DNA of 64,000 nt, from assembly GCA_963706955.1 (NCBI GenBank), contig CAVPOC010000005.1, positions 96,001 through 160,000 on the forward strand. The letters are read 5' to 3'. The DNA is from an uncultured Verrucomicrobiae bacterium. Its GTDB lineage: Bacteria > Verrucomicrobiota > Verrucomicrobiia > Chthoniobacterales > Terrimicrobiaceae. Shown here one piece after another: positions 1 through 64,000 of the stretch; within the stretch, counting starts at the first letter, position 1, and every line of letters starts with the position of its first letter. The notes beneath the pieces are model-generated. The model worked only from the letters and a program-made list of their open reading frames with translations, was not told where the DNA came from and made no database searches. Both the position numbers and the translations under genes were made by a program.

Positions 1-158
1 TCTTCCTCACTTTTGCCAAGTCGCTTTTGTAAGCGCCCCAGCATTTCGTCTTCCTTACCTTCGGCAAACGTGAGGTCGTCGTCTGTTAAGTCGGCAAACT
101 TTTGTTTCAGCTTGCCCTTGACTTCGTTCCAACTGCCTTTGATCTGGAGTTTGTTCAT
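1..158 (-). CDS. CsbD/YjbJ family general stress protein (runs off window start)
   Basis: Manual translation from ATG at 158: [53 protein letters not shown], a typical CsbD pattern. Not in the ORF track. Confidence 0.9.
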
Positions 159-170
159 ACTTGGGAATCG

Positions 171-827
171 TTAGTCACTAGCCTGATGGATGTCGTCTCG
201 CTTTTCCTCAGCGGCGACCCGGGAACCAGTGGCAGCAGTGCGTAAATCGCGGACGAAGAGGTCATACTCGCGCTTGGCATCACCTCGGTCAGTGAGGCGA
301 AGGAGAAGCGAGGGATGAATGGTGACAAATACTCTCGCCGCGATCGGTGAGGAGAACGAGCGTCCTCTATCTCTCAGCACACGCACTTTTGGGCCCAGAA
401 TTGCGACCGTGGCAGTGGCACCAAGGCAGACAACCGTCTTTGGCCGGACAACTCGCAGTTCTGCTTCTAGCCACGGACGGCAGGCGGCGATTTCCCTTGC
501 CGATGGTTTCTTATGAATCCGACGCTTGCCACGCGGTTCCCACTTAAAGTGTTTTACTGCGTTGGTCACATAGGTACCGCTCCGGGCGATGCCGGCATCC
601 TCCAAGGCACGGTCCAGCAGCTTTCCAGCTGGGCCGACAAATGGCCTGCCGGAGAGATCCTCCTGATCTCCGGGCTGTTCGCCGACAATCATGATGATAG
701 AGGATGGCTTCCCCTCGCCGAAGACGGTTTGAGTCCCGCTCTTCCAGAGAGGACAATTCTTGCAATCCGCAGCCGCCCGTTTGATCGCAGACAGGCTGTT
801 GCTTTCGAGAACCGAATTGGGAATCAC
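171..827 (-). CDS. udgX: UdgX family uracil-DNA binding protein (family 4 UDG-like)
   Basis: CxxC Fe-S ligands, GEQPG, PFVGPAG, HFKWEPRGKRRIHKKP (UdgX R-loop with KRRIH) and HPS motif. Confidence 0.9.
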   Translation of the reverse strand: MIPNSVLESNSLSAIKRAAADCKNCPLWKSGTQTVFGEGKPSSIIMIVGEQPGDQEDLSGRPFVGPAGKLLDRALEDAGIARSGTYVTNAVKHFKWEPRGKRRIHKKPSAREIAACRPWLEAELRVVRPKTVVCLGATATVAILGPKVRVLRDRGRSFSSPIAARVFVTIHPSLLLRLTDRGDAKREYDLFVRDLRTAATGSRVAAEEKRDDIHQASD

Positions 828-906
828 TGCTGAATCTCAGCGGTGGGCCGCATCCTTGCCACAATCTAGCCATCGCGCACTTTCCGAGAGCAGGCAACCC
901 GGCGCC

Positions 907-1140
907 CTACGCGCGATCGCGGATTTCTTTCGAACCAGCCTGGCTCGCGCAGTGGGCGCAGCAATATACGGTCGAGTTGACTTCCACCCCGTGTCCGATG
1001 ACGCGACATCCGCATTGCGCGCATGTGGGCGCAAGAGCTTGGATGGCACACTCAAAGGAATCAAAGGTGTGCGATTGGCCCCAGACCAGGATCTGAAAGG
1101 CCTTGTCGTAGTTGTTTCCACATGTTTCGCAAACGGGCAT
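907..1140 (-). CDS. Small Cys-rich metal-binding (metallothionein-like) protein
   Basis: MPVCETCGN...FDSFECAI...CAQCGC...YCCAHCA. Likely start is ATG 1140. Confidence 0.7.
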   Translation of the reverse strand: MPVCETCGNNYDKAFQILVWGQSHTFDSFECAIQALAPTCAQCGCRVIGHGVEVNSTVYCCAHCASQAGSKEIRDRA

Positions 1141-1286
1141 AAATCCTCCTCGGTCTAATCGAACATCGGAACTCAGATGCACGGCGCGCTTGTTTTCACC
1201 CGGCGCCACATCTGGGGAAAGTCACTGCCGATCTCGCACGGTCGTTCGCCAACCGGCCGGGGCTCTGACAATCCTGGAGAACTGCC

Positions 1287-2136
1287 CTAGGCCGCCTTCT
1301 TGCGTTTTGAAGCGGTCTTGGATCTCGCGCTCTTGGCCTTAGGTTTGCGCGCCTTTTCCGCATGTCCAGTTTCTTGAATGCTCTTTTGCAGTATAGCCAC
1401 CAGGTCGACCACGTTGGACGGCCTCTTTTTCTTGGTTGGCGTGGGAGTTGCCTTGTCTCCGTGCTCGATCTTTTCCTCGATCAGGTCCTTCAGAGCCTCG
1501 CGATAGTCGTCGGTATACTCTTTAGGTTTCCAGCCAGTGGACATGCTCTCGACCAGCTGCAAGGCCATGCGCATTTCGGATTTACCCACCGATTTCTGGG
1601 TCGGGGCTTTGAATTGGGAGGCATCGATCAATTCGTCTGGAAAGTGCATCAACTCCAACATCAGGCCTGAATTTTGCGGCTTTACGGCAGCCAAGTGTTG
1701 GCGCGCGCGAATCACCACTTTCGCAATGGCGATGCGGCCAGCCTCAACAAGCGCGTCTCGAAGAAGGACGTAAGCCTTCTGCCCGCCCTTCCCCACCTCC
1801 AGATAATACGGCTTGTAAAAGAGCAGTGGATCGACCTCCTTTAGCGCCACGAAATTGATGATGTCGACGGTTTGCGTCGCCTCGACATCAACGCGCGCAA
1901 AGTCTTCCTCCTTGAGAACGACATACTTTCCTTTCTCGGTACTCGTATCCCTTCACGATCTGATCCCACGGAACCTCCTTGCCATCGGTTTCGGCCACTC
2001 GCTTGTAGTTGATCGGACTATGATCAGATTTACGCAGCATCCGGAAGCTTAGCTCCTCTCTCGCGATGGCCGGATATAGCGACACCGGAATTGTCACCAG
2101 CCCGAAACTAATTGCCCCCTTCCAAAGTGGTCTCAT
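1287..2136 (-). CDS. ku: Non-homologous end-joining protein Ku (frameshifted near 1938)
   Basis: N-terminal MRPLWKGAISFGLVTIPV...IVKGYEY continues after one extra base as EKGKYVVLKEEDF...KPYYLE...LMHFPDEL...NVVDL, with a basic tail. Confidence 0.9.
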
Positions 2137-2742
2137 TTTCTCTGCCCTTCTGATTTCGAAGACTCCGGCTGCGACTGCCGGACATCTTTAAGGATGCGTC
2201 TAAGAAGGCTGAGGGCAGCGTCATGTCGCCCTTGGTGCAGCAGTTCAATGGCATCTTGCAGCTCGCTCTGAAGATCCTGGGCGGGCTTGACTGGCTCTGG
2301 AGGGGGTGGCGGGGCAGGGCTCGTGAACGGAATTATCTTCGCCGGCGAGGACGACTGAGTTTTCCTGTTGTCAGCCGCTTGTTCCTCTCTTCTTGATCGC
2401 TGTTGCTTTCGGGACGGTGCGCGAAGGAACCTGCGCGTCACCCTGCTCCAGGAGATCATACTTTATGGCAACCACGCTGCTGCCGGCAAACCGAGCCAAG
2501 GACTTTGGAAAAATGAGAAACTGTCTCGATTGGCCCGCACTAAAACCGATCGAGCCGCGATCCATCTTTCCGCGAGTTCGCCCCTGCTCGATAGTCATAA
2601 CACGATTCTGTTTGATGGCGCTCTGAAGCACTTTGTCGTTTTCAGGCGCTGTGAGGAGAACGTGAACGTCAGGGCGACCGGCGGCCTCAACGATCGCAGT
2701 GAATCGTGTGGTTTTTATCGGCTCTTGGACCTGGGTCTTCAT
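2133..2742 (-). CDS. Hypothetical protein, probably one gene split by a frameshift near 2390
   Basis: Overlapping ORFs 2371-2742 and 2133-2459 read as one protein. The stop overlaps the Ku start (ATGA). Confidence 0.5.
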
Positions 2743-3028
2743 TGCTTTTGATCGAGGAAGTCAGCGATAGTCGTCGATAGCTTTTGCTGAGGCTCGCCTG
2801 TCTTCGCGATAAGAGCTTGTTAGGTGTCTTATTGAAAGTTCGCAATTCCCGACGCCTTCGGCCGTTCCTTTGCTTGTACCGACGCGTTGGCGGATCGGCA
2901 GGTGCCTCCGCAGCCACGGTCGCCTTTAAACCGCGTTGCACGAATCTTATTTCGAATGCCGGAGCTGGAGTATTGCCATACAATCAAGAGCGTGCTGCGA
3001 TGCGATTCCAAGTAACCCGTGAAAAGCA

Positions 3029-3379
3029 ATGACAAATAACATCGACAGGCCAGACGACGAACGATCTCAAGAGTCATTCGAGATTGCTCAAGGAGCAACT
3101 GAAGACGCGCTGCGCGCTGGCAGGAAGTATCTTAGCGAAAATCCCATTCCAATCATTTTAGGCACGTTGATCGCAGGAGCGATTCTAGGCTTTCTTCTTC
3201 GACCAACTCCTCCCAAGCCGCCGGATCCCGCTCAGGCAGTGCGGGAATGGTTCGAAAAAGCCTTGGAAGAGTTGATCGCCAAATCGCCCGTCTCCAAGAA
3301 GCAAATGCGCTCAATTCAGGGAGACTTGGCAGATCGGGCCGAGGGTCTCCAGAAAAAGTTGCGCTTCTGGTGTCACTGA
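3029..3379 (+). CDS. Small membrane-anchored hypothetical protein (DUF883/ElaB-like)
   Basis: YLSENPIPIILGTLIAGAILGFLL transmembrane segment. Confidence 0.55.
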   Translation: MTNNIDRPDDERSQESFEIAQGATEDALRAGRKYLSENPIPIILGTLIAGAILGFLLRPTPPKPPDPAQAVREWFEKALEELIAKSPVSKKQMRSIQGDLADRAEGLQKKLRFWCH

Positions 3380-3420
3380 CGACGGCTATTATCCCAGGAC
3401 AGCCGACTCCCTCATCTGTC

Positions 3421-3990
3421 CTACGCGCGATCTCTTTGCGGCAGAGGCGATGCCTTTAGGATCGCGCCGAACACGCGCCTCTTCTCGGACAAAAGCACTT
3501 CGACAAACACACCCACGAACAGACCCCAGACGAGGTGCACGAGGAACATTAATGCGTTGCGTGAGAGTGGGTGTTTGGTTGCAGGATTCAGCACTCCAAG
3601 GGCTGGAAGGAGTCCGAAATAGCCTGCAAGCCAGAGAAGCGCCCCGAAGATGGGCCCCTTAATCAGCGAACTCCCGGGAACCCGCCATTCTGCAAGTGAA
3701 TAGAGAACTGCAGCCATCGCCCCATAAGAGAAGTGGTTGATGAGAGTTAATGCCGCCCGCGCATCCGGGCCAACCTTCTTGTCGATACCCAGGCTCTCCA
3801 TCAGGTTCATGGTAATTTCCCGGGGAGGCAGTGAATAGCGGTGTTTTGGAGGAAGCAGCCGGTGCAACCAGATCATGCCAATCGTCATCGGGCCGGTGGC
3901 ACTTACGCCTCCCAAGGCGCCAACGAGCGAACGGAGCAGAGTGCGTGTCGAGTCCTCGCCAGGCGCCCGGGTCTTGTGAATTGAGGGCAT
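3421..3990 (-). CDS. Conserved membrane protein
   Basis: Several hydrophobic segments; HFSYGA and HLVWG motifs. Confidence 0.6.
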   Translation of the reverse strand: MPSIHKTRAPGEDSTRTLLRSLVGALGGVSATGPMTIGMIWLHRLLPPKHRYSLPPREITMNLMESLGIDKKVGPDARAALTLINHFSYGAMAAVLYSLAEWRVPGSSLIKGPIFGALLWLAGYFGLLPALGVLNPATKHPLSRNALMFLVHLVWGLFVGVFVEVLLSEKRRVFGAILKASPLPQRDRA

Positions 3991-4044
3991 CTACAACGGC
4001 TTCGTAGCGTAACTTAGCCCTGGACGTGTGGAGGACTCGACGCC

Positions 4045-6459
4045 TCAAGGATTTTGCTCTAAAGCATGACCGAGGACTTGATCGACGTTTTCAGCCGGCA
4101 CGAAACGCATTTTTTCGCGCGCTTCAGTGGGCACATCGATGAGATCTTTCTCGTTCAGCTTGGGGATGATCACGGTATCCACACCCGCCCGCATTGCCGC
4201 GAGACTTTTCTCCTTGAGACCTCCGATCGGGAGCACCAACCCTCGCAAGGTAATTTCTCCTGTCATTGCGACGTTGGCACGAACACGGCGATTGGTGAAA
4301 AGCGACGCCAGGGCCGTGAACATCGCAATTCCGGCCGAGGGACCGTCCTTGGGAATAGCTCCGGCCGGAACGTGCACATGGATGTCAGTGTCCTTAAAAA
4401 CCTCCGTATCGATGCCCAGCGTTTCCGCCCGAGCTCGCAAAAGACTCAAGGCGGCTTGCGCCGACTCTTTCATCACGTTGCCGATCTGGCCCGTGAGGGT
4501 GATGCCACCTTTGCCCGGGTAACGAATCGCCTCGATATACAAGACTTCGCCGCCCGTCGGAGTGTAGGCAAGTCCTGTGACCACCCCGGGAATATCAGGT
4601 TTCAGCCCCTGCTCCCGGACGTAGCGGGGAGGACCCAAGAGCACCGTCACGACCTCCGGGGTGACCGCCACCTTCTCCTGCTCGCCGCGAGCGATCTCTG
4701 CAGCTACCCCACGGCAGACAGCCCCAATCTGGCGCTCGAGCTCACGCACGCCAGCCTCGTGCGTGTAATCGCTGATCACGCGTCTGAGCGCTAATTCATC
4801 CCATTGGCATTGCTCAGGCTTCAACCCATTCTCGGTAAGCTGACGCGGCACGAGATACCGTCGGCCGATTTCCAGCTTTTCCGTCTCCGTGTAGCCAGGG
4901 ATCTCAATCACCTCCATCCGGTCACGCAAGGCGAGTGGAACCGGATCCATGTAGTTCGCCGTCGCTATGAAAATGACCTGGGAAAGGTCGAAGGGCACAT
5001 CCAGGTAGTGATCGACGAAGGAATGGTTCTGCCTCGGATCAAGAACTTCGAGGAGAGCGCTCGCTGGATCGCCCCGGAAATCTGCTCCGATTTTGTCGAT
5101 TTCGTCGAGCATAAGGACTGGGTTTCGTGTTCCGACACGTCGCAGCTCCTGGATGAGACGACCTGGCATGGAACCAATGTATGTTCGACGATGCCCGCGG
5201 ATCTCAGCCTCATCGCGAATTCCGCCCAGGCTCATGCGGGAGAACTTGCGCCCGAGAGCATCAGCGATTGATTGTCCGAGACTGGTCTTTCCCACGCCTG
5301 GGGGACCAAGGAAACAAAGGATCGGTCCGCGGCCTTCGGGATTTAGTTTGCGAACGGCAAGGTATTCGATGAGCCGACGCTTCACCTTTTCGAGGCCGTA
5401 ATGATCGCGATCGAGGATTCTTCGCGCTTCATCGAGGTCGATGACGTCTTCGCTCATCTTTTGCCAAGGGAGATCGGCCAACGTCTCGATGTAACTGACA
5501 ATGACTGAGAATTCCGGGCTTGCCGGTGGAATGAGATCCAGACGTTTCAACTCCCGTTCGGCTTGCGCCATGACCTCGGCGGGCGGATGTGCCGCTTCGA
5601 GTCGGGTTCGTAATTGGATGGCTTCCCCGCCCGTCTCGCCTTCGCCAAGTTCCCGCTGGATGGCCTTCATCTGCTCCCGCAGATACGTCCGTCGCTGTGC
5701 CTCTGAGAACTGAGATGCCAAATCCTTCTGCAACTTTTGCTGAATCTGTGCAATTTCGAGTTGGGCGGCGATGTGGGTCTGGACCGCCGTGACACGCCGG
5801 GCAACGTCCACCTCCTCCAAGAGAGCTTGTTTTTGCGCCGAATCGACGTTCAGGTTGGTAGCCAGAAAGTCAGCGAGCTGTCCGCCATCGGTGATGTTCA
5901 GCAGAACAGCCCGCGCCTGATCCGGAATGTCCGGCGAAAGTTCGATGATCTTCATTGCGTTTTCGCGCAAGTTCTTGATCTCGGCCTCCCATTGCTTGCT
6001 ATCCGCGGGCGGTGCGGAACTTTCGAGAACACGAATCTCCGCCTTGAGAAATGGATGCGTTAAGATGAATCGAGTGATCTCAATTCGCTGCAGGATCTGG
6101 ACAATAATAAGGATTGTCTCGTCGGGCTGCCGGAGAAGCTTGATGACGTTGCCCGCGGTTCCGACCGTGTAGAGTTCTTCAGGAGCCGGATCGTCTTTGA
6201 TAGCATCGCGCTGGGTGACCAGCCCGATGACCTTGCTTTCCGGCAATGAAGCATCCAGGAGTTTGAGTGAGGCCTCTCGGCGAATCGTCAGAGGAACCAC
6301 TGTGCCGGGAAATGCGACCATGTCCCTGATCGGCAGAATCGGCAAAGTGTCGGGGATGGCCGGCTGTTCATCTTTCGGAACATTTCCGGGCAAAGACGGC
6401 AGCCCTCCGGGCGAAGGTGTCCCGGAACCTTCCTTAACCACAAACGGTTCCTCGATCAT
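4045..6459 (-). CDS. lon: ATP-dependent Lon protease
   Basis: Lon N domain, Walker A GPPGVGKTS, LDEIDK, catalytic PKDGPSAG and GGLKEK. Confidence 0.97.
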   Translation of the reverse strand: MIEEPFVVKEGSGTPSPGGLPSLPGNVPKDEQPAIPDTLPILPIRDMVAFPGTVVPLTIRREASLKLLDASLPESKVIGLVTQRDAIKDDPAPEELYTVGTAGNVIKLLRQPDETILIIVQILQRIEITRFILTHPFLKAEIRVLESSAPPADSKQWEAEIKNLRENAMKIIELSPDIPDQARAVLLNITDGGQLADFLATNLNVDSAQKQALLEEVDVARRVTAVQTHIAAQLEIAQIQQKLQKDLASQFSEAQRRTYLREQMKAIQRELGEGETGGEAIQLRTRLEAAHPPAEVMAQAERELKRLDLIPPASPEFSVIVSYIETLADLPWQKMSEDVIDLDEARRILDRDHYGLEKVKRRLIEYLAVRKLNPEGRGPILCFLGPPGVGKTSLGQSIADALGRKFSRMSLGGIRDEAEIRGHRRTYIGSMPGRLIQELRRVGTRNPVLMLDEIDKIGADFRGDPASALLEVLDPRQNHSFVDHYLDVPFDLSQVIFIATANYMDPVPLALRDRMEVIEIPGYTETEKLEIGRRYLVPRQLTENGLKPEQCQWDELALRRVISDYTHEAGVRELERQIGAVCRGVAAEIARGEQEKVAVTPEVVTVLLGPPRYVREQGLKPDIPGVVTGLAYTPTGGEVLYIEAIRYPGKGGITLTGQIGNVMKESAQAALSLLRARAETLGIDTEVFKDTDIHVHVPAGAIPKDGPSAGIAMFTALASLFTNRRVRANVAMTGEITLRGLVLPIGGLKEKSLAAMRAGVDTVIIPKLNEKDLIDVPTEAREKMRFVPAENVDQVLGHALEQNP

Positions 6460-6851
6460 GAAGTAAGGCGCAATGGAAGTTCGATCCAGAGCAGGCCGTC
6501 GCGCTGCTCGGCGGTGACCTTCTCAGGAATTACGTCCGCCGGAAGACGGACCTCCCGGGCAAAAGGCCCGTTGTCAATTTCGAGAGCGAGTATCTGCTGC
6601 GGACGGGACGATACCGGTTCGGGAGTTCGCCGTGTTCCTTTCAGAAGCAGCCTGCGGGGTTCGATTCGGAGATCGATATCCGCCCTCGGCACCCCAGCGA
6701 GCTCAAAGCAAATGCGAATGCAACCTTCGCAGCGATAGGCGTTCATGGGCGGTTTCCAGCCCTCCGGTTGCGTGTAGCGAGCGCTGGAAAGCTCGTAGGC
6801 AAGACCTTCCAACTGGTTGTGAAACCATTTAAGTTTAACGACTTTTTCCAA
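6456..6851 (-). CDS. Hsp20/alpha-crystallin small heat-shock protein
   Basis: WKPPMN...ELAGV...EIDNGPFAREVRLP...DGLLWIELP. Overlaps the lon start. Confidence 0.85.
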   Translation of the reverse strand: MEKVVKLKWFHNQLEGLAYELSSARYTQPEGWKPPMNAYRCEGCIRICFELAGVPRADIDLRIEPRRLLLKGTRRTPEPVSSRPQQILALEIDNGPFAREVRLPADVIPEKVTAEQRDGLLWIELPLRLTS

Positions 6852-7200
6852 GAGATGATTCTAGTTTGGCCACAAATTGCCTTCGTATGTTGGAAATCCT
6901 GCGGCCCGTTCGATTGCCATTTTCAAGTTCGTAACTCTGTTGCCATTGTCCTTTTTCCAGAGCCAGTGCTTCCACCTTGTTGGCTTCAGATCCGGAATCT
7001 CAGAGAAATTTCTCCTGATGAACAAGCCTAGCTTCCACCGCCTTTCTTGCAAGTCTCGGGCGGGAGATCGCGACCGTGCACAGGCCTGTTGCTCATTTGG
7101 CGGTCCAGCTCGACCAGTTGCGGCAGCGACGAAAGGAAAATCGCGTCCCAAAATTGCCTCGGCATCATCCTCGTTCATAGTATCGTTCCCAACCCGAAAG

Positions 7201-7836
7201 ATGAACTGCGCTTTTTTGTTGATCCACGTCCTGCGTGGCGGAAGACTCGTGTTGATCCTGACTGTGCTGTCTTTGATTGGCTGTTCCTCATTTTCCGAAC
7301 TCGACACAACTTCGCTCTCGTCGATGACCCAGTCGGTCCCGGAGTTCGGAAGGCGGTCCTTGAATAGTGTGACACGCTCGGTGCCCGAGCTGGGCATGGT
7401 TACGGATCAGGGCACCTCTGGCCGGTCAATTAGCGTGCGCCTCTCCGATCAAAGAGCATTTCTTTACAAGAGGGGCGAAGTCGTGGCCATCTCTCCCGCT
7501 TCGACCGGAAGAGAAGGCTATAATACGCCCATAGGCAGGCACCGCGTGATCAGCAAGGATATTGACCATCGCTCTAGCATTTACGGTGCGTATGTTCGCG
7601 ATGGTCAGGTGGTCAAGGCCGGTGTGGATGTGCGGAAAGATCCCAAGCCGCCCGGCGCCGTCTTCGTTGGCGCGCCAATGCCTTTTTATCTTCAAATTGC
7701 GCCTTCATACGGACTGCACGCCGGCCACGTTCCTGGATATCCGGCTTCTCACGGATGCATTAGGCTGCCGGCTCGATGGGCAAAACGCTTCTACCACGCC
7801 GTTAAAGTAGGAACACCGGTGCAGATTTACCGTTAG
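7201..7836 (+). CDS. L,D-transpeptidase family lipoprotein
   Basis: LIGC lipobox, STGR..TP.G, and GLHAG...SHGCIRL catalytic motif. Start uncertain. Confidence 0.85.
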   Translation: MNCAFLLIHVLRGGRLVLILTVLSLIGCSSFSELDTTSLSSMTQSVPEFGRRSLNSVTRSVPELGMVTDQGTSGRSISVRLSDQRAFLYKRGEVVAISPASTGREGYNTPIGRHRVISKDIDHRSSIYGAYVRDGQVVKAGVDVRKDPKPPGAVFVGAPMPFYLQIAPSYGLHAGHVPGYPASHGCIRLPARWAKRFYHAVKVGTPVQIYR

Positions 7837-7867
7837 CTGGCGGGCATGCCGGAACCTCGTTTCGCTT

Positions 7868-8446
7868 GTGGAATCTGATCGTGCGAATGAACTCCAGTCC
7901 GAAATCGAACTCTTAAGGAAAGTCGGCCAGGGGGATCGCCGCAGTTTCGAGCAACTTTACGAGCGATTTTCCGGAGTCCTCTTCTCCATTGCCTATCGCA
8001 TGCTCAAAAGTCAGGAAGCGGCCGAGGATGTTTTGCAGGACGTCTTCGTTCAAATTTGGAAGAAGGCGCCTCTGTTCGATCCTGCTCGGGGGCGGCCGAT
8101 GACATGGGCAGTAACTCTTACCCGCAACAAGGCAATCGACTTGATGCGTTCCGCGCAGCGGCGCTCCGGCTTACATGAGACCATGCATCAAGAGAACGAA
8201 ACCTTTAGCCGCTTCGACGATCGGAGCTCGTTCGATGCGGTCGCTTCGGACGAGATGTGGAAGTTGGTGCGCGACGCCGTCAAGAAACTCTCAAAAGAGC
8301 AGCGGCAAGCGATCGAACTCGCTTTCTTTGCTTCAATGACCCAAACAGAGATCGCCGAGCACCTTGACGAGCCGCTCGGCACCATCAAAGCCCGCATCCG
8401 TCGAGGGATGCTGGCGCTTCGCGAGATGATCGAGCCCCAGCTGTAA
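7868..8446 (+). CDS. ECF sigma-70 factor (SigK-like)
   Basis: AEDVLQDVFVQIW, RNKAID and PLGTIKARIRRG. Confidence 0.9.
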   Translation: MESDRANELQSEIELLRKVGQGDRRSFEQLYERFSGVLFSIAYRMLKSQEAAEDVLQDVFVQIWKKAPLFDPARGRPMTWAVTLTRNKAIDLMRSAQRRSGLHETMHQENETFSRFDDRSSFDAVASDEMWKLVRDAVKKLSKEQRQAIELAFFASMTQTEIAEHLDEPLGTIKARIRRGMLALREMIEPQL

Positions 8447-8484
8447 ACAGCCGGAGCTCAAGAGGCGCTGCCAACCCTGCTTCC

Positions 8485-9060
8485 CTATGCTCGCTCGAGA
8501 CCAGAGAGCTCGCGTTCACGCGCCACCAGCCACAGCGGCTCTCCCGATTCGTCACGAATCGGAGTAATGGAGATCTCAACCCAGTAGGGAAGACCGCTCT
8601 TATGGTAGTTCAGAATCGTTTCGCAGCAGGCGCGACATGCGTGCACCGCCTCCCGAATGCGGGCGGCCGTTTCGCGATCGGTCTTCTCGCCTTGTAGAAT
8701 CGGGCCCAGCTTTTTCCCGCGAAGTTCCTCCAGCGTGTACCCACACATTGCGCTGAAGGCTGGATTGACCCATTGCACTAGGCCGTCTGGCCCGGACATC
8801 ACCATGGCCTCCGGCTGGAACTCCTGCGGAGTGTTCGAAATGGCCGCAAAGATCCGTGCCTTGGCATCTGGAGTGGGGCCAACTCCGCTGCGATCCCGCG
8901 CGGCCAAAGTCACCGCAGCCCCCACTTCGACCATACGGCCAACGAATTCGCGAAGCTCATCGTGAAACTCCACCACAACCTCGAACTGCTCACGCTGCCT
9001 GCTCGTCATTACGCCGGCGGCGTACAGTGCAGCTTGTTCCTGAAGAAGTTCACTCAGCAT
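8485..9060 (-). CDS. PAS-domain protein with an N-terminal anti-sigma-like helical region
   Basis: N-terminus QEQAALYAAGVMT...FE...ELREFV. C-terminal PAS/PAC WVNPAFSAMCGYTLEELRG...NYHKSG..YW. Confidence 0.7.
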   Translation of the reverse strand: MLSELLQEQAALYAAGVMTSRQREQFEVVVEFHDELREFVGRMVEVGAAVTLAARDRSGVGPTPDAKARIFAAISNTPQEFQPEAMVMSGPDGLVQWVNPAFSAMCGYTLEELRGKKLGPILQGEKTDRETAARIREAVHACRACCETILNYHKSGLPYWVEISITPIRDESGEPLWLVARERELSGLERA

Positions 9061-9094
9061 CGGTGTGCAAAGAATTCAGCTATTTGACGGTTAA

Positions 9095-9120
9095 TACGCT
9101 TGCAAGCCGGATTTGGATTC
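9095..9120 (-). promoter_or_regulatory. Candidate ECF promoter upstream of the PAS/anti-sigma gene
   Basis: Minus strand GAATCC-N16-CGTA, resembling the TGATCC-N16-CGTA type of ECF promoter. Confidence 0.4.
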
Positions 9121-9286
9121 TTGGAGCCGATAAGGATACGAGAAACGTTTGCCGCGCCTGACTGGATGCAGCCGAGCGGCAAATTTAACGAAATAGATTC
9201 TGCACCCAACGATGATCCTCCGGCGTTCCGTTTTCAGACATGAGCACTTCGCTCTGCGAGAACACAAAGAAAACATCCAATACATT

Positions 9287-9769
9287 ATGAAGAAAATAAC
9301 TCATTTCGCATCATTCCTCTGTGCGATTCTGCTGCTGACGCAGGCTCCTCTGCACTCAGCCGAACAGAAAACCATTGTCGCCGTCGCTTCCGACGCAGGG
9401 CAGTTCAACACGCTTGTCACTGCTATCAAGGCTGCGGGATTGGTGGAAACTCTGAACGGAAAAGGGCCATTCACGGTCTTTGCACCCACCGACGAAGCTT
9501 TTGCCAAATTGCCAAAAGGCACCGTCGAGGATCTGCTCAAGCCGGAAAATAAGGAGCGTCTGGTAGCCGTTCTTACCTACCATGTCGTCCCGGGCAAGAT
9601 CATGGCATCCGATGTGGTCACCACCGATGCCAAGACGGTAAATGGTAAGAAACTTCCGATCAAGGCGGACGCCGGAAAGGTGGAAGTAGGGAAGGCGAAC
9701 GTCGTGAAGGCGGATGTTCCGGCCAGCAATGGCGTCATCCACGTGGTCGACGGAGTACTCATTCCCTAG
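9287..9769 (+). CDS. Secreted fasciclin (FAS1) domain protein
   Basis: Signal peptide; FTVFAPTDEAF, LTYHVV and SNGVIHVVD motifs. Confidence 0.93.
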   Translation: MKKITHFASFLCAILLLTQAPLHSAEQKTIVAVASDAGQFNTLVTAIKAAGLVETLNGKGPFTVFAPTDEAFAKLPKGTVEDLLKPENKERLVAVLTYHVVPGKIMASDVVTTDAKTVNGKKLPIKADAGKVEVGKANVVKADVPASNGVIHVVDGVLIP

Positions 9770-9954
9770 CCACGAATGCTTTGTGTGCTGCGGGTGAACG
9801 CCTTCGCCCGCGGCACGCAACCCTTCTCCCCCCAAATTCTCCGAATTTGATCCCTGTTTTGGGGGCTAATCATTGCCCTCTACCGAACAAGATATCCAGC
9901 TCAGTCCCGAAGACTCGCCGCATCCAGCAACAAACAGCGACAAGGTCGCCTTTT

Positions 9955-10488
9955 TTAGGCGCGCTTTTCGGCGACAAGCAGGGCTAGCAATCCCTCAGGG
10001 TCGGCGCAGCTCAGGAGTAAAAACTTGCCGTCATCCATGAGGATGCAAAGAACACGATGAAAGTCGGAAAGAAAAACAATCGCTCGTCGGCCATTCTGCA
10101 GCATGAACTCCCCAGATTGATAGCCAGGCAGGCTGGTGCCAATGATCTTGCGGCGGGGCCTGAAGTCAGGCCACTGCGTCAGGTCCAAGACGACCGATGG
10201 GCCGAGATTCATTGCAGAAAGCGGAAATCGCCAGCAAAAGATGTCTCCGCGGACAAACAAACGACCATCGGCGATCTCAAAGCGCACGTGCTTAGAGCGA
10301 TCAAGCACTAGAAACGCGAACACCAGCAGACCGGCCGCGACTCCGGCAATCCAAAGTGCTTGGTTGGGCTGATGCGCGAGAACCCCGACAGCCAACTGGA
10401 TGACGACGCTCACTCCAGCGACCAGGAGCGCGCACAAATACCATTTCCGCGGCGTGGTCGCGCGCGCGATGGAAATCGATGCCAGCAT
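9955..10488 (-). CDS. Membrane protein with bacterial PH domain
   Basis: Two TM segments followed by ..GTSLPGYQSGEFMLQNG.. Confidence 0.6.
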   Translation of the reverse strand: MLASISIARATTPRKWYLCALLVAGVSVVIQLAVGVLAHQPNQALWIAGVAAGLLVFAFLVLDRSKHVRFEIADGRLFVRGDIFCWRFPLSAMNLGPSVVLDLTQWPDFRPRRKIIGTSLPGYQSGEFMLQNGRRAIVFLSDFHRVLCILMDDGKFLLLSCADPEGLLALLVAEKRA

Positions 10489-10769
10489 CTCTATACCTCT
10501 AGCCCCGCTTTCAAATTAGTTCATCTCACCCCTCGAAGACAACTTCATCTCGGACCCAAAATCCTGAACAAAGAGGACACGAAGTTTGCTAAACCAAAAA
10601 AGTTACCGCGCTATTATCGGCTCAGCGATTTGCGTGCATCAGCTTCAGTGTCCGATCGCTGAGAGAGGCGCCAGCTGGAGAATCATGCTCTGAGTTCTCT
10701 GTGTCTTCTGTGGTTAATAACTAAGCGGCCGGGTGTTGCGGCCCTGAACATTTTGCGCGAAAAGCTTCC

Positions 10770-11753
10770 ATGCACGCGATGGTCCTCGAAACCCCTGGCC
10801 GGCCGCTGGCGGCTCGTTCGGTGCCAATCCGAGATCCTGATCCAGGGGAAGTGCTCGTGCGCGTCTCTGCGTGTGCCGTATGTCGAACCGATCTGCACGT
10901 TGTTGATGGCGAGCTGCCCGATCCAAAACTTCCCTTAATTCCCGGCCACGAAATCGTCGGTCGGATTGAGAGGCTTGGCCAGGCCAGTCAACGCTTCCGG
11001 GTTGGCGACCGCATCGGAATTCCGTGGTTGGGATGGACGTGTGGCAAATGCCAATATTGCCGATCGCATCGAGAAAATCTCTGTGAGCAGGCTCGCTTTA
11101 CAGGCTACACGATCGATGGAGGATACGCCGAATTCACCCTCGCCCATGCTGATTATTGCTATCGACTTCCCGACGCGTTCGACGATGTCTCCGCAGCTCC
11201 TCTCCTCTGTGCCGGGCTGATTGGCTATCGCTCTCTTCGGAAGGCCGGCGATGCGCATCGCCTGGGGATTTATGGGTTTGGCGCCGCTGCCCACATCGTT
11301 GCCCAGATCGCGCGCTTCCAGGGACGCGAGGTTTTTGCATTTACCCGACCCGGGGATGAGAGCGCCCAGACATTCGCCCGCCGTCTCGGCGCGGCCTGGG
11401 CTGGCGATTCCGATAAGCCGGCCCCAGCCAAGCTCGACGCTGCGATAATTTTTGCTCCCGCTGGCGCCTTGGTTCCAGCCGCCTTACGTGCCGTCGATAA
11501 AGGCGGCGTTGTCGTCTGCGGGGGCATTCATATGAGCGACATACCCAGCTTCCCCTACCGGGAACTTTGGCACGAAAAAACGGTCTGCTCAGTGGCAAAC
11601 CTCACGCGCTCGGATGCCGAGGAGTTCTTCAAAATAATAGACCATCTTCCTCTCCGCACCGAGACCCAAACTTTTCCGCTCGATCAAGCGAATGTGGCTC
11701 TTGCCCGCCTGCGCTCAGGTCAGCTCACCGGCGCAGCTGTCCTCGTGACATAG
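10770..11753 (+). CDS. Zinc-dependent alcohol dehydrogenase family protein
   Basis: CRTDLH, GHEIVG, structural Zn CGKCQYC...C and GFGAAA. Confidence 0.93.
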   Translation: MHAMVLETPGRPLAARSVPIRDPDPGEVLVRVSACAVCRTDLHVVDGELPDPKLPLIPGHEIVGRIERLGQASQRFRVGDRIGIPWLGWTCGKCQYCRSHRENLCEQARFTGYTIDGGYAEFTLAHADYCYRLPDAFDDVSAAPLLCAGLIGYRSLRKAGDAHRLGIYGFGAAAHIVAQIARFQGREVFAFTRPGDESAQTFARRLGAAWAGDSDKPAPAKLDAAIIFAPAGALVPAALRAVDKGGVVVCGGIHMSDIPSFPYRELWHEKTVCSVANLTRSDAEEFFKIIDHLPLRTETQTFPLDQANVALARLRSGQLTGAAVLVT

Positions 11754-11969
11754 GTGTGCGGATGAGAATCGCCGGTCGGGCATCGGCGAGAAATTCGTAG
11801 CAGACGCCGATTGGCGGATCTTCAGCACCCCGCAAAATCGCCTCCGCACCTCCGAATTCCTCCGAATCTTAACAAACTTGTAAACCCGCTCGACTATTTG
11901 CGGCCGCGGACGCGCGAGGGCGTGGTGCTGCTCAACAACGCATTGCCAGCGCAGTAATTTGGGCCCGCG

Positions 11970-14207
11970 GTGCCCGCGATTTGGTCCTCGGCGAGCCCCA
12001 CATTCACGTGTAGTAAGAGTACTCGTTTGGAGAAACGGATCTTCCATACCAAACCAACACTCGGACAAATCTTATTGCTGAGCTTCCTCGGGCTCGCCGC
12101 GGCGCTGGGGCTCGTCTTTGCAATTGTCCTGAACGAAACACGTGCGTCGATTATGACCAGCTCGGAGCGCGTGCGGGAGCAGGCCAGTCGGGAGATCGGC
12201 GAACGTGTCGTCAGATTTCTTGCGACAGCGCCAGATACCGTCGCGGCTTTGCAGGAACAGATTAAGTTGAGGCTGATAGATGCGAATGATCCGACAGCCG
12301 TAGAGACCGCCTTGTTCACCTTGCTGCTGGCTAAAAAGCAGATCGGGGAGATCTCTTTCACCCGCGCTGACCAGACCGGATTTGATGAGAACGGAGCAGC
12401 CCAGTTAGCGGCGAGACCGCGCTGGCAAATTAGTGTGGTTCGCTCGGAAACCGCGAGCGGTGAAGAGCAATTCTGGAGCCGACATGTTTACCCGGAGAAC
12501 TCCGGTTTTGTCGCAGAGCGTCAGACTCTTGAACCCGCGAGCTCAGCGACAATGCCTCCATCGACAAAAATGACTGCGATGGACCCGACCAGCCACCTCA
12601 CGTTTGCCACTCCCGCGAGTAAGGAGTTTCAAGGCGAGCTCTTATGGAGCGATCTCCACTGGTCCGAGCTCGATACGGCGCAGCGAGACGAAGAGAGGAC
12701 CGTCGAAGTCAGTGTGCAACAGACCATATCCGAAGCTGCCGGAAAATTCGCCGGGGTGGCGCGCGTCGGCCTGCTTGCCGAACAACTCGATCGCGTCGTC
12801 CAGCTGCGCCTAACCTCAATGCGTGAGCACGATCCGCACCGCATCTTTCTTTGTGATCTCGAGGGTCGTTTAATCACGCGTGGGGTCAGCTCCGACACGG
12901 TGACGCTGTCGGGCGATGATTTGCGTCTGACTCCGCCTGACCTCCCCTCTGAGATCGCTCACGCCCTCGCCGATTCGAAGTTGAACGCCATCGACGGCCA
13001 TAACCGGGTGATCTCAGGGCATTTTCGACAAGACGGGCGTGAATTCCTGACAACGTTTCGAGCGTTACCGGGAACACAGGACTGGCTCGTTGGAATCGTC
13101 GTCCCGCGCGAGTTCTATCTTGGAAAGCTGATCACAATCCGTAACCACATGCTGATCGCGCTTTCGGTTGTCATGCTGCTACTCTCGGCAGGTGCTATCG
13201 CCATTTTGCGAAGCATCAAGTACGCTCAGGAGCAGATCACTCGAGAAAGCCTGAAGATGAATGCCTTCGACTTTTCGCCCACTCAAACAACTTCCGCATT
13301 TCGGGACGTCAACGAGGTGCTGGAAAGTCTGGAGAAGGCGAAGACGGCGATGCGAGCGATGGGCAAGTACGCACCCGTCGATCTTGTGCGGAAGCTCTAC
13401 GGCGACAAGAAGGAACCTACCCTCGGCGGAGAACTCCTCGAGATTTCGATCATGTTTAGCGATATCAAAGGATTCACCTCGGTCTCCGAAACTCTTACCC
13501 CCAATCAATTGGCGCACGTGCTTGGTCTCTACCTCGAGGAGCTCTCGCGGATTATCCAAAGAGAGACGAACGGGACCATCGACAAGTACATCGGCGACGC
13601 GATCATGACGATCTGGAACGCGCCCGAGCCGGTGCCAGAGCATCCCAAAATGGCATGCCTGGCCGCGTTGCGCTGTTGCGATGCGGCCGCGGCGCTAGGT
13701 CGCACCCCAGACTGGCGGCATCTTTCCCCCTTTCAGACGCGTTTCGGTCTCCATTGCTCCACCGCGCTGGTCGGCCATTTCGGCGCCCGCGATAGGATGA
13801 ACTACACCGCCATCGGTGACGCCGTCAATCTCGCCTCCCGACTCGAGACATTGAATAAACAATATGGTACCTCGATCATTGCGAGTGAATCGATTTTTGA
13901 ACGTGCGCGGCAGAATTTTGATTTCCGCCTTTTGGATATCGTCGCAGTAAAAGGCAAGAGCAAGGCCATCAAAGTCTACGAACTGCTCGGTGCCAGCCAC
14001 ACGGCCGCGGACAAGAGGGAACTCGTCAAAACCTACGAAACTGCGTTCGCGGCCTACCTGGCACGAGATTTCGCGGGGGCAATGAAGATCCTCTCCCGGA
14101 ATGAAAGTGATGCGCCGAGCATTGTGCTTAGACAACGTTGTGAGACTTTCTTGCACACGCCGCCGCCAGCGGATTGGCAGGGCGTTCACATCTCGCTGGC
14201 GAAGTAG
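11970..14207 (+). CDS. Membrane-bound class III adenylate/guanylate cyclase with Cache-like sensor domain
   Basis: Two TMs; IMFSDIKGFT, IDKYIGDAIM, YTAIGDAVNLASRLE and VKGKS. True start is probably slightly downstream. Confidence 0.9.
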   Translation: MPAIWSSASPTFTCSKSTRLEKRIFHTKPTLGQILLLSFLGLAAALGLVFAIVLNETRASIMTSSERVREQASREIGERVVRFLATAPDTVAALQEQIKLRLIDANDPTAVETALFTLLLAKKQIGEISFTRADQTGFDENGAAQLAARPRWQISVVRSETASGEEQFWSRHVYPENSGFVAERQTLEPASSATMPPSTKMTAMDPTSHLTFATPASKEFQGELLWSDLHWSELDTAQRDEERTVEVSVQQTISEAAGKFAGVARVGLLAEQLDRVVQLRLTSMREHDPHRIFLCDLEGRLITRGVSSDTVTLSGDDLRLTPPDLPSEIAHALADSKLNAIDGHNRVISGHFRQDGREFLTTFRALPGTQDWLVGIVVPREFYLGKLITIRNHMLIALSVVMLLLSAGAIAILRSIKYAQEQITRESLKMNAFDFSPTQTTSAFRDVNEVLESLEKAKTAMRAMGKYAPVDLVRKLYGDKKEPTLGGELLEISIMFSDIKGFTSVSETLTPNQLAHVLGLYLEELSRIIQRETNGTIDKYIGDAIMTIWNAPEPVPEHPKMACLAALRCCDAAAALGRTPDWRHLSPFQTRFGLHCSTALVGHFGARDRMNYTAIGDAVNLASRLETLNKQYGTSIIASESIFERARQNFDFRLLDIVAVKGKSKAIKVYELLGASHTAADKRELVKTYETAFAAYLARDFAGAMKILSRNESDAPSIVLRQRCETFLHTPPPADWQGVHISLAK

Positions 14208-14281
14208 CCTTCCCGCAGGCGCTGGGTGGCGTCTTTAGCTGTTTAGTGTAAGGTATTCTCGGCCACCCCCGACACACTGGC

Positions 14282-15958
14282 GTGACAAAGAAGCGCATCC
14301 TTATTCTTGGCGGCGGATTCGGCGGCGTTTACGTCGCAGTGCATCTCGGACGGATCCTCTCCCGAGAAGAGCTTGAACGAACCGAGATCGCCCTGGTCAA
14401 TCGAGAAAACTATATCGTCTTCCAGCCGCTGCTTCCGGAAGTAATCTCGGGCTCCGTCGAGCTCAACCATGTCATTTCTCCGATTCGACGCATGGCGCCG
14501 CGGACGCGCCTTTACACCCGTGACATCGAGTCGATAGATCCCGTCGCACGAACCGTCACTCTCACCCCGGGCATCCGGCCGACGACCCTGATTCTCGATT
14601 ACGATCAGTTGGTCATCGCCATGGGAACCCGGCTAGATCACTCGAAGATTCCCGGAATGCGCGAACATGCCAGTCCATTCAAGTATCTTGGAGACGCACT
14701 TTACCTGCGCAATCAGCTGGTGCGGATGTTGGAGGAAGCGGAGGCCGAGAGCGATCCGGAACGCCGCAAAGGGCTTCTTACGTTCGTCGTGGCCGGCGGC
14801 GGATTTTCTGGGGTCGAGTGCATAGCGGAAATGAACGACTTTTTGCGCCAAGCTGTCCGCGCCTACCACAACATCACAGAGGCCGATTTGCGGCTGATTT
14901 TGCTGCAGCGCGGCGAACGGATTCTTCCCGAGGTAACGGCTTCTCTGGCCGCTTTCGCCCATCGTCTGCTGGTCGGCCGGGGCGTGGAAATCCGGCTCGG
15001 TGCTAGTCTGCGGGCCGTTACCGCGAATGCCGTAGTCGTGGAAGACCGGACGCAACGGATGGAAACCATCTCCACGCGCACAGCTGTCGCCACGGTGCCG
15101 GCAGGACCTCATCCAATCCTCACTCAACTGCCCATCCCGCAGGATAAAGGCCGAATCGTCGTCGATCAAACGACCGAGGTCCCTGGCTGGCCCGGGATGT
15201 GGGCGATCGGGGATTGTGCCGCGATTAAGCAGGTCGATGGAAACATCTCACCTCCAACCGCGCAACACGCCCTCCGCCAGGCCAAGACCTGCGCCCAAAA
15301 TATTGCGGCGGTGATGCGCGGCACGAAGAAAACTAACTTCGCCTTCACAGGACTTGGAAAACTTGGCTCGCTCGGAAGGCGCTCTGCCGTGGCGGAAATT
15401 CTTGGCCTCCATTTTAAGGGGCTCTTCGCCTGGCTGCTTTGGCGCGGCGTCTACGTGACGAAATTTCCGGGTTTAGACGGTCAGCTGCGCCTGATCGCCG
15501 ACTGGATCTTGGACGTTTTTCTTCCACGAGACATCACGCAGCTTCGGTTATTTAATGATGAGGCCGTCCATCGGGAGCACTTTGAGACCGGAGAGCGCGT
15601 CTTCTCGAGCGGCGATTTTGGCGATAAAGTTTATTTCATGGTTAAGGGAGAAGCGGTCGTCGAGCGCGAAGGTCTTCACGTGGCGACCCTCGGCTGCGGC
15701 GACGTTTTCGGCGAAGCAGCTCTCATCTCCAATCAGCCGCGAAATGCAACAATTCGTGCCATCACGCCTATCGATACGGTCGTCGTTTCGCGACAAGCTT
15801 TCCAACAATTATTGATGCATCTACCGGGACTCAATGAGACGATGCAGCAGTTGATGTCTGGCCGGCTTAAACAGGGACAAGATCTGGCCGGCCTGATGGC
15901 AGAGGTAGGTTCGCAAGGCGACCGAGGAGCCAACCCCGCCAATTCCGCTCAGGGTTGA
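14282..15958 (+). CDS. NDH-2-type FAD/NAD oxidoreductase fused to a C-terminal cNMP-binding domain
   Basis: GGGFGG, GGGFSGVE, AIGDCA and PPTAQHA. C-terminal FGEAAL...PRNATIRA. Confidence 0.88.
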   Translation: MTKKRILILGGGFGGVYVAVHLGRILSREELERTEIALVNRENYIVFQPLLPEVISGSVELNHVISPIRRMAPRTRLYTRDIESIDPVARTVTLTPGIRPTTLILDYDQLVIAMGTRLDHSKIPGMREHASPFKYLGDALYLRNQLVRMLEEAEAESDPERRKGLLTFVVAGGGFSGVECIAEMNDFLRQAVRAYHNITEADLRLILLQRGERILPEVTASLAAFAHRLLVGRGVEIRLGASLRAVTANAVVVEDRTQRMETISTRTAVATVPAGPHPILTQLPIPQDKGRIVVDQTTEVPGWPGMWAIGDCAAIKQVDGNISPPTAQHALRQAKTCAQNIAAVMRGTKKTNFAFTGLGKLGSLGRRSAVAEILGLHFKGLFAWLLWRGVYVTKFPGLDGQLRLIADWILDVFLPRDITQLRLFNDEAVHREHFETGERVFSSGDFGDKVYFMVKGEAVVEREGLHVATLGCGDVFGEAALISNQPRNATIRAITPIDTVVVSRQAFQQLLMHLPGLNETMQQLMSGRLKQGQDLAGLMAEVGSQGDRGANPANSAQG

Positions 15959-16008
15959 TTCACTCTTGGGTTGTCAGCCGCGAGGCGTTGCCGCAGAGAT
16001 CCGACGAC

Positions 16009-17043
16009 TCAGCCGTCGATTCTTGATGTTTCCGGGTTCGGCTTGTTCCAGATGCGCTGCCAAATCTTTCCGAGACGCGAGCGGTCCTCGAACGCCCAGT
16101 GGAGACGTTTGACCGGTATAGGTCGCCAGTTGCCTTTCTCGTCGATTTCCGCGACGACGTACCGGAAGACGTAATCCGGTTCAGATCCCATTCGCAGGTC
16201 GGAAAGCACCAACCGGCCATCGTGCTGCTCTGCCTTTAAAAATCCATGAGTAAACCAGGTAAGTCGCTGGACCGAAGGAAGCGCGGAGACCTTCTGCAAG
16301 GTGACGTGATCACTTGCATACGAGCGAAAACTCATCGGCGTGCTGTCAGCGACGAGGGAGCGTTCACCTTCGAGGAAACCATTTGGTGTTAGCACTACGA
16401 CACGCCAAAGCAGTGTGGTAAACGGCATAGGCACTGAGAAATGAGCTGAGCCCTGTAGACCCTTGCTGGTCAGGGCCGTTCTCATGTCCCGTTCGACGAT
16501 CGCCTTTGCCGTCAGAGACCACCCGAGGTAAATCAAACCGAGCGCGATGCCCGCGGCCAAGCACCAAGTCGCGGAGCGACGCGCTCGTAACCACCAGGCG
16601 GCCAGACAAGCCGCGAGCAGCGGAACGGTGTAAATCGGGTCGATGATAAATATGCTCGCCACCATTGTCGGTCGGGCCGGCAGCGGCCAGATGAGCTGCG
16701 TGCCGTAGACAGTGAAGGCGTCGAGAAGTGGATGAGTCAGCAGGGCCAGTTCGATTGCCCAAAACCAGCGTCCTGGCGCTTCCCGGACGGGTCCCCACGT
16801 TCGCCGCAGCACTAACCAGAGAAGCCACCCGGTCACCGCCAATACCAGCAAGGAATGCGACGGACCTCGATGCCAGGTAACGAAAGCAACTGCATCAGCC
16901 CGAGAAAGGAGCAGCGGAATAATGTCAAGATCGGGTAGCGTGCCAAGGACCGCGCCTGCCGCCAATGCCGCACGACGATGCTGCCTCGGGGCGATCACCG
17001 CCGCCGTCGCGCCTCCCAAGGCAATTTGCGTCAACGAATCCAT
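16009..17043 (-). CDS. Inner-membrane metal-dependent hydrolase
   Basis: MDSLTQ, LPDLD, HRGPSHS and THPLLDAFTVYGT. Confidence 0.85.
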   Translation of the reverse strand: MDSLTQIALGGATAAVIAPRQHRRAALAAGAVLGTLPDLDIIPLLLSRADAVAFVTWHRGPSHSLLVLAVTGWLLWLVLRRTWGPVREAPGRWFWAIELALLTHPLLDAFTVYGTQLIWPLPARPTMVASIFIIDPIYTVPLLAACLAAWWLRARRSATWCLAAGIALGLIYLGWSLTAKAIVERDMRTALTSKGLQGSAHFSVPMPFTTLLWRVVVLTPNGFLEGERSLVADSTPMSFRSYASDHVTLQKVSALPSVQRLTWFTHGFLKAEQHDGRLVLSDLRMGSEPDYVFRYVVAEIDEKGNWRPIPVKRLHWAFEDRSRLGKIWQRIWNKPNPETSRIDG

Positions 17044-17123
17044 TCAGCAGCCCTCCTCAAAAACGTGCTTGCCTCGCTCGCTGGACATTGACACACCAAC
17101 CGCGAGGAACGAACCCGTCGTAT

Positions 17124-18062
17124 TCACACCGACTCCGCGGCAATTCGCTCTCTCAGGTCACCGTTTGGAAGAGGTTCCGATCCCGCTCTCATATTGTCGC
17201 GCAAATGAGACACTTTTGATGTCGCCGGGATCGCGCAAGTAACCGCGGGGTTTGAGATAACGAATTTGAGGAGCAACTGTGCCCATGTCGTGCAGTTGAT
17301 CTCTGCGGCCCATTCAGGAAGCGGCTTATTTCGCACCCGCCGGAAGAGGTCTCCTCCCGCAAAAGGCCGGTTCGCAAGCACGGCGACACCTCGTTCCCTG
17401 GCCAGCGGTAAAAGACTGCGCTCCGCCTCGCGCTCGCCTACGGAATAGTTGATCTGGATAAAATCAAGCGGTTCGGACGCGACGAGACGGGCCACCGCAT
17501 CGTGACCCCCGGCGGTGTAGTGCGTAATTCCCAGATATCGAATTCGACCCTGCTGTTTCCATTCTCGCAAGGTTTCTAGCTGCGTCGCCACATCCACCAA
17601 ATTATGCACCTGCATCAAATCGATGCGACTGGCGCGCAATTTCTGGAACGACTCTTCCATCTGCCGGATCCCCGCCTGCTTTCCCGTCGTCCAAACTTTT
17701 GTCGCGAGAAAGAGTCGGTTCCGAAGGTTGAGAGCCGCGGATATTTCGCCCACGACGGCTTCGGATCTGCCATACATCGGAGAGCTGTCGACAAGTCGGC
17801 CGCCCAGGTCGACGAAATTCTCAAGAACCTCTTGGAGAGTTCTCTGCTCGGCAGACCCGCTTTCGATGTCAAAGGTTTGCCAGGTTCCTAAGCCAATCAC
17901 CGGGAGCACCTCGCGAGAGGATGGAATTTCTCGACTGATCATCGGGGGCGCGGAACTACGGTCCGCTGACCATGCCTGGCCAAATCGGGCGCTCGCGAGG
18001 GCAGCGCTGCCGGCGAGGACCATGCGCACGGCTTGGCGCCGGCTTATGTGCGTCTTGCTCAT
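17124..18062 (-). CDS. Aldo/keto reductase with Tat-like leader
   Basis: SRRQAV leader; IGLGTWQ, DSSPMYG and ATKVW. Confidence 0.9.
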   Translation of the reverse strand: MSKTHISRRQAVRMVLAGSAALASARFGQAWSADRSSAPPMISREIPSSREVLPVIGLGTWQTFDIESGSAEQRTLQEVLENFVDLGGRLVDSSPMYGRSEAVVGEISAALNLRNRLFLATKVWTTGKQAGIRQMEESFQKLRASRIDLMQVHNLVDVATQLETLREWKQQGRIRYLGITHYTAGGHDAVARLVASEPLDFIQINYSVGEREAERSLLPLARERGVAVLANRPFAGGDLFRRVRNKPLPEWAAEINCTTWAQLLLKFVISNPAVTCAIPATSKVSHLRDNMRAGSEPLPNGDLRERIAAESV

Positions 18063-19501
18063 TTTGTCTCGTTAGGACACGGCGATCCCGCAGGAACAGC
18101 ATCGCCGGTCTTCTGACATTTCTCAAATTCCTCAAGTCTTGTATGGAGAATTGCGCAACTGTAGGCGGGCAGCATCGCCTTATCGAACGCCGGCGGAGCA
18201 CTCACCGAGTAAAAGCGCATATAAAGATCCTGCACAGAGGTATTCGTCTGCAAGTCGCGGGCAATTGAACGTACGGCAGAGATGTCCAGCCTCTCTTGGC
18301 AATATGTCGAACCAAAGTCATACTCGAGTAACCATTGCAGGTCCTCGAGTTCTGTCGGTCTTTCCGCGGTAGCGAGATTCGCCAGATAGTAGGTCTGATA
18401 GCTGGTGATTGCACCGGTGCTTCCGTTGAATCGATAGACCTGAAAAGCAGGATTGTTCCTGAAGATCGGACTGATTGACGGCACCAGCTTGTTTACGACA
18501 AGTGGCGTCTCTCCCATTCCAACGATGCGGAAATCATCCATGTGTGTATGTCCGGCGAAGACCACTTGGAGGGTCTTCCTGTGCTGCAAGATGAGATCGA
18601 GAAAATGTCGAGTATAGACCGGCTTCCAGAATTCAACCGGGAGAGAGCCAGCTTCCTCGTTCTTGACCGTATTGTAGTCATTTATCCCGACCGGAATGTG
18701 CATCAGCAACCAAACCCGTTCGCCCGCGTTACTGGCTTCAGCGAGCGCCTCCGCCAGCCAGGACATCTCCTCGCCACCAGGATCTTGCGCTTCCGATCCG
18801 CAGGAATTCTCATACAGATTGGAAAAGAATACGCTGTTCACAACAACGATGCGGTGCCTGAAAAGCGTCGGGATTCGCACGCTATAGTGCCCACCATGCG
18901 CGAAACTTGCGCGCAGCGACTCCGCCTTCACATCCGGACCGAACCAACCGAACCACGCTTCGGCAAACATCTTCAGAAATTTTCCCGCGGGCTCGATCTG
19001 GTAGTCGCCGCAAAAGGCGTCTTCGTTGCCGAGAGCAGGCAAAACGGGAACGTTGGGAAAATGCTTTCGAAACTCCAGGGCAAGGAACTGAATACTTTTA
19101 CGCGTGAACTCGCGATACGCCTCTTCGCCGTCGCGGCTGGAACGCTTCGAAGCCTTTTCGTAGCGTGCTCGCCAATTATGCGCCAGGCTATCGCCCGGAT
19201 ACAAAATAAACTCCGGACGTGGACATGTCTGCGCCGCTGCCGTTAAGCAGCTCTCGAGAAGCACATAGTTGCTATCGCTTCCGAGTTGGCTTACGCCACG
19301 CTCGGATGATGACGTGAGCAGCCGGCCCCACTCTGAAACCGGCTCTCTGGCTAAAGATTCGAATAAGCTCGGTTCGGCAAAAGGATCAAAGTGGATATCC
19401 GAAATGAGCAGACACTCGCGCAAACCTTCCTCCGGCGCGGCAGGAACCAACGACACGTGGAACAACAGCAAGCTAATGAAAAGCAAATACCGCCAAAGCA
19501 C
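18059..19501 (-). CDS. Secreted metallophosphoesterase (acid sphingomyelinase-like)
   Basis: SDIH, GD, GNED, HIP and GHTH motifs; signal peptide. Confidence 0.8.
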   Translation of the reverse strand: MLWRYLLFISLLLFHVSLVPAAPEEGLRECLLISDIHFDPFAEPSLFESLAREPVSEWGRLLTSSSERGVSQLGSDSNYVLLESCLTAAAQTCPRPEFILYPGDSLAHNWRARYEKASKRSSRDGEEAYREFTRKSIQFLALEFRKHFPNVPVLPALGNEDAFCGDYQIEPAGKFLKMFAEAWFGWFGPDVKAESLRASFAHGGHYSVRIPTLFRHRIVVVNSVFFSNLYENSCGSEAQDPGGEEMSWLAEALAEASNAGERVWLLMHIPVGINDYNTVKNEEAGSLPVEFWKPVYTRHFLDLILQHRKTLQVVFAGHTHMDDFRIVGMGETPLVVNKLVPSISPIFRNNPAFQVYRFNGSTGAITSYQTYYLANLATAERPTELEDLQWLLEYDFGSTYCQERLDISAVRSIARDLQTNTSVQDLYMRFYSVSAPPAFDKAMLPAYSCAILHTRLEEFEKCQKTGDAVPAGSPCPNETK

Positions 19502-19860
19502 GAGCGCCCTTAAACCATCCAGCTGCCAGAGGAAAGCCGGATCACCTCAGGACAGCGATTCCATCGCCCTGGTGGAACTTTCCAGATCGCAGCGACAACC
19601 CCCTAGTTTGGCGTAGAACAGATATTTACCTCCGTCTAATGAGAAAAATTCTTACCCTCGCCAACGGGGCCCTCTAGCTTCTGGAGAGGCTGGATGTCAC
19701 TGCTCGGGACGTTTTACAATCTCGGTGACGCTTTGATTTCCGGACGATGACTCGCAGGTAATCGCCTCGCTGACGACGCCGGGTAAAGGAGATCGCGCCA
19801 CCGCGTTCCGCTGAATCAAACAAGCTGGACCCCTGCCCATCAGTGGGCCAGATTGCAAGC

Positions 19861-20337
19861 ATGGCCGCAACCTGCTTCGATACCTCTTTGGGTCATTGCG
19901 CGATTGCGTGGGAACCAAGCGTGATCACTGGCTTCTCATTGCCGCCAAACCGTTGCCGAGTTCAGCCGCCGCCGCCGTGGGTGACCGGGATCATCGCCCG
20001 CGTGCAACGCCATCTCACCGGAGAGATGCAGGACTTTGCCGACCTGCCATACTGCTGGGCCGCGGTTTCGGAATTCCAGCAACAGGTGTATCGAGCAGCA
20101 TTATCGGTGAAACCGGGACAGACGGCGAGCTACGGTCAGCTTGCCGCCGCGTCCGGCCATCCTTCCATGTCAAGGCAAGTCGGCCGCGCCTTGGGGCAAA
20201 ATCCCTGGCCACTCCTCATCCCATGTCATCGTTTCATTGGCGCTGATGGGCGGATGACAGGATTTTCCTCACCTGGCGGAATCAAGACGAAGTTGCGTCT
20301 CCTGACGCTCGAGGGCGCGCAATTGTTTGCGGAATGA
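19861..20337 (+). CDS. ogt: Methylated-DNA--protein-cysteine S-methyltransferase
   Basis: SYGQLA, RQVGRALGQNP and the PCHR active site. Confidence 0.9.
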   Translation: MAATCFDTSLGHCAIAWEPSVITGFSLPPNRCRVQPPPPWVTGIIARVQRHLTGEMQDFADLPYCWAAVSEFQQQVYRAALSVKPGQTASYGQLAAASGHPSMSRQVGRALGQNPWPLLIPCHRFIGADGRMTGFSSPGGIKTKLRLLTLEGAQLFAE

Positions 20338-20990
20338 GCGCCGCCAGTGGCAATGTCGACGAACCCGCACGCGCGCTGGCGGCGAGTGATCCTGTGCTCG
20401 CACGCGTAATTGATTGCGTTGGGCCTTCTACGCTTGAGCCGACAGGTGAACTCGATCTCTTCCAGGCGCTCTTGCGTTCAATCATTTTTCAACAACTGCA
20501 CGGCAAGGCAGCCACGGCGATACACGCGCGGGTTATCGCGCTGATGCCGGAAGCCAACGCCAGTGCCTTGCAGGCCTTACCGGATGCGTCCCTGCGGGCG
20601 GCAGGTCTCTCGGCGAACAAGTTGCTGGCAGTGCGCGACCTCGCCTCAAAGACCCTCGAGGGGACTGTCCCCCCAATCACGATGGCCGCTAAGCTAAGCG
20701 ATGATGCACTCATCGAATGCCTCACCCAAGTGCGCGGCATTGGACCTTGGACCGTGCAAATGCTCATGATATTTTATTTAGGCCGTCCCGACGTGATGCC
20801 GACGTCCGATTTTGGTATTCGAAAAGCGTTTGGCCTTCTCTACCGACGCGGCCGCCCGGTAACCCCCGCTGCGATTCTTCAGCACGCCAAGCGCTGGCGA
20901 CCATACCGCTCGCTCGCCAGTTGGTATTTGTGGCGCTCACTCGATGCTGAGCTCGCACTCGAACTGCCGGCGCCTCCGCGTAGAAGGTGA
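20334..20990 (+). CDS. DNA-3-methyladenine glycosylase II (AlkA/HhH-GPD)
   Basis: IIFQQL, VRGIGPWT HhH motif and WRPYRS. Confidence 0.9.
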   Translation: MSAASGNVDEPARALAASDPVLARVIDCVGPSTLEPTGELDLFQALLRSIIFQQLHGKAATAIHARVIALMPEANASALQALPDASLRAAGLSANKLLAVRDLASKTLEGTVPPITMAAKLSDDALIECLTQVRGIGPWTVQMLMIFYLGRPDVMPTSDFGIRKAFGLLYRRGRPVTPAAILQHAKRWRPYRSLASWYLWRSLDAELALELPAPPRRR

Positions 20991-21122
20991 TCTGCTGCGG
21001 CCGCATCAGGACGTCGGATCACATCTCCGCTGAGCTGCACCCTCCAAGGTTTTCACTGCGCTTCGAATGGTCGAGACGCACGCGGACGACACCTCTAATT
21101 TAACTGTAAGGCAGCGCAGTTC

Positions 21123-22013
21123 ATGCTTAGACCATCCGATCGCTCCAGCAATCAAATTCACCAGGGCGAGTCCGTCCCTCATAGGACCTTGATAGGAGGT
21201 ATGTTCGTGTGCGCTTTGTTGGTTCTCGGTGGATATCTGTTGTTCGTGAACACGCGGTGGGGCCAAATGGTCGACAATGCGGCCTATTCCGGAAGGAACA
21301 TCATTAGGCCTGCTCTCATCGAATATGACCATGTGCTCTTGAATGCGGTGAGCGTCAGAACTCTCGTCGTCGCGATCATCCTCATTCTCGTGGTGGGCGC
21401 TTTGCGCCATTGCTTAACCGCGGCTGCCATGATCGCAGTCGGATTCGCCTGCACGGTGGCCGGAGGCGAGCTCCTGAAGCATGGGCTCCCGTGGCACGCA
21501 CTCGTCCTTAACGACATCCAGCTGCCGCTCGATCTCCAGCGGCACACATATCCGAGCGGACATACCACGATCGGAACCTCACTCGCAATCGCATTGGTTT
21601 TGGTAAGCCCAACGCGATGGCGACTACGGATGGCGGTGGTCGCCGGTCTTCTCAGCGCCTCTTTCGCTACCGGTGTTCTTTTCGTGGGTTGGCACCGACC
21701 ATCGGACGCCCTCGGGGGAATTTTTTGGTCCGGCTTTGGCATGTCCCTGGCTGCACTCTCAGTTATCTCCTTGGGCGGTAAACCGATTCGTGGAGGTCAA
21801 CCTGCTACCGCTCTTCTCAGCAGCATTCTGCTGATGATTGTCGCGGCGATAGCCGTTCCCTTCTGCTTCACCACCTGGAACCTCGCGGATTCACAATTCG
21901 CTCCTCAGGTGTCCTTCTTGATCTTGACTCTGCTCATCATGATCAGTTCTTTCGGCGTCGCGCTCTGGTTCGGTTGGCAGCTACGCTGTGTCGACTGGGT
22001 GGACTACACCTAA
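21123..22013 (+). CDS. PAP2 family membrane phosphatase
   Basis: YPSGH and WHRPSD motifs; multiple TMs. Confidence 0.8.
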   Translation: MLRPSDRSSNQIHQGESVPHRTLIGGMFVCALLVLGGYLLFVNTRWGQMVDNAAYSGRNIIRPALIEYDHVLLNAVSVRTLVVAIILILVVGALRHCLTAAAMIAVGFACTVAGGELLKHGLPWHALVLNDIQLPLDLQRHTYPSGHTTIGTSLAIALVLVSPTRWRLRMAVVAGLLSASFATGVLFVGWHRPSDALGGIFWSGFGMSLAALSVISLGGKPIRGGQPATALLSSILLMIVAAIAVPFCFTTWNLADSQFAPQVSFLILTLLIMISSFGVALWFGWQLRCVDWVDYT

Positions 22014-22321
22014 CTTCCATCCGCCTGCTGCCGCGGCGCACTCCACCTGCCAAACTTCAGGCAATTTTGACTTGGAGCAGGATCTCCATCGCCGAACTCC
22101 CGACTGCAAGAACATGTTCGCTGAATCAATTAAATGATTTCTCGGATTGACGTCCCAAAATAACGGGTTTTCCAGAATGGGGGAAACCCCGACCGCGTTC
22201 TCAGTTGGGTTTCTGACAGCACTGTGTCCTAGCGGAGACGAAGCCTTGTTGAGTTCACAGTCTAACAAGATTTGAGTTCCGGTGGCGATGCGCCACCGAT
22301 CACCAGCAAAGGCGGTGACGT

Positions 22322-23227
22322 ATGACCCTCCTATTGGCACCCTTTGACGTTTTGAGGCGACCTTCGCCGACGGTCTCGAACTGTTCGGAAGATCAAGGCC
22401 GACGAAGATCAGGCAAACTTCCCCACCAAAGACGACTGAGCATCGTCGTGGGAAGCCTAGCTTGGCTATGGACGCTGCTCGCGGCCGTGTTGGTCATTGT
22501 CGTCCCTGCCCTCTTAAGCAATAAGTCCACCCTTTTTTTCGGTCGGAATGTCGACCAGGACAGGGATGAACCAGCATATGAGACCGCTGTCGAGATTCTG
22601 TTTGACTCGCCATACCCTGTGGAAGCGCCGCGAATGTTCGCGCTCGGAGAAGAGTCTTTTGCACCAACAATCCTCTCGTATCACGGGAATATCTTAAATA
22701 GAGCGAAGTCGCTCCTTGCCTCTGAAAACGTGGCGCTGCTGGACGCGCTTCAACCTGCGGGGCTCCACCTCGAGTATCCGGTCAAAGTCAATCTCGGAAG
22801 TTTGACCGTCGCCGAGAACCTTATCAATTTCGGCAAGAAGGCCAATCGCAAGAATGCGAGTCTGGCATCACGCCTTGCACGTGTAACGGTCTATTGGCCC
22901 GAGGAGGGTGATTTCTATACAAGGAACCGGAAAAGTTCCACGGGCACTCGCCTCCGGGATGGCCACTGTGCGGTGGATCCTAAGGTGATCCCTTATGGAA
23001 GCGTGGTGAAGGTTCCCGGAGTGGGACGTTTGGTTGCAGTCGACACAGGCAGAGCGGTGATTTCGAGGCGTGCGGCACGACTCACCGGTCGGACGCGCGA
23101 GCAGCGCAGCGCCATTGTCATCGATGTGTTCTGCTCTACGCGAGCAAAGGCGCGAGCCTTGATCAAACGACTCAAGCACTTTGCCGTCGTCACGTGGCAA
23201 GGGCCGGACCGGGTGGCGGAGCTGTAG
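22322..23227 (+). CDS. 3D-domain (cell-wall associated) protein
   Basis: AVDPKVIPYGS...AVDTG...IDVF. Start uncertain. Confidence 0.75.
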   Translation: MTLLLAPFDVLRRPSPTVSNCSEDQGRRRSGKLPHQRRLSIVVGSLAWLWTLLAAVLVIVVPALLSNKSTLFFGRNVDQDRDEPAYETAVEILFDSPYPVEAPRMFALGEESFAPTILSYHGNILNRAKSLLASENVALLDALQPAGLHLEYPVKVNLGSLTVAENLINFGKKANRKNASLASRLARVTVYWPEEGDFYTRNRKSSTGTRLRDGHCAVDPKVIPYGSVVKVPGVGRLVAVDTGRAVISRRAARLTGRTREQRSAIVIDVFCSTRAKARALIKRLKHFAVVTWQGPDRVAEL

Positions 23228-23741
23228 TCTCAAAATCGTCGATGATATTGACCAACATTGCTCCCGCCATGATCAGGTTTCCGTCGACTCCGGCCGTCGC
23301 GTCGCAAGATATTCCTTTTTGGCTAACGCCGACTCGTCAAACGCGTCGTCTCGCTTGATGCTTCTCGAGAGAACGAGGACGCAGTTCATCTCAAACGGCC
23401 AAGATCCAGACGCAATTACTGGAGTGTGGTGGCCTTACGGTGACAGAGGATCCGGCCCAGGTACTTGGCTAGATTCGGAATCGCTTCTTGCAGCGTGAAG
23501 CGTCCATCGTCATCGTGGAATTCGAATTGGTATTGGCGATGATGAATGGTTCGATTTCAGCGGAACGCGCACTTGAGGCTTGGGGAGCAGCAGTTGTGCA
23601 AAGATGTGGGTCCAAGCGCGGTCTAGCGCCACACCCACTGCCAGGCTCGGAGCGGAGAAGATTTGCTGATTTAAATTCCTGGCGCGGTCGCTCTGCCTCT
23701 CGTGTCATTCGTCACACTCTCGCCGCGTAAAGCTCACTCCT

Positions 23742-24029
23742 ATGCAGAGGCAAGTCGAAATCATCAACAAGCTTGGATTGCATGCACGCCCGGCCGCGCT
23801 TTTCGTGCAATGCGTGATACGTTTTCGAAGCACCGTCTCTATCCAAAAGGATGGCGAACGTTACTCGGCGGCAAGCATCCTGGAAGTTCTCGCTGCCAAT
23901 CTTGATTGTGGAACAAGGATTATCATCGAGGCAGTGGGGCCCGATGAGAAAGAGGCGCTTGATGAGCTCGAAGCACTGCTCAAGCGCCTTCCCGAAGTGG
24001 AAGCCGAAGCCGGCTCGCCAGATTCGTAA
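23742..24029 (+). CDS. ptsH: HPr family phosphocarrier protein
   Basis: NKLGLHARPAA (His15), AASILEVL (Ser46 region) and GPDEKEAL. Confidence 0.88.
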   Translation: MQRQVEIINKLGLHARPAALFVQCVIRFRSTVSIQKDGERYSAASILEVLAANLDCGTRIIIEAVGPDEKEALDELEALLKRLPEVEAEAGSPDS

Positions 24030-24155
24030 CACCTCAGCTTCTGGTCCTACCATCCGAGACATTTACGCGAAAGCGTGATCCGCCCGCTCCCGCGGTGTCA
24101 AATAAGGCGCTCTCAAAACGAGAACGCATCCGTGGCATACTCGAATGGCACCCGA

Positions 24156-24518
24156 TCACGCTGTGACCAACGTCTGAAATCCACCGTAGGCCATGCGCTT
24201 GTAGTCGAACGGCACCTGGCCCTTTTCGCACATACCTTTGAGGCGCTCGTCAGCCATCACTTTCGCATTAACTTCGTCGCGGCTGGACCTCGATTCGAAG
24301 AGTATCCAGGCGAAAACAACCGTTTCATCGGGACCCGCGCTCGCCAATCGTGGAAATGACACCATCTCTTTGGCATCCATGTCCTCTGCGATGCATTCGC
24401 GATACTCAAGCGCGCCGTGCTCGCGTCAAATCTTCGCGGCCTCTTCCGCGATGCTCCGATAGAGGTCTACCTTGTCTTTCGGGATCGGTAGAACGAATCC
24501 GTCAACGTATTGTGCCAT
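24156..24518 (-). pseudogene. DUF1428 family protein with an in-frame TGA at a conserved Trp
   Basis: MAQYVDGFVLPIPKDK...AAKI*REHGALEYREC...PFDYKRMAYGGF. TGA at 24426-24428. Confidence 0.75.
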
Positions 24519-25089
24519 ATTTTTCTCCTTTTGGTTTGTTACAGTGGAACACGCTCGATTAGGTCAAGCATGCGAATCTCGACAGGCGACTTCAATGAAC
24601 GACACGATTTAGAATGTTTTCGACTCGGTGCGTGCCGGGACGCGAAGGCCTCCCTGCGTCGGCGTTTGCGGTGGGGATATTTGACCCAATGGCATGGTGT
24701 CATTCAACCCTCGCGCCCGTGAGGATGCGCTTCCCCTCGGCTGACAACGCCTTTTCGTGCCACCAAGACTCTTCCTTGATGAAATCTGCGCGTCCCTCAT
24801 TACCAATGCTTGTCCGAAGATACGACGAACCAAAAATGTCTGACAGGACATCGAACAGAGAAAAATCTCACAAGTTCTACAAGGGGCTCGTCGACCGCTC
24901 TCGAATTCCTCTTCATTGGGCCGGCTGAGCGAGAAGCTCGGCCGACGTCTCGATGGCAGAACAGCCAATCAAGGATGATAACCTGTATGCCTGTCTTGAA
25001 AAGCGCATGCGAGGGAGGAATCTGCCTCGCGCCCGCAGGGCCAAGTTGAAGGAGCCCGTCGCGCAACCTGTAACAATAAAGACCACCCG

Positions 25090-27132
25090 GTGATCCCAGG
25101 AGCCCACTCACCTGGGGCGAGAATTTTTCTTGCCTCCTTTCTTGTACTTTTCCTTGAGATCGCGCTGATTCGCTGGATGCCAGCTTACATCCGGTTGCTC
25201 GCTTACTTTTCGAATTTTATCCTCCTGGCCAGCTTTCTCGGAATCGGGGTCGGCTGCCTGCTGGCGTCGTCACGAAAACAGCTCTTCACACTGTTTCCAC
25301 TAATCCAAGCGCTCGTCATCGCGATGGTTTACTTTTTCCGGCTCGAAGTAGCTGTCGCCCCGACCGGGAGCCTCTACTTCTCGAGCGGAACTGCCGAGCA
25401 GGTCGTGGCCGTGGAAAGCACATTGCTGCTGCCGGTGATATTTGTGGTCGTGGCGGCCCTGTTTACCACTCTCGCCCAGCGCATGGGAAAGGAGATGGGC
25501 ACACTTCCGCCGCTCCGCGGATACACGCTAAATCTGCTCGGCAGCCTTACAGGTGTTGGACTCTTTGCGCTCATTTCCTGGTTGCAACTCTCGCCAACCT
25601 GGTGGTTCGCCATTGGCTTCGCCGCGGCAATTCCACTCCTGCTGACCTCCGAGCCGGGCACGGGCCACTCTGCGCCTAAGGGCGTCGCACTCACGACGAA
25701 CATCATTCTCCTGCTCGCCGCGCTGTTTTGTGTTCATCTCCTCGCACGAGGCGCACGCTGGTCACCATACTACAAAATTACCTTTGGACGAGCAGATGGG
25801 GACGCGGTGATAGAGGTGAACAACATTTTTCACCAATCAATGGCCCCGGTAGGCCAGAAAGAATACTTCTACCAATGGCCCTACATGGCCTTTGGGGACA
25901 CGTTTCAAAACGTTCTCGTCCTCGGCGCAGGCTCGGGAACGGATGTTGCCGCGGCCTTGAAACATGGCGCCATTCATGTTGATGCCGTCGAGATTGATCC
26001 CGTAATTGTCCAGCTCGGGCGTGAATATCATCCTGATAGGCCCTATTCCGATCCTCGCGTTAACGTCATCATCGACGACGCACGACATTTTCTCAGGACA
26101 ACAACGAAGAAGTATGATCTGGTAGTTTTTGCCTTGATCGATTCGCTGACGCTGCAATCAAGCTTCTCCGGCGTCCGGCTGGAGAGTTATATGTTTACGG
26201 AGGAAGCCTTCCAAGCTGTCAAGAATCGCCTCGCCGCAGACGGGTTGCTGGTCGTCTACAACTACTTCCGCGAACCATGGCTCGTCGATCGGCTGGCAAA
26301 CATCTCGGCTGCGGCCTTTGGGCAGGAACCACGTGTGCACGTCCATGAAGCGCGTGCCTATCTTGGGGTCTTAATGGCTGGGCCGAGACTATCCAAGTTG
26401 ACAAAGGATCCATCGATCCCGGTGCGCGTTACTGCGTATGGGCAGTCGCACGCACCAAGTCCGGCACGTATCCATAGACGCGATGCGACCATTGAACCGG
26501 CAAGTGACGATTGGCCGTTTCTTTACCTTCGTGACCGCCACATCCCCCAGCACTATCTTTCCGCATTGGGTCTCATCCTGGCAGTATCTACGGTTGCCGT
26601 TTTCCTCGTTCTTCGGGGACATCCCGGGAGATGGGCATGGGACTTCTTCCTTCTCGGAGCTGGATTCATGCTCCTCGAGACCCGATCGATCACTCAGTTT
26701 GCGCTGTTGTGGGGATCAACGTGGGTAGTGGCATCGCTCGCCATTGCCTCTGTCCTGGCGATGGCGCTCGTGGCCAACTTCATTGTCTCCAAAGTTGAGA
26801 TCGTCAGATTATGGTTGGTCGGAGGTATTCTTTTCACCCTCCTGGCGGTGAACTTCTTGATTCCTGTCGGCTCAATCAGCTTTGAGTCCCGTATCGTCGA
26901 ATCGCTTTTCTACGCCGGCCTAATGTTTAGCCCGATCTTGTGTGCGGGACTGTTGTTTGGTTCTTCCGTTAAGCGATCGACGGCGCTCGCTCGGGACTAT
27001 GGCACCAATCTTCTCGGCGCGATGTTCGGCGGAGTCAGTGAATACCTCGCCTTAGTCACCGGCTTCGGCACACTACTGTTCGCCATCGCACTTTGCTACG
27101 TCGGCGCCATTGTTGCCATGAAACGACACTAA
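25090..27132 (+). CDS. Polytopic membrane protein with a central spermidine-synthase-like SAM-binding domain
   Basis: VLVLGAGSGTD, VEIDP, DDARHFL, YDLVVF and DDWPFLY, flanked by many TMs. Confidence 0.8.
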   Translation: MIPGAHSPGARIFLASFLVLFLEIALIRWMPAYIRLLAYFSNFILLASFLGIGVGCLLASSRKQLFTLFPLIQALVIAMVYFFRLEVAVAPTGSLYFSSGTAEQVVAVESTLLLPVIFVVVAALFTTLAQRMGKEMGTLPPLRGYTLNLLGSLTGVGLFALISWLQLSPTWWFAIGFAAAIPLLLTSEPGTGHSAPKGVALTTNIILLLAALFCVHLLARGARWSPYYKITFGRADGDAVIEVNNIFHQSMAPVGQKEYFYQWPYMAFGDTFQNVLVLGAGSGTDVAAALKHGAIHVDAVEIDPVIVQLGREYHPDRPYSDPRVNVIIDDARHFLRTTTKKYDLVVFALIDSLTLQSSFSGVRLESYMFTEEAFQAVKNRLAADGLLVVYNYFREPWLVDRLANISAAAFGQEPRVHVHEARAYLGVLMAGPRLSKLTKDPSIPVRVTAYGQSHAPSPARIHRRDATIEPASDDWPFLYLRDRHIPQHYLSALGLILAVSTVAVFLVLRGHPGRWAWDFFLLGAGFMLLETRSITQFALLWGSTWVVASLAIASVLAMALVANFIVSKVEIVRLWLVGGILFTLLAVNFLIPVGSISFESRIVESLFYAGLMFSPILCAGLLFGSSVKRSTALARDYGTNLLGAMFGGVSEYLALVTGFGTLLFAIALCYVGAIVAMKRH

Positions 27133-27210
27133 GAGCTCGGCTGCCAGTTTCGACAAGGGGAGAGAATCCAGGCGAGCTCGTTCGCCGGATCGAATCTCCG
27201 CTGGACTAGT

Positions 27211-27339
27211 TTATCTCCAAGTGTAATCCCGAAAGAGTCGTCTGGCCGTTGCCCCTTTTGGGTCCTTGCTTGGCTTCAGGTCCTTGACTTGAATTGTGCT
27301 CTTTTCTTTCTTCGGCTGTTTGTTTGATTTGGCTTTCAT
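27211..27339 (-). CDS. Putative precursor peptide A6 (42 aa)
   Basis: MKAKSNKQPKKEKSTIQVKDLKPSKDPKGA-TARRLFRDYTWR. The tail follows an AAAAGGGG run, so its frame is sensitive to homopolymer error. Confidence 0.7.
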   Translation of the reverse strand: MKAKSNKQPKKEKSTIQVKDLKPSKDPKGATARRLFRDYTWR

Positions 27340-27502
27340 TCTGGCGGTTTGATGGTGGCTTGAGGCCGTTAATAAAATCCTGCTAACGAGAGGGACCGTG
27401 TGCTGAACTCCCGGTCGGAATAATTCGCCGATGTTCAGCTTAGCTCATCAGGTCCCGCAGGAACGGCTTAATGGGCCGACTTATCGAACTTAGGCAATAA
27501 CG

Positions 27503-27661
27503 TTATGCGAAACCACCGCCGGCTCCAAGTCGGCGAAGAGGTCTACCAGGCATCTCCCGACCCCGTATTCCTTGCCCCTTCGAGTCCTTAGTTGGCTCCA
27601 GGTCCTTGAGTTGAACAGTGGGGTTAACCTTCTTGGGTTGTTTCGATGACATTTCTTTCAT
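27503..27661 (-). CDS. Putative precursor peptide A5 (52 aa)
   Basis: MKEMSSKQPKKVNPTVQLKDLEPTKDSKGQ-GIRGREMPGRPLRRLGAGGGFA. Confidence 0.8.
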   Translation of the reverse strand: MKEMSSKQPKKVNPTVQLKDLEPTKDSKGQGIRGREMPGRPLRRLGAGGGFA

Positions 27662-27705
27662 GTCGCTGGTGCGTTTGCGGCTTCTAAGACATCACTGCGC
27701 ATGCC

Positions 27706-27858
27706 CTAGAATGCCAAAGGGCGAAGGGGTCCGGGACGACGCATGGGTAACTCCCGACCAGGTCGGAGTTGCCCCTTTGAATCCTTGGTAGGTTGAAGGT
27801 CTTTGAGTTCGACACCGGGTTTGTCTTTTTTGGACTGTTTCGTTGGTTTCTCTTTCAT
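27706..27858 (-). CDS. Putative precursor peptide A4 (50 aa)
   Basis: MKEKPTKQSKKDKPGVELKDLQPTKDSKGQ-LRPGRELPMRRPGPLRPLAF. Confidence 0.82.
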   Translation of the reverse strand: MKEKPTKQSKKDKPGVELKDLQPTKDSKGQLRPGRELPMRRPGPLRPLAF

Positions 27859-27980
27859 GCTTGTGGTTCGTTCTGTTGTTGTTCTTGCGACTTAGCGCCA
27901 AAACACCGTTTGGCGCCTGCTTTCGCTTGTTCTTACAAAAGTTTGCTGAGTCGGACTTGATTCCTGGGTGATGTCTTCGC
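27855..27980 (-). pseudogene. Degenerate family-B peptide copy B4
   Basis: AKTSPRNQVRLSKLL*EQAKAGAKRCFGAKSQEQQQNEPQA* aligns with B1. It has an internal TAA, and its stop overlaps the A4 start. Confidence 0.6.
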
Positions 27981-28100
27981 CTGGAAGAGTGCACTAACAA
28001 CCGCGACGTCCCGGTCGAGGATCCCCTTGCGAGCTCGGCGTCCGTCAGCAAATCGCGAGCGAGACAGAGGCGGCAACGTTCAATAAGCGGGATCTCGACC

Positions 28101-28250
28101 TTACAACCGCGAAAGACCTCCGGGAATTCGAAGAATATCACGAGAAGCCATCAGTCGCTTTTGCCCTTGGGCATCTTTGATCGGCTTGAGGTCCTTAATT
28201 TGGACGCCGGGTTTTTCTTTTTTGGACTGGTTCGTCGATTTTTCTTTCAT
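28101..28250 (-). CDS. Putative precursor peptide A3 (49 aa)
   Basis: MKEKSTNQSKKEKPGVQIKDLKPIKDAQGQ-KRLMASRDILRIPGGLSRL. Confidence 0.82.
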   Translation of the reverse strand: MKEKSTNQSKKEKPGVQIKDLKPIKDAQGQKRLMASRDILRIPGGLSRL

Positions 28251-28372
28251 GGTTGTGGTTTGTTCTACTGTTGTTCTCGCGATTTCAAACGACGCGAAGT
28301 TGTGTTGCCGAGCTTAGTGTCCCCCTTGGGTGTAGAATCGTGGAATCGATTTGACTTGCCGATGACCCTTCT
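28247..28372 (-). pseudogene. Degenerate family-B peptide copy B3
   Basis: SSASQI / RFHDSTPKGDTKLG...KSREQQ*NKPQP* with a frameshift and an internal stop. Same position as B1, upstream of an A copy. Confidence 0.45.
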
Positions 28373-28502
28373 CGTCCCGGCGGCCGATCCTCGGTTCGCC
28401 GAGGCGTGTTAACTAATAACGGCTACCGTTTAAAAAAATGGCCCCCAGACTCGCCCACTTCGTAGCGACATTGAACGACTGACCGCTGAGTCGCGATCGA
28501 CC

Positions 28503-28676
28503 TCAACGGCGCGGAAAGCGTTCTCCAGGAAGTTGAATTATATCTGGAGAAAGCATTCTCATATCTTGAGAAGGCATCAGTCGCTTCTGTCCTTGGGCAT
28601 CTTTGGTCGGCTTGAGGTCCTTGATTTGAACAGCGGGTTTGTCTTTCTTGGACTGCTTGGATGATTTCTCTTTCAT
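28503..28676 (-). CDS. Putative precursor peptide A2 (57 aa)
   Basis: MKEKSSKQSKKDKPAVQIKDLKPTKDAQGQ-KRLMPSQDMRMLSPDIIQLPGERFPRR. Confidence 0.82.
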   Translation of the reverse strand: MKEKSSKQSKKDKPAVQIKDLKPTKDAQGQKRLMPSQDMRMLSPDIIQLPGERFPRR

Positions 28677-28789
28677 GCGTTTGGTTGGTTCTTTTTTGAC
28701 TTCTGCGGCTTGGCTTCCAAAGTCGGTCCGGCGTGCGGCTTCACCTCGCTCTCGGGAGGAGATTCGTTGAGCCGAATGTGTTTGGCCAA
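28673..28789 (-). CDS. Divergent family-B peptide B2 (TTG start, 38 aa)
   Basis: LAKHIRLNESPPESEVKPHAGPTLEAKPQKSKKNQPNA. Stop overlaps the A2 ATG (ATGA). Confidence 0.5.
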   Translation of the reverse strand: MAKHIRLNESPPESEVKPHAGPTLEAKPQKSKKNQPNA

Positions 28790-28932
28790 TGAGCTTTTCT
28801 CTTCACGAAAGGCGTATAGGCACTAAGCTGTGGTCGTTAACGTAGCTGCGACTATGGATACGCGTTTGCAACTCGTCCACGCCGCCTCAACAGCAACGAA
28901 TAGCCTTTAGGCGCGGTTCGACCTTTAACCCC

Positions 28933-29073
28933 TCAGAAGCCTCCAGGTCTCCGAAAAATCTCTTCAGAGGCCATCATTCGCCTCTGCCCCTGAGCATCCT
29001 TGGTTGGCTTGAGGTCTTTGATTTGGACAGCTGGTTTATCTTTCTTGGACTGCTTGGATGATTTCTCTTTCAT
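28933..29073 (-). CDS. Putative precursor peptide A1 (46 aa)
   Basis: MKEKSSKQSKKDKPAVQIKDLKPTKDAQGQ-RRMMASEEIFRRPGGF. Confidence 0.82.
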   Translation of the reverse strand: MKEKSSKQSKKDKPAVQIKDLKPTKDAQGQRRMMASEEIFRRPGGF

Positions 29074-29075
29074 GC

Positions 29076-29183
29076 TTACGGTTCACTCTTTTTTGGGTTT
29101 TGCGGCTTGGCACCAAACACCATTCGGCGGCCCGCTTTGGCGTCCTTCTTGGGTATGAGATCGTCGAGCCGAATCTGATTCAT
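29076..29183 (-). CDS. Family-B peptide B1 (35 aa)
   Basis: MNQIRLDDLIPKKDAKAG-RRMVFGAKPQNPKKSEP. Shares DLxPxKDxx with the A leaders. Confidence 0.72.
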   Translation of the reverse strand: MNQIRLDDLIPKKDAKAGRRMVFGAKPQNPKKSEP

Positions 29184-29265
29184 CGGCGACGTTTTCTCGG
29201 CGCGGGCAGGGGTCGAGCGATGCTTGGGCGGTTGATCACTCACGTTTAAGCCTCGGACGTCTAAG

Positions 29266-29281
29266 ATCAAATTTCATGCCA
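29266..29281 (-). promoter_or_regulatory. Candidate sigma-54 (-24/-12) promoter for the peptide array
   Basis: TGGCATGAAATTTGAT against consensus TGGCAC-N5-TTGCW: correct spacing, GA in place of GC at -12. It lies between the activator gene and B1. Confidence 0.55.
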
Positions 29282-29414
29282 CCTCGCGCGCGGACCCAGC
29301 AAAATAGGGAAAAGGCTAATTCCAAGGCGCTTAATCGAAGCACGCCTGCAAAGGACAAACGATTCTACTGGTAACGAATCAGCGCAGCCCTGCTTCGAAA
29401 TAGCTCCGGTCGCT

Positions 29415-30399
29415 TTAGTTTGGAGCCAGGCCGCGCAGATGCCGCGCAAGTTTCCCTCTCGAAATCCGGAGGATCCGGGCAGTTTCGCGTTGGTTGCAAT
29501 CCGACATCTCGTAGACGCGACGGACGTGCTCACGGATAATGGCGTCAAGAGCAAACTGGTTTGCAGCTTCCTCGTGCGCGGCAGTTCCCTTGGCACCATT
29601 TAGTGGTCGCTCCACTGCGAGATCGCGCTCAAACGAGACGTGCTTAGGGTGAACCACGTTGCCATCACAAAAGAGCGCAACGCTACGCATGGTATGGTAG
29701 AGTTCGCGTAGGTTTCCCGGCCAGGCATGATTCAGCAGCATCTCCATGGCCGCAGGATGAATGGATGTGATGCGATTTCCCGATCTCAGCCGCTGCGGCC
29801 TCAAGTTCCATGGCGATCAAAGAGGGCAAATCTTCCTGGCGCTCGCACAGCGAAGGGATGAACAGCACGAGGCCATCAAGGCGATGATAGAGATCCTCGC
29901 GAAATTTTCCCGCGGCAATACGCTCCCGCAGCGAGCAATTCGTTGCGGAGATGATGCGGACATTCGAACGGTGCAGGCGCTCACCTCCGACGCGCTCGAA
30001 CTCGCCATACTCCACCGCGCGCAGGATCTTCGCTTGGGCAAGTGGGCTCATGTCCGCAATTTCATCGAGGAAAAGCGTGCCGGTGTGAGCCGTCTCAAAC
30101 TTTCCTCGATGCACCTGCATTGCTCCGGTGAACGCGCCGCGTTCGTGGCCGAAAAGCTCGCTTTCGAGCAGCGTGTCACTCATTGAGGATGCGTTGAAGG
30201 AAACAAATGGTCCGTGCGCTCGCGCCGAAGAATTGTGAATAGCATGCGCCAGCAGGGTCTTGCCCGTTCCGGTCCGGCCGAGAATGAGCACCGGAGCGTC
30301 GCTTTTGGCAGCAAAGGATGCCAGTTGGAGACACCGTCGCATGACGGGATTACGCGAAGTGAGTTCCTCCAAACGCAGATCGGTAATGGTCCGCATCAT
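29415..30399 (-). CDS. Sigma-54-dependent activator (AAA+ plus HTH, no receiver domain), frameshift near 29775
   Basis: GRTGTGKT, ESELFGHERGAFTGA, LFLDEI and FREDLYHRL, then in the second frame WPGNLREL and NQRETARILRISR. Confidence 0.88.
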
Positions 30400-30403
30400 G
30401 AGG

Positions 30404-31597
30404 TCACGGTTGAAGATTCTCCCGCAGCTGGCGGATCGGCTCAAAGGCATGCTCGATCAAAGTGCGACTGCCGACGGTGACACGCGCCTCACCCTGCATG
30501 CCAACTCGCAAAGGGCGCTCTTCGCTTTTCACGCGAATGAAGGGCCGATCGAGCGACGCCGCGGCGGTGAACTGTCGGCTGCGCTCGGAGGCAACAGCCG
30601 CGGCGCTGATCCATTTTAGCTCGCCTGTCACCGTGCCGTAACGCTGATACGGAAATGCATCGAAGAACAATCTGACATGCTGCCCGATGGTCAGCCGCGC
30701 GAGGCCAGATTCACGAACGACCAAGCGGGCGTATGGGATGGCATCGATCGGGGCAAGTTGGCAAAGTTCCGCCCCCGCTGGCACGACGCTGCCCGCGTTT
30801 CGCTGGGCAAGCGAGATGACCACCGCATCATAGGGTGCGCGGATCGACAGGAGGTCGTTGCGCGTGCCAAGGAGATCGCGTTGCAGAGCATCGATCTGCA
30901 ACTTGAGTTTCTGCACATCCGCGATCTCCTCAGTTCGACGACGCGCCCGCTCGGTATCGAGCTTGCTGCGTTCGAGTTTCAGTGCCTCCAAGGATCTTCC
31001 GGCCACATGGAAATCTTTCTCGGATTCAGCGAGGTCCAACTGCACGCGTGTCAATTCGAGGTGCGAGACGCCGCCCATCCGCGCGAGTCTGTCGAGCCGC
31101 TCCACCAAGTCGCGACTCGTTGCGGTATGTGTCCCGCGAAACTCCAGCTCGCGTTCGAACTGAGCGATCTCCTCGCTTTTGATTCTTCGCTGGGCGATAT
31201 GGGCCGCCTCCATTTTGACGATCGTGTCCTCTTGGGTTCGGAGGTCCTGTGTCAACGTCTGAAGCTGCGTATGTTTCGCGCGAACCTCATCGGAGCGGAG
31301 GACGAAGAGTTCCGCGCCGGCGGCGACCTCTTGCGCCTCGACAACGCGAACGTCGCTGACGACACCGTGATAGGGCGCTTGGATCGGATCGGCACCATGT
31401 CTTGGCGCGAGCACAAATTGACAGCGCACCGTCTCCGGAACCTGAACGACAAGGGCCGCGATGAGCGCAACAACGAAGATTAGTGCCAATAGCCACGCCG
31501 TGCCCGAGACGATCAAAGGCGGTGGCTCGACCGGAAGCATTTCAGCCTGCTCATCTGACTCGCGTTTGCTCTGCGGGAGGGTCGAATTCATGAGCAA
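30404..31597 (-). CDS. HlyD family membrane fusion protein
   Basis: N-terminal TM, coiled coil, IRAPYDAVV, FDAFPYQRYG and LRVGM. Confidence 0.92.
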   Translation of the reverse strand: MLMNSTLPQSKRESDEQAEMLPVEPPPLIVSGTAWLLALIFVVALIAALVVQVPETVRCQFVLAPRHGADPIQAPYHGVVSDVRVVEAQEVAAGAELFVLRSDEVRAKHTQLQTLTQDLRTQEDTIVKMEAAHIAQRRIKSEEIAQFERELEFRGTHTATSRDLVERLDRLARMGGVSHLELTRVQLDLAESEKDFHVAGRSLEALKLERSKLDTERARRRTEEIADVQKLKLQIDALQRDLLGTRNDLLSIRAPYDAVVISLAQRNAGSVVPAGAELCQLAPIDAIPYARLVVRESGLARLTIGQHVRLFFDAFPYQRYGTVTGELKWISAAAVASERSRQFTAAASLDRPFIRVKSEERPLRVGMQGEARVTVGSRTLIEHAFEPIRQLRENLQP

Positions 31598-31600
31598 AAT

Positions 31601-34600
31601 TCAGATACCCAACTGTTGGCTGGAGAGATGGAAATAGAGACCGCGCCTTGCCATGAGCCCATCGTGTGTGCCGGTCTCGACAATTTCGCCTTTCTCCAAG
31701 ACGACGATCATATCGGCCTCGCGAATGGTGCTCAGGCGATGGGCGATGACAATGCAGGTCCGCCCAACCATCATGCGACTGAGATTGTCCTGGATCGCGC
31801 GTTCGGATTCGGTATCAAGCGCGCTGGTCGCCTCGTCGAAAATGAGAATTGGTGGGTCTGTATAGAGTGCGCGCGCGATGGCGACGCGTTGTTTCTGTCC
31901 GCCGGATAGGGCGATGCCAGTCTCACCGATGCTCGTCTCGTAGCCCATGGGCATCCGCATGATGAAGTCGTGAGCATTGGCGACCTGGGCACACCAAAGG
32001 ACGCGGTCGAAGTCCGGCTCGGGGTCGCCGAAGGCGATGTTGCGGGAGATGCTTTCACTAAAAATATGATTATCCTGGAGAACGATTCCGATTTGCCGGC
32101 GCACATCACGAAAGTTGAGCTCCTTGAGGTCCCGCCGGTCGAAGAGGATCGTCCCTGTGGTGGGCTCGATTAAACTAGCGAGCAGCTTTACGAGCGTAGT
32201 CTTCCCGCTGCCACTCCGGCCGACGATCGCGACGATCTTGCCGGGAACAAACTCGATGCTAATGCCTTTTAAGATGTCAGGCGCCTCGGGGCCGCCATAT
32301 TTAAAGCCAACGCCGCGCAATTCGATATGTCCTTCCAAAGAATGCACAGGGATGAGGCGCGCGCGATCGCTCCCCTGCTCCGGCTCCGGCTCGAAGATGT
32401 CGTTAAGACGATCGAGAAGCACAGCGATCCATTGCCACTGATCCCAGATGCCAAGTGTCCGTAAAATGGCCGCATACGCCATCGCGGTCAGCGAACTGAA
32501 GGCCACAAATGCGCCCACTGTAAGTTGTCCCTCCATGACCTTACTGGCGCCCACCCACAGGAAAAGCGCCGTTGAGAGCAATCCAATTGTTTGAATCACT
32601 CCGTCATAGGACATGAGAATGAAGTTCGAACGAAACATCTTTCGCAAGACGCTTAGATATTCGTTGAGCATCGAATTGCGAAAGCTGAGCTCGGCGGCGG
32701 ACGCCTTGACGGCTTCAATTCCTTTGATGGCGTCAATTTGTTGCGAGGCGTACTTTCCCTGACTCTCCTCAATGTCAAAGAAGAGCGGGCGCAGCACTTT
32801 GGCCGACCAGATCATCAGGAGCGTGTAAAGAGGCATCGTGATCATGAAGACGCCGGCTAGAGCCGGGCTGTAGACCAGCATCATGCCAAGCGCGCCAGCA
32901 AGCGTGATGATGGAGAAAAGACCGCCAATGCCATGCTCGACTGCGAAAAGTCTTATTTCCCGTGCGCCATTGAGGCGACGTTGGATGTCGCCGGTCCGTC
33001 GACTGTGAAAATATGACATCGGCAGGGAAAGCAGCTGACGAGTGAGAAAGTCGAGTAGAGTCGCGTCTATCCGGACCGCCGCGAAGCTGAGGAAATATTG
33101 CTGGAGAAGGTTGGCAAGCTGGGTGAAGACGATGGCTGCTCCCATCCCGATCAAAACCACATGGAGGAGATCGGCGTTGTTTTCGACGACCACCCGATCC
33201 AAGACAATCTGCGTGAAGACTGGGAAGAGAAGCTGCAAAAAGGTGACGATGCCCGCGAGGATTAGCGCCTGCAGGAGGATCATTCGGTGCTGCCGGAACA
33301 GGGGTGCGAAACGTCTTACGGTTGATTGTGCTTCCGGAGCCTGTGCGAATGCCTCGGTATAGTCGAACAGGGCGGTGTAACCCGACCACTTGGCGGCGAA
33401 TTCCGAGCGAGAGATGCGCCGAAGACCCGCCGCAGGATCAGCCACTCTCACATACGAAGGCGTCACATCGTAGAGGACCATCCAGTGGTTCCCTTCCCAA
33501 TGGACGATCGCCGGCATCGGAAGGTTCGGAAGATTCCGTGGGGAAACCTTGAGCATGCGGGCGGCAAGCCCCAGTTCGCCGGCTGCATGGCAGATTGCCT
33601 TCAGGCTGGTGCCGTCCCGTGACGTGTGGCAAAGCTCGCGGATACGCGAAAGACTTACCTTGCGACCGAAGTGCCGGCAAATCATTGCCAGGCTGGCTGC
33701 ACCACAGTCCATCTCGTCGATCTGCTGCACATGCGGTATGCGGCGGATGCGTCTCTTGTCGCGGGGACGGAACAGGCCTTCCCTGTCGTCTGAGGGCTCC
33801 GGCTGCTCCTCATCCAACGCAACCTTGTCCTGCACCCGCGTCTCAGCCGGAAGCAGCTCTTCCGCAAAATCAAGCGGAACACGCGCAACGACATCGGCTT
33901 GATACTGCGCAAGACGTTCCTCAAGTAATTTGCGAAACTCGGGAAACTGTTCTTTCATCTCGCGCACACTTTCGGGCTGCAGCGCGAGCAGGCGGCAATC
34001 CGCGACTGCTTCGACCGAGGCGGCACGTTGTGACCCATTCAAAATGGAGAGCTCACCGAAAAAGTCGCCGTCTCTGTAAAAAGCCACATTCTTCTGACGG
34101 CCGTTCGATTGCGTGAAAATTCGAACTCGCCCCGACTCGATGACGAAGAGAGGTCCGGCAGGATCGCCCTCACGAAGGATGGTCGCGCCGCGCGCATAAG
34201 CGACCGGCGTCATCTTCTCGACCAGTGTCCTGAGAGCGCGTTCTGGAAGTCGCCCGAAGTTGCTAAACTCATGCAGAAAGCCATGCAAAGTGCGATGCCG
34301 CGAGGTCAGCTCGACCGCGGTCTTCAAGTCGGGATGCTCAGTCAACAATGAGAGAAAGTCGGCCCGGTTGAGCCGGAGAGCGTCCACCGCAGTACTGCAC
34401 CGGACAGTGGCATTTCGGCAACCGCCCGCGATGAGGGCCTGTTCGCCAAACTGGTCGCCCGGGCGAAGAACGGCCAAGGCAACCTCTTGACCCTCCTTGA
34501 TCTCCTTGACGACGCGAGCCCGGCCGTTGACGAGGATGTAACAGGCATCCGCTTCGTCTCCTTCTCTGACGATCACGTCGCCGAATTCGAAATGCTCCTC

Positions 34601-34693
34601 CTGGAGCACGGCACGCAGGCAGTCAGCCCGATCTTCCGGCAGAAAGCGGAAAAAAGACGAGCGATCCAAGACTTCGTTTTGGTGTTGCGTCAT
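31601..34693 (-). CDS. Peptidase-containing ABC transporter: 2x cNMP-binding + C39 peptidase + TMD + NBD
   Basis: FGEQAL..RNATVR and FFGELSI..RAASV (cNMP); QQIDEMDCGAASL and HWEGNHW (C39); GRSGSGKT, LSGGQKQR and DEATSALD. Start ATG 34693 overlaps the upstream stop. Confidence 0.95.
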   Translation of the reverse strand: MTQHQNEVLDRSSFFRFLPEDRADCLRAVLQEEHFEFGDVIVREGDEADACYILVNGRARVVKEIKEGQEVALAVLRPGDQFGEQALIAGGCRNATVRCSTAVDALRLNRADFLSLLTEHPDLKTAVELTSRHRTLHGFLHEFSNFGRLPERALRTLVEKMTPVAYARGATILREGDPAGPLFVIESGRVRIFTQSNGRQKNVAFYRDGDFFGELSILNGSQRAASVEAVADCRLLALQPESVREMKEQFPEFRKLLEERLAQYQADVVARVPLDFAEELLPAETRVQDKVALDEEQPEPSDDREGLFRPRDKRRIRRIPHVQQIDEMDCGAASLAMICRHFGRKVSLSRIRELCHTSRDGTSLKAICHAAGELGLAARMLKVSPRNLPNLPMPAIVHWEGNHWMVLYDVTPSYVRVADPAAGLRRISRSEFAAKWSGYTALFDYTEAFAQAPEAQSTVRRFAPLFRQHRMILLQALILAGIVTFLQLLFPVFTQIVLDRVVVENNADLLHVVLIGMGAAIVFTQLANLLQQYFLSFAAVRIDATLLDFLTRQLLSLPMSYFHSRRTGDIQRRLNGAREIRLFAVEHGIGGLFSIITLAGALGMMLVYSPALAGVFMITMPLYTLLMIWSAKVLRPLFFDIEESQGKYASQQIDAIKGIEAVKASAAELSFRNSMLNEYLSVLRKMFRSNFILMSYDGVIQTIGLLSTALFLWVGASKVMEGQLTVGAFVAFSSLTAMAYAAILRTLGIWDQWQWIAVLLDRLNDIFEPEPEQGSDRARLIPVHSLEGHIELRGVGFKYGGPEAPDILKGISIEFVPGKIVAIVGRSGSGKTTLVKLLASLIEPTTGTILFDRRDLKELNFRDVRRQIGIVLQDNHIFSESISRNIAFGDPEPDFDRVLWCAQVANAHDFIMRMPMGYETSIGETGIALSGGQKQRVAIARALYTDPPILIFDEATSALDTESERAIQDNLSRMMVGRTCIVIAHRLSTIREADMIVVLEKGEIVETGTHDGLMARRGLYFHLSSQQLGI

Positions 34694-35763
34694 GGGGCGC
34701 CAATCGGCGGCAAAATCCATCGCACGAAACGCCCGGCCAGTTCGGAAAAATAGCGCTCCACGATCTTCGCTTCCACACGATGCCGCACTTCATCATCGGT
34801 CAGATCGAAGTCTGTCTTCCCCAGCAATCGGCAAAGCTCGAAGTGCCCTTCGTGTTCGATCGGATCGAGGATTTCTCCGGGCCTGGCGCTGAGAAGCCTC
34901 GGCTGTAGATCTTCCGGCAGGTCCTCGTAGAAGACACGGCTGCGCCGATAAGGATAGCCTGCACCAGAGGCGACCTCTTCCATCGGCTCGCCGTCTGCGC
35001 TCACGCATTCGAAGACCTCACATGCCGCATCGCGCGAGTCGACTTCAATGAGCTCCAGATCGAATCTCATCAAAGGCATTCTCAAGGTGTGCAGCACCCG
35101 CTCGCGCGAGCCAACACTAAGGATCTCCTCGCGCTGGCCTCGGAAGAGGGCTTCCAGTTCCAACATTTCGTTGAACCAAACAACCTCCCGCCCAAGCCCG
35201 AGCAGCCACCTGTCGAGCCCGTCGCCGCCCAGTCCACTGCGTTCCAAGAATCGCGCGCGTTCGCTTTCGATCGCCTTTGCGGTCGGCGCATGGCCCACCC
35301 CCTCGCGTGCCGCGATGCGCCACGCTAACGCAGTTGCGAGGCGATCAAAGTCCCCGGTAAACAGCAGGTCGATCTGCAGTAAATGACGCAGATCCGCCGG
35401 CGCGAACGCATACTCTTCCACTTGCCGGTCTGGGCTGGCGGGAGCCGAAGCAGATACCTGCTCTCGGATGAGGAAATCGCTGAAGTCGTCGAGACTCAGG
35501 CCACGTTCGTCCAGCCATCGCTCGGTTTCCTCAGCACTGATCAGATCACGGTTGATGCGGAACTCCTCTGAGCGGGCCTGCAGGTCCGCTTCGTCCGTTT
35601 CACGACCGCTCGCCCCGCTTTTCACATAGTCGCACACGCGCTTCCAACTCTTTTCGAGGTCACCCCGGAAATGAGCCGCGCAAATGACGTCGTCCATGGT
35701 AATCGTCTTGTTTCCAACATGAAATACCCCAAGATCTCGAACGCCCAACTCTGTGCTAATCAT
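34690..35763 (-). CDS. PpiC/SurA-like foldase-type protein (putative peptide maturation protein)
   Basis: Acidic helical N-terminal part (FRINRDLISAEETERWLDERGLSLDDF) and a rotamase-like C-terminal part (EDLPEDLQPRLLSARPGEILDP). Translationally coupled to the transporter. Confidence 0.6.
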   Translation of the reverse strand: MISTELGVRDLGVFHVGNKTITMDDVICAAHFRGDLEKSWKRVCDYVKSGASGRETDEADLQARSEEFRINRDLISAEETERWLDERGLSLDDFSDFLIREQVSASAPASPDRQVEEYAFAPADLRHLLQIDLLFTGDFDRLATALAWRIAAREGVGHAPTAKAIESERARFLERSGLGGDGLDRWLLGLGREVVWFNEMLELEALFRGQREEILSVGSRERVLHTLRMPLMRFDLELIEVDSRDAACEVFECVSADGEPMEEVASGAGYPYRRSRVFYEDLPEDLQPRLLSARPGEILDPIEHEGHFELCRLLGKTDFDLTDDEVRHRVEAKIVERYFSELAGRFVRWILPPIGAP

Positions 35764-36053
35764 TGGGATCCAGGGATGAAGATCGAGACGTCTGTCCTAC
35801 GCATCGACGTGTTTTTGCAGATCGCACACGTTTTGACGCCAGGCTTAAAATGCCCCGCAGAGCGCCGCAAGCGACCATAGCTAAGTATCTCATAGCATTC
35901 AAATGGCCTGCTCTGCAAGTATCTAACGGGCTCAAAGTCCTAGTGATTGGTCAAAATGTGATGTTGAAAGGGTCCCGACGAGCTCGTAACCAACTCTCAA
36001 CTTTCAGCTGCGTTGCATGGCGGGGACAGCCTTCCGGACGTAGTCTAGCCCTC

Positions 36054-36875
36054 ATGCAAGCACACGACGACGACCTGAAGATATTCGAAGCGGAGGGCGC
36101 TGCGCCTTTGCCTCCGGCGACCGCTCAGGACTACATGGAGCACGACGGCGCTCGAATCTGGTACGCGAGCTACGGGCTCGGGCTCCCTGTAATCCTGCTG
36201 CATGGCGGTCTCGGGCACAGTGGTAACTGGGGTTACCAGGTCCCGGCGGTGATCGCCTCGGGCTATCGCGCCGTGCTTATCGACAGCCGAGGCCATGGCC
36301 GCAGCACGCGCGATTCACGGCCCTATACCTACGAGTTGCTGGCCTCCGACGTGATCGCGGTCATGGATGTATTGCATCTTGAGAGAGCGGCCGTTGTCGG
36401 CTGGAGCGATGGCGCTTGCACCGCTTTGATTCTCGCGACAAAGGTTCCGGCCCGCCTTGCCGGGATATTCTTCTTTGCTTGCAATATGGATCCGAGCGGG
36501 CTCAAGGAGATCGCCCAGCCCAATCCGCTCCTCGACCGTTGTTTCCGGCGGCACGCCAAAGACTATGCCGCGCTATCCGCCACCCCGGACGAATTCAAAG
36601 CATTTACCGAGGCGGTCGGTCGGATGCAGAAGACGCAGCCCGATTACTCTGCGCGGCAGCTGGCTGCTATCACCGTGCCAGTCGCCATCGTCCTGGGCGA
36701 GCACGACGAATTTATCAAACTCGAACATGCCGAATATCTCGCGCGAAATATTCCCGGGGCGGAACTGCTCATCCTTCCCGACGTCAGCCATTTCGCACCT
36801 CTGCAAAGACCCGAACACTTCAATCGCGAGATGCTCGCTTTCATTGCTAAGGCTTGGGGGACCGCTGACGGTTGA
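36054..36875 (+). CDS. Alpha/beta fold hydrolase
   Basis: LHGGLG, DSRGHGRS, GWSDG nucleophile and SHFAP. Confidence 0.9.
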   Translation: MQAHDDDLKIFEAEGAAPLPPATAQDYMEHDGARIWYASYGLGLPVILLHGGLGHSGNWGYQVPAVIASGYRAVLIDSRGHGRSTRDSRPYTYELLASDVIAVMDVLHLERAAVVGWSDGACTALILATKVPARLAGIFFFACNMDPSGLKEIAQPNPLLDRCFRRHAKDYAALSATPDEFKAFTEAVGRMQKTQPDYSARQLAAITVPVAIVLGEHDEFIKLEHAEYLARNIPGAELLILPDVSHFAPLQRPEHFNREMLAFIAKAWGTADG

Positions 36876-36940
36876 AGGTCAGAGCATCTCGGCGACGAAG
36901 TTACGCCGTATTGCCCGATGAATAAGCCTTCCGCCTCTTA

Positions 36941-38020
36941 TCAGAGTTCCGAATTGGCGACGATGAAGTCGAACACCTCGCGCGTGATTCTTCTGCCGAA
37001 ATTCGGCCGCGAGTCGTCGCCGAGCGCACCCGCAGCTCCGCGTAGCACGCCCACGACATACGGCCAATCATCGGTGTCATAGACATAGAGTCCGGATCCA
37101 CTGTCGCCGAACCAAGCATCCATAAAGAAGTTGATATAGTCGCCGTTGCGGATGCCATTGCCCTCGTTTCCCCAAATCTGTGGTTGTCGTTTGTCGCTCG
37201 GATGACCGTAGACGAACATCGTGTTGCCAGTAATTACGGAGTCCGGGGCTTCCCAGAGCCCCTTCCAGCCGCTGGCTCGGCCCGGAAAATCGCCACAGCC
37301 CGCAAATTCCACGACCGCGTAGTCGAAGCGCGCGTCGCCGCCGCTTTGATTGATGAATGCCGTTGGAATCGAGACGGTATAACAGCCAAACTGACCAAAC
37401 GGAAACCTGGTCGCGTCTTGGAAGTCGGAGCCTGGAGCAAACCACGGTAGCTCCAGCCAGTTGGTCCCATTGTGGACAACGTGCGCGGCAGTGAGAGCGG
37501 TCGATGCACCAATCATCGTGCCAGAGCCCGAGTATCCGCCGCCGTCGCGTGGCAGATAGGTGACAGTACTCCAAGGATAGGATGTATTGTCCCTTCGGAC
37601 GACGCGATTGTCGGCGCCAATGATCCCTGACCGGGGGCGCAGCATCCTGGCCTCCAGTCGCTCTCCCTCCGATCTGCCTAATGGCGAAAAGGACTGAGTT
37701 CGGCGATACGGGTCGGCCTTGCGAAGGCGGGCGACGGCCCCTGAGGATGCTTCGCCTACATACTCGTAGCCTCCTCTCAAGACGACTGGACGGAGAGCCT
37801 CGGCAAGTTGCTCATCGCTCATATCCAGAGCAGGTGCCAACTCCTCTCCGCTCGGTGGGATGATGCGTGGATAAACAGAACTCCGAACGAACTGCGCCTT
37901 ACCGCGGAGGGTTAATGTTTGTCCTTTCGGGCCCTCGAAGGTTTTGGGCGCGTAATCGATAGACTTTGCCATATAATTCCTATTTTGGATGTCTTGCGCC
38001 TTTCGCGTGGCGCCTAACAA
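36941..38020 (-). CDS. Trypsin-like (V8/glutamyl endopeptidase-like) serine protease
   Basis: IIGADNR mature start, LTAAHVV, DYAV and GDSGSG. Confidence 0.85.
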   Translation of the reverse strand: MLGATRKAQDIQNRNYMAKSIDYAPKTFEGPKGQTLTLRGKAQFVRSSVYPRIIPPSGEELAPALDMSDEQLAEALRPVVLRGGYEYVGEASSGAVARLRKADPYRRTQSFSPLGRSEGERLEARMLRPRSGIIGADNRVVRRDNTSYPWSTVTYLPRDGGGYSGSGTMIGASTALTAAHVVHNGTNWLELPWFAPGSDFQDATRFPFGQFGCYTVSIPTAFINQSGGDARFDYAVVEFAGCGDFPGRASGWKGLWEAPDSVITGNTMFVYGHPSDKRQPQIWGNEGNGIRNGDYINFFMDAWFGDSGSGLYVYDTDDWPYVVGVLRGAAGALGDDSRPNFGRRITREVFDFIVANSEL

Positions 38021-38583
38021 TGAATTGATTGCTTATTAATGCGAAACGCGGCGAAACATAAATTGGCCAGCCAGAACTTTTGTCCTTTTCTGAAACAAAT
38101 GGTCCCCTAAGGCCTTCATGCTTCCCTGTCTAATTACAACGACATTCAAAGACGCGAGTTTCAAAGTCCGGAGAATTGCTACGAAGGTCGAAGCGCCACG
38201 AACGGTTGCAACGGCAAACACGGTAGCAGCGGTGTTCTCACCGCCGATACGCCGCGACGGCGTTGAGGACATCGCCGTTACAAAGAACGCCGACTGCTCA
38301 TCAACAATCAACCATCAACTAGCTCCAGAGCACCATCGGCGCGGCTTTGGGGAGCATACCCGTCTCGGGCCGTCTCAGGTGTGGTGCCGGGCGTCCCGCC
38401 CGGCACAGGAGCGTTTCGCGCGTCTCTGGTCAATCATCTCCCCTTGGCCGCCGTAGCTTCAGCGAAGGAGACTGGACGCCGAAGCCCTCCAGACGAAGGA
38501 GGCTCAATTGACTCACAGAACTCGCGAAAGAGAGCACTGTCTTTTGGCAAAGTAAACCGCGTCCCATCTTTGCTTCACGCAAG

Positions 38584-39000
38584 TTAAAAATCAGGACGGT
38601 TGGGAGAAAGAATTCGGATCTTCGGAAAATAGTCGCGCAGGTACCCTCGGTCGTCCGTTGCCAGCAAATCAGCTTGGGTGGCAGCATGTGCACCAACAAG
38701 GAAATCCGGCAGAATCGTTGTCCGTGGCCCGCCCTCCTTCCGGTAATTCCGGAAGATGCGTCCAGCCAGGTTGGCCGCCTCTTCGCTCAGCGCGCTGTGT
38801 CGTAGATCAAGGTCACTAAGGGCGGTCCGGCAGGCGCCGTCTGATGGGAAGAACGACCGGATCTCCGCAAGCACCACCGAGGAAACCAGCAGAGAGGCAG
38901 CTTCCGCGGCGGTTTGCAGACATTCGAGCCAGCGCTCTCCTGTCGGTTCACCCTTGAAGATCGCCAGCAGGACGGAAGTATCAACCGCGATGACGCTCAC
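38584..39000 (-). CDS. PIN-domain toxin (VapC-like)
   Basis: VDTSVL, VLAE, PDFLVGAHA and LATDD. Confidence 0.88.
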   Translation of the reverse strand: MSVIAVDTSVLLAIFKGEPTGERWLECLQTAAEAASLLVSSVVLAEIRSFFPSDGACRTALSDLDLRHSALSEEAANLAGRIFRNYRKEGGPRTTILPDFLVGAHAATQADLLATDDRGYLRDYFPKIRILSPNRPDF

Positions 39001-39263
39001 CGGCGGTTTCTTTTCCGCCGGCCTTTGGGCAACTCGACCGGGCCGCGCAGTTCCTCCAGAAGATCAGTCACGCTGCGACCTTCAAGCTCCGTCTTAAGGC
39101 AACCGAGCACCCTCCTTTGCTTCCGACGATCAACCACCTTGCGCAGCCTGATTCCATCCTCTCTGGCGGCAAAGTCAATCTGTGCCCCAGGTTCAATACC
39201 GAACCGGTCTCGCAACTCCTTGGGAATGGTAACCTGACCTTTCGAGGTGACCTGCGCTTTCAT
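38997..39263 (-). CDS. AbrB/MazE family antitoxin
   Basis: VTSKGQVTIPKELRDRFGI. Overlaps the PIN gene. Confidence 0.9.
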   Translation of the reverse strand: MKAQVTSKGQVTIPKELRDRFGIEPGAQIDFAAREDGIRLRKVVDRRKQRRVLGCLKTELEGRSVTDLLEELRGPVELPKGRRKRNRR

Positions 39264-39467
39264 AACAAGAATGTAAGAATCGTCGGTTAGAATGACAAGT
39301 AATACCTTGATCGGCCGAAAGACGTTTCGATCGGCACCTGACCGCGCATCAGGTCAACCGTGGTAGCCCACCGAAGAAGTCACTTGAAATAACATCCAGG
39401 CCCGTCCTGCGCGCTCGCAAGATGAACCACAAATACTGGCCGCCGATCCGCTGAATGTCATATGTCA

Positions 39468-41198
39468 ACGGGCTGTTGCCCAAACAGGACGAGTTCTGGC
39501 GTGAAAAATGCTTAGGGATGGAGTGAGCTATGAGTGGGTCAATGGCAGAAGCCGACCGAGCTGTGGGTCGGAACCGAAAAAGATTAGGCAGACGAATTTG
39601 GCCTTAGATCAGTTTGCTAAGAAAGAGCAATGGAGTACTCGATGCTTGTGGTTCGTTTGCCGCGAAGTGATCCTCAGGCTTTTACGGGAGCAATGGCCAC
39701 GATGTAGGTCGATCCTGAATGCTTTATCACCAGAGTCTGACGCTCCAGCGGGCTCGCTTAAAGATGTGCTGCAGCGAGCGCGCGCTCGATGCGAATTGTG
39801 CCGCTGCGCTTGAAATCATCTGCCGGCGCTTACGGTCAGAGCGGGCTTGCGAGGAATGGGATTGCTGGCTCACAGTGTATCCTGAGCCTAGCGCGCATAG
39901 CGCTTGAGGGATGCGACCAAGTTCTTATGACGCGTGCAGAACTGTCGCAGCCTGCAGCGTCGCGCAGTGTGTCCCCGCTGCGGGCCGATATTCGATAGCA
40001 GCCACGCTTGGCATCAAAGTGGTGCCTGTAAAGTCGCGGCGAATCTCTCCCGCAACTCGGGCATCGAGGTAGTAGTCCGGCTGCGAGGCTGAGTAGAGCT
40101 AAAGTGTTCTGGAGCGAGATAGATTACCATGGCTGCGCGCATTGCAGCAGTTTGCTGCGGTCAGATCGAAAGCTGCACATGCGCCACCGACCATGACTCG
40201 ACGGTGTGTCCGAAAGCAATCAGGGTAGGCCGTACTCCCTGCCGTAGCGGCTCGTCGGCTACCTGCCGACCTTGGTCTTGGCAGCGGTGACGCCGCTCAT
40301 GTCTTTCGACGGGAGCTGTCGATGAAGCTCAGCTGAGCTTCATCGACAGCTCCCGTCGTTAGTCGTGATCGCCGTCACCACTGCCAAGCCTAGGTCGTCA
40401 GGTAGCCCGATGAGTCGTTATAGGAGGGAGTACGGCCTGCCCTGACTGGTGCCGGACCACCGTCGAGTCAGGGTCGGTGGTGCATGCGCAGCTTTCGATC
40501 TGACGCGAGCCCCCGCTGCAATGCGCGGAGTCCAAGGTCTTCTATCTTGCTCCTGCTCACTCAAGCTCTACTCACCTGCGCCGAAGCCGACCACCTCGAT
40601 GACTGGTTGCGGACGCATTCGGCGACGAGAGAGGCATCACAGATACCAGCTTTGTTGCCATCGACCAGGCTCCGCATGCAACACACTGCTCGACGCTCCG
40701 GGTAAAGAGCCGCTCAAAGACTTGCAGGATCCCCAACAGTTTGCGCGCTTTGCTCAATACACTGTGAATGGGGATCTCATCCTCAAGCGCGTACGCGGGC
40801 CTAGGAACCACTAGATAAAGCCAAGCGCAGCGGCACAATCCCCGCATAGCTCGCTCTGACCGCATGCGCTGCGCACATGGTTTCGAAAGAGCAGGAACAT
40901 CAGCTTGATGCCGCCATGCATCACGGGGTCGACCGAGCCCGCTGGCGCGGATTGCTCCCGTACAAAGCATTCAGGATCACCTCATCGCGGCGCATCAAAA
41001 CCCGAGGATCATCGCCAAAAACCACGATTGCATCTATTCTTAGCGCTTAATCGGATACTGGCTAAGGCCAAATTCGTCTGCCTAAGCTTTATCGGCTTCC
41101 GACCCACAGCTCGGTCTGCTTCTGCTCAATGGCCCATCAGAGCTAACTCCATGCCTAAGATTTTGCCACAAGCTCATCCTTTTTGAGCAACAGCCCGT
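39468..41198. mobile_element. Palindromic element of two degraded, inward-reading IS1182-like transposase 5' halves
   Basis: Ends ACGGGCTGTTGC ... GCAACAGCCCGT. Fragments LGRRI, FYGSNG and LEDEIPIHSVLSKARK..VFERLFTRSVEQCV. The arms are reverse complements of each other. Confidence 0.7.
40307..40358. repeat. Perfect 52-bp palindrome with no loop
   Basis: CGACGGGAGCTGTCGATGAAGCTCAG|CTGAGCTTCATCGACAGCTCCCGTCG. Confidence 0.97.
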
Positions 41199-41278
41199 CA
41201 AGAGCTGACCCCAGGTGCTAAGTGACCCTAAATGCTAAGTGGGGTCACCCCAAGTGGGTCGATCCGTTACAGAGGAGC

Positions 41279-41698
41279 TTAGACCAGATTGATCGCTACG
41301 TCGATGTTGCCGCGAGTTGCGTTGGAATACGGGCACAACTGGTGCGCCGTTTCCACCAACGTCTGAGCGAGTTCGCGCTCCAGACCCGGCAGGCTGACGT
41401 TGAGACGGGCCGCGAGGGCGTAAGCGCCGCTGGTTGTACCCAGGTCCACTTCCGCGTCGATTGCGACGTCAGGCGAGAGAGCGACCTTCTTTTGGCCGGC
41501 GGCGAACTTTAACGCGCTGAGGAAGCAGGTCGACCAACCCGCGGCCAAGAGCTGCTCGGGATTGGTGCCAGTGCCCGCAGTGCCGGGAGGCGACACCTTA
41601 ACATCGAGTCGCCCGTCGTCGGTGCGCGAGGCTCCGCCCTCTCGGCCACCGGTGGTATGAGCTTTGGCGGTGTAGAGCACTGTTTCGAGTTTCGTCAC
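41279..41698 (-). CDS. ohr: Organic hydroperoxide resistance protein (Ohr/OsmC)
   Basis: LYTAKAHTTGGREG, TNPEQLLAAGWSTCF and HQLCPYS. Confidence 0.9.
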   Translation of the reverse strand: MTKLETVLYTAKAHTTGGREGGASRTDDGRLDVKVSPPGTAGTGTNPEQLLAAGWSTCFLSALKFAAGQKKVALSPDVAIDAEVDLGTTSGAYALAARLNVSLPGLERELAQTLVETAHQLCPYSNATRGNIDVAINLV

Positions 41699-41839
41699 GG
41701 TAAATTCCTTTCCTGGTCGAGTTTGATGTTTTTTGAAGGACTTGTCGGCTGTGCGTATTTTATGACGTTCGTTGATCTCCAAAATAACTTGAATGATGGC
41801 CGCTGTCCCGATTGGCAAACTCTGAACGCCGACGACCCT

Positions 41840-42085
41840 CGTACATGACCATTTTCGTCGCCAAAGAGTTGCACGAACAGATCTGGTGCACCGTCAGCGA
41901 CGGCGGCGTGCTCGACAGAGAGGTTTCCTCCGGGCCGTCTAGTGATGGGAAGTTTCTTATCCACTACCGGAAGCATCCCGCTCAGAAACAGCAGGGAGCC
42001 GACCTCGGAAAGCGTGACATAGGCGCCCAAGGCGCCGGGGCGATTGGGAGGTACCTAACCGAGTTCGCGCAACCGCGAAGCCAGT
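41840..42085 (-). pseudogene. RidA/YjgF family remnant
   Basis: GAYV...GSLLFLSGMLP...VADGAPDLFVQLFG..GHVR with an internal deletion. Coordinates approximate. Confidence 0.55.
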
Positions 42086-42152
42086 TTGACGGCACAATTT
42101 TCACCGGCCGGGCGCGACGCCGGGCCTCATGGATCCTTGTCGCCGCGCAGCT

Positions 42153-42638
42153 TTACCCGCGACGCGCGGCGTCGATCTTCGCGATATCAATTCTCCCCAT
42201 TTCCATCATCGCCTCGAAAGCGCGTCGGGCTTCGGCGCCGCCGGCGGCCATGGCCTCTGTCAAAGTGCGCGGGGTGATCTGCCAGGAGAGGCCCCAGCGG
42301 TCCTTGCACCAGCCACAGGCGCTTTCCTGGCCGCCGTTATCGACAACCGCGTTCCAATAACGGTCGGTTTCCTCCTGGGTGTCGGTCGCGACCTGGAACG
42401 AGAACGCTTCACTATGCGGAAAATCCGGCCCACCATTAAGGCCCAAGCAGGGAATGCCAAGGACCGTGAATTCAACCGTGAGCAGATCTCCCTCTTTGCC
42501 CGAAGGATAGTCGCTCGGCGCTTTATGAACCGCGGTCACTTCACTATCCGGAAACGTGGCGGCATAAAACCGCGCCGCCGCCTCCGCGTCCTTGTCGAAC
42601 CACAGGCAGATGGTGTTTTTGGGTATTACTTTCTTCAT
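42153..42638 (-). CDS. VOC/PhnB-like (3-demethylubiquinone-9 methyltransferase-like) protein
   Basis: CLWFDKDAEAAARFY, LNGGP and CGWCKDRWGLSWQI. Confidence 0.9.
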   Translation of the reverse strand: MKKVIPKNTICLWFDKDAEAAARFYAATFPDSEVTAVHKAPSDYPSGKEGDLLTVEFTVLGIPCLGLNGGPDFPHSEAFSFQVATDTQEETDRYWNAVVDNGGQESACGWCKDRWGLSWQITPRTLTEAMAAGGAEARRAFEAMMEMGRIDIAKIDAARRG

Positions 42639-42719
42639 GGTAAATTTAACAATTGGCTTAACTGTCTGACGAACAAGCCATCGTTTTCAGGACACCAAAA
42701 TTTTCCGGACTCACGGCAT

Positions 42720-43105
42720 GCGCATGGACGGCCTAAACGATTCGGCGATCAAACGTTAAACATTTCCACCATGCAGCAGGATTCGACCGTTCCGATTAGC
42801 CCAAACGCGAGCAACTGCCCTGCATTGTTAAGGAGCAGCGTGATCGGTCCTAGCTGCTGTTCTACCTTGGTCACAATTTCCGCGGCAGCCACCGGATCGG
42901 TCGCATCGTCTGGAATAGCAACGATCTGATCTGCCGCAGAGGTGAGTTGCGCCGCAGTGTCGTCTCGCTCAGACGCCGAGCAGGCTGTAATTGCGACGCA
43001 CCAGCCGGTGGCAAGCGAGGCCTGAGCAAAGGCTCGACCTAATCAGCGGCCGCCACCCGTAACTAAGGCTCAAATCCATCAAGCCACCTACTAGGGCTTT
43101 GCATT
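42720..43105 (-). pseudogene. SDR oxidoreductase remnant
   Basis: Manual translation ALVTGGGR*LGRAFAQ...DATDP...LGPITLLLNNAG with an internal stop. Coordinates approximate. Confidence 0.65.
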
Positions 43106-43514
43106 GCATCTAAACGTGGCGTGCCGAAGCGAGCGCCATGGCGTCTAAGGAATCCCAAAGCGGGGTTTGCACCGAATCGATCCGCAAACGAGAAAGCTGT
43201 CCGTAGTGCCAAGCGGAAAATGGCACCGGGAATTTGTGTCACTAACTAACTCCGTTTTCTAACTGGCGCAGCCGAAGGCCTCGGACCCGATTTGCTTCCT
43301 TTCCACGTTACATTGCTACTAAGTCAGACGGAACAGACTTTGCCGATCCCGATGGTCCTGCTCCGCGCCTAACTTATACTGACGAAAAAAATCAAAGCTC
43401 CATCCGGTGGGGTGGAGCGTAATCTTCGTTTATAAAGCGTCTCCATCAATTGGGAGCGCATGTATTTCACCAACCACACACAACGAATTTTTATAATTTC
43501 GAGAGGAGTCGATC

Positions 43515-44504
43515 ATGAGAACGAAAATGAGACTGATCGTCGCACCGGTCGCGCTGATCTTTGGAATCGAAGCGATGGTGCTCACAAGCGAGGCGCAAAC
43601 GAGCAGCCGGGCGCGAGACCGTGATAGTGATAAACGCCGATGCGGACGAGTGTTCGCAATTAACCCAAAAAACGAGTTGTTGCGGCTCGATGCTAAGGCG
43701 CAAACGCGGGGCAGGGGCGATGACGATGATGATCATGAGAGAGTAAGGATCAAGTCGCGCCTGCCCATTTACGGCCTCACTCTAGGCGAGATCCTGGTTG
43801 GCATCGACTTCCGTCCAGCCACCGGTCAGCTTTACGGCCTGGGCACCCCCGGCGGCGGGCCCGGCTCGGCGCAACTTTACATCATCGACACTGAGACGGC
43901 GATCGCGACGCGTGTCGGTGGGCCCAACGCGGTGCTGGGCGGCACTTCATTTGGCTTCGACTTCAATCCAGTTCCCGACCGCATCCGGGTCGTCTCTAAC
44001 GCCGGCGAGAACCTTCGGCTGAACCCGGATAACGGTGCGATTGCGGGTATGGACGTGAATCTCGCATACGCGCTCGGTGACCCGAATGTGAACGGCCTAC
44101 CCAGTGTCGTCGGCGTCGCCTATACGAACCCCGACAACGACCTGCAAACGAACACCGTGCTTTACGACATCGACTCAGGGCGCGATACCGATCCCGCCCC
44201 TGGCGGCGGCGACGTCCTAGCCATCCAGGTCCCCCCTAACGGTGGACAGTTGAACACCGTCGGTCGGCTAGGCATCAATACGGACGACATCGTCGGTTTT
44301 GACATCAGCCACCGGAACGTGGCGTTGGCGGCGCTGCAGGAGGGCCAGAGCTCCTCGAGGCTTGTCAGCATCGACCTGATATCAGGCCGGGCAACGGACC
44401 GAGGCCGAGTTGGCGAATTACTCACCGGCCTCGCCATCGAACTCGGCCCGCAGTGTGATGCTAGCAACAGCGACCGTGGGGATAATGATGACAGCGACCG
44501 ATAG
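43515..44504 (+). CDS. Secreted DUF4394-like protein
   Basis: GIDFRPATGQLYGL, GFDFNPVPDRIRVVS and VAYTN. Confidence 0.82.
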   Translation: MRTKMRLIVAPVALIFGIEAMVLTSEAQTSSRARDRDSDKRRCGRVFAINPKNELLRLDAKAQTRGRGDDDDDHERVRIKSRLPIYGLTLGEILVGIDFRPATGQLYGLGTPGGGPGSAQLYIIDTETAIATRVGGPNAVLGGTSFGFDFNPVPDRIRVVSNAGENLRLNPDNGAIAGMDVNLAYALGDPNVNGLPSVVGVAYTNPDNDLQTNTVLYDIDSGRDTDPAPGGGDVLAIQVPPNGGQLNTVGRLGINTDDIVGFDISHRNVALAALQEGQSSSRLVSIDLISGRATDRGRVGELLTGLAIELGPQCDASNSDRGDNDDSDR

Positions 44505-44644
44505 GTCCGCCGGGGTGGTTAGGGGCACCATGTGGAGGTGAGCCCCTCGACTAGGGTTCATTGAATCGCATGCCATCTAACAACGGCGCAAGTACCCGCC
44601 CGCGAATCAGCGTATCTCTTATCGAAGACTCTTCTATGTATACC

Positions 44645-45030
44645 TTACGCGACATCGGCCGAAAGGCAGAAACGGCGGACCTCGCTATTGAACACATCGG
44701 GTTGCTCCATGTTGCTCACGTGCCCAGCGTTCGAGATGATGGCAAGCTGCGCATTGGGGATCGACGCATGGAGCTGCCGCGCGATGTGCAAGGGACTGCG
44801 ACGGTCATCATCGCCCTTCAGCACCAGTGTAGCCACGTCGATGTTCGGTAGCAGATCTGTCGTATCGACCTCGGCGGACGACAACGACATGGCTGAATCG
44901 CTCGGCATGCGAACGATAAAACTCCTGCGCCAGCCGCCCCAAGACAAGCCGAGGATGTGCGCCCGCTCAATCCCGATAACGTCCAGAAACCCTGCTAGAG
45001 ATTGAGAATAGCTCGCGGTGGTGAACGGGT
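44645..45030 (-). pseudogene. Alpha/beta hydrolase fragment
   Basis: HILGLSWGG...AGHVSNMEQP, with the N-terminus and centre missing. Confidence 0.6.
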
Positions 45031-45058
45031 TAGGCGGGTCTGAGGATAAACCCGCGAC

Positions 45059-45319
45059 ATGTTCGCGATCTACGATGCAAATGGCGACGGGTACATCACC
45101 GAGGCGGAGTTTGTCGCCGACGGCGGCACGCCGAGCATGTTCCGTGAGTTGAATGTCAGCGGCACCGACAAGCTCACGAAGGACGAGGCGATGAAGAGCG
45201 CGTTCATTCGCAATCGGGTCGCGGCGCCATTCGACGAGGCCGACGTGAATCATAACGGCTACGTGACCTGGGAGGAATTCCAAGTCGCGCTCGCCAAGCG
45301 GCGCGCCTACGTGCGTTAG
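45059..45319 (+). CDS. EF-hand protein (possibly a fragment)
   Basis: DANGDGYITEAE and DVNHNGYVTWEE loops. Confidence 0.6.
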   Translation: MFAIYDANGDGYITEAEFVADGGTPSMFRELNVSGTDKLTKDEAMKSAFIRNRVAAPFDEADVNHNGYVTWEEFQVALAKRRAYVR

Positions 45320-45324
45320 AGCCT

Positions 45325-45700
45325 GAGTTCGCGGAAACCTCGCACGGCGGCGACTTCAACTTCGACTTCAACGTCTCGATCACCGAAGAACAACAACACG
45401 AGGGAAGCATCGAATACAACTACGAGCGCGGCAGTCCCGCGCTGGACGCGACAGAGATCCCGCTGCCCGACGCGCAAAACGCGGCCATGACTGGAACCGA
45501 CCCGCCACCTACTCGCGCGAGAGGCCGGGCATGAGCGCGTTCGCGCTCGAGGACGGCGTTGTCTACCACACCTATTCCACCTACGCGCGCGGACTGGACA
45601 GCCTCTGGGGCATGTACCAGTGGCTCAACCGTGCCCCGAAGGGACGCAACGGACGCAACGAGCCGGGCCTCAGCGTTTGGTGGCTCCGCCACGACGGACG
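45325..45700 (+). pseudogene. DUF899 family C-terminal remnant
   Basis: DFNFDFNVS...GSIEYNY / GMSAFALEDGVVYHTYSTYARGLDSLWGMYQWL. Confidence 0.65.
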
Positions 45701-45920
45701 ACAGCGCTCGTGGCAAAGAACGCTAAGTTCTCGCCAAAGGGAGACATCTCTACGAGGTAGGAGCGTCAGGATCGGGGCGCGCGCGCGTCTCGCGCGTCCT
45801 CGCCGCCGAAACGCCGCGGCAGCGATGAGGGCATCGCCGCTACAAAAACCCTTCTGCTCCATCAACCACCTGTCCGCCGTAGCTCGCGGAGCGTAGGAGG
45901 ATCAACCAACACCCGAGCTG

Positions 45921-46109
45921 TTACCTCGATGACGGCCCTTCATAGCCAATGTGGCCAATGCGACCCTGATCGCGCACTACTTGTTGCTGGCGTTGCAGCT
46001 GTGCTTGCCATATCCGTTCGCTGCCCGCGGATTGAGGTGCGCTGCTGCTCGCGCATCCGAGAACTAGTAAAGATATCGCAAGCGTGGACCCAGTAAACCG
46101 AAGCCTCAT
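45921..46109 (-). CDS. Small lipoprotein (62 aa), paralogue of 54771-54949
   Basis: MRLRFTGSTLAISLLVLGC lipobox; C-terminal GRIGHIGYEGP. Confidence 0.65.
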   Translation of the reverse strand: MRLRFTGSTLAISLLVLGCASSSAPQSAGSERIWQAQLQRQQQVVRDQGRIGHIGYEGPSSR

Positions 46110-46320
46110 TCGAGACCATACTGCACTAACCATAACGCCGAAACCAAAAACCAATCGCCTTTGGGAGTCCGGTTTTGCACCCAGTGAAGATTGTGCCCGG
46201 CGAGGGCGCCGGGCACCACACCCGAGACGGGCGTGCTCCCCGAACCAAGGCAAGAGCAGGTCAGAAGCGTCGACCAGAAGCACGTTGCGAGCCGTTCAGA
46301 GAGTGCTTTAATGAAGGAGC

Positions 46321-47925
46321 ATGCCCCCCCTTGATGTGACCGGTTCAAACGGACCGGAGACCGATCGTGAGGTCATCCTGGAGATGAGCCGGATTACCAA
46401 GAAGTTTGGCTCGACTCAGGTCTTGACCGAAGTGGACTTCGCTCTGCGAAGGGGCGAGATCCATGCTTTGATGGGCGAGAACGGCGCAGGTAAGTCGACC
46501 TTGATGAAGATCGCGGCCGGGCTAATCGACGATTTTGAGGGCGAGATTGCGGTCGATGGCAGCCCCGTGCACCTGAACTCTCCGCGGGCGGCGACGCGGG
46601 CGGGCATCGCGATGATTCAACAGGAACTGAGCTTGGTGCCGGAGCTAGCCGTGGACGAGAACATCTTTCTCGGCCAGGAGAAACGAGGTGGCCTATTTTT
46701 TTTGGTAGATCGGCACCGCCAGATCGAAGCGACGCGGGCGGTTCTCGCGCCGTTGGATTTCCAGGCGCGTATCGATCAGCCGGTGACCCGGCTGCGCGTC
46801 GGTGAACAGCAATTGGTCGAGATCGGCAAAGCGCTCGTATCGAAAGCCCGGATCTTGATAATGGACGAACCGACCTCGGCATTATCGATTCACGAGACGG
46901 AGCGTTTATTTGCGGTAATCCGACGGCTCTCCGGCGAGGGTGTTGCCATCGCTTACATTTCTCACCGCATGGAAGAGGTCTTCGCCCTGGCCCATCGGGT
47001 TACTGTTCTCCGCGATGGACGCTTGATCGGCACGTTGGCCGCCCGGGAAGCTAACCGACGGGAAGTGATCCGCATGATGGTGGGCCGCGAACTGCAGGAG
47101 GTTCTCGCCTCCGGCAAAGCCGACGCGTCTACTCGGCAACCGGTTCTCCAAGTTCGCAACCTCCGGCTGGAGCACCCAGCCCCGACCCCGAGCCGGCCGA
47201 TGCTAGTCGATCGGGTTTCGTTCTCCGTCGCAGCTGGCGAAGTGCTCGGATTAGCCGGATTGCTCGGGGCCGGGCGAACGGAAACCTTGGAAGTGCTTTT
47301 CGGCCTCCATCCGGAATTCGCCGACGGCGAAATCTTCGTCAATGGCCGGCGAGTGTCGGTGCGAAATCCGATCGAAGCCAAGCAGCACGGGATTGCATTA
47401 GTGACCGAGGACCGCAAGCGTGACGGTCTGATCCTTGGCGCCGGCATCGATCGAAATGCCGAGCTGACGGTGATGCGTTCGGTGTCGCGTTTCGGAATCG
47501 TCTCCCGACGCGACGAGCGCGAGGTTGCCCTGCGGACCATCCAGCAACTCGGCATTCACGCTAGAGGCCCAGAGCAGGTCGCCGGCACGCTCAGCGGTGG
47601 TAACCAACAGAAGCTGGTTATCGGAAAATGGCTTCAGGCTGCTCCAAGAATTCTGCTTCTTGACGAGCCAACCCGCGGGATCGATGTGGGCGCTAAGGCA
47701 GACGTTTATCGCCTGATCCAACAACTCGCCGAGGAGGGCCTGGCGATCGTGCTCGTATCGTCGGAATTGCCCGAGCTAATCCTGTTGAGCGACCATATCC
47801 TTGTCTTGCGAGAAGGTCTCCCAACGGCACGGTTGAATCGATCGGATTTTCTCCATGAGACCATTCTGGAATACGCTTCGCCCGGCGGGCCGGTCCAACC
47901 CGAATTTGCGGAGGTAGCCGCATGA
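46321..47925 (+). CDS. Sugar ABC transporter ATP-binding protein (RbsA-like)
   Basis: GENGAGKS, DEPT, LSGGNQQK and DEPTRGIDVGAK. Confidence 0.95.
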   Translation: MPPLDVTGSNGPETDREVILEMSRITKKFGSTQVLTEVDFALRRGEIHALMGENGAGKSTLMKIAAGLIDDFEGEIAVDGSPVHLNSPRAATRAGIAMIQQELSLVPELAVDENIFLGQEKRGGLFFLVDRHRQIEATRAVLAPLDFQARIDQPVTRLRVGEQQLVEIGKALVSKARILIMDEPTSALSIHETERLFAVIRRLSGEGVAIAYISHRMEEVFALAHRVTVLRDGRLIGTLAAREANRREVIRMMVGRELQEVLASGKADASTRQPVLQVRNLRLEHPAPTPSRPMLVDRVSFSVAAGEVLGLAGLLGAGRTETLEVLFGLHPEFADGEIFVNGRRVSVRNPIEAKQHGIALVTEDRKRDGLILGAGIDRNAELTVMRSVSRFGIVSRRDEREVALRTIQQLGIHARGPEQVAGTLSGGNQQKLVIGKWLQAAPRILLLDEPTRGIDVGAKADVYRLIQQLAEEGLAIVLVSSELPELILLSDHILVLREGLPTARLNRSDFLHETILEYASPGGPVQPEFAEVAA

Positions 47926-49207
47926 ACACGATGGTCGGGCGCATCTTCAAGTTTATTTTGACGACCAAGCTTTTCTGGGGTCTGGCTGTCCTTTACGCGA
48001 CCGGGGTGATCCTGTCGCCGGTAAACAATAAAGGAATTAACATCTTCCTGAGTCCGGGTAACCAAGCCGATGTGCTGCGACAGGTTTCCAACAACGGCAT
48101 CATCGCTGTCGGGATGACACTGGTGATTCTCACCGGTGGAATCGATCTTTCGGTCGGCTCAATGATGGCGCTTGGGTTCAGTTATTTGCGCCATGCTTCT
48201 GACTCAGCAGGGATGGACGAACGCATCGTTGTTTTCCATTCCGATCCTGGCCGTGATGTGCGTCCTGCTGTGTCTATACTTGATCCCTATGGTTGCGATG
48301 AATATGCCCGGCGCGGCGCATCGCAGCAGCGAAAAACCGCCCACCAAGATCGTCGCTGCGGGGGCTGTGGTGGGTATTATTCTGGCCGCTCTCGCGGTTG
48401 CCTGGACGATCGGACAGCTCGAGCCGAAATTTGGTGTTCTCGGCGTGCTCATTACCGTGCCGGCTGTGGGGTTTGCGCTAGGTGCCTTGAACGGCGTCAT
48501 CATCGCCAAGGGCCGCCTCCAACCGTTCATCGTCACCCTCGCGATGATGGTTGCGATTTTGGGACTGGCGCGATTGCTGGCCGGCCAGGATGCGGCGGTT
48601 TATCCCGTCTATACGGGTTCGAATGCGACCGAAGACTTTGACGTGTTGCGGGCGCTGGTCTTTAACGTTGTGCCTGTCCCTGGGATTTTCTTTCTGCTGG
48701 CCGTTTTCCTCTTCGGCTTTGTTTTAAAGGTAAGTACTTTCGGCCGGTACGTCTATGCCATTGGAGGCAACGAACAAGCAGCGCGACTCGCCGGTATCCA
48801 GGTCGATCATGTCAAGATCGCCGTCTACGCGATCTCCGGGAATGCTGGCAGCTTTGGCCGGTGTTCTCTACACCGCACAGTACCGCCAGGGAAAGCCAGA
48901 CGCCGGCGTCGGAGCAGAGCTGGATGCCATCGCAGCCGTGGTGATTGGCGGGACTAACCTCATGGGCGGCAGAGGATCCATGACTGGCACGCTCGTCGGC
49001 GTGCTGATCTTCGGCTTTCTGGGCAACATTCTGCTGCTTAAAAATATTGACAGCAACACGCAGCTGGTCCTCAAAGGGCTGATCATCCTTGGAGCCGTGC
49101 TGCTTCAGGAAGGGCAGATGGCTGGTTGGCTGAGACGAATTCGACCACGCGTCGACAAGACGCCCGAGAAAAAGCCCGCTGTGGAAGCAGTCGGGACTCA
49201 ACGATGA
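47922..49207 (+). CDS. Sugar ABC transporter permease (frameshifts near 48172 and 48840)
   Basis: GGIDLSVGS, PFIVTL, GRYVYAIGGNE and ELDAIAAVVIGG, spread over three frames. Confidence 0.85.
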
Positions 49208-49402
49208 AAACGGATATGCAAGACAGATTCTCCCAAGGCCGGAGACGGCTATCACGGCTCCGGCGACTTCAGGCAGCGGAACGCCTCCGCTCCGCGACAG
49301 GCTCGCAAAACTCAACCCCAGCATTTACGACTCTAGAATTATCCTGTCACATGGCAGCGATGAGATAAACAAGAACAAAACCCCATAACAACAAAACCCC
49401 CT

Positions 49403-50368
49403 ATGCAAAGAAGAACATTCCTAAAGATAAGCGCAGCCGTGGCTGCGATGAGTGCGGTCTTTAAACCGTCGGATGGGCTAGCCGAGGATAAGAAATATAA
49501 ATTCGGTTTCTCGCAGGTCACAATCGTTGAACCCTGGCGCGTTCAATTCAACAAGGACATGAAGAAGGAGGCGGAAAAGCACTCGAACCTGGAACTGATC
49601 ATTACCGATGGACAGGACAAGACCGAGAAACAGGTCGCCGATATCGAGAACCTGATCCGTCAGGGCGTCGATGTCTTGATAATCAGCCCGAAAGAATCGG
49701 CCGGACTCACCGGAGTCACCCTCAAAGCAATTGAGGCCGGAATTCCGACGATCATTCTGGATCGTAATGTTGACACGGACAAGTACACGCAGTTCATCGG
49801 CGGCGATAATGTAGCGATAGGCCGCGCCGCCGGCGAGTATACCGTCAAGTTGCTCGGCGGTCCGGGCAATGCCAAAGGTAACGTCATTGAGCTCTGGGGC
49901 GGGATGGGCACGCAGCCAGCCCACGATCGCAGCAAGGGGTTCCACGAATTTATCGACAAGGAACCCGGCATCAAATCGCTGCTCCAGCCGATCGATACCG
50001 ATTGGAAGCAGTCGAAAGGATATGACGTGATGTCCACGGCGCTGAAATCGTTCGACAAGATCGATGTCGTCTACGGGCACAATGATCCGGTCGCCTATGG
50101 AGCCTACCTCGCGGCGAAGGATGCCGGACGGGAAAAGGAAATTAAGTTCCTCGGCATCGATGCTCTGCCTGGGGAAGGTGTCACCTGGGTCAACAAGGGA
50201 CAGCTGACGGCAACCTTCCTCTATCCGACACCTGGAGCGGAAGGTGTCCGCCAAGGGTTGAAGATCGTCAACGGCGACAAGGTCGAGAAGAAGATTATCC
50301 TGCCGACAATGACGATCGACAAATCGAACGCGGCGCAGATTCTCAAGGAGCAGGGTTTGCCAGAATAA
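49403..50368 (+). CDS. Sugar ABC transporter substrate-binding protein (Tat-like leader)
   Basis: QRRTFLK leader; RbsB-like IGGDNVAIG and HND motifs. Confidence 0.92.
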   Translation: MQRRTFLKISAAVAAMSAVFKPSDGLAEDKKYKFGFSQVTIVEPWRVQFNKDMKKEAEKHSNLELIITDGQDKTEKQVADIENLIRQGVDVLIISPKESAGLTGVTLKAIEAGIPTIILDRNVDTDKYTQFIGGDNVAIGRAAGEYTVKLLGGPGNAKGNVIELWGGMGTQPAHDRSKGFHEFIDKEPGIKSLLQPIDTDWKQSKGYDVMSTALKSFDKIDVVYGHNDPVAYGAYLAAKDAGREKEIKFLGIDALPGEGVTWVNKGQLTATFLYPTPGAEGVRQGLKIVNGDKVEKKIILPTMTIDKSNAAQILKEQGLPE

Positions 50369-50635
50369 TCTTAGCTTAAATCGACGCGCGGTCGGGTGTG
50401 TCCACATGCAGGAGTTCCAGCTAGCTCCGGCAGGGGGCGGTCACGTGGCCAAGCTTAGCGGCTCGGGGACCGCGTTGCGGTTCCTGGGCCGTTGGCAGGC
50501 TTGTTGCGAAGGCGATGCTCTCCTTCGTTCAAGCGAGCGGGCCACGCCGGTTTCTTCCCGTGGTTGCAGATGTGGAGCTCGTCACAAATATGCGCTGGCC
50601 AAATCGAGCTCGTAGGACCGATATCTACTTAAAAT

Positions 50636-51711
50636 ATGAGCAAAGACCGCGGGCTTAGCGTTGGAGTTATCGGCACGGGAATCATGGGAGCCGATCACGT
50701 AGAAACGATTACGAGGGCAGTTTCCGGGGCCGAGATTTGCGCTGTCGCTGATATCGATCCCAAACGTGCAGAGAACGCCGCCGCACACGTCCCTGGCGCG
50801 AAGGCTTTCGCATCGGCCGAGCTCCTCATCGAGTCGCCCGAGGTCGATGCCGTCATTATCGCATCCAGCGATGCGACACATGCTCAGTACGTGACCGCGT
50901 GTATTTCCGTCCGAAAGCCGGTGCTGTGTGAAAAGCCGCTGGCACCGACCTTGGCGGAATGCGAGGGGATCCTTCGCCTGGAGCAGTCGGCCGGTGTGCG
51001 GCTGATCCAGGTAGGATTTATGCGTCGATTTGATCCCGGTTATGTGGAATTGCATAGAAGGATCGCCGCCGGGGAAGTGGGCACTCCCGTGCTCGCCCAT
51101 TGCGTGCATCGCAACGTCGATGTGCCCGCAGGTTGGACTTCCGAGACAACTGTGGTCAGCGCTGCTTCACACGAGATCGACGTGATGCCCTGGGTTTTCG
51201 GGCGGGACATCATCGAAGTCACCTGGCTTTCTCCAAGGCAAACTCCCCCTGCATCTCTGCGAGACCCTCAAGTGATAATAATGGAACTCGAGGGCGGCGC
51301 TCTTGTCTTTGACGAGCTCTTTATGAGGTCCGGATACGGCTACGAAATCCGATGCGAAGTTGTCGGCACAGCAGGCACAATAGAGTTGGCACCGACGTCG
51401 CGAGTTGAGTACGCGCTCGCGTTTGAAAGTCAGCCGGGACTTTCCCCCTGATTGGCGTGGACGCTTTGCGGACGCGTATCGACGGGAGTTGCAAACCTGG
51501 GTTGATGCAGTCACTCGTTGGCGTTCAGGGGAAGTCGAGAATAAGGTGGGTCCGGTCGATGGTCCCGACGCCTGGGATGGGTACCGTGCGGCGCTCGTCG
51601 CGCAAACTGTCCTGCTCTCAATGGCGCAGGGCACCCCGGTCCCCGTGCGAGCCGATGGCAGTGCCCGAATTATACAAACCTTACCACAGGTCGCTTACGA
51701 ACTCTGCATGA
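50636..51711 (+). CDS. Gfo/Idh/MocA oxidoreductase (inositol 2-dehydrogenase-like), frameshifted near the C-terminus
   Basis: GTGIMG, CEKPLA, GFMRRFD and HEID. The tail RFADAY..GPDAWDGY is in another frame. Confidence 0.85.
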
Positions 51712-51894
51712 AAGGGCCTGCCATGCAGTGCCAGAATGCGAACTGTAATCTGCCTGCGCCCACCTCCAAAAAATTTGTAGAGGCGCTACAACTCTGCCAA
51801 TTTTGGACAACGTGATTTGTTACACTGCCTACCGAAAGTGAGTCCTCACCGTTATCCGGCGGAGCTAAAGGGCCGAAGTTTTGGCCCGAACAGA

Positions 51895-53277
51895 CTATAG
51901 CGATTTCAAATACTCGATCAGTGCTACCCTGTCTGGTTCGCTAAGACTTAGCTGTAAAGGCTCCGTGTAGTGGTCGACGACCTCGCCAAGCGTCTTGAAG
52001 CGACCATCGTGATAGAAACCTCCTTTCGCTCGAACAAAAAGTCCGTTCAACGGGGTCGTTCGATACCGGCGATCCGGCGAGCGATTGGCTTGAAAATCGT
52101 CTATGCCGATCTCGGCGCCGGTATGCATTGGCCATCCCGGCTCAGTGAACAGCGGGGGAACGTGGCACGTCGCACATTTCCCAGCACCCCCAAAGACCTT
52201 CTTGCCCACCTCCGCAAGCTTATGATCGTAGGAATTAGCCGGAGGCTTGGGAGCGGGAATAGATAGCTGATAAAACTGCAGCGCCGCCATCTTGGATGTG
52301 ATCAGATCGGGCTGCCCACGGACATTGTCGAAGCCTTGGCTGACCGCCAATGGAAATTGACCGGACCGTAGCCGGCGATCAACGAATGTCCCCTGCCCAT
52401 GCATCTGAAGATTGGCCACATAGGCGTTCCAGTACGGCACGCCGCCCCAACCGGTGTAGGTATGCAGATTTTGTCCGGCTAACCCGTAGGCGGCCGGAAT
52501 GACCGTCGCCGCGGAGCGTCCGTCGGGCCGAAAACCCTTCCCATCGATGTTTAGCTGGGCATCATATTTTCCCGGACCCCAGGCGGCAAAGATTCTCCGC
52601 ACGGTCGCCTCGTCCTTGCGCAGAGCGCTGGCGAACGGCTGGAGATTCGGACCTAAATTAATAATGGCGCCGATATCGAGATCACGGTTTGGCCAGCCGT
52701 CCAGCCGGCGTCCGATGCCGCGGGCAAACGAGTTGTCCACGGTCGAATGACACAGTGCGCACTGAATGCCAACGGAGCGTAGCTTACCTTGCTCAAAGAA
52801 TCCCGTGACACCCACAACCGAGTTCGCCCGCAGCAGCTCGACGGTGGTCTTCGGATCCTCGAGGCTGACCGAGCCGCCGCGGAGCGCCTCGAAAAGAATT
52901 CTCGGCAACATTCCCGAATCAACCTTGAGACCGAGCTCAAGCGCACGTGTCGGTGTTAATCCAGGCCCGACGCCGCCGAGTTTTTCGCCGAGGATCGCCT
53001 CGTGAAGCCGCACTTGATCTCCCCAGAATCGCTCACTGCCAAAGGTATCGAAGCGAAAAATGTTTTGCCCGCTGCCCAACAGGAGGTGCGAGTTCAAGCG
53101 GATCTTGCCTTGGAATGATGGGCGCGGGATCTGCTGGGTCGTCACCGCTGGATTTGTCTCCACGCTGCGGGGAAACTCCAGACATGCCGCTACCGCAAAA
53201 ATTAAAATAGCAAACAGCGACGCAGCTTTGACGCGGCTCTTGAGCAGCATACTCTGAGGAATCTCGGACCCACACAT
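51895..53277 (-). CDS. Di-heme c-type cytochrome protein
   Basis: CALCH and CATCH; YRTTPLNGL..FYHDG resembles the peroxidase/RoxA-like C-terminal motif. Confidence 0.75.
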   Translation of the reverse strand: MCGSEIPQSMLLKSRVKAASLFAILIFAVAACLEFPRSVETNPAVTTQQIPRPSFQGKIRLNSHLLLGSGQNIFRFDTFGSERFWGDQVRLHEAILGEKLGGVGPGLTPTRALELGLKVDSGMLPRILFEALRGGSVSLEDPKTTVELLRANSVVGVTGFFEQGKLRSVGIQCALCHSTVDNSFARGIGRRLDGWPNRDLDIGAIINLGPNLQPFASALRKDEATVRRIFAAWGPGKYDAQLNIDGKGFRPDGRSAATVIPAAYGLAGQNLHTYTGWGGVPYWNAYVANLQMHGQGTFVDRRLRSGQFPLAVSQGFDNVRGQPDLITSKMAALQFYQLSIPAPKPPANSYDHKLAEVGKKVFGGAGKCATCHVPPLFTEPGWPMHTGAEIGIDDFQANRSPDRRYRTTPLNGLFVRAKGGFYHDGRFKTLGEVVDHYTEPLQLSLSEPDRVALIEYLKSL

Positions 53278-53632
53278 GATCTCCGCTCATCCAAAACGAC
53301 GGCTACCAAATCGGTCGAGCAATGGAAATTACGCCGGCCGCTCAGCGACCTTCATTTAGTGGAGGACTGTTTGAACTAGACTCAACTGAGACAAAAAGTC
53401 AATAACTTTCTTCGTTTTTGGGTTGAACCGCTATCATTGCCGTCGTTTTACGAAGGGAGTCTGCAAGGCTCAGAGCACTCCTCTGTTCGGATTCCCGAGA
53501 TTAAGAGGGGTGACAGGACGTCACGATCGCGTCACATCGGCGTCTGCTCGAGGGTGGTGCAGATCGTCTCCTCAGTTTGGCCGCGCACGAACTTTCCTTT
53601 TGCCGCCCATCTGTTTCACGATATTTGCGGAC

Positions 53633-54454
53633 TTACCGCTGTGTTGATTTGGGCGACTCTCGCTCCGCAGTGGCCGAGCCGAGATGTTTAAATTTGATGA
53701 TCGCTTCGGTGGCAGCATCAGCGATGCGCTGCTGAGTTTCAGGTGTCTGTAATGAAGCTTCCTCACTGCGATTGACAATCACGCCACATTCGAGGAGCAC
53801 CGCCGGCATTGTCGCCGTTTTCAGAACGATCAGATCGTCAAACTCGTAAAGTCCTAGGTCTTTTCGTATAAGGTTTCGGCCCTCGCCAGGAATTTTCTCC
53901 GCATGATGCAGCGTCGGAGGGAACCCTCGCGCAATCATTGCCTCACCGAGCAGACGCGCAAATTGCAGACTTTGCGCGAACTTGGGATTCTTTCGAGAAA
54001 CAAACACCGAAAAACCACTGAAGTTGTCCGAATATAGATGCGTCTTCCCGCCGACGCTCCATTCTTTCACATAGCGGCGCTGGACCGAATCATGATGGAC
54101 CGAGAGAAACAAAGTCGCCTGCTTACTGGCCGCCTGTCGAGTGCGCTCTGCGAGCGAGATGGATTTGCCATTGGGGTTGATGATAAGAGCGTCGACCTCA
54201 CCGGACTTCGTCAGGGATCGCAACAGCGCCTCGGCGATTGTCTTGTTGAAAGAATATTCGCCCACTCCTCTCGCGCTGTAGGCGCCGGGACGCTTGACGC
54301 TGTGCCCGATATCCAACGCAACGCGAGGCTTGAGGTCAGAGCCCGCACTCGTCGCGACCGACACCCAAAAAACCAGCCAATTAACAAGCAGCACGCACCT
54401 CATCTCAGATGCGCGTAACCCTACTGGAGGACAAGCCAGCCGCAAGATCGTCAT
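53633..54454 (-). CDS. N-acetylmuramoyl-L-alanine amidase (Amidase_3)
   Basis: LDIGH, GEY, SLAER, SVHHD and PAVLLECG. Confidence 0.9.
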   Translation of the reverse strand: MTILRLACPPVGLRASEMRCVLLVNWLVFWVSVATSAGSDLKPRVALDIGHSVKRPGAYSARGVGEYSFNKTIAEALLRSLTKSGEVDALIINPNGKSISLAERTRQAASKQATLFLSVHHDSVQRRYVKEWSVGGKTHLYSDNFSGFSVFVSRKNPKFAQSLQFARLLGEAMIARGFPPTLHHAEKIPGEGRNLIRKDLGLYEFDDLIVLKTATMPAVLLECGVIVNRSEEASLQTPETQQRIADAATEAIIKFKHLGSATAERESPKSTQR

Positions 54455-54770
54455 TAGCGAGCTATGTCCATCGTATCCGTTTAATCATGCCAAGTTGGAG
54501 TCCGCCAAATTACGCGCCCGATGGCTCGCATCAATTCTGGCGAACCTTCCTGGCAATGCGTGACGCGATCGAAACTTAGGAATTTAATTCTCGCGCGGAG
54601 GGAGAGCCGTCTCCTGCGGAGCAGAGCTCTGGTCCGGCCGCGCCGCAATTCCGCTTGGTGAGAAGCCTACGGAAACGACTGGGCGGTTGCCTCACGGTCG
54701 ACGTAGGTCACCGCCACGTCGATCACGAGCGCTTCCTCCAATGCGGCTTTTACCTCCCGCTGTTGGTTTT

Positions 54771-54949
54771 TCATTGACTACCTGGTCCGTCATAGCCAAC
54801 CCAACCGATGCGCCCATTTTCGCGCGCACCTTCCTGCTGCCACGCCAGCTCTTCGCCCACATGCGGTCGGAGCTCGCAGATTCCCGCGCATTCGGAGCGC
54901 ATCCGAGAAACAAAGAGGCCAAAGCCGCGACGAGTGCCAGGTGTTGCAT
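54771..54949 (-). CDS. Small lipoprotein, one base short (frameshift near 54855)
   Basis: MQHLALVAALASLFLGCAPNARESASSDRMWA / EELAWQQEGARENGRIGWVGYDGPGSQ. Confidence 0.55.
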
Positions 54950-55163
54950 AATATTAAGATACGGAGCCGACGATTCTTTGGATGCTTCTTTTTCCTCGCC
55001 TTCGCACATAAGTCACCAAGGCGCATCGTCCCGCTATGAGCTCTCTTGTTTCGCACGAATTATGGGGCATCTGGCGGTCTGGGCTTATGCCCGTGGCGCA
55101 GAGCACGGGCTGAGTCGGACGTTTCCTTTCCGTCGCTCGTCATCGTCGCCGGAGCAATGGTGC

Positions 55164-55635
55164 TCATGGGTTCAGGGAATTCGACTGGACCGAATCGTGA
55201 TGGATGGAGAGAAATAAGGTTGCGCGCCGACTGGCAGCCTGTCGAGTGCGCTCTGCTAACGAGATGGACGTGCCTTGAGGACTGATGATAAAGGCGTCGA
55301 CCTCATCGAACTTGTCAGGGATCGCAACATCCGAATTGATGGCGACGTAACGATCGTTCCCCGACCGGTTCGAGGCAGCGTATCGCTTAGAATTGGAGGC
55401 TTTTTTTAGCGAATGCCGCGGCAATGACTCTGTTGAAAGAGTATTCCCCACCTCCTCTCGCGCTGTCGGCGCCGGGACGCTTGACGCTGTGCCCGATATC
55501 CAAAGCAATGCGAGGCTTGAGGTCAGAACCCGCACCGGTCGCGATAGCCAGGCAATAGAGAAGAGGGTTAATAAGCACCCGGCAGCTCATCTCAGATGCA
55601 CCCAATCCTACTGAAGGACATCTCAGCCGCAACAA
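55164..55635 (-). pseudogene. Truncated, frameshifted duplicate of the amidase N-terminus
   Basis: GSDLKPRIALDIGHSVKRPG...SISLAERTRQAAS..ATLFLSIHHDSVQ followed by a stop. Confidence 0.8.
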
Positions 55636-55727
55636 TGACGTTTAGAAGCAAGCCCAGCAGCGATACGAACCGGACGCAGGCGGCGGCGATCCCGCCCGGC
55701 CCGACCATCGACTAGTCGACGCGTCAA

Positions 55728-56114
55728 TTAAGAAGCTCTCTTCTTCTTGGAATTCGACTTTGGACGTTCTCTGGCTGTCCGCTCGGCGGATTTTCCGGCG
55801 ACCGCTTTCTTTGGCGAACTCCCTTGATTTTGCTTCGCCCTGGAAGCGCTTGCGGGACGATTTGGAGTAAAAGAACCTGCCTTGGTCTTTAACTCGGCCG
55901 CAGCATCCTTTACTGATTTGACAGCCTGCGGGGATACTAGGGATTTTCCCTCGGCCGCTCTGTTGCCCATCACGGTCCCCGCGACGGCACCTAAGATTGC
56001 TCCGACTGGACCTGCAATCGCGCTTCCGACTACTGCTCCCGCAACTCCACCGGCTGTTTGCTTCGTGACCGGCAGATTTTCATCCGGTTTTGCCTTCGAC
56101 TTTTTCGTTGCCAT
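55728..56114 (-). CDS. Glycine-zipper basic hypothetical protein
   Basis: GGVAGAVVGSAIAGPVGAILGAVAG and a Lys-rich tail. Confidence 0.6.
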   Translation of the reverse strand: MATKKSKAKPDENLPVTKQTAGGVAGAVVGSAIAGPVGAILGAVAGTVMGNRAAEGKSLVSPQAVKSVKDAAAELKTKAGSFTPNRPASASRAKQNQGSSPKKAVAGKSAERTARERPKSNSKKKRAS

Positions 56115-56568
56115 AAAATTGATCTTTCACTCTGGTATCGTGCTAGCACCGCATAATGGTCGGCTACCGCTGAAAGTGAGAAGGCAGCCCGCTAAGTCCG
56201 GATCGCTTCGCGTCATCGGCTCCTTCAGTCGAAGGATCGCATTCGTGTGGCTTCAACTGACTATCACCATGGGAAAAATTCGTTCGGCGGGCAATACCTA
56301 CCCTGCCGAAACTTGCTCAAAGGGGTGATTCCAACCCTCTTACTTCGTCCCATTCATCAAGTGTTGGCGCCAAAGACTCCAGCGATTAGAAAAACCTCAC
56401 GGCGACGCCTTGTTACCCGCAACCTTTCTAAAATCACTTAGCTCGACCGCATGCGCCGGACGCCTGATGTGCTAGAGACCAAGACCTCAAGGGCGTGCGG
56501 CAGGGGGCTCCGGCGGGGTTCGTGGAAGGTGCTTGCATACGGGTTGTTTCCCTTTTAACAATTCGTCT

Positions 56569-57060
56569 ATGAGCACATCGAAGGTCGAAACTAACTCGCC
56601 CGCTTCACCGCTCGGCAGTTCTCTTCTGGTCCGCGCCAACGAAGGCCAGACGTTATATGCATTCGGCGAGACCTTCGTCATTCTTGTTGACGGCAAACGA
56701 ACCGGAGAGCAGTTCACGGCTTTTCTCAGTACCAGTCCGCCCGGCGGCGGGCCGGGTCCGCATTACCATGAACACGAAGATGAATGGTTCTATATCGTAG
56801 AAGGACAGGTGAGTTTTCTTCTAAACGGTAGCTGGACCGAACTGTGCCCGGGCGATTGCGTTTACTCCCCCCGCGGCTCGGTGCACGCTTTCAAGAATAA
56901 CACCGATCAACTTATTCGCGTGTTGACCACTGCCTCCCCCTCGGGAATTGAACATTTCTTTGCCGAAGCAGCCGAGGAATGGGCGAAACCTGAGCGCGAC
57001 ATGAACCGCATAATAGGGCTTGCGGAGAAATACGGACATCATCATCTCGTAAACCCATGA
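56569..57060 (+). CDS. Cupin domain protein
   Basis: PHYHEHEDEWFYIVEG and PRGSVHAFKN. Confidence 0.88.
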   Translation: MSTSKVETNSPASPLGSSLLVRANEGQTLYAFGETFVILVDGKRTGEQFTAFLSTSPPGGGPGPHYHEHEDEWFYIVEGQVSFLLNGSWTELCPGDCVYSPRGSVHAFKNNTDQLIRVLTTASPSGIEHFFAEAAEEWAKPERDMNRIIGLAEKYGHHHLVNP

Positions 57061-57393
57061 GAGCTATAAGCGGTTGTTGAGCGCGCGAAAGTCACGACTC
57101 GATCGTGACTTGCGCTGCGTAGGGACTATCCCGCCAAAGGCGGGGCTAAAAACGGCCGTGTTTTCCCTCTCCGCCTTGATCAGGATGGTTTCGCGCGCGC
57201 CGTCGGGAGCGAGGACGAAATTTGTCGGTGGGCGAGATTATCGGCCGCCACTTTGCTGATGCACGGCCCGCAAGCCTTCGGAATGTGACGCCAATGTAAC
57301 ATTCGACGCCGCCAAATGCCTTGTAAGGGGGCGACGCGCTGGAGATGCTTGCACAACATCATTCCCAAAAGTTTCAAGATCGGGAAATCACAT

Positions 57394-59058
57394 ATGAAAG
57401 TCAGAGTTTATCATAACGGCGACGACGTTTTCATTGCCTGGAAACCGGATGGGTTCATCCCGTTTTGCCGCGGATTCGCTTTGCTTCGGAGGCGCAACGG
57501 CCTTGAGGAAGTCGTGAGCACCTGGGTTGGGTTCGAGGACGACGAGCACGAGGAGGGCGAGCGCCGCGCCTCGATCAACTGGCCGATCCAGAAATACCAG
57601 TGGACCGATTACATGGCGAATCCAGGCGACAAGGTTCAATACCGCGTGCTGCCAATGGTTGGGCCGGACAAGAGGAGCCTGCGGGCTGACGCCAGCACGG
57701 CGAGCGAGTGGACCCCGGAGATCATCCTGACGCACGTGGTCACGCCGAAGATCGAGGCGTATTTCAACCGCGGCATCGTGGCCGCTCAGTGGGTCTCGCG
57801 CCGCCTGGGCATTACCGAGCAGGACTCGAAGGCGGCGAAGCTGCGGAAGGTTATCGAGACGCCGGACGATCCGTTTCGCAACTACCTGACCGGTCCGCTG
57901 GGCGCGCGGCTGTTCGCCCTGCTCGATGACGTGGCCAAGGAGAACCGGGAAATCTTTGCGGTGCTCTACGAATTGGACGACGAGCAATTGGAAGCGGCGC
58001 TCGAGAAGATCGGCCGGCGTGCGCATGTCGTCCTCGCCAATGGCAGTGTAAAGAAGAAGGGAGAAGACCAGAACAGCGAGGCGCGGGATCGGCTGCGCGA
58101 GAAGATCGATCTGCATGACCGGATGGTTTCGCCGCGCGCTCTCGGACACAACAAGTTCCTGGTCATTTGCGATGAGGACGGGAAGCCGCGCTGGGTGTGG
58201 ACGGGAAGCCAGAACTGGACGAAGACGGGGCTTTGCACGCAGGCGAACAATTCCCTGCTGATCGACGATCCTCAACTCGCCGCCGAATACAGGTCGCAGT
58301 GGACCTTATTGAAGGAGGCCGCCAACGCGACGCCGGACGATTTGAAGACGAGCAATAGTCAGCCGCGCGACGAGAAGGTGAGCCGGACGCCGGTGCGGTT
58401 GTGGTTTACGCCTACGACCGGGCAGGTCGATTTGAAGGAGGCGCGCGGGATCATCACCGGAGCGAAGCAGGCCATCCTGTTCCTGATGTTCAATCCGGGG
58501 CCCAAGGACACGCTTCTCAACGAAATCATCAAGGCGGCTCGCGCTGGCAGCGCGGGAAAACGGCTCTACATCCACGGGGCGATCAACCAGGATCCGAGCA
58601 CCTCGGCGAATCCGGTGGAGTTGTTCGAGCACGCCAACTCGGAGAAAGCGGATTTCGAGGTCGTGCTTCCGGCAGCTATCGACGAGATAACGACCTTCTG
58701 GCAAAAAGAGTTGAGAAAATTGCCGGGGACCTTTGCGATGGTCCACAGCAAGGTCGTGCTAATTGATCCGTTCAGCGAGAACCCGGTGCTCCTCACCGGC
58801 TCTCACAACCTCGGACCAAAGGCGAGTGGCATCAATGACGAGAATTTCCTAATCATTCGGGACGCTCCCGGACTGGCGGCGGCCTACGCGACGAACATCA
58901 TGGCGATCTACAACCAGTATCGCTGGCGCTTCCGCCGACAGGTTCAGCCGAAGAGCAAACGGTGGAAAGGGTTGAAGGACGACGACGCCTGGCAGAAAAG
59001 CTACCTCAAGGCCGGAAGCGAGGCGCTCCGAGAGATCGACTTTTGGGTAGGTGAATAG
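57394..59058 (+). CDS. Phospholipase D superfamily protein (two HKD motifs)
   Basis: HNKFLVICD...TGSQN and HSKVVLID...TGSHN. Confidence 0.88.
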   Translation: MKVRVYHNGDDVFIAWKPDGFIPFCRGFALLRRRNGLEEVVSTWVGFEDDEHEEGERRASINWPIQKYQWTDYMANPGDKVQYRVLPMVGPDKRSLRADASTASEWTPEIILTHVVTPKIEAYFNRGIVAAQWVSRRLGITEQDSKAAKLRKVIETPDDPFRNYLTGPLGARLFALLDDVAKENREIFAVLYELDDEQLEAALEKIGRRAHVVLANGSVKKKGEDQNSEARDRLREKIDLHDRMVSPRALGHNKFLVICDEDGKPRWVWTGSQNWTKTGLCTQANNSLLIDDPQLAAEYRSQWTLLKEAANATPDDLKTSNSQPRDEKVSRTPVRLWFTPTTGQVDLKEARGIITGAKQAILFLMFNPGPKDTLLNEIIKAARAGSAGKRLYIHGAINQDPSTSANPVELFEHANSEKADFEVVLPAAIDEITTFWQKELRKLPGTFAMVHSKVVLIDPFSENPVLLTGSHNLGPKASGINDENFLIIRDAPGLAAAYATNIMAIYNQYRWRFRRQVQPKSKRWKGLKDDDAWQKSYLKAGSEALREIDFWVGE

Positions 59059-59550
59059 CCGGGCTGCTTGGCCGATTCAGATCGGGTTGCTGCTTATCGA
59101 TCATCGGTTCAACGTCAGGATGCTCCCCCCACCGTGCCACTCGCCGGTTGAAGGCCACTCATCTCATAGTGATAGAGATTGCGGCTGGAACGCTTCCGAG
59201 AAGCAGGCGATCAGGTTTTCCTATCGCGCGGCGTTCGCGATTCTCTAGCCAGTCTCGCGGCAATATCTGTTAAGATGGGGACAGCCTCGCAGGCTTCGAA
59301 TTCGTCGCTACCAAGCGGGCCTCCACCAAATGGTTTTGCCCGGTAGAGCGCTAACGCGCAGGTGGTCGAAGCGGAGGTTCCAGAAACATCCGTGTTTGAC
59401 TTCCGGGCTTGCTTTGTCACTCTGCGCTCATGGAAACGCACGCTTTCGGCTTCAGACTTCGGGCCAACGCCCCGGAGGGCCAAAAGCGATTTCCTATCAG
59501 TCCACCGTGAATCTGAAGGTGCGGTTGGTCTTGCGGAGCGGACTAACCCG

Positions 59551-60507
59551 ATGATGGAACACATCGCCGTCGTCGGCGCCGGATACATGGGTGGCGGAAT
59601 CGCCCAGGTCTTCGCGATGGCGGGCATGGATGTGGTGATCGCGGACGCCGATCCCACCCTCGCAGCGCGCCATCTTGATCGACTTCGCCAAGAGGCCGAG
59701 GATTTCGAGAATCGAGGGCTGTTCGAGCCGGGCTCGGCGGAACTGGTGCGAAAGAACCTCCGCGCTGCCGATAGCGTTGCCGAGGCGGTCGCCGAAGCAG
59801 ATCTCATCGAGGAGGCGGTATTCGAACGGCCTGAAGTCAAGGGCCCAGTCCTGCGCAGTATCGAGTCTGCGGCTCGCCCGGAAGCAGTGATCGGCAGCAA
59901 CACCTCGACCCTGCCGATTGGTGATCTTGCTGCCGACTTGGTGCACCCGGAGCGCTTCCTCGGCATCCACTTTTCCAACCCCGCGCCGTTTATCCCGGGG
60001 GTAGAACTGATTGCGCACTCCGGAACCGACGAGGCCGTCATCGAAGCGGTCGAAGCTCTCGTGCCTGTTACGGGCAAGCTAACCGCTCGCGTTGGAGACA
60101 AGGCCGGCTTTGTGCTCAACCGGCTGCAGTACGTGCTGCTCAAGGAAGCGATCAACCTAGTCGAGGAGGGCGTGGCCACGCGAGAGGACGTGGACATTAT
60201 CGTCCGCACCACCTTCGGTTACCGGTTGCCCTTCTTTGGGCCTTTTGCCATCGCCGACATGGCCGGCCTGGACACTTACCGCGACGGCTTCCGCACCTTG
60301 CAACAGCACTACGGCGAGCGGTTGGCTGCGCCCAAGATGCTCATCGAACTGGTCTCGGCTGGCCATTACGGGGTCAAGCAAGGCGGCGGGTTCGTCACCG
60401 CAGCTGGCGACCAAGCACCGCTGGTCGCCTATCGCAACACCGCCTATGCCCGACTAGGGCAACTTCTCAAGGAACTCGGTCCGGCCCCGAAGGCAGGCGA
60501 TGAATGA
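59551..60507 (+). CDS. 3-hydroxyacyl-CoA dehydrogenase family protein
   Basis: GAGYMG, EAVFE, SNTST, HFSNP and GFVLNRL. Confidence 0.9.
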   Translation: MMEHIAVVGAGYMGGGIAQVFAMAGMDVVIADADPTLAARHLDRLRQEAEDFENRGLFEPGSAELVRKNLRAADSVAEAVAEADLIEEAVFERPEVKGPVLRSIESAARPEAVIGSNTSTLPIGDLAADLVHPERFLGIHFSNPAPFIPGVELIAHSGTDEAVIEAVEALVPVTGKLTARVGDKAGFVLNRLQYVLLKEAINLVEEGVATREDVDIIVRTTFGYRLPFFGPFAIADMAGLDTYRDGFRTLQQHYGERLAAPKMLIELVSAGHYGVKQGGGFVTAAGDQAPLVAYRNTAYARLGQLLKELGPAPKAGDE

Positions 60508-61442
60508 TCAGTTCTCCTTACACCGCTGAGAACTGGCCGATCGCCGCCTCCATGCTGTCCTTTGGAAACAAGGATTCCCACGGTGGCGCGATTCACGACG
60601 CCGAACCTGAGGAATGGGCCAAGCAGCTGCGGCTCGTGCGGCGCATCGGCTTCACCGAAGTCGACCCCACTGATACCTGGGTCCGGGTTGGCGATCTCAG
60701 TCCGGAGCGGCTCGCCGACTTCAAGAGCGTGCTCAGCGATGTCGGCCTGACGATACCCGCTATCTCGAGCGCACGTCGCAGCGTGATGGATCGCGAACAC
60801 GGCGAGGAGTACCTCGCCTACAGTCACCGGCTGCTCGATGTGGCGGCGGAGCTCGGCGTTCCGCTGGTCAACTTTGGCTTCTTCCAGGCGCTGACGGCTG
60901 AACAACAGCGCGTATTATGGTTCTGGCTGGCCGACGGCTGGCACGACGACGAGGCGCCGGAGGTGCGAAGTCGGGCCGCTTTGTTGATCCGCGAGCTGGC
61001 GGAGCACGCAGCGAAAAATGGCCAGCAGATCACTCTCGAAGTCTATGAGGACACCTACGTCGGGACTTGCGATGGGGCTGTGAAGTTCCTCAAGGAAGTT
61101 GGACACGACGCCTGCGGCTTGAACCCCGATATCGCCAATCTTATCCGTCTGCATCGTCCGATCGAGCCGGTGCAAGACATGCTCGACAAGGTCCTGCCGT
61201 ACGCCAGGTACTGGCACGTGAAAAACTACCTGCGCGACGAGGACCCGACGACCGGCCAGGTGATGAGCTTCCCAGTGCCGATGGAGTTTGGCTTGATCAA
61301 CTACCGTGCCGCCATAAGCCAGGCCCTCGAGCTCGGCTACCGCGGTGCCTTCATGTGCGAGCACTACGGCAGCGATGCGATCACTGTGATCGGCAAGAAC
61401 CGCGCTTATATCCGGGACATCCTCGCCACCTTGATCGACTGA
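60504..61442 (+). CDS. Sugar phosphate isomerase/epimerase (AP endonuclease 2 fold)
   Basis: LEVYE, NPDIAN, WHVKN and CEHY. Confidence 0.85.
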   Translation: MISSPYTAENWPIAASMLSFGNKDSHGGAIHDAEPEEWAKQLRLVRRIGFTEVDPTDTWVRVGDLSPERLADFKSVLSDVGLTIPAISSARRSVMDREHGEEYLAYSHRLLDVAAELGVPLVNFGFFQALTAEQQRVLWFWLADGWHDDEAPEVRSRAALLIRELAEHAAKNGQQITLEVYEDTYVGTCDGAVKFLKEVGHDACGLNPDIANLIRLHRPIEPVQDMLDKVLPYARYWHVKNYLRDEDPTTGQVMSFPVPMEFGLINYRAAISQALELGYRGAFMCEHYGSDAITVIGKNRAYIRDILATLID

Positions 61443-61501
61443 GCGAAGGAGCGAAGATCGTCGCGGTCATCTAGGCCCGCCGGACCACTGGAACTTAGCT
61501 C

Positions 61502-62545
61502 TCACTGGCCGAGTTCGTCCTCGAGGTGGACTCGGATGATCTCATCGAATGAGGTTTCGGCGGTGAAGCCGAGCGCGCGGGCCCGGGTCGCTGCCAGGGC
61601 GGGCGCCCAGCCGGACACCATGCGCATGATCGTCTCGTCCGGCTCGCGGCGGATCAGCGCCACCGCCGAATCACCTGCGACGCGACGCAGCGCCTCGATC
61701 TGCTCCCCGACGGTCGCGCTGACCCCCGGCATCGACAGGGTCCGGTCCGGCCCGATCAAGGCGGAGTCGATCGTCGCCGCCTGGATCAGGAAGCCGACCG
61801 CCGAGCGCGGCGAGGCGTGCCAGTGCCGGACGGACTCGGGCACCGGCAACACCGCCTCCTGACCGACCAGCGGCTCGCGCAGGATGCTGGAGAAGAACCC
61901 GGATGCCGCTGCGTTTGGCTTGCCAGGACGGATGCAGATGGTCGGCAGCCGGATGCCAACCCCATCGACGAACCCACGCCGGGTGAAGTCCGCCAGCAGC
62001 AACTCGTCGATCGCCTTCTGAGTCCCGTAGCTCGTCCGGGGCGTCGCCGGAAATTCGTCCGGGATGAGATCGGGCAACGGAGCGCCGTACACCGCGATCG
62101 AGGACGCGAACACCAGCCGCGGCAGATAGCCGTCCACGAGATGAGTGCGACGGATCGCTTCCAGCAGGTGGCGGGTGCCGTCGAGATTGACCCGATAACC
62201 CTTGTCGAAGTCGGCTTCCGCCTCGCCGGAGACGACCGCGGCTAGGTGGAGGATCACCTCCGGCCGGCGAGCCACCACAGCGTCGCCCGCCCCCGGTCCC
62301 GCCAGGTCGAGCACGGCGCGGTCGAGCACGCCCGTCCAGGCCTCAGGTGTCGCAGGCTCCACGACGTCGAATAGGCTGAGCCGGTCCAGGGCGACCCCGC
62401 CGAGGTGGCCATCGGCAACGAGCCGATCGGTCAGCTTGCGGCCGATCATCCCAGCCGCGCCGGTCACTGCGACATGCACTCCGATCCTTCTCTCGTCTTT
62501 AGGCGGAGTTTGAGAGTGCGCGGTTTGATTGTTCATAAGCATCAC
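61502..62545 (-). CDS. NAD-dependent epimerase/dehydratase, D-erythronate dehydrogenase-like
   Basis: TGAAGMIG, HLAAVVSGEAEADFDKG, SYGTQK and RPGKPNAAAS. Likely start is GTG 62479. Confidence 0.82.
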   Translation of the reverse strand: MMLMNNQTAHSQTPPKDERRIGVHVAVTGAAGMIGRKLTDRLVADGHLGGVALDRLSLFDVVEPATPEAWTGVLDRAVLDLAGPGAGDAVVARRPEVILHLAAVVSGEAEADFDKGYRVNLDGTRHLLEAIRRTHLVDGYLPRLVFASSIAVYGAPLPDLIPDEFPATPRTSYGTQKAIDELLLADFTRRGFVDGVGIRLPTICIRPGKPNAAASGFFSSILREPLVGQEAVLPVPESVRHWHASPRSAVGFLIQAATIDSALIGPDRTLSMPGVSATVGEQIEALRRVAGDSAVALIRREPDETIMRMVSGWAPALAATRARALGFTAETSFDEIIRVHLEDELGQ

Positions 62546-62995
62546 CCATTAGATTGGGAGGTTCCATCTCGTAAGCTCTCTGCTGGCATCCTTGAAGGCG
62601 TCTGCTGCCTTTCAGTGCTATCCAGACCGAGGAGAAGCTGTATTAGATAGAATCCAAATACTTTACGCCGAGGAGACCATAATCTTCCCGAGTAGCTCTA
62701 GTCGAACAGCTTCAGCCGAAGGAATAGCGATAGAACACGCGCCGGCGCGGGGCCGAAAAGCATAGAATTTGGCTGCCAAGCCTTAAGTCCCGATCTGTTC
62801 GGCGCGTTCGGTGCTTCGACTTGGAGGGTTAGTGATGTGACCGCTCCTAACCACTGACAAAGCGATCAATCGAGGTTTCACGATGGAGTTACCTCTTAAG
62901 GCTCCCTAAACAAATCGACGATCAAGGTTGGTTGATGTTGTTCGACGGTGCCCAATTTCTACGCTCCTCGGAGTCACTGACCCAGAGCGCCGCGT

Positions 62996-63824
62996 TCAAG
63001 GGAGCCGAAACGTGAGTTCGATCGCCGTGTGATCGGAACCATTGCCGGGGATCGCCCGGGCGCGAACTTCACGAAGGCCGCGCACGAACACATGATCGAG
63101 AACAAATCCATCGGGCCACTTCGTCAAATGGTGGGACTCGGCCACATCCACGTGCGCCAGCCCGAGCCGGGCAGTCTCGGCAAACAAAAGGTCCGTCTTC
63201 TTCACGGTCATGGGTGTTGAAATCACCCGCCCATACGACTGGCCCGCGATGGCGTGCGATTTCTTCGCCGACCGCAGCCAACTGGCGCCTGAACGGTTCT
63301 AGATCGAACGTGAATTTGCCCGCGAGGTTCAGCCCATGCGTGTTGGCTACAAGCAGTTCATCGCCGCTGGCGGCAATGCGATAGACGGTGACGATGCTGC
63401 TCTTTGGAGTGCCAACGATGGGCTCGCTATTGCTCGTCAGCATGACCTTCGATCGAACTGGGTTGGCAGTCGCGCCGGTCGCGCAGCCGGCAAAGCCGTC
63501 ACCATAGCGGATCGCGTGCGCCATGACGTAGTGGTGACCGCTGATCGCGGTGACGGTCCCTTGTGGGCCACGCCCAGCCCCATGAGTCGACATTTCCTGC
63601 AGGACAATGACGTCAGCGTTTCGAGTCAACCGTGCGAATTCGCTACCGAAGCGCGTCCGTGTGCCTTTGTAGACGTTCCAATCCAGAAATCGCACGCTGC
63701 GCGAGAGTGAAGTCTTCGTGGCTGTACCGAACGTGCTCGAAATCGGCTGGCTGGACTTGATCGGACTCGCGCAAGCGGCCAGACCAATTGCACAAAGAAG
63801 AGAAAGAAACGTCCGCAAAATCAT
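62996..63824 (-). CDS. Endonuclease/exonuclease/phosphatase family lipoprotein (frameshift near 63205)
   Basis: LAAC lipobox, WNVYK, LQE and AGDFNT, then LDHVF and SDH in another frame. Confidence 0.82.
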
Positions 63825-64000
63825 AGTGCCCCCGCGAGATTGAACGGCCGGGTGGTGCAGTAAGCGGAAGGACACGCGGAGAGACCCTTTGCCGACTACT
63901 ACACTACTGACAAGGCGAATGGCGATTGTGAAGACCCGCAGCCATAGGGATCGTCCCCACCTAAGCGGGGCTCCACGAAATTCGCTGCGCCTGGCTATGG

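Follow-up and report, generated by a model that had tools for sequence, protein, structure and literature searches.

The locus at 27211-35763 of the window (the whole 64,000-nucleotide stretch of DNA analysed here) probably represents a self-contained cassette for making, processing, and exporting ribosomal peptides with a double-glycine-type leader; the probability of this reading was estimated at approximately three in four. The export machine is of the textbook type; the peptide family, the helper protein, and the control are undescribed. The gene order was as follows: a PrsA/SurA-like protein, a cNMP-cNMP-C39 ABC exporter, HlyD, a sensor-less sigma-54 activator, and the precursors. A preliminary description, made from the sequence alone, had named five co-oriented parts, and these were borne out by the ORFs and, for the larger gene types, by Pfam and NCBIfam profiles. 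The six small ORFs (42-57 aa) were also found at its coordinates, with the leader and tails reading as quoted. The features are:

34690-35763, minus strand: PrsA/SurA-like cytoplasmic protein "PpiCrel", the first cassette gene, 357 aa
31601-34720, minus strand: PCAT with two N-terminal cNMP-binding domains, 1039 aa
30404-31597, minus strand: HlyD-family membrane fusion (adaptor) protein, matching TIGR01843, HlyD_3, and HlyD_D23
29415-30399, minus strand: sensor-less sigma-54 enhancer-binding protein, its frame interrupted in the window by an additional base at 29773
29266-29281, minus strand: sigma-54-type -24/-12 promoter-like element, TGGCATGAAATTTGAT
29076-29243, minus strand: peptide 0 (seventh precursor), 55 aa, GTG start, same leader motif, conserved core
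28933-29073, minus strand: variable precursor 1, 46 aa as assembled
28503-28676, minus strand: variable precursor 2, 57 aa
28101-28250, minus strand: variable precursor 3, 49 aa
27706-27858, minus strand: variable precursor 4, 50 aa
27503-27661, minus strand: variable precursor 5, 52 aa
27211-27339, minus strand: precursor 6, 42 aa, core kept within the genus (TARRLFRDYTWR)

The same gene order was observed in five genomes from three families of Chthoniobacterales (Verrucomicrobiota), and the cassette was present in at least 202 species-level genomes; within the genus, it was found in 4 of 18 other genomes. Comparisons were based on 80 related loci collected via the PrsA/SurA-like gene, which are kin and not independent samples, and 52 of these reached far enough past the activator to be eligible for analyses of the downstream region. 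The PrsA/SurA-like gene was followed by the exporter in 79 loci (the contig of the 80th ends first), and the activator was present in 66, with 12 of the other 14 contigs ending before its place. Leader-like ORFs had been expected near homologous cNMP-C39 transporters, and this was the case: an HMM of the six leaders gave 48 matches among 33,218 frames in the 80 loci; of these, 47 were on the cassette strand immediately behind the activator, one was beside the exporter of locus L097, and none was away from an exporter locus. After one iteration, 77 of 83 matches were downstream of the activator, and 51 of the 52 eligible loci held at least one leader-like ORF behind it. Six variable precursors were present in the window, and one to three in cassettes elsewhere.

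No immunity gene, receptor, kinase, or outer-membrane channel gene was detected in the cassette by Pfam and NCBIfam searches of the window and gene comparison across genomes. Six genomes kept the four large genes and the precursors, and no dedicated immunity gene was found beside the latter, where small unrecognised ORFs are possible. A hydrolase and a SpeE-like membrane protein were placed outside the cassette because both still adjoin in a congener (G010) that has lost the cassette, with a 100-aa remnant left.

The exporter matched cNMP_binding (PF00027; 159 bits in two stretches, N-terminal to the C39 and ABC parts), Peptidase_C39 (PF03412; 125.5 bits against a cut-off of 22), ABC_membrane, and ABC_tran, and the structures of PCAT1, HlyB, and ComA aligned to its residues ~327-1035. 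The Cys-bearing DCG, HW, and ADPA stretches of the C39 domain, which we take to be the catalytic triad sites, were kept in the window and in 70 relatives. The HlyD gene exceeded the cut-offs of PF13437 (HlyD_3; 66.2 bits) and PF16576 (HlyD_D23; 43.1 bits) and fell under that of TIGR01843 (132 bits; cut-off 208.65); its orthologues begin at an ATG two codons in. The best NCBIfam match of the exporter was TIGR03796 (545.7 bits; cut-off 853.3), and HlyD weakly matched TIGR03794 (43.1 bits; cut-off 156.2). Although these matches are shared with NHLP/Nif11 systems (TIGR03796, TIGR03797, and TIGR03794), assignment to such a system was rejected on both scores and on the single ABC gene, and no NHLP or Nif11 leader model of NCBIfam matched the cassette peptides (E<=10).

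The cassette shared with the known PCAT/AMS systems (ComA-ComC, CvaAB-colicin V, and PCAT1 of C. thermocellum) the C39-ABC fusion, the HlyD-type adaptor, precursor genes beside the transporter, and, in most family members, a Gly-Gly leader end. On the other hand, it differed in the two extra cNMP-type domains, the PrsA/SurA-like partner gene, the proposed sigma-54 control, hydrophilic repeat cores, and the absence of an immunity gene, and also in the leader, which was Lys-rich with Pro at -8, had no Leu-12/Glu-8/Leu-7, and ended in GQ, GA, or AG in the window's genus. The same domain order (cNMP-binding, C39 peptidase, and ABC exporter) is found in HetC of Nostoc PCC 7120, a likeness of domain order and not of compared sequences. 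HetC is a cNMP-domain PCAT needed for heterocyst differentiation, with an active peptidase and a required N-terminal domain that binds ppGpp in vitro, and is thought to export a regulatory peptide; the available part of that report gives no known substrate and no double-glycine or adaptor gene nearby (PMC10986499). The cassette differed from HetC, as described there, in that candidate substrates and HlyD adjoin the exporter.

PpiCrel had no match in Pfam and only one in NCBIfam: TIGR04500 "PpiC_rel_mature", with 33.2 bits on residues 55-105 only. Since the curated cut-off is 180, membership in TIGR04500 was rejected. The same family was the only NCBIfam match of 29 out of 32 representatives of the wider PpiCrel family (26-52 bits), and the other three had no match. 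An AlphaFold model (pLDDT 87.8) predicted a helical chaperone module into which a parvulin-like domain is inserted: the top Foldseek matches were chaperones, namely PrsA and SurA (probability 1.00, E 4e-6 to 1e-4), and isolated parvulin domains (3gpk, PpiD, and Pin1) matched ~100-115 columns in the C-terminal part. TM-scores were low (0.2-0.4), and the domain arrangement thus differs from those of PrsA and SurA. None of the invariant columns in the alignment of the family was a His.

The match to TIGR04500 bears on whether the peptides are RiPP precursors, modified prior to export by an enzyme encoded elsewhere, with PpiCrel as an obligatory partner like MirC. MirC, a TIGR04500 protein, has a SurA-like chaperone fold, is cytoplasmic, is encoded beside precursors and a TIGR03796-type PCAT, and is required together with an ATP-grasp enzyme for rosaritide formation; its C-domain is described as unlike the PPIase domain of Cj1289 (PMC13097080, available part). 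In addition to TIGR04500 being the sole family touched by PpiCrel and most of its relatives, a TIGR04500 cluster was among the nearest named ESM-Atlas clusters (score 0.96). However, the bit scores were all far under the cut-off, a parvulin-like domain was kept in the PpiCrel model, and no ATP-grasp partner was found: TIGR04187 was absent from the 92.5%-complete genome and from the window, by which partnership with a MirB-type graspetide ligase was rejected, and YcaO was not found in the genome either. Among the 47 non-nested ORFs of at least 170 aa in the window, the profile search identified no radical SAM, YcaO, LanM/LanC, or ATP-grasp protein, in agreement with what had been read from the letters, and no modifying enzyme was conserved in or beside the cassette across six genomes. 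The cores are also nearly devoid of the Asp and Glu (1.7 and 0.5%) and Cys (0.1%) needed by graspetide, lanthipeptide, and sactipeptide chemistry. Modification by a distant enzyme consequently appears improbable; because no modifying enzyme belongs to the cassette, its products are most likely unmodified.

The identity of the sigma-54 activator was as first proposed: Sigma54_activat (PF00158; 207.8 bits) matched the N-terminal piece, AAA_lid_14 the C-terminal piece, and GAFTGA was visible in the translation. However, it was not a single ORF; one extra base at 29773 relative to three orthologues split it into two frames in the window (29683-30450 and 29415-29804). The gene was intact in five orthologues (327-340 aa), and a DNA contig of run X5 was one base shorter at 29775. 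Approximately 25 residues preceded the AAA+ domain, and no sensory domain was detected by profile searches or orthologue comparison. PspF is a sensor-less sigma-54 activator, and the cassette protein resembled it in the AAA+ sigma-54 interaction domain, the DNA-binding end, and the absence of a sensor domain; it is nevertheless not a PspF orthologue. Its score against TIGR02974 pspF fell short of the family cut-off (216.6 bits; cut-off 443.55), and no PspA-like partner was present.

The 1-base insertion at 29773 may be taken to mean that the cassette of this genome is decaying and that its peptides are no longer made or processed, and the replacement of GG by GQ, GA, or AG and the cassette loss in the congener would be consistent with this. 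On the other hand, a near-identical population in another study carried the activator without the extra base. Since the assembly contains other single-base problems (at 28939 and in the split permease ORFs at 47922-48957), the frameshift may be an assembly error. Furthermore, the GQ/GA state was common to all four genomes of the genus that carry the cassette, and was under purifying selection. We therefore give decay little credence.

Peptide 0, which was not in the set of six first described, was located upstream of the six-ORF array and had orthologues in 51 of the 52 eligible loci; its entropy by codon position was 0.41/0.30/1.05 (26 codons, 47 sequences). The promoter-like element corresponded to a conserved block in an alignment of 35 upstream regions. 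The pattern TGGCAY-N6-TG occurred at this fixed place in 40 of the 52 eligible loci, with a density of 1.54 per kb against 0.022 per kb elsewhere (~70-fold enrichment); in these 40, TGGCA and the spacing were invariant, and the -12 part lacked TGC, reading instead TGT or TGA (in the window, TTGAT). The strict pattern TGGCAC-N4-6-TTGC had no match in the locus, and the element with its trailing TAATA could be another promoter type. Neither a sigma-70-like promoter on the minus strand nor a terminator-like site was found within 26900-29500. The match to rpoN in the genome was partial: two adjoining pieces (G000:C5:65-1050) scored 106 and 76.5 bits (cut-off 277), were truncated at the contig end, and carried a frame break. 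Transcription of the peptides, which the preliminary description had made a test of its proposal, received a weak hint from RNA-library contigs of two studies that cover 27968-29092 of the array; as assembled contigs, they give no information on strand, transcript ends, or level, and may stem from DNA carry-over.

The repetition within the array is not fortuitous. The leader of the six ORFs was encoded by an 86-nt region with 67-73% identity to a reference copy, and these six were the only copies in the whole genome. Strong purifying selection on the leaders, the absence of which would have spoken against the original proposal, was present: pooled pS was 0.69 and pN 0.15 over the shared 30 residues, variable sites at codon positions 1/2/3 numbered 12/8/26 (of 30 each), and leaders 1 and 2 differed by nine synonymous and no non-synonymous changes. 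In the array, a ~400-nt unit (peptide 0 plus a variable peptide) has been tandemly duplicated, and copies 2-4 of this unit retain decayed peptide-0 remnants, including one at ~28673-28801 upstream of precursor 2. In precursor 1, runs X1, X5, and X19 have one more base behind 28939, which would extend the product to 49 aa and give it a tail resembling that of precursor 3. The core start of precursor 5 was similar to those of precursors in three same-genus genomes, and the 12-codon core of precursor 6 differed from its orthologue in locus L020 by five synonymous and no non-synonymous changes.

The family leader followed the pattern V-x-V-x-D-L-x-P-x-K-D-A-K-G-G, in which position -4 is Ala or Val, -8 is Pro, and -10 is Leu. 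The classical double-glycine leader has hydrophobic residues at -4, -7, and -12 (Leu-12, Glu-8, and Leu-7; PMC6363468), and this consensus was absent from the family. The earlier view that the leader resembles neither the NHLP/Nif11 nor the classic type thus held for the profile matches and hydrophobic spacing; however, it is still a double-glycine leader, ending in canonical Gly-Gly (KDAKGG) in relatives outside the window's genus. The seven precursors of the window ended in GQ (five), GA (one), and AG (one). Since Gln at -1 is not among the cleavage motifs given in the available part of PMC6363468, processing in this genus is unproven.

A leader profile collected at least 3194 non-redundant family members, all unnamed. 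The term "undescribed" was found to be apt: neither Pfam nor NCBIfam contained a model that matched the peptides (E<=10), their named homologues were all "hypothetical protein" except for one evidently mislabelled cupin annotation, and a literature search yielded no published description of the peptide family or cassette. In 120 listed members, G, S, R, A, Q, N, or T accounted for 74.7% of core residues and His for 5.9%; 116 cores had a net positive charge, and 68 contained a repeated 4-mer (5 after shuffling). Most family cores were low-complexity hydrophilic repeats rich in G/S/R/A/Q/N, many of them His-bearing, and hypervariable with slippage-like expansion; the window's own cores were Arg/Pro/Leu/Met-rich and had no such repeats. 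The proposed "proline-rich" character held for the window's genus, to which the Pro/Arg-rich tails are peculiar, but not for the family at large. Class II bacteriocin cores are amphipathic, from which the hydrophilic, low-complexity family cores differ.

We tentatively favour competition peptides of a microcin- or bacteriocin-like kind as the mature products, with the conserved peptide 0 as a helper or inducer, at somewhat less than even odds. The composition, charge, and repeats of the cores, the lack of an immunity gene or receptor in the cassette, and the size and hypervariability of the family would also fit hydrophilic disordered peptides that are not weapons and have a physical or chemical role outside the cell or in the periplasm, such as water retention, matrix, or metal binding, that depends less on their sequence than on their composition. 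However, the cores of peptide 0 and precursor 6 were under sequence-level purifying selection, those of the window do not have the repeats, and the patchy presence in the genus and multi-copy diversification suit antagonism or communication at least equally; such a role is possible, but we lean against it.

A function of the peptides as quorum-sensing-type signals (pheromones), with the cassette as an autoinducing circuit, was considered in view of the conserved-core peptide 0, whose gene comes first after the regulated promoter in 51 of 52 loci, and of the regulatory peptide attributed to HetC, another cNMP-C39 exporter. The layout also resembles that of ComC/ComAB and of class II bacteriocin loci with their induction peptides. 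On the other hand, the cassette contains neither a sensor kinase nor a receptor, its activator lacks a sensory domain, and, to our knowledge, no known pheromones resemble hypervariable repeat cores with slippage-like expansion. A pheromone function is thus rather doubtful, and competition peptides remain the preferred, tentative reading.

In the mechanism that we propose, the cassette-encoded activator would drive the -24/-12 promoter that closely follows the activator gene, giving a transcript that carries the conserved-core peptide 0 and then the hypervariable precursors. A role in holding or presenting the precursors is probable for the cytoplasmic PrsA/SurA-like protein, and the C39 domain would cut behind the leader, at KDxKGG in most Chthoniobacterales and at GQ, GA, or AG in the window's genus. 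The ABC part, HlyD, and an outer-membrane channel encoded elsewhere would then expel the core, and the two cNMP-type domains may gate the exporter by a nucleotide signal. The genes present, their synteny, the leader family, the selection on the peptides, and the conserved promoter-like element were observed; cleavage, export, the chaperone role, and nucleotide gating are inferred. A bolder version, to which we assign a low probability, is a closed secretion-coupled circuit in which the PrsA/SurA-like protein is both chaperone and anti-activator, combined with cNMP gating, a new peptide class, and a shift in C39 specificity. If so, transcription would track export, as with type III secretion chaperones, and an alarmone or a cyclic nucleotide would be the signal on which the cNMP-type domains open the exporter. 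The hypervariable hydrophilic repeat peptides would be a new functional class, distinct both from membrane-active bacteriocins and from classical pheromones, that bacteria among the commonest in soil produce in large amounts, and the replacement of GG by GQ/GA in one genus would be the sign of the specificity shift. No circuit of this closed kind is known to have been described for peptide exporters.

Chthoniobacterales, including Candidatus Udaeobacter, are among the most dominant groups of soil bacteria and are described as largely unexplored (PMC7343977, available part). The cassette offers a large unexplored set of putative secreted peptides from these uncultured organisms. It is also a natural candidate substrate set for HetC-like cNMP-gated PCATs, a class with no known substrates according to the available part of PMC10986499. 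A graspetide pathway was recently shown to require a SurA-like partner protein (PMC13097080, available part), and the cassette provides a second setting for such partners, in this case with no modifying enzyme. The occurrence of GG in most of the family and of GQ, GA, or AG in the window's genus represents a natural experiment on the cleavage-site specificity of C39 peptidases.

The large genes of the locus (PpiC-like protein, cNMP-cNMP-C39 exporter, HlyD, and sigma-54 activator) had the identities assigned to them in the preliminary description, except that the activator gene, although present, was not one ORF but was frameshifted at 29773. The six small ORFs reported downstream of them were confirmed in translation at the same minus-strand coordinates, with the same 30-residue Lys-rich leader and the same tails, and a seventh precursor (peptide 0) was found. 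The features were as follows:

34690-35763, minus strand: PrsA/SurA-like protein (357 aa); the only family match, to TIGR04500 'PpiC_rel_mature', is weak
31601-34720, minus strand: exporter (1039 aa); two cNMP_binding stretches, Peptidase_C39, ABC_membrane, and ABC_tran
30404-31597, minus strand: HlyD
29415-30399, minus strand: activator gene, in two frames
29266-29281: promoter-like element TGGCATGAAATTTGAT, just upstream of peptide 0, sigma-54-like in appearance
29076-29243, minus strand: peptide 0 (55 aa, GTG start), between the activator and precursor 1
28933-29073, 28503-28676, 28101-28250, 27706-27858, 27503-27661, and 27211-27339, minus strand: precursors 1-6
28673-28801, and the corresponding stretches of units 3 and 4: decayed peptide-0 copies

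The DNA identities of the six leader copies with the reference copy were 67-73%, and the numbers of variable sites at codon positions 1, 2, and 3 were 12, 8, and 26, respectively (30 sites each); this pattern ruled out the possibility that the small ORFs were chance ORFs. Leaders 1 and 2 encoded the same protein in spite of 9 synonymous differences (non-synonymous, 0), and purifying selection on the leaders, set as a test beforehand, was borne out by pS and pN values of 0.69 and 0.15, respectively (pooled over 15 pairs). The leader repeat is far beyond chance, and these six were the only copies in the whole genome (4.16 Mb, 15 contigs, 92.5% complete). Peptide 0 possessed a leader of the same D-L-x-P-x-K-D-x-x-G type, ending in AG in the window. 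The array is a tandem duplication, with a unit of ~400 nt consisting of peptide 0 and a variable precursor: in units 2-4, peptide 0 and the promoter place survive as decayed remnants, indicating that the array grew via duplication of the whole peptide-0-plus-precursor unit, and the promoter-like element was kept in the first unit only. NCBIfam and Pfam scans of eight precursors (E<=10) assigned no family, the sole match (Ribosomal_L4, E 1.1) being due to chance.

Among relatives, the PrsA/SurA-like gene was present in 7 of the 61 genomes searched (including that of the window). Of the 18 other genomes of the genus, 4 had it, one as a 100-aa remnant only. The order PrsA/SurA-like gene, exporter, HlyD, and activator was identical in five genomes from three families of the order. 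In the congener G010 (L019, 8156-8458), the cassette was deleted, and a ~100-aa PrsA/SurA-like remnant lay between the same flanks as in the window: a hydrolase gene and a SpeE-like membrane protein gene. Since these two genes were still adjacent there after the loss of the cassette, they were rejected as members of the system. A one-genome-per-species scan with the PrsA/SurA-like gene gave 202 relatives. The best 80 carried the labels Verrucomicrobiota, Chthoniobacterales, Spartobacteria, or Udaeobacter, apart from two short contigs that had been binned to Terriglobia and Terriglobales. The exporter was next to the PrsA/SurA-like gene in 79 of these 80 loci (the remaining contig ends first), and the activator was found in 66; 12 of the other 14 contigs stop short of its place, and it was absent from its usual place in L079 and L097.

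When an HMM of the six window leaders alone was searched against 33,218 stop-to-stop frames of at least 20 aa (both strands of the 80 loci, 1.28 Mb), 48 matches were obtained at E<=1e-3: 47 on the cassette strand, no more than 4.5 kb downstream of the activator, and the 48th beside the L097 exporter. Before iteration, 31 of the 52 eligible loci (activator present and at least 1200 nt beyond it) were matched; one iteration raised this to 51 (83 matches, 77 in the same place), as anticipated by the earlier proposal of leader-like ORFs near homologous transporters. Copy numbers were then one (30 loci), two (17 loci), or three (4 loci), and the six copies of the window exceeded those of any of the 52 eligible loci. 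The leader family is specific to the five-part conserved cassette. A profile of 25 precursors recovered 3194 proteins (E<=1e-3) from 5.8 billion non-redundant sequences; in the 120 listed, every named one was a 'hypothetical protein', with the exception of one evident mislabel.

In the four genomes of the genus that carry the cassette, the leader ended in GQ, GA, AQ, or AG, apparently deviating from the GG/GA/GS rule as presented in the excerpted text of PMC6363468, and did not conform to the classical double-glycine leader consensus in the same excerpts. Judged by score, the cassette is not an NHLP/Nif11 system. The originally noted dissimilarity from classic, NHLP, and Nif11 leaders stood in these respects, but not in the leader end outside the genus, which was a canonical double glycine (VKVRDLKPSKDAKGG).

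Some loci showed other arrangements. A further double-glycine precursor, distinct in its N-terminus, was located at L078 ~9744-9798, L083 ~9825, and L099 ~9771-9825 (minus strand), divergently transcribed just upstream of the PrsA/SurA-like gene. In L097 (Chthoniobacter sp. MAG), three tandem precursors with related cores lay on the other strand (12175-12496, -) between the PrsA/SurA-like gene and the exporter, and one precursor after the exporter (16893-16920, +); neither HlyD nor the activator was found within this 21-kb locus. The database proteins P0192 and P0204 (~100 aa) contained two leader-plus-core units in a single reading frame, and represent either precursor fusions or the read-through of two genes.

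Among the 120 members listed from the profile search, the cores were 18-76 residues in length (median 31), with G, S, R, A, Q, N, or T accounting for 74.7% of residues and His, Asp, Glu, and Cys for 5.9, 1.7, 0.5, and 0.1%, respectively, and 116 of them were net positive. A 4-mer was repeated in 68 of the 120 cores, and shuffling reduced this to 5 of 120. The repeat units included AGRTT, GHAAQ, and QGATR. The window cores were unlike the family: Arg, 23%; Gly, Leu, and Pro, 11-12% each; Met, 7%. Pro-richness is thus a trait of the genus and not of the family, and the initial characterization of the tails as 'proline-rich' was correct for the former, but not for the G/S/R/A/Q/N/T-rich cores at large. 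Peptide 0 was found in 51 of the 52 eligible loci. Its conserved core starts RQLLFGATDIN in most families, and the entropies at codon positions 1, 2, and 3 were 0.41, 0.30, and 1.05. The core of precursor 6 (TARRLFRDYTWR) differed from its L020 orthologue by 5 synonymous changes and no non-synonymous one. Constraint at the level of translation therefore acts on the leaders and on two cores, those of peptide 0 and precursor 6.

Exporter residues ~327-1035 matched the structures of PCAT1, HlyB, and ComA, and the Cys-, His-, and Asp-bearing stretches of C39 were conserved in the window and 70 relatives. In C39 (exporter residues 331-449), eight columns were fixed differently between the four GQ/GA-leader genomes and at least 90% of the 70 GG-type relatives, including Ala345 (Gly in 68 of 70), six residues past the presumed catalytic Cys; this GQ-versus-GG difference is confounded with descent.

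The model of the PrsA/SurA-like protein was confident (pLDDT 87.8), and its best structural matches were the PrsA and SurA chaperones, with the C-terminal part resembling isolated parvulin domains. Since no His was among the invariant columns of the alignment, PPIase activity appears doubtful. The predicted complex with precursor 2 (score 0.43; one control, 0.27) weighs neither way on binding. Against TIGR04500, the window protein scored 33.2 bits (cut-off, 180), and in the wider family (2170 representatives at E<=1e-3; 533 at 1e-30), 29 of 32 representatives scanned gave just 26-52 bits and 3 gave no match. Judged from these scores, the family is a relative of TIGR04500, not a member, and the cassette is not a TIGR04500 system. 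MirC, a bona fide TIGR04500 protein encoded beside a PCAT, has recently been demonstrated to act as an obligatory partner of a graspetide ATP-grasp ligase (PMC13097080). Neither an ATP-grasp of the MirC-partner type nor YcaO was found in the genome (92.5% complete), and, in line with the reported absence of LanM, YcaO, radical SAM, and ATP-grasp genes, no known modifying enzyme was among the 47 large ORFs of the window.

An alignment of 35 upstream regions contained a single sharply conserved block. TGGCAY-N6-TG occurred in 40 of the 52 eligible loci, ~555 nt past the end of the AAA+ match of the activator, at a density of 1.54 per kb; in the rest of these loci, the density was 0.022 per kb. 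The consensus, TGGCATGAATG-n-TG-t-TAATA, corresponded to the -24 element and spacing of sigma-54 promoters, with T or A in place of the C of the -12 GC. This element emerged in the alignment only: scoring scans demanding GC, or C, at -12 yielded nothing consistent upstream of the peptides, and strict TGGCAC-N4-6-TTGC matched once in the window (15746-15761), unrelated to the locus and expected by chance (31 of 100 shuffles). No further promoter copy preceded precursors 2-6 (the corresponding sites of units 2-4 were degenerate), and the array had no minus-strand sigma-70-type promoter or terminator-like site. We read this element as a putative sigma-54 promoter whose -12 part is unusual; another type of promoter is conceivable.

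The activator gene, containing GAFTGA, has its true start at ATG 30399, five bases past the HlyD stop, and one extra base at 29773 relative to three orthologues. The five orthologues examined were intact (327-340 aa) and had no sensory domain before the AAA+ module. Three other full-length activators were present in the genome. The sole rpoN match in the genome (G000:C5:65-1050; L100 and L101) was outside the window; it consisted of two adjoining pieces at the end of a contig, and a TAG was counted within one of them, suggesting that sigma-54 itself is incompletely assembled or broken. At 17-20 kb from the cassette, genes for an adenylate/guanylate cyclase-domain protein (11970-14207, +) and an NDH-2-type oxidoreductase with a cNMP-binding domain (14282-15958, +) place cyclic-nucleotide signalling genes near it.

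A near-identical DNA contig from another study had one base fewer at 29775, which restored the activator frame. Three public runs (two DNA and one RNA library) had one more base behind 28939, by which precursor 1 would become 49 aa, not 46, with a tail sharing 6 of 9 positions with the precursor 3 tail. Overlapping plus-strand ORFs in different frames (47922-48641 and 48172-48957), both matching BPD_transp_2 (profile positions 4-43 and 37-188), are probably another single-base assembly frame break. These three places suggest single-base assembly errors or strain differences.

Parts of the cassette stretch occurred in twenty public runs from nine studies, all of soil or rhizosphere. RNA-library contigs (two libraries, two studies) covered 27968-29092 (precursors 1-3) and parts of the activator gene, with 0-6 differences per piece. 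Since the contigs show no strand, ends, or level, this is only a hint of transcription of the precursor 1-3 region; stretches without RNA cover carry no meaning, and the high depth at 30064-30177 corresponded to a conserved AAA+ motif common to other organisms.

The cassette has the machinery of double-glycine/PCAT systems and would work alike. No curated NCBIfam or Pfam model covers the peptides, and no description of the cassette or peptides, including in Verrucomicrobia/Udaeobacter, was found in the open-access articles searched (those on Udaeobacter and bacteriocins by title and abstract), in which TIGR04500 was represented by graspetide work only, and HetC was the sole relevant case of a cNMP-binding/C39/ABC exporter with leader peptides. 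The term 'undescribed' holds within this scope. Therefore, we call the substrate family, partner protein, and control undescribed, and the export logic ordinary.

The five-part cassette and its promoter-like element are both conserved. The activator would drive this element, giving a transcript for peptide 0 and the variable precursors, and the PrsA/SurA-like protein may handle the precursors in the cytoplasm. The leader would be removed by the C39 domain, and the unmodified core exported via the ABC part, HlyD, and an unlinked outer-membrane channel. The cNMP-type domains may gate the exporter, as proposed for HetC, the N-terminal domain of which binds ppGpp (PMC10986499). As for the mature peptides, signalling, ranked third, seems unlikely, and a non-antagonistic extracellular role, ranked second, is a tentative possibility. 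Ranked first, with a probability of about 0.4, is that they are competition peptides, for which peptide 0 may serve as a helper or inducer.

Follow-up and report, generated by a model that had tools for sequence, protein, structure and literature searches.

Transporters with a C39 peptidase domain dock the leader of their cargo at a distance and cut the chain after P1, with residues P3 to P1 threaded through a narrow cleft (PMC6363468, PMC10885120), and the narrowness of this cleft has been invoked to explain the small residues found at the site (PMC6363468, PMC6959990). Cells in which RaxB lacks the catalytic Cys or His no longer secrete the mature peptide (bioRxiv 10.1101/442517), which suggests that such cargo is normally cut. 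Genome mining predicts C39 cargo and the start of the mature peptide from GG, GA or GS, and the preliminary description of the locus treated here set out from the same premise. As an exclusive rule it is outdated. OrgT, whose leader carries a hydrophobic pair at -9/-14, cuts after Gly-Lys and was presented by its authors in 2025 as the first group of PCATs without a double-glycine site (PMC12457901). The domain of HetC, moreover, has been assayed on L-arginine p-nitroanilide (PMC10986499). Together, these two cases provide a precedent for a long side chain at P1.

This study describes a C39 transporter of an uncultured Verrucomicrobiae bacterium whose neighbouring precursors mostly carry Gly-Gln (GQ) where Gly-Gly (GG) is expected. 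The locus lies in a stretch of 64,000 nucleotides of contig CAVPOC010000005.1, hereafter the window. Judged from sequence, one clade shows in GQ a real and conserved exception to the double-glycine rule, and the cargo of this clade would be missed or wrongly split by current mining. Our literature search, whose scope left out most subscription papers, returned no paper that treats this cassette or a C39 domain cleaving at Gly-Gln.

The transporter cassette and its precursor array

The cassette is encoded on the minus strand in the order PpiC-like protein, transporter, HlyD, sigma-54 activator, promoter-like motif, B1 and A1 to A6. It opens with a PpiC/SurA-like protein (34690..35763), which gave weak matches to TIGR04500 (E 3e-8, under the cut-off) and Rotamase_2. 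Apart from this protein, no modifying enzyme linked to the array was observed. The transporter (31601..34720) has 1039 residues and comprises two cNMP-binding domains, a C39 peptidase, a membrane domain and an ATPase, all with Pfam matches above cut-off (PF00027 twice, PF03412, PF00664 and PF00005); Walker A, signature and Walker B motifs are present. Its C39 domain (PF03412) spans residues 328-453 (about 33362-33739), and this transporter is the only strong one of three C39 matches in the window's genome. An HlyD-family adaptor was recognised by domain matches at 30404..31597, and the seven PF02321 matches that are candidates for the outer-membrane channel all lie elsewhere in the genome. In its predicted domain fusion, its catalytic residues and its HlyD and channel genes, the transporter appears to share every PCAT-family feature examined.

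The sigma-54 activator (29415..30450, PF00158) has no sensor domain, and one extra base near 29773-29775 splits its frame. This base is absent from three relatives and from the contigs of two public runs (X5 and X7), which have one base fewer at 29773-29775; the split is probably an assembly error or a private variant of the window's assembly. Directly upstream of B1, comparison of loci revealed a sigma-54-like promoter motif, YGGCAY-N6-TGDT (29266..29281). It was found in 37/37 loci with a B gene and in 1/740 random 60-base windows, a difference that is partly circular, as the motif was derived from the same loci: the strict sigma-54 pattern matched 2/37 loci, and the motif was then relaxed.

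An independent search with the transporter gave 79 genome loci (best 80 of 158 matches). The PpiC-like gene was present in all 79, HlyD in 73 and the activator in 67. The hosts, among these best 80 of 158 matches, belong mainly to Chthoniobacterales/Verrucomicrobiota, with a few Acidobacteriota. The host group has been described as soil bacteria.

With regard to the array, open reading frames and codons place GQ in A1 (28933..29073; DAQGQ, GGG CAG at 28984-28989), A2 (28503..28676; DAQGQ, GGA CAG at 28587-28592), A3 (28101..28250; DAQGQ, GGG CAA at 28161-28166), A4 (27706..27858; DSKGQ, GGG CAA at 27769-27774) and A5 (27503..27661; DSKGQ, GGG CAA at 27572-27577), all on the minus strand. A3 also holds a second, canonical-looking GG near its C-terminus. 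A6 (27211..27339, minus), the last paralogue of the array, reads DPKGA, with GA at 27250-27255, and its relatives have GA or AQ. The conserved B-type precursor B1 (29076..29243, minus) reads DAKAG, with the Ala-Gly (AG) that occurs in all nine homologues returned. A6 and B1 fall just beyond the interval 27503..29073 considered in the preliminary description, whose reading of the seven sites, of the three codon spellings and of an intact catalytic Cys and His in the transporter agrees with ours throughout.

All seven precursors share D-L-x-P-x-K-D, followed two residues on by GQ, GA or AG and then by a variable tail; a conserved leader, a variable core and a boundary at the motif are thus present. 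In the six frames of the 4.16-Mb genome, the strict leader motif matched these seven precursors only, which argues against an array that arose by chance. None of the seven peptides matched a Pfam or NCBIfam family at E 0.1, and A1 to A6 contain no Cys. The predicted cores of A1 to A5 after GQ comprise 16-27 residues, with a net charge of +2 to +4. Two decayed B-like copies were recognised by eye on the minus strand, one before A2 (28673..28789) and one with an internal stop before A4 (27855..27965), suggesting that the array grew partly via B+A duplication.

Distribution and origin of the Gly-Gln site

The precursor searches were seeded with GQ sequences, and a profile built in this way favours kin. 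The profile of A1 to A6 retrieved 55 proteins, whose A-type sites, tabulated as the preliminary description had proposed, were GQ in 44, GG in 6, GA in 4 and GK in 1. P0002, whose leader is identical to that of A1, may belong to the same organism.

This distribution bears on the possibility that an error of sequencing or assembly made GQ out of GG. Indel differences between the window and public contigs do exist, at less than 250 bases from A1 and in the activator. In all three DNA runs, the contigs have an extra base after 28939; it is probable that the window lacks one base here, through an error or as a private variant, and that the last codons of A1 are out of frame as a result. The GQ sites were compared with Logan contigs from three DNA runs and one RNA-library run of four studies (contigs rather than raw reads, with one run possibly being the window's own source), and four of them matched base for base. 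The A1 site lies inside X5 record 21, with no other letters; the A2 site lies inside X5 record 19, which has three differences in that part, at 28585, 28611 and 28629, none of them in the GQ codons. The A3 site is covered by X5 record 18 (no differences) and by X2 record 8, and the latter also covers the A4 site, its two differences being at 27826 and 28436. The A5 site is spanned by no piece among those listed, and its L031 orthologue has the same GGG CAA. At these four sites the contigs thus read GQ and not GGG GGC, the spelling that, if seen in raw reads, would refute the observation according to the preliminary description. With GQ in most of the homologues and in four other genomes as well, an error is so improbable that we give it next to no weight.

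The transporter loci indicate where the change took place. Inside the clade (the window, L031, L033 and L042), A-type sites are GQ in 9 cases, GA in 3 and AQ in 1, B-type sites are AG in all 4, and GG is found at 0/17 sites. Outside it, 55/76 loci gave precursors under a strict pattern, with 60 GG and 1 AG among A-type sites and 40 GG and 1 GW among B-type sites, so that GG accounts for 100/102 precursor sites; a looser pattern, applied to 13 outside loci, added only further GG and AG. The four GQ transporters form one branch with an SH-aLRT of 100, in quick trees which, like all our trees, carry SH-aLRT support only. Loci within the clade are not independent, and their counts represent one evolutionary change rather than many. 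The nearest relatives of known cargo, L032 and the genome with the L134 array, have GG throughout. As GG prevails outside the clade and is absent inside, GQ is derived: on the sequences compared, it is a conserved trait of the clade, and the ancestral site was Gly-Gly.

The set of GQ, GA and AG is repeated in a fifth genome of the same genus and in three short metagenome contigs obtained by a pattern scan, with C39 not evident on any of the three. Across the family, the array was recovered from 6/102 genomes, and five of these belong to the window's genus. When a GG precursor of the clade was used as an order-wide query, 41/401 genomes matched, and no genome with the clade's GG sub-lineage was found among the 401. 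A protein-atlas search returned unnamed clusters only.

The GQ copies might also be decaying duplicates of a single mutated gene. The decayed B-like remnants, the frameshifted activator and a copy number that varies (X5 joint 28641 to 29039) would fit such a history. Nevertheless, the frameshift is missing from two runs, and RNA-library contigs cover A2, A3 and part of A4, at most a weak hint of transcription. Furthermore, GQ persists while the transporters diverge to a dS of up to 2, and the residues D, L, P, K, D, G and Q show no amino-acid change despite many synonymous changes. We therefore regard decay as very unlikely.

Codon changes point to a constraint on the Gln itself. By parsimony on 14 distinct GQ leader genes, the Gln codon has not changed at its first or second base and has changed twice at its wobble position, compared with seven changes at the wobble position of the preceding Gly; the four-fold sites of four invariant codons average 4.0 changes. 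By rough arithmetic, about eight changes are expected at two free positions. These leaders were preselected as GQ, the other 5/24 A-type matches (4 GA and 1 AQ) being the last-in-array paralogue. One-base neighbours of the Gln codon encode K, E, R, H, L, P or stop, and K alone was observed. Judging from these counts, the Gln is kept by selection.

Candidate cleavage positions

We propose, with moderate confidence, that the C39 domain cuts after the Gln, in the ancestral register, as a protease tolerant at P1. The sigma-54 activator would drive transcription of B1 and A1 to A6, and the adjacent transporter would export the cargo encoded by the array. The basic leader, V-x-I/L-K-D-L-x-P-x-K-D, would dock on C39 and set the register, and the same protease, in the same register, would accept a small P2 (Gly, sometimes Ala) with Gln, Ala or Gly at P1. 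The released products would be unmodified cationic peptides of about 22 residues, rich in Arg, Met and Pro, which may exit via the transporter, HlyD and a TolC-type channel; a role in competition or signalling is our guess. Among the three options of the preliminary description, Gln at P1 is the best supported, and we infer it rather than observe it.

The first argument for a cut after Gln is the position at which leader conservation ends. Column entropy at the last residue of the site is 0.17 bits in 39 distinct GQ/GK leaders and 0 in 61 outgroup GG leaders; in the next column, it is 2.6 bits (2.58) in the former and 2.9 bits in the latter. The step therefore falls directly after the Gln, as previously described, and in the same column as in GG leaders. 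Over 109 motif matches, the P2-equivalent column is Gly 100 times and Ala 8 times, with one spurious-looking match; the preceding column is open to K, Q, R, T, V, S and further residues, and P1 is Gly, Gln, Ala or Lys. If the register is unchanged and P1 tolerant, a P2 limited to Gly and Ala beside a varied P1 is to be expected. Only A6 has a dipeptide of the GG/GA/GS rule at P2-P1, the others being GQ in A1 to A5 and AG in B1. By definition, A1 to A5 and B1 are not double-glycine peptides, yet they most likely work like them.

The second argument is the state of the C39 domain. Over 80 aligned transporters, Q333 and C339 are found in 80/80 and H412 and D428 in 79/80. Aligned with LahT and PCAT1, the domain retains the catalytic Cys-His-Asp and the oxyanion Gln and is not a degenerate C39-like one, and a single-sequence model (pLDDT 68.6) has a fold that matches the peptidase domains of PCAT1, LahT and ComA. 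Among the four GQ loci, C39 dN is 0.025-0.11 at a dS of 0.35-2.1, consistent with purifying selection. Relative to the membrane and ATPase domains, C39 dN is 0.83-1.45 among GQ pairs; in 865 non-independent GG pairs, the same ratio has a median of 0.97 and a 95th percentile of 1.34, which one of the six GQ pairs exceeds (1.45). At L033, the only cargo sites at the locus are GQ, AQ and AG, and the catalytic triad is intact. The persistence of GQ alongside a conserved triad, a low C39 dN and such cargo supports an active protease, although A6 with its GA and B1 with its AG could by themselves keep the protease under selection.

Very few differences are observed around the active site. S372, L373 and C377, beside it, are the same in GQ and GG loci, L373 and C377 being aligned with A55 and I59 of PCAT1, which contact the leader (PMC6959990). 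G410 and N411 do not vary across 55 transporters, and the residues checked beside the active site show no change in the GQ clade that could compensate. Set against 192 other domains, the clade is distinguished by A389M/S, L394P and L402M alone, all three of which are also found in P0123/P0240. A switch of specificity at either of residues 389 and 394, positions that in work on ComA reportedly face the leader groove, was considered and set aside, as Pro394 occurs in 22/192 other C39 domains and Met389 in P0123/P0240.

P0123 and P0240 are sisters of the window nested in the clade, and their exclusion was rejected (p-AU 3e-7, for a group named after the first tree). Their contigs are equal in length (7373 and 6081) to those of the GG precursors P0043 and P0248, whose leaders are a few residues off that of A1, and read-through ORFs contain such a GG copy together with a B gene of the clade's AG type. 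On this indirect evidence, P0123 and P0240 probably serve GG cargo. If the link is right, a nearly identical C39 serves GG and GQ cargo, and the domains of the window and P0123, which differ at 7/136 positions, would form an unusually clean natural pair for studying P1 specificity.

The invariant Gln would be accounted for directly if the register had slipped by one and the cut fell between Gly and Gln, so that cores would start with Gln and could become pyroglutamate. Ala can stand in for Gly in that column (AQ, AG), just as GG/GA sites allow either residue at P1, and by our own count the leader Leu and Val would then fall at -9/-14, the spacing of OrgT (PMC12457901). However, P2 would have to be Lys, Gln, Thr, Ser or Val, the five residues that precede the Gly in the 39 GQ/GK leaders, with unchanged surroundings of the active site, and the GG cargo of P0043, P0248 and P0249 has almost identical leaders inside the same clade. 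No linked glutaminyl cyclase was found: weak PF05096 matches lie only far off, one in the window's genome (E 4e-4, apparently frameshifted) and others in 1/4 other GQ genomes. Glutamine cyclisation may occur spontaneously, which weakens this last point. We consider the slipped register, the second option of the preliminary description, improbable. If true, it would break the strictest C39 specificity rule with no visible change in the active site and define a family of pyroglutamate-capped exported peptides, with a single type of enzyme yielding capped products from GQ cargo and uncapped ones from GG and GA cargo that share the leader.

The GQ copies could instead bind the transporter and stay uncut at GQ, being exported whole, trimmed by a different protease, cut at a downstream GG or kept inside the cell as competitors of A6 and B1. 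The identity of the active-site neighbours with those of GG-processing relatives and the narrow cleft of the solved structures (PMC6363468, PMC6959990) speak for this and count equally as objections to a cut after Gln. In addition, 7/60 GQ cores, including A3, have M-x4-I/M-x2-L/I/V-x-GG near the C-terminus, compared with a mean of 0.43 and a maximum of 4 in 2000 shuffles, a contrast overstated by the close kinship of the seven cores. In contrast, A2 has PGE and A4 has PGP at the corresponding position, and 21/60 cores have no internal GG, GA or GS. A simple block to cleavage could come from any bulky residue, yet Gln is fixed, and to keep five of the six A genes as decoys that diverge would be costly. 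A neighbouring second protease for trimming at GQ was unsupported across the 79 loci and the same-genus genomes: the alpha/beta hydrolase neighbour is also present in five genomes of the genus that have no array, and a trypsin-like gene was found in 0/79 loci. We consider that the GQ copies are possibly, though not likely, left uncut. Were they so, a single residue would act as a cut/no-cut switch on shared cargo, which would also be new.

Relation to known systems

The locus is similar to the PCAT/AMS systems (LahT, PCAT1, ComA and RaxB) in its fusion of C39, membrane domain and ATPase, its Gln/Cys/His/Asp residues and its multiple precursors, whose leader is shared and whose cores vary. In contrast, its cargo ends in GQ (five), GA (one) and AG (one). 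The canonical leader helix needs hydrophobic residues at -7 and -12 (PMC6363468), where Thr/Ser and Lys are found here. Columns -4 (Ala/Ser), -7 and -12 are not hydrophobic in the GG outgroup either; instead, the leader hydrophobics lie at -10, -13 and -15, with the Val/Leu pair, five apart, at -15 and -10.

Cyanobacterial groups I, II and VI and HetC (PMC3140520, PMC10986499) share with this cassette a long transporter with an N-terminal cNMP domain, HlyD and a SurA/rotamase gene, the SurA-like match being weak here. The cassette differs from them by its two cNMP domains, its sigma-54 activator, another leader family and a B + A array, and none of its seven peptides was recognised as an NHLP, Nif11 or HetP-type precursor. 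The GG relatives of the cassette (53 loci) have the same genes, promoter motif and leader, with transporters about 61-78% identical. Their cores are rich in Gly, Ser, Ala, Asn and Arg, with a median of 32 aa (tails of up to 120 aa were measured), whereas those of the GQ clade are rich in Arg, Gly, Leu, Pro and Met, with a median of 22 aa.

OrgT/ThgT (PMC12457901) resemble the locus in the Gly at P2, the long P1 side chain and the longer distance from the hydrophobic pair to the cut. Here, however, P1 is Gln rather than Lys, the pair lies at -10/-15 instead of -9/-14, a spacing that fits only the register shifted by one residue, the host is Gram-negative with HlyD, and cleavage, proven there, is predicted. 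The Gly-Lys of OrgA/ThgA recurs in 1/55 homologues only. Their core is Cys-rich, whereas the cores here contain 0.4% Cys, and no linked glycosyltransferase of the OrgA/ThgA kind was found among the seven neighbouring long ORFs scanned. Given the Gly-Lys precedent, GQ is not the first exception to the double-glycine rule, and it probably widens the known cutting rules of C39. If the cut falls after Gln, it would be the second natural exception after Gly-Lys, one in which the leader fixes the register while P1 changes and the active-site neighbours checked are unaltered; such a C39 domain could also serve as a tool for leader removal.

Core types in the clade and in the GG-type sister family

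Within the clade that includes the window and the L031, L033 and L042 loci, the type of core was found to vary with the processing site. GQ sites pair with cores rich in Arg, Met and Pro, whereas GG sites pair with other core types, namely long cores rich in Gln and Met, and cores rich in Tyr and Thr with a PPAP end (proteins P0045, P0046, P0057 and P0249; P0034, P0036, P0043 and P0248).

A GG-type sister family, comprising the locus L134:10489-12102 (G423:C224) and the proteins P0079, P0080, P0094, P0102, P0110, P0097 and P0087, has the same leader as the array, and its cores resemble pieces of abundant host proteins. Among 15 proteins chosen by hand for a motif scan, the H-X9-DG C-terminal motif of DUF1559 proteins (TIGR04294) was above the cut-off in four and a TPR end motif in one; two gave matches below the cut-off, to the N-terminal part of DUF1559 and to a repeat of autotransporters. 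These matches suggest that cores are taken from the cell's own gene families.

Variation of the array and of related loci

In comparison with public contigs, the window exhibits two single-base indels, one at 29773-29775, which splits the sigma-54 activator, and one at 28939, which probably shifts the last codons of A1. A contig from the public run X5 joins window position 28641 to 29039, a variant without one 397-base unit; the copy number of the array varies.

In the L032 locus (6502-6820), three GG precursors with the array leader each finish with an NHNETLVRD-like core and are encoded on the opposite strand; HlyD and activator matches were both looked for at this locus and neither was found. 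In P0090, leader and NHNE units are repeated inside a single ORF. The transporters of L035, L043 and L048, from Acidobacteriota/Vicinamibacteria records, are nested among verrucomicrobial ones. AG sites occur among the L043 and L048 precursors, and a search for an activator match at these three loci found none.

A gene for a membrane-bound spermidine-synthase-like protein (25090-27132, plus strand) converges on the array. Such a gene adjoins 2 of the 79 transporter loci drawn from the best 80 of 158 matches, both within the GQ clade, and its position probably reflects genus-level synteny.

The B-type peptide and its promoter

The B-type gene (29076-29243 in the window) is the first of the array wherever it is found. 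Its core has a conserved R-x-x-x-F-G-A motif, in contrast to the variable A cores, and the peptide may be a common signal or regulator. All 37 loci having a B gene (the window, at 29266-29281, and 36 others) carry a sigma-54-like promoter, a count that is partly circular as the motif was read off the same loci. The GGCAY element is clear, with TGAT, TGTT or TGGT where TTGC is usual.
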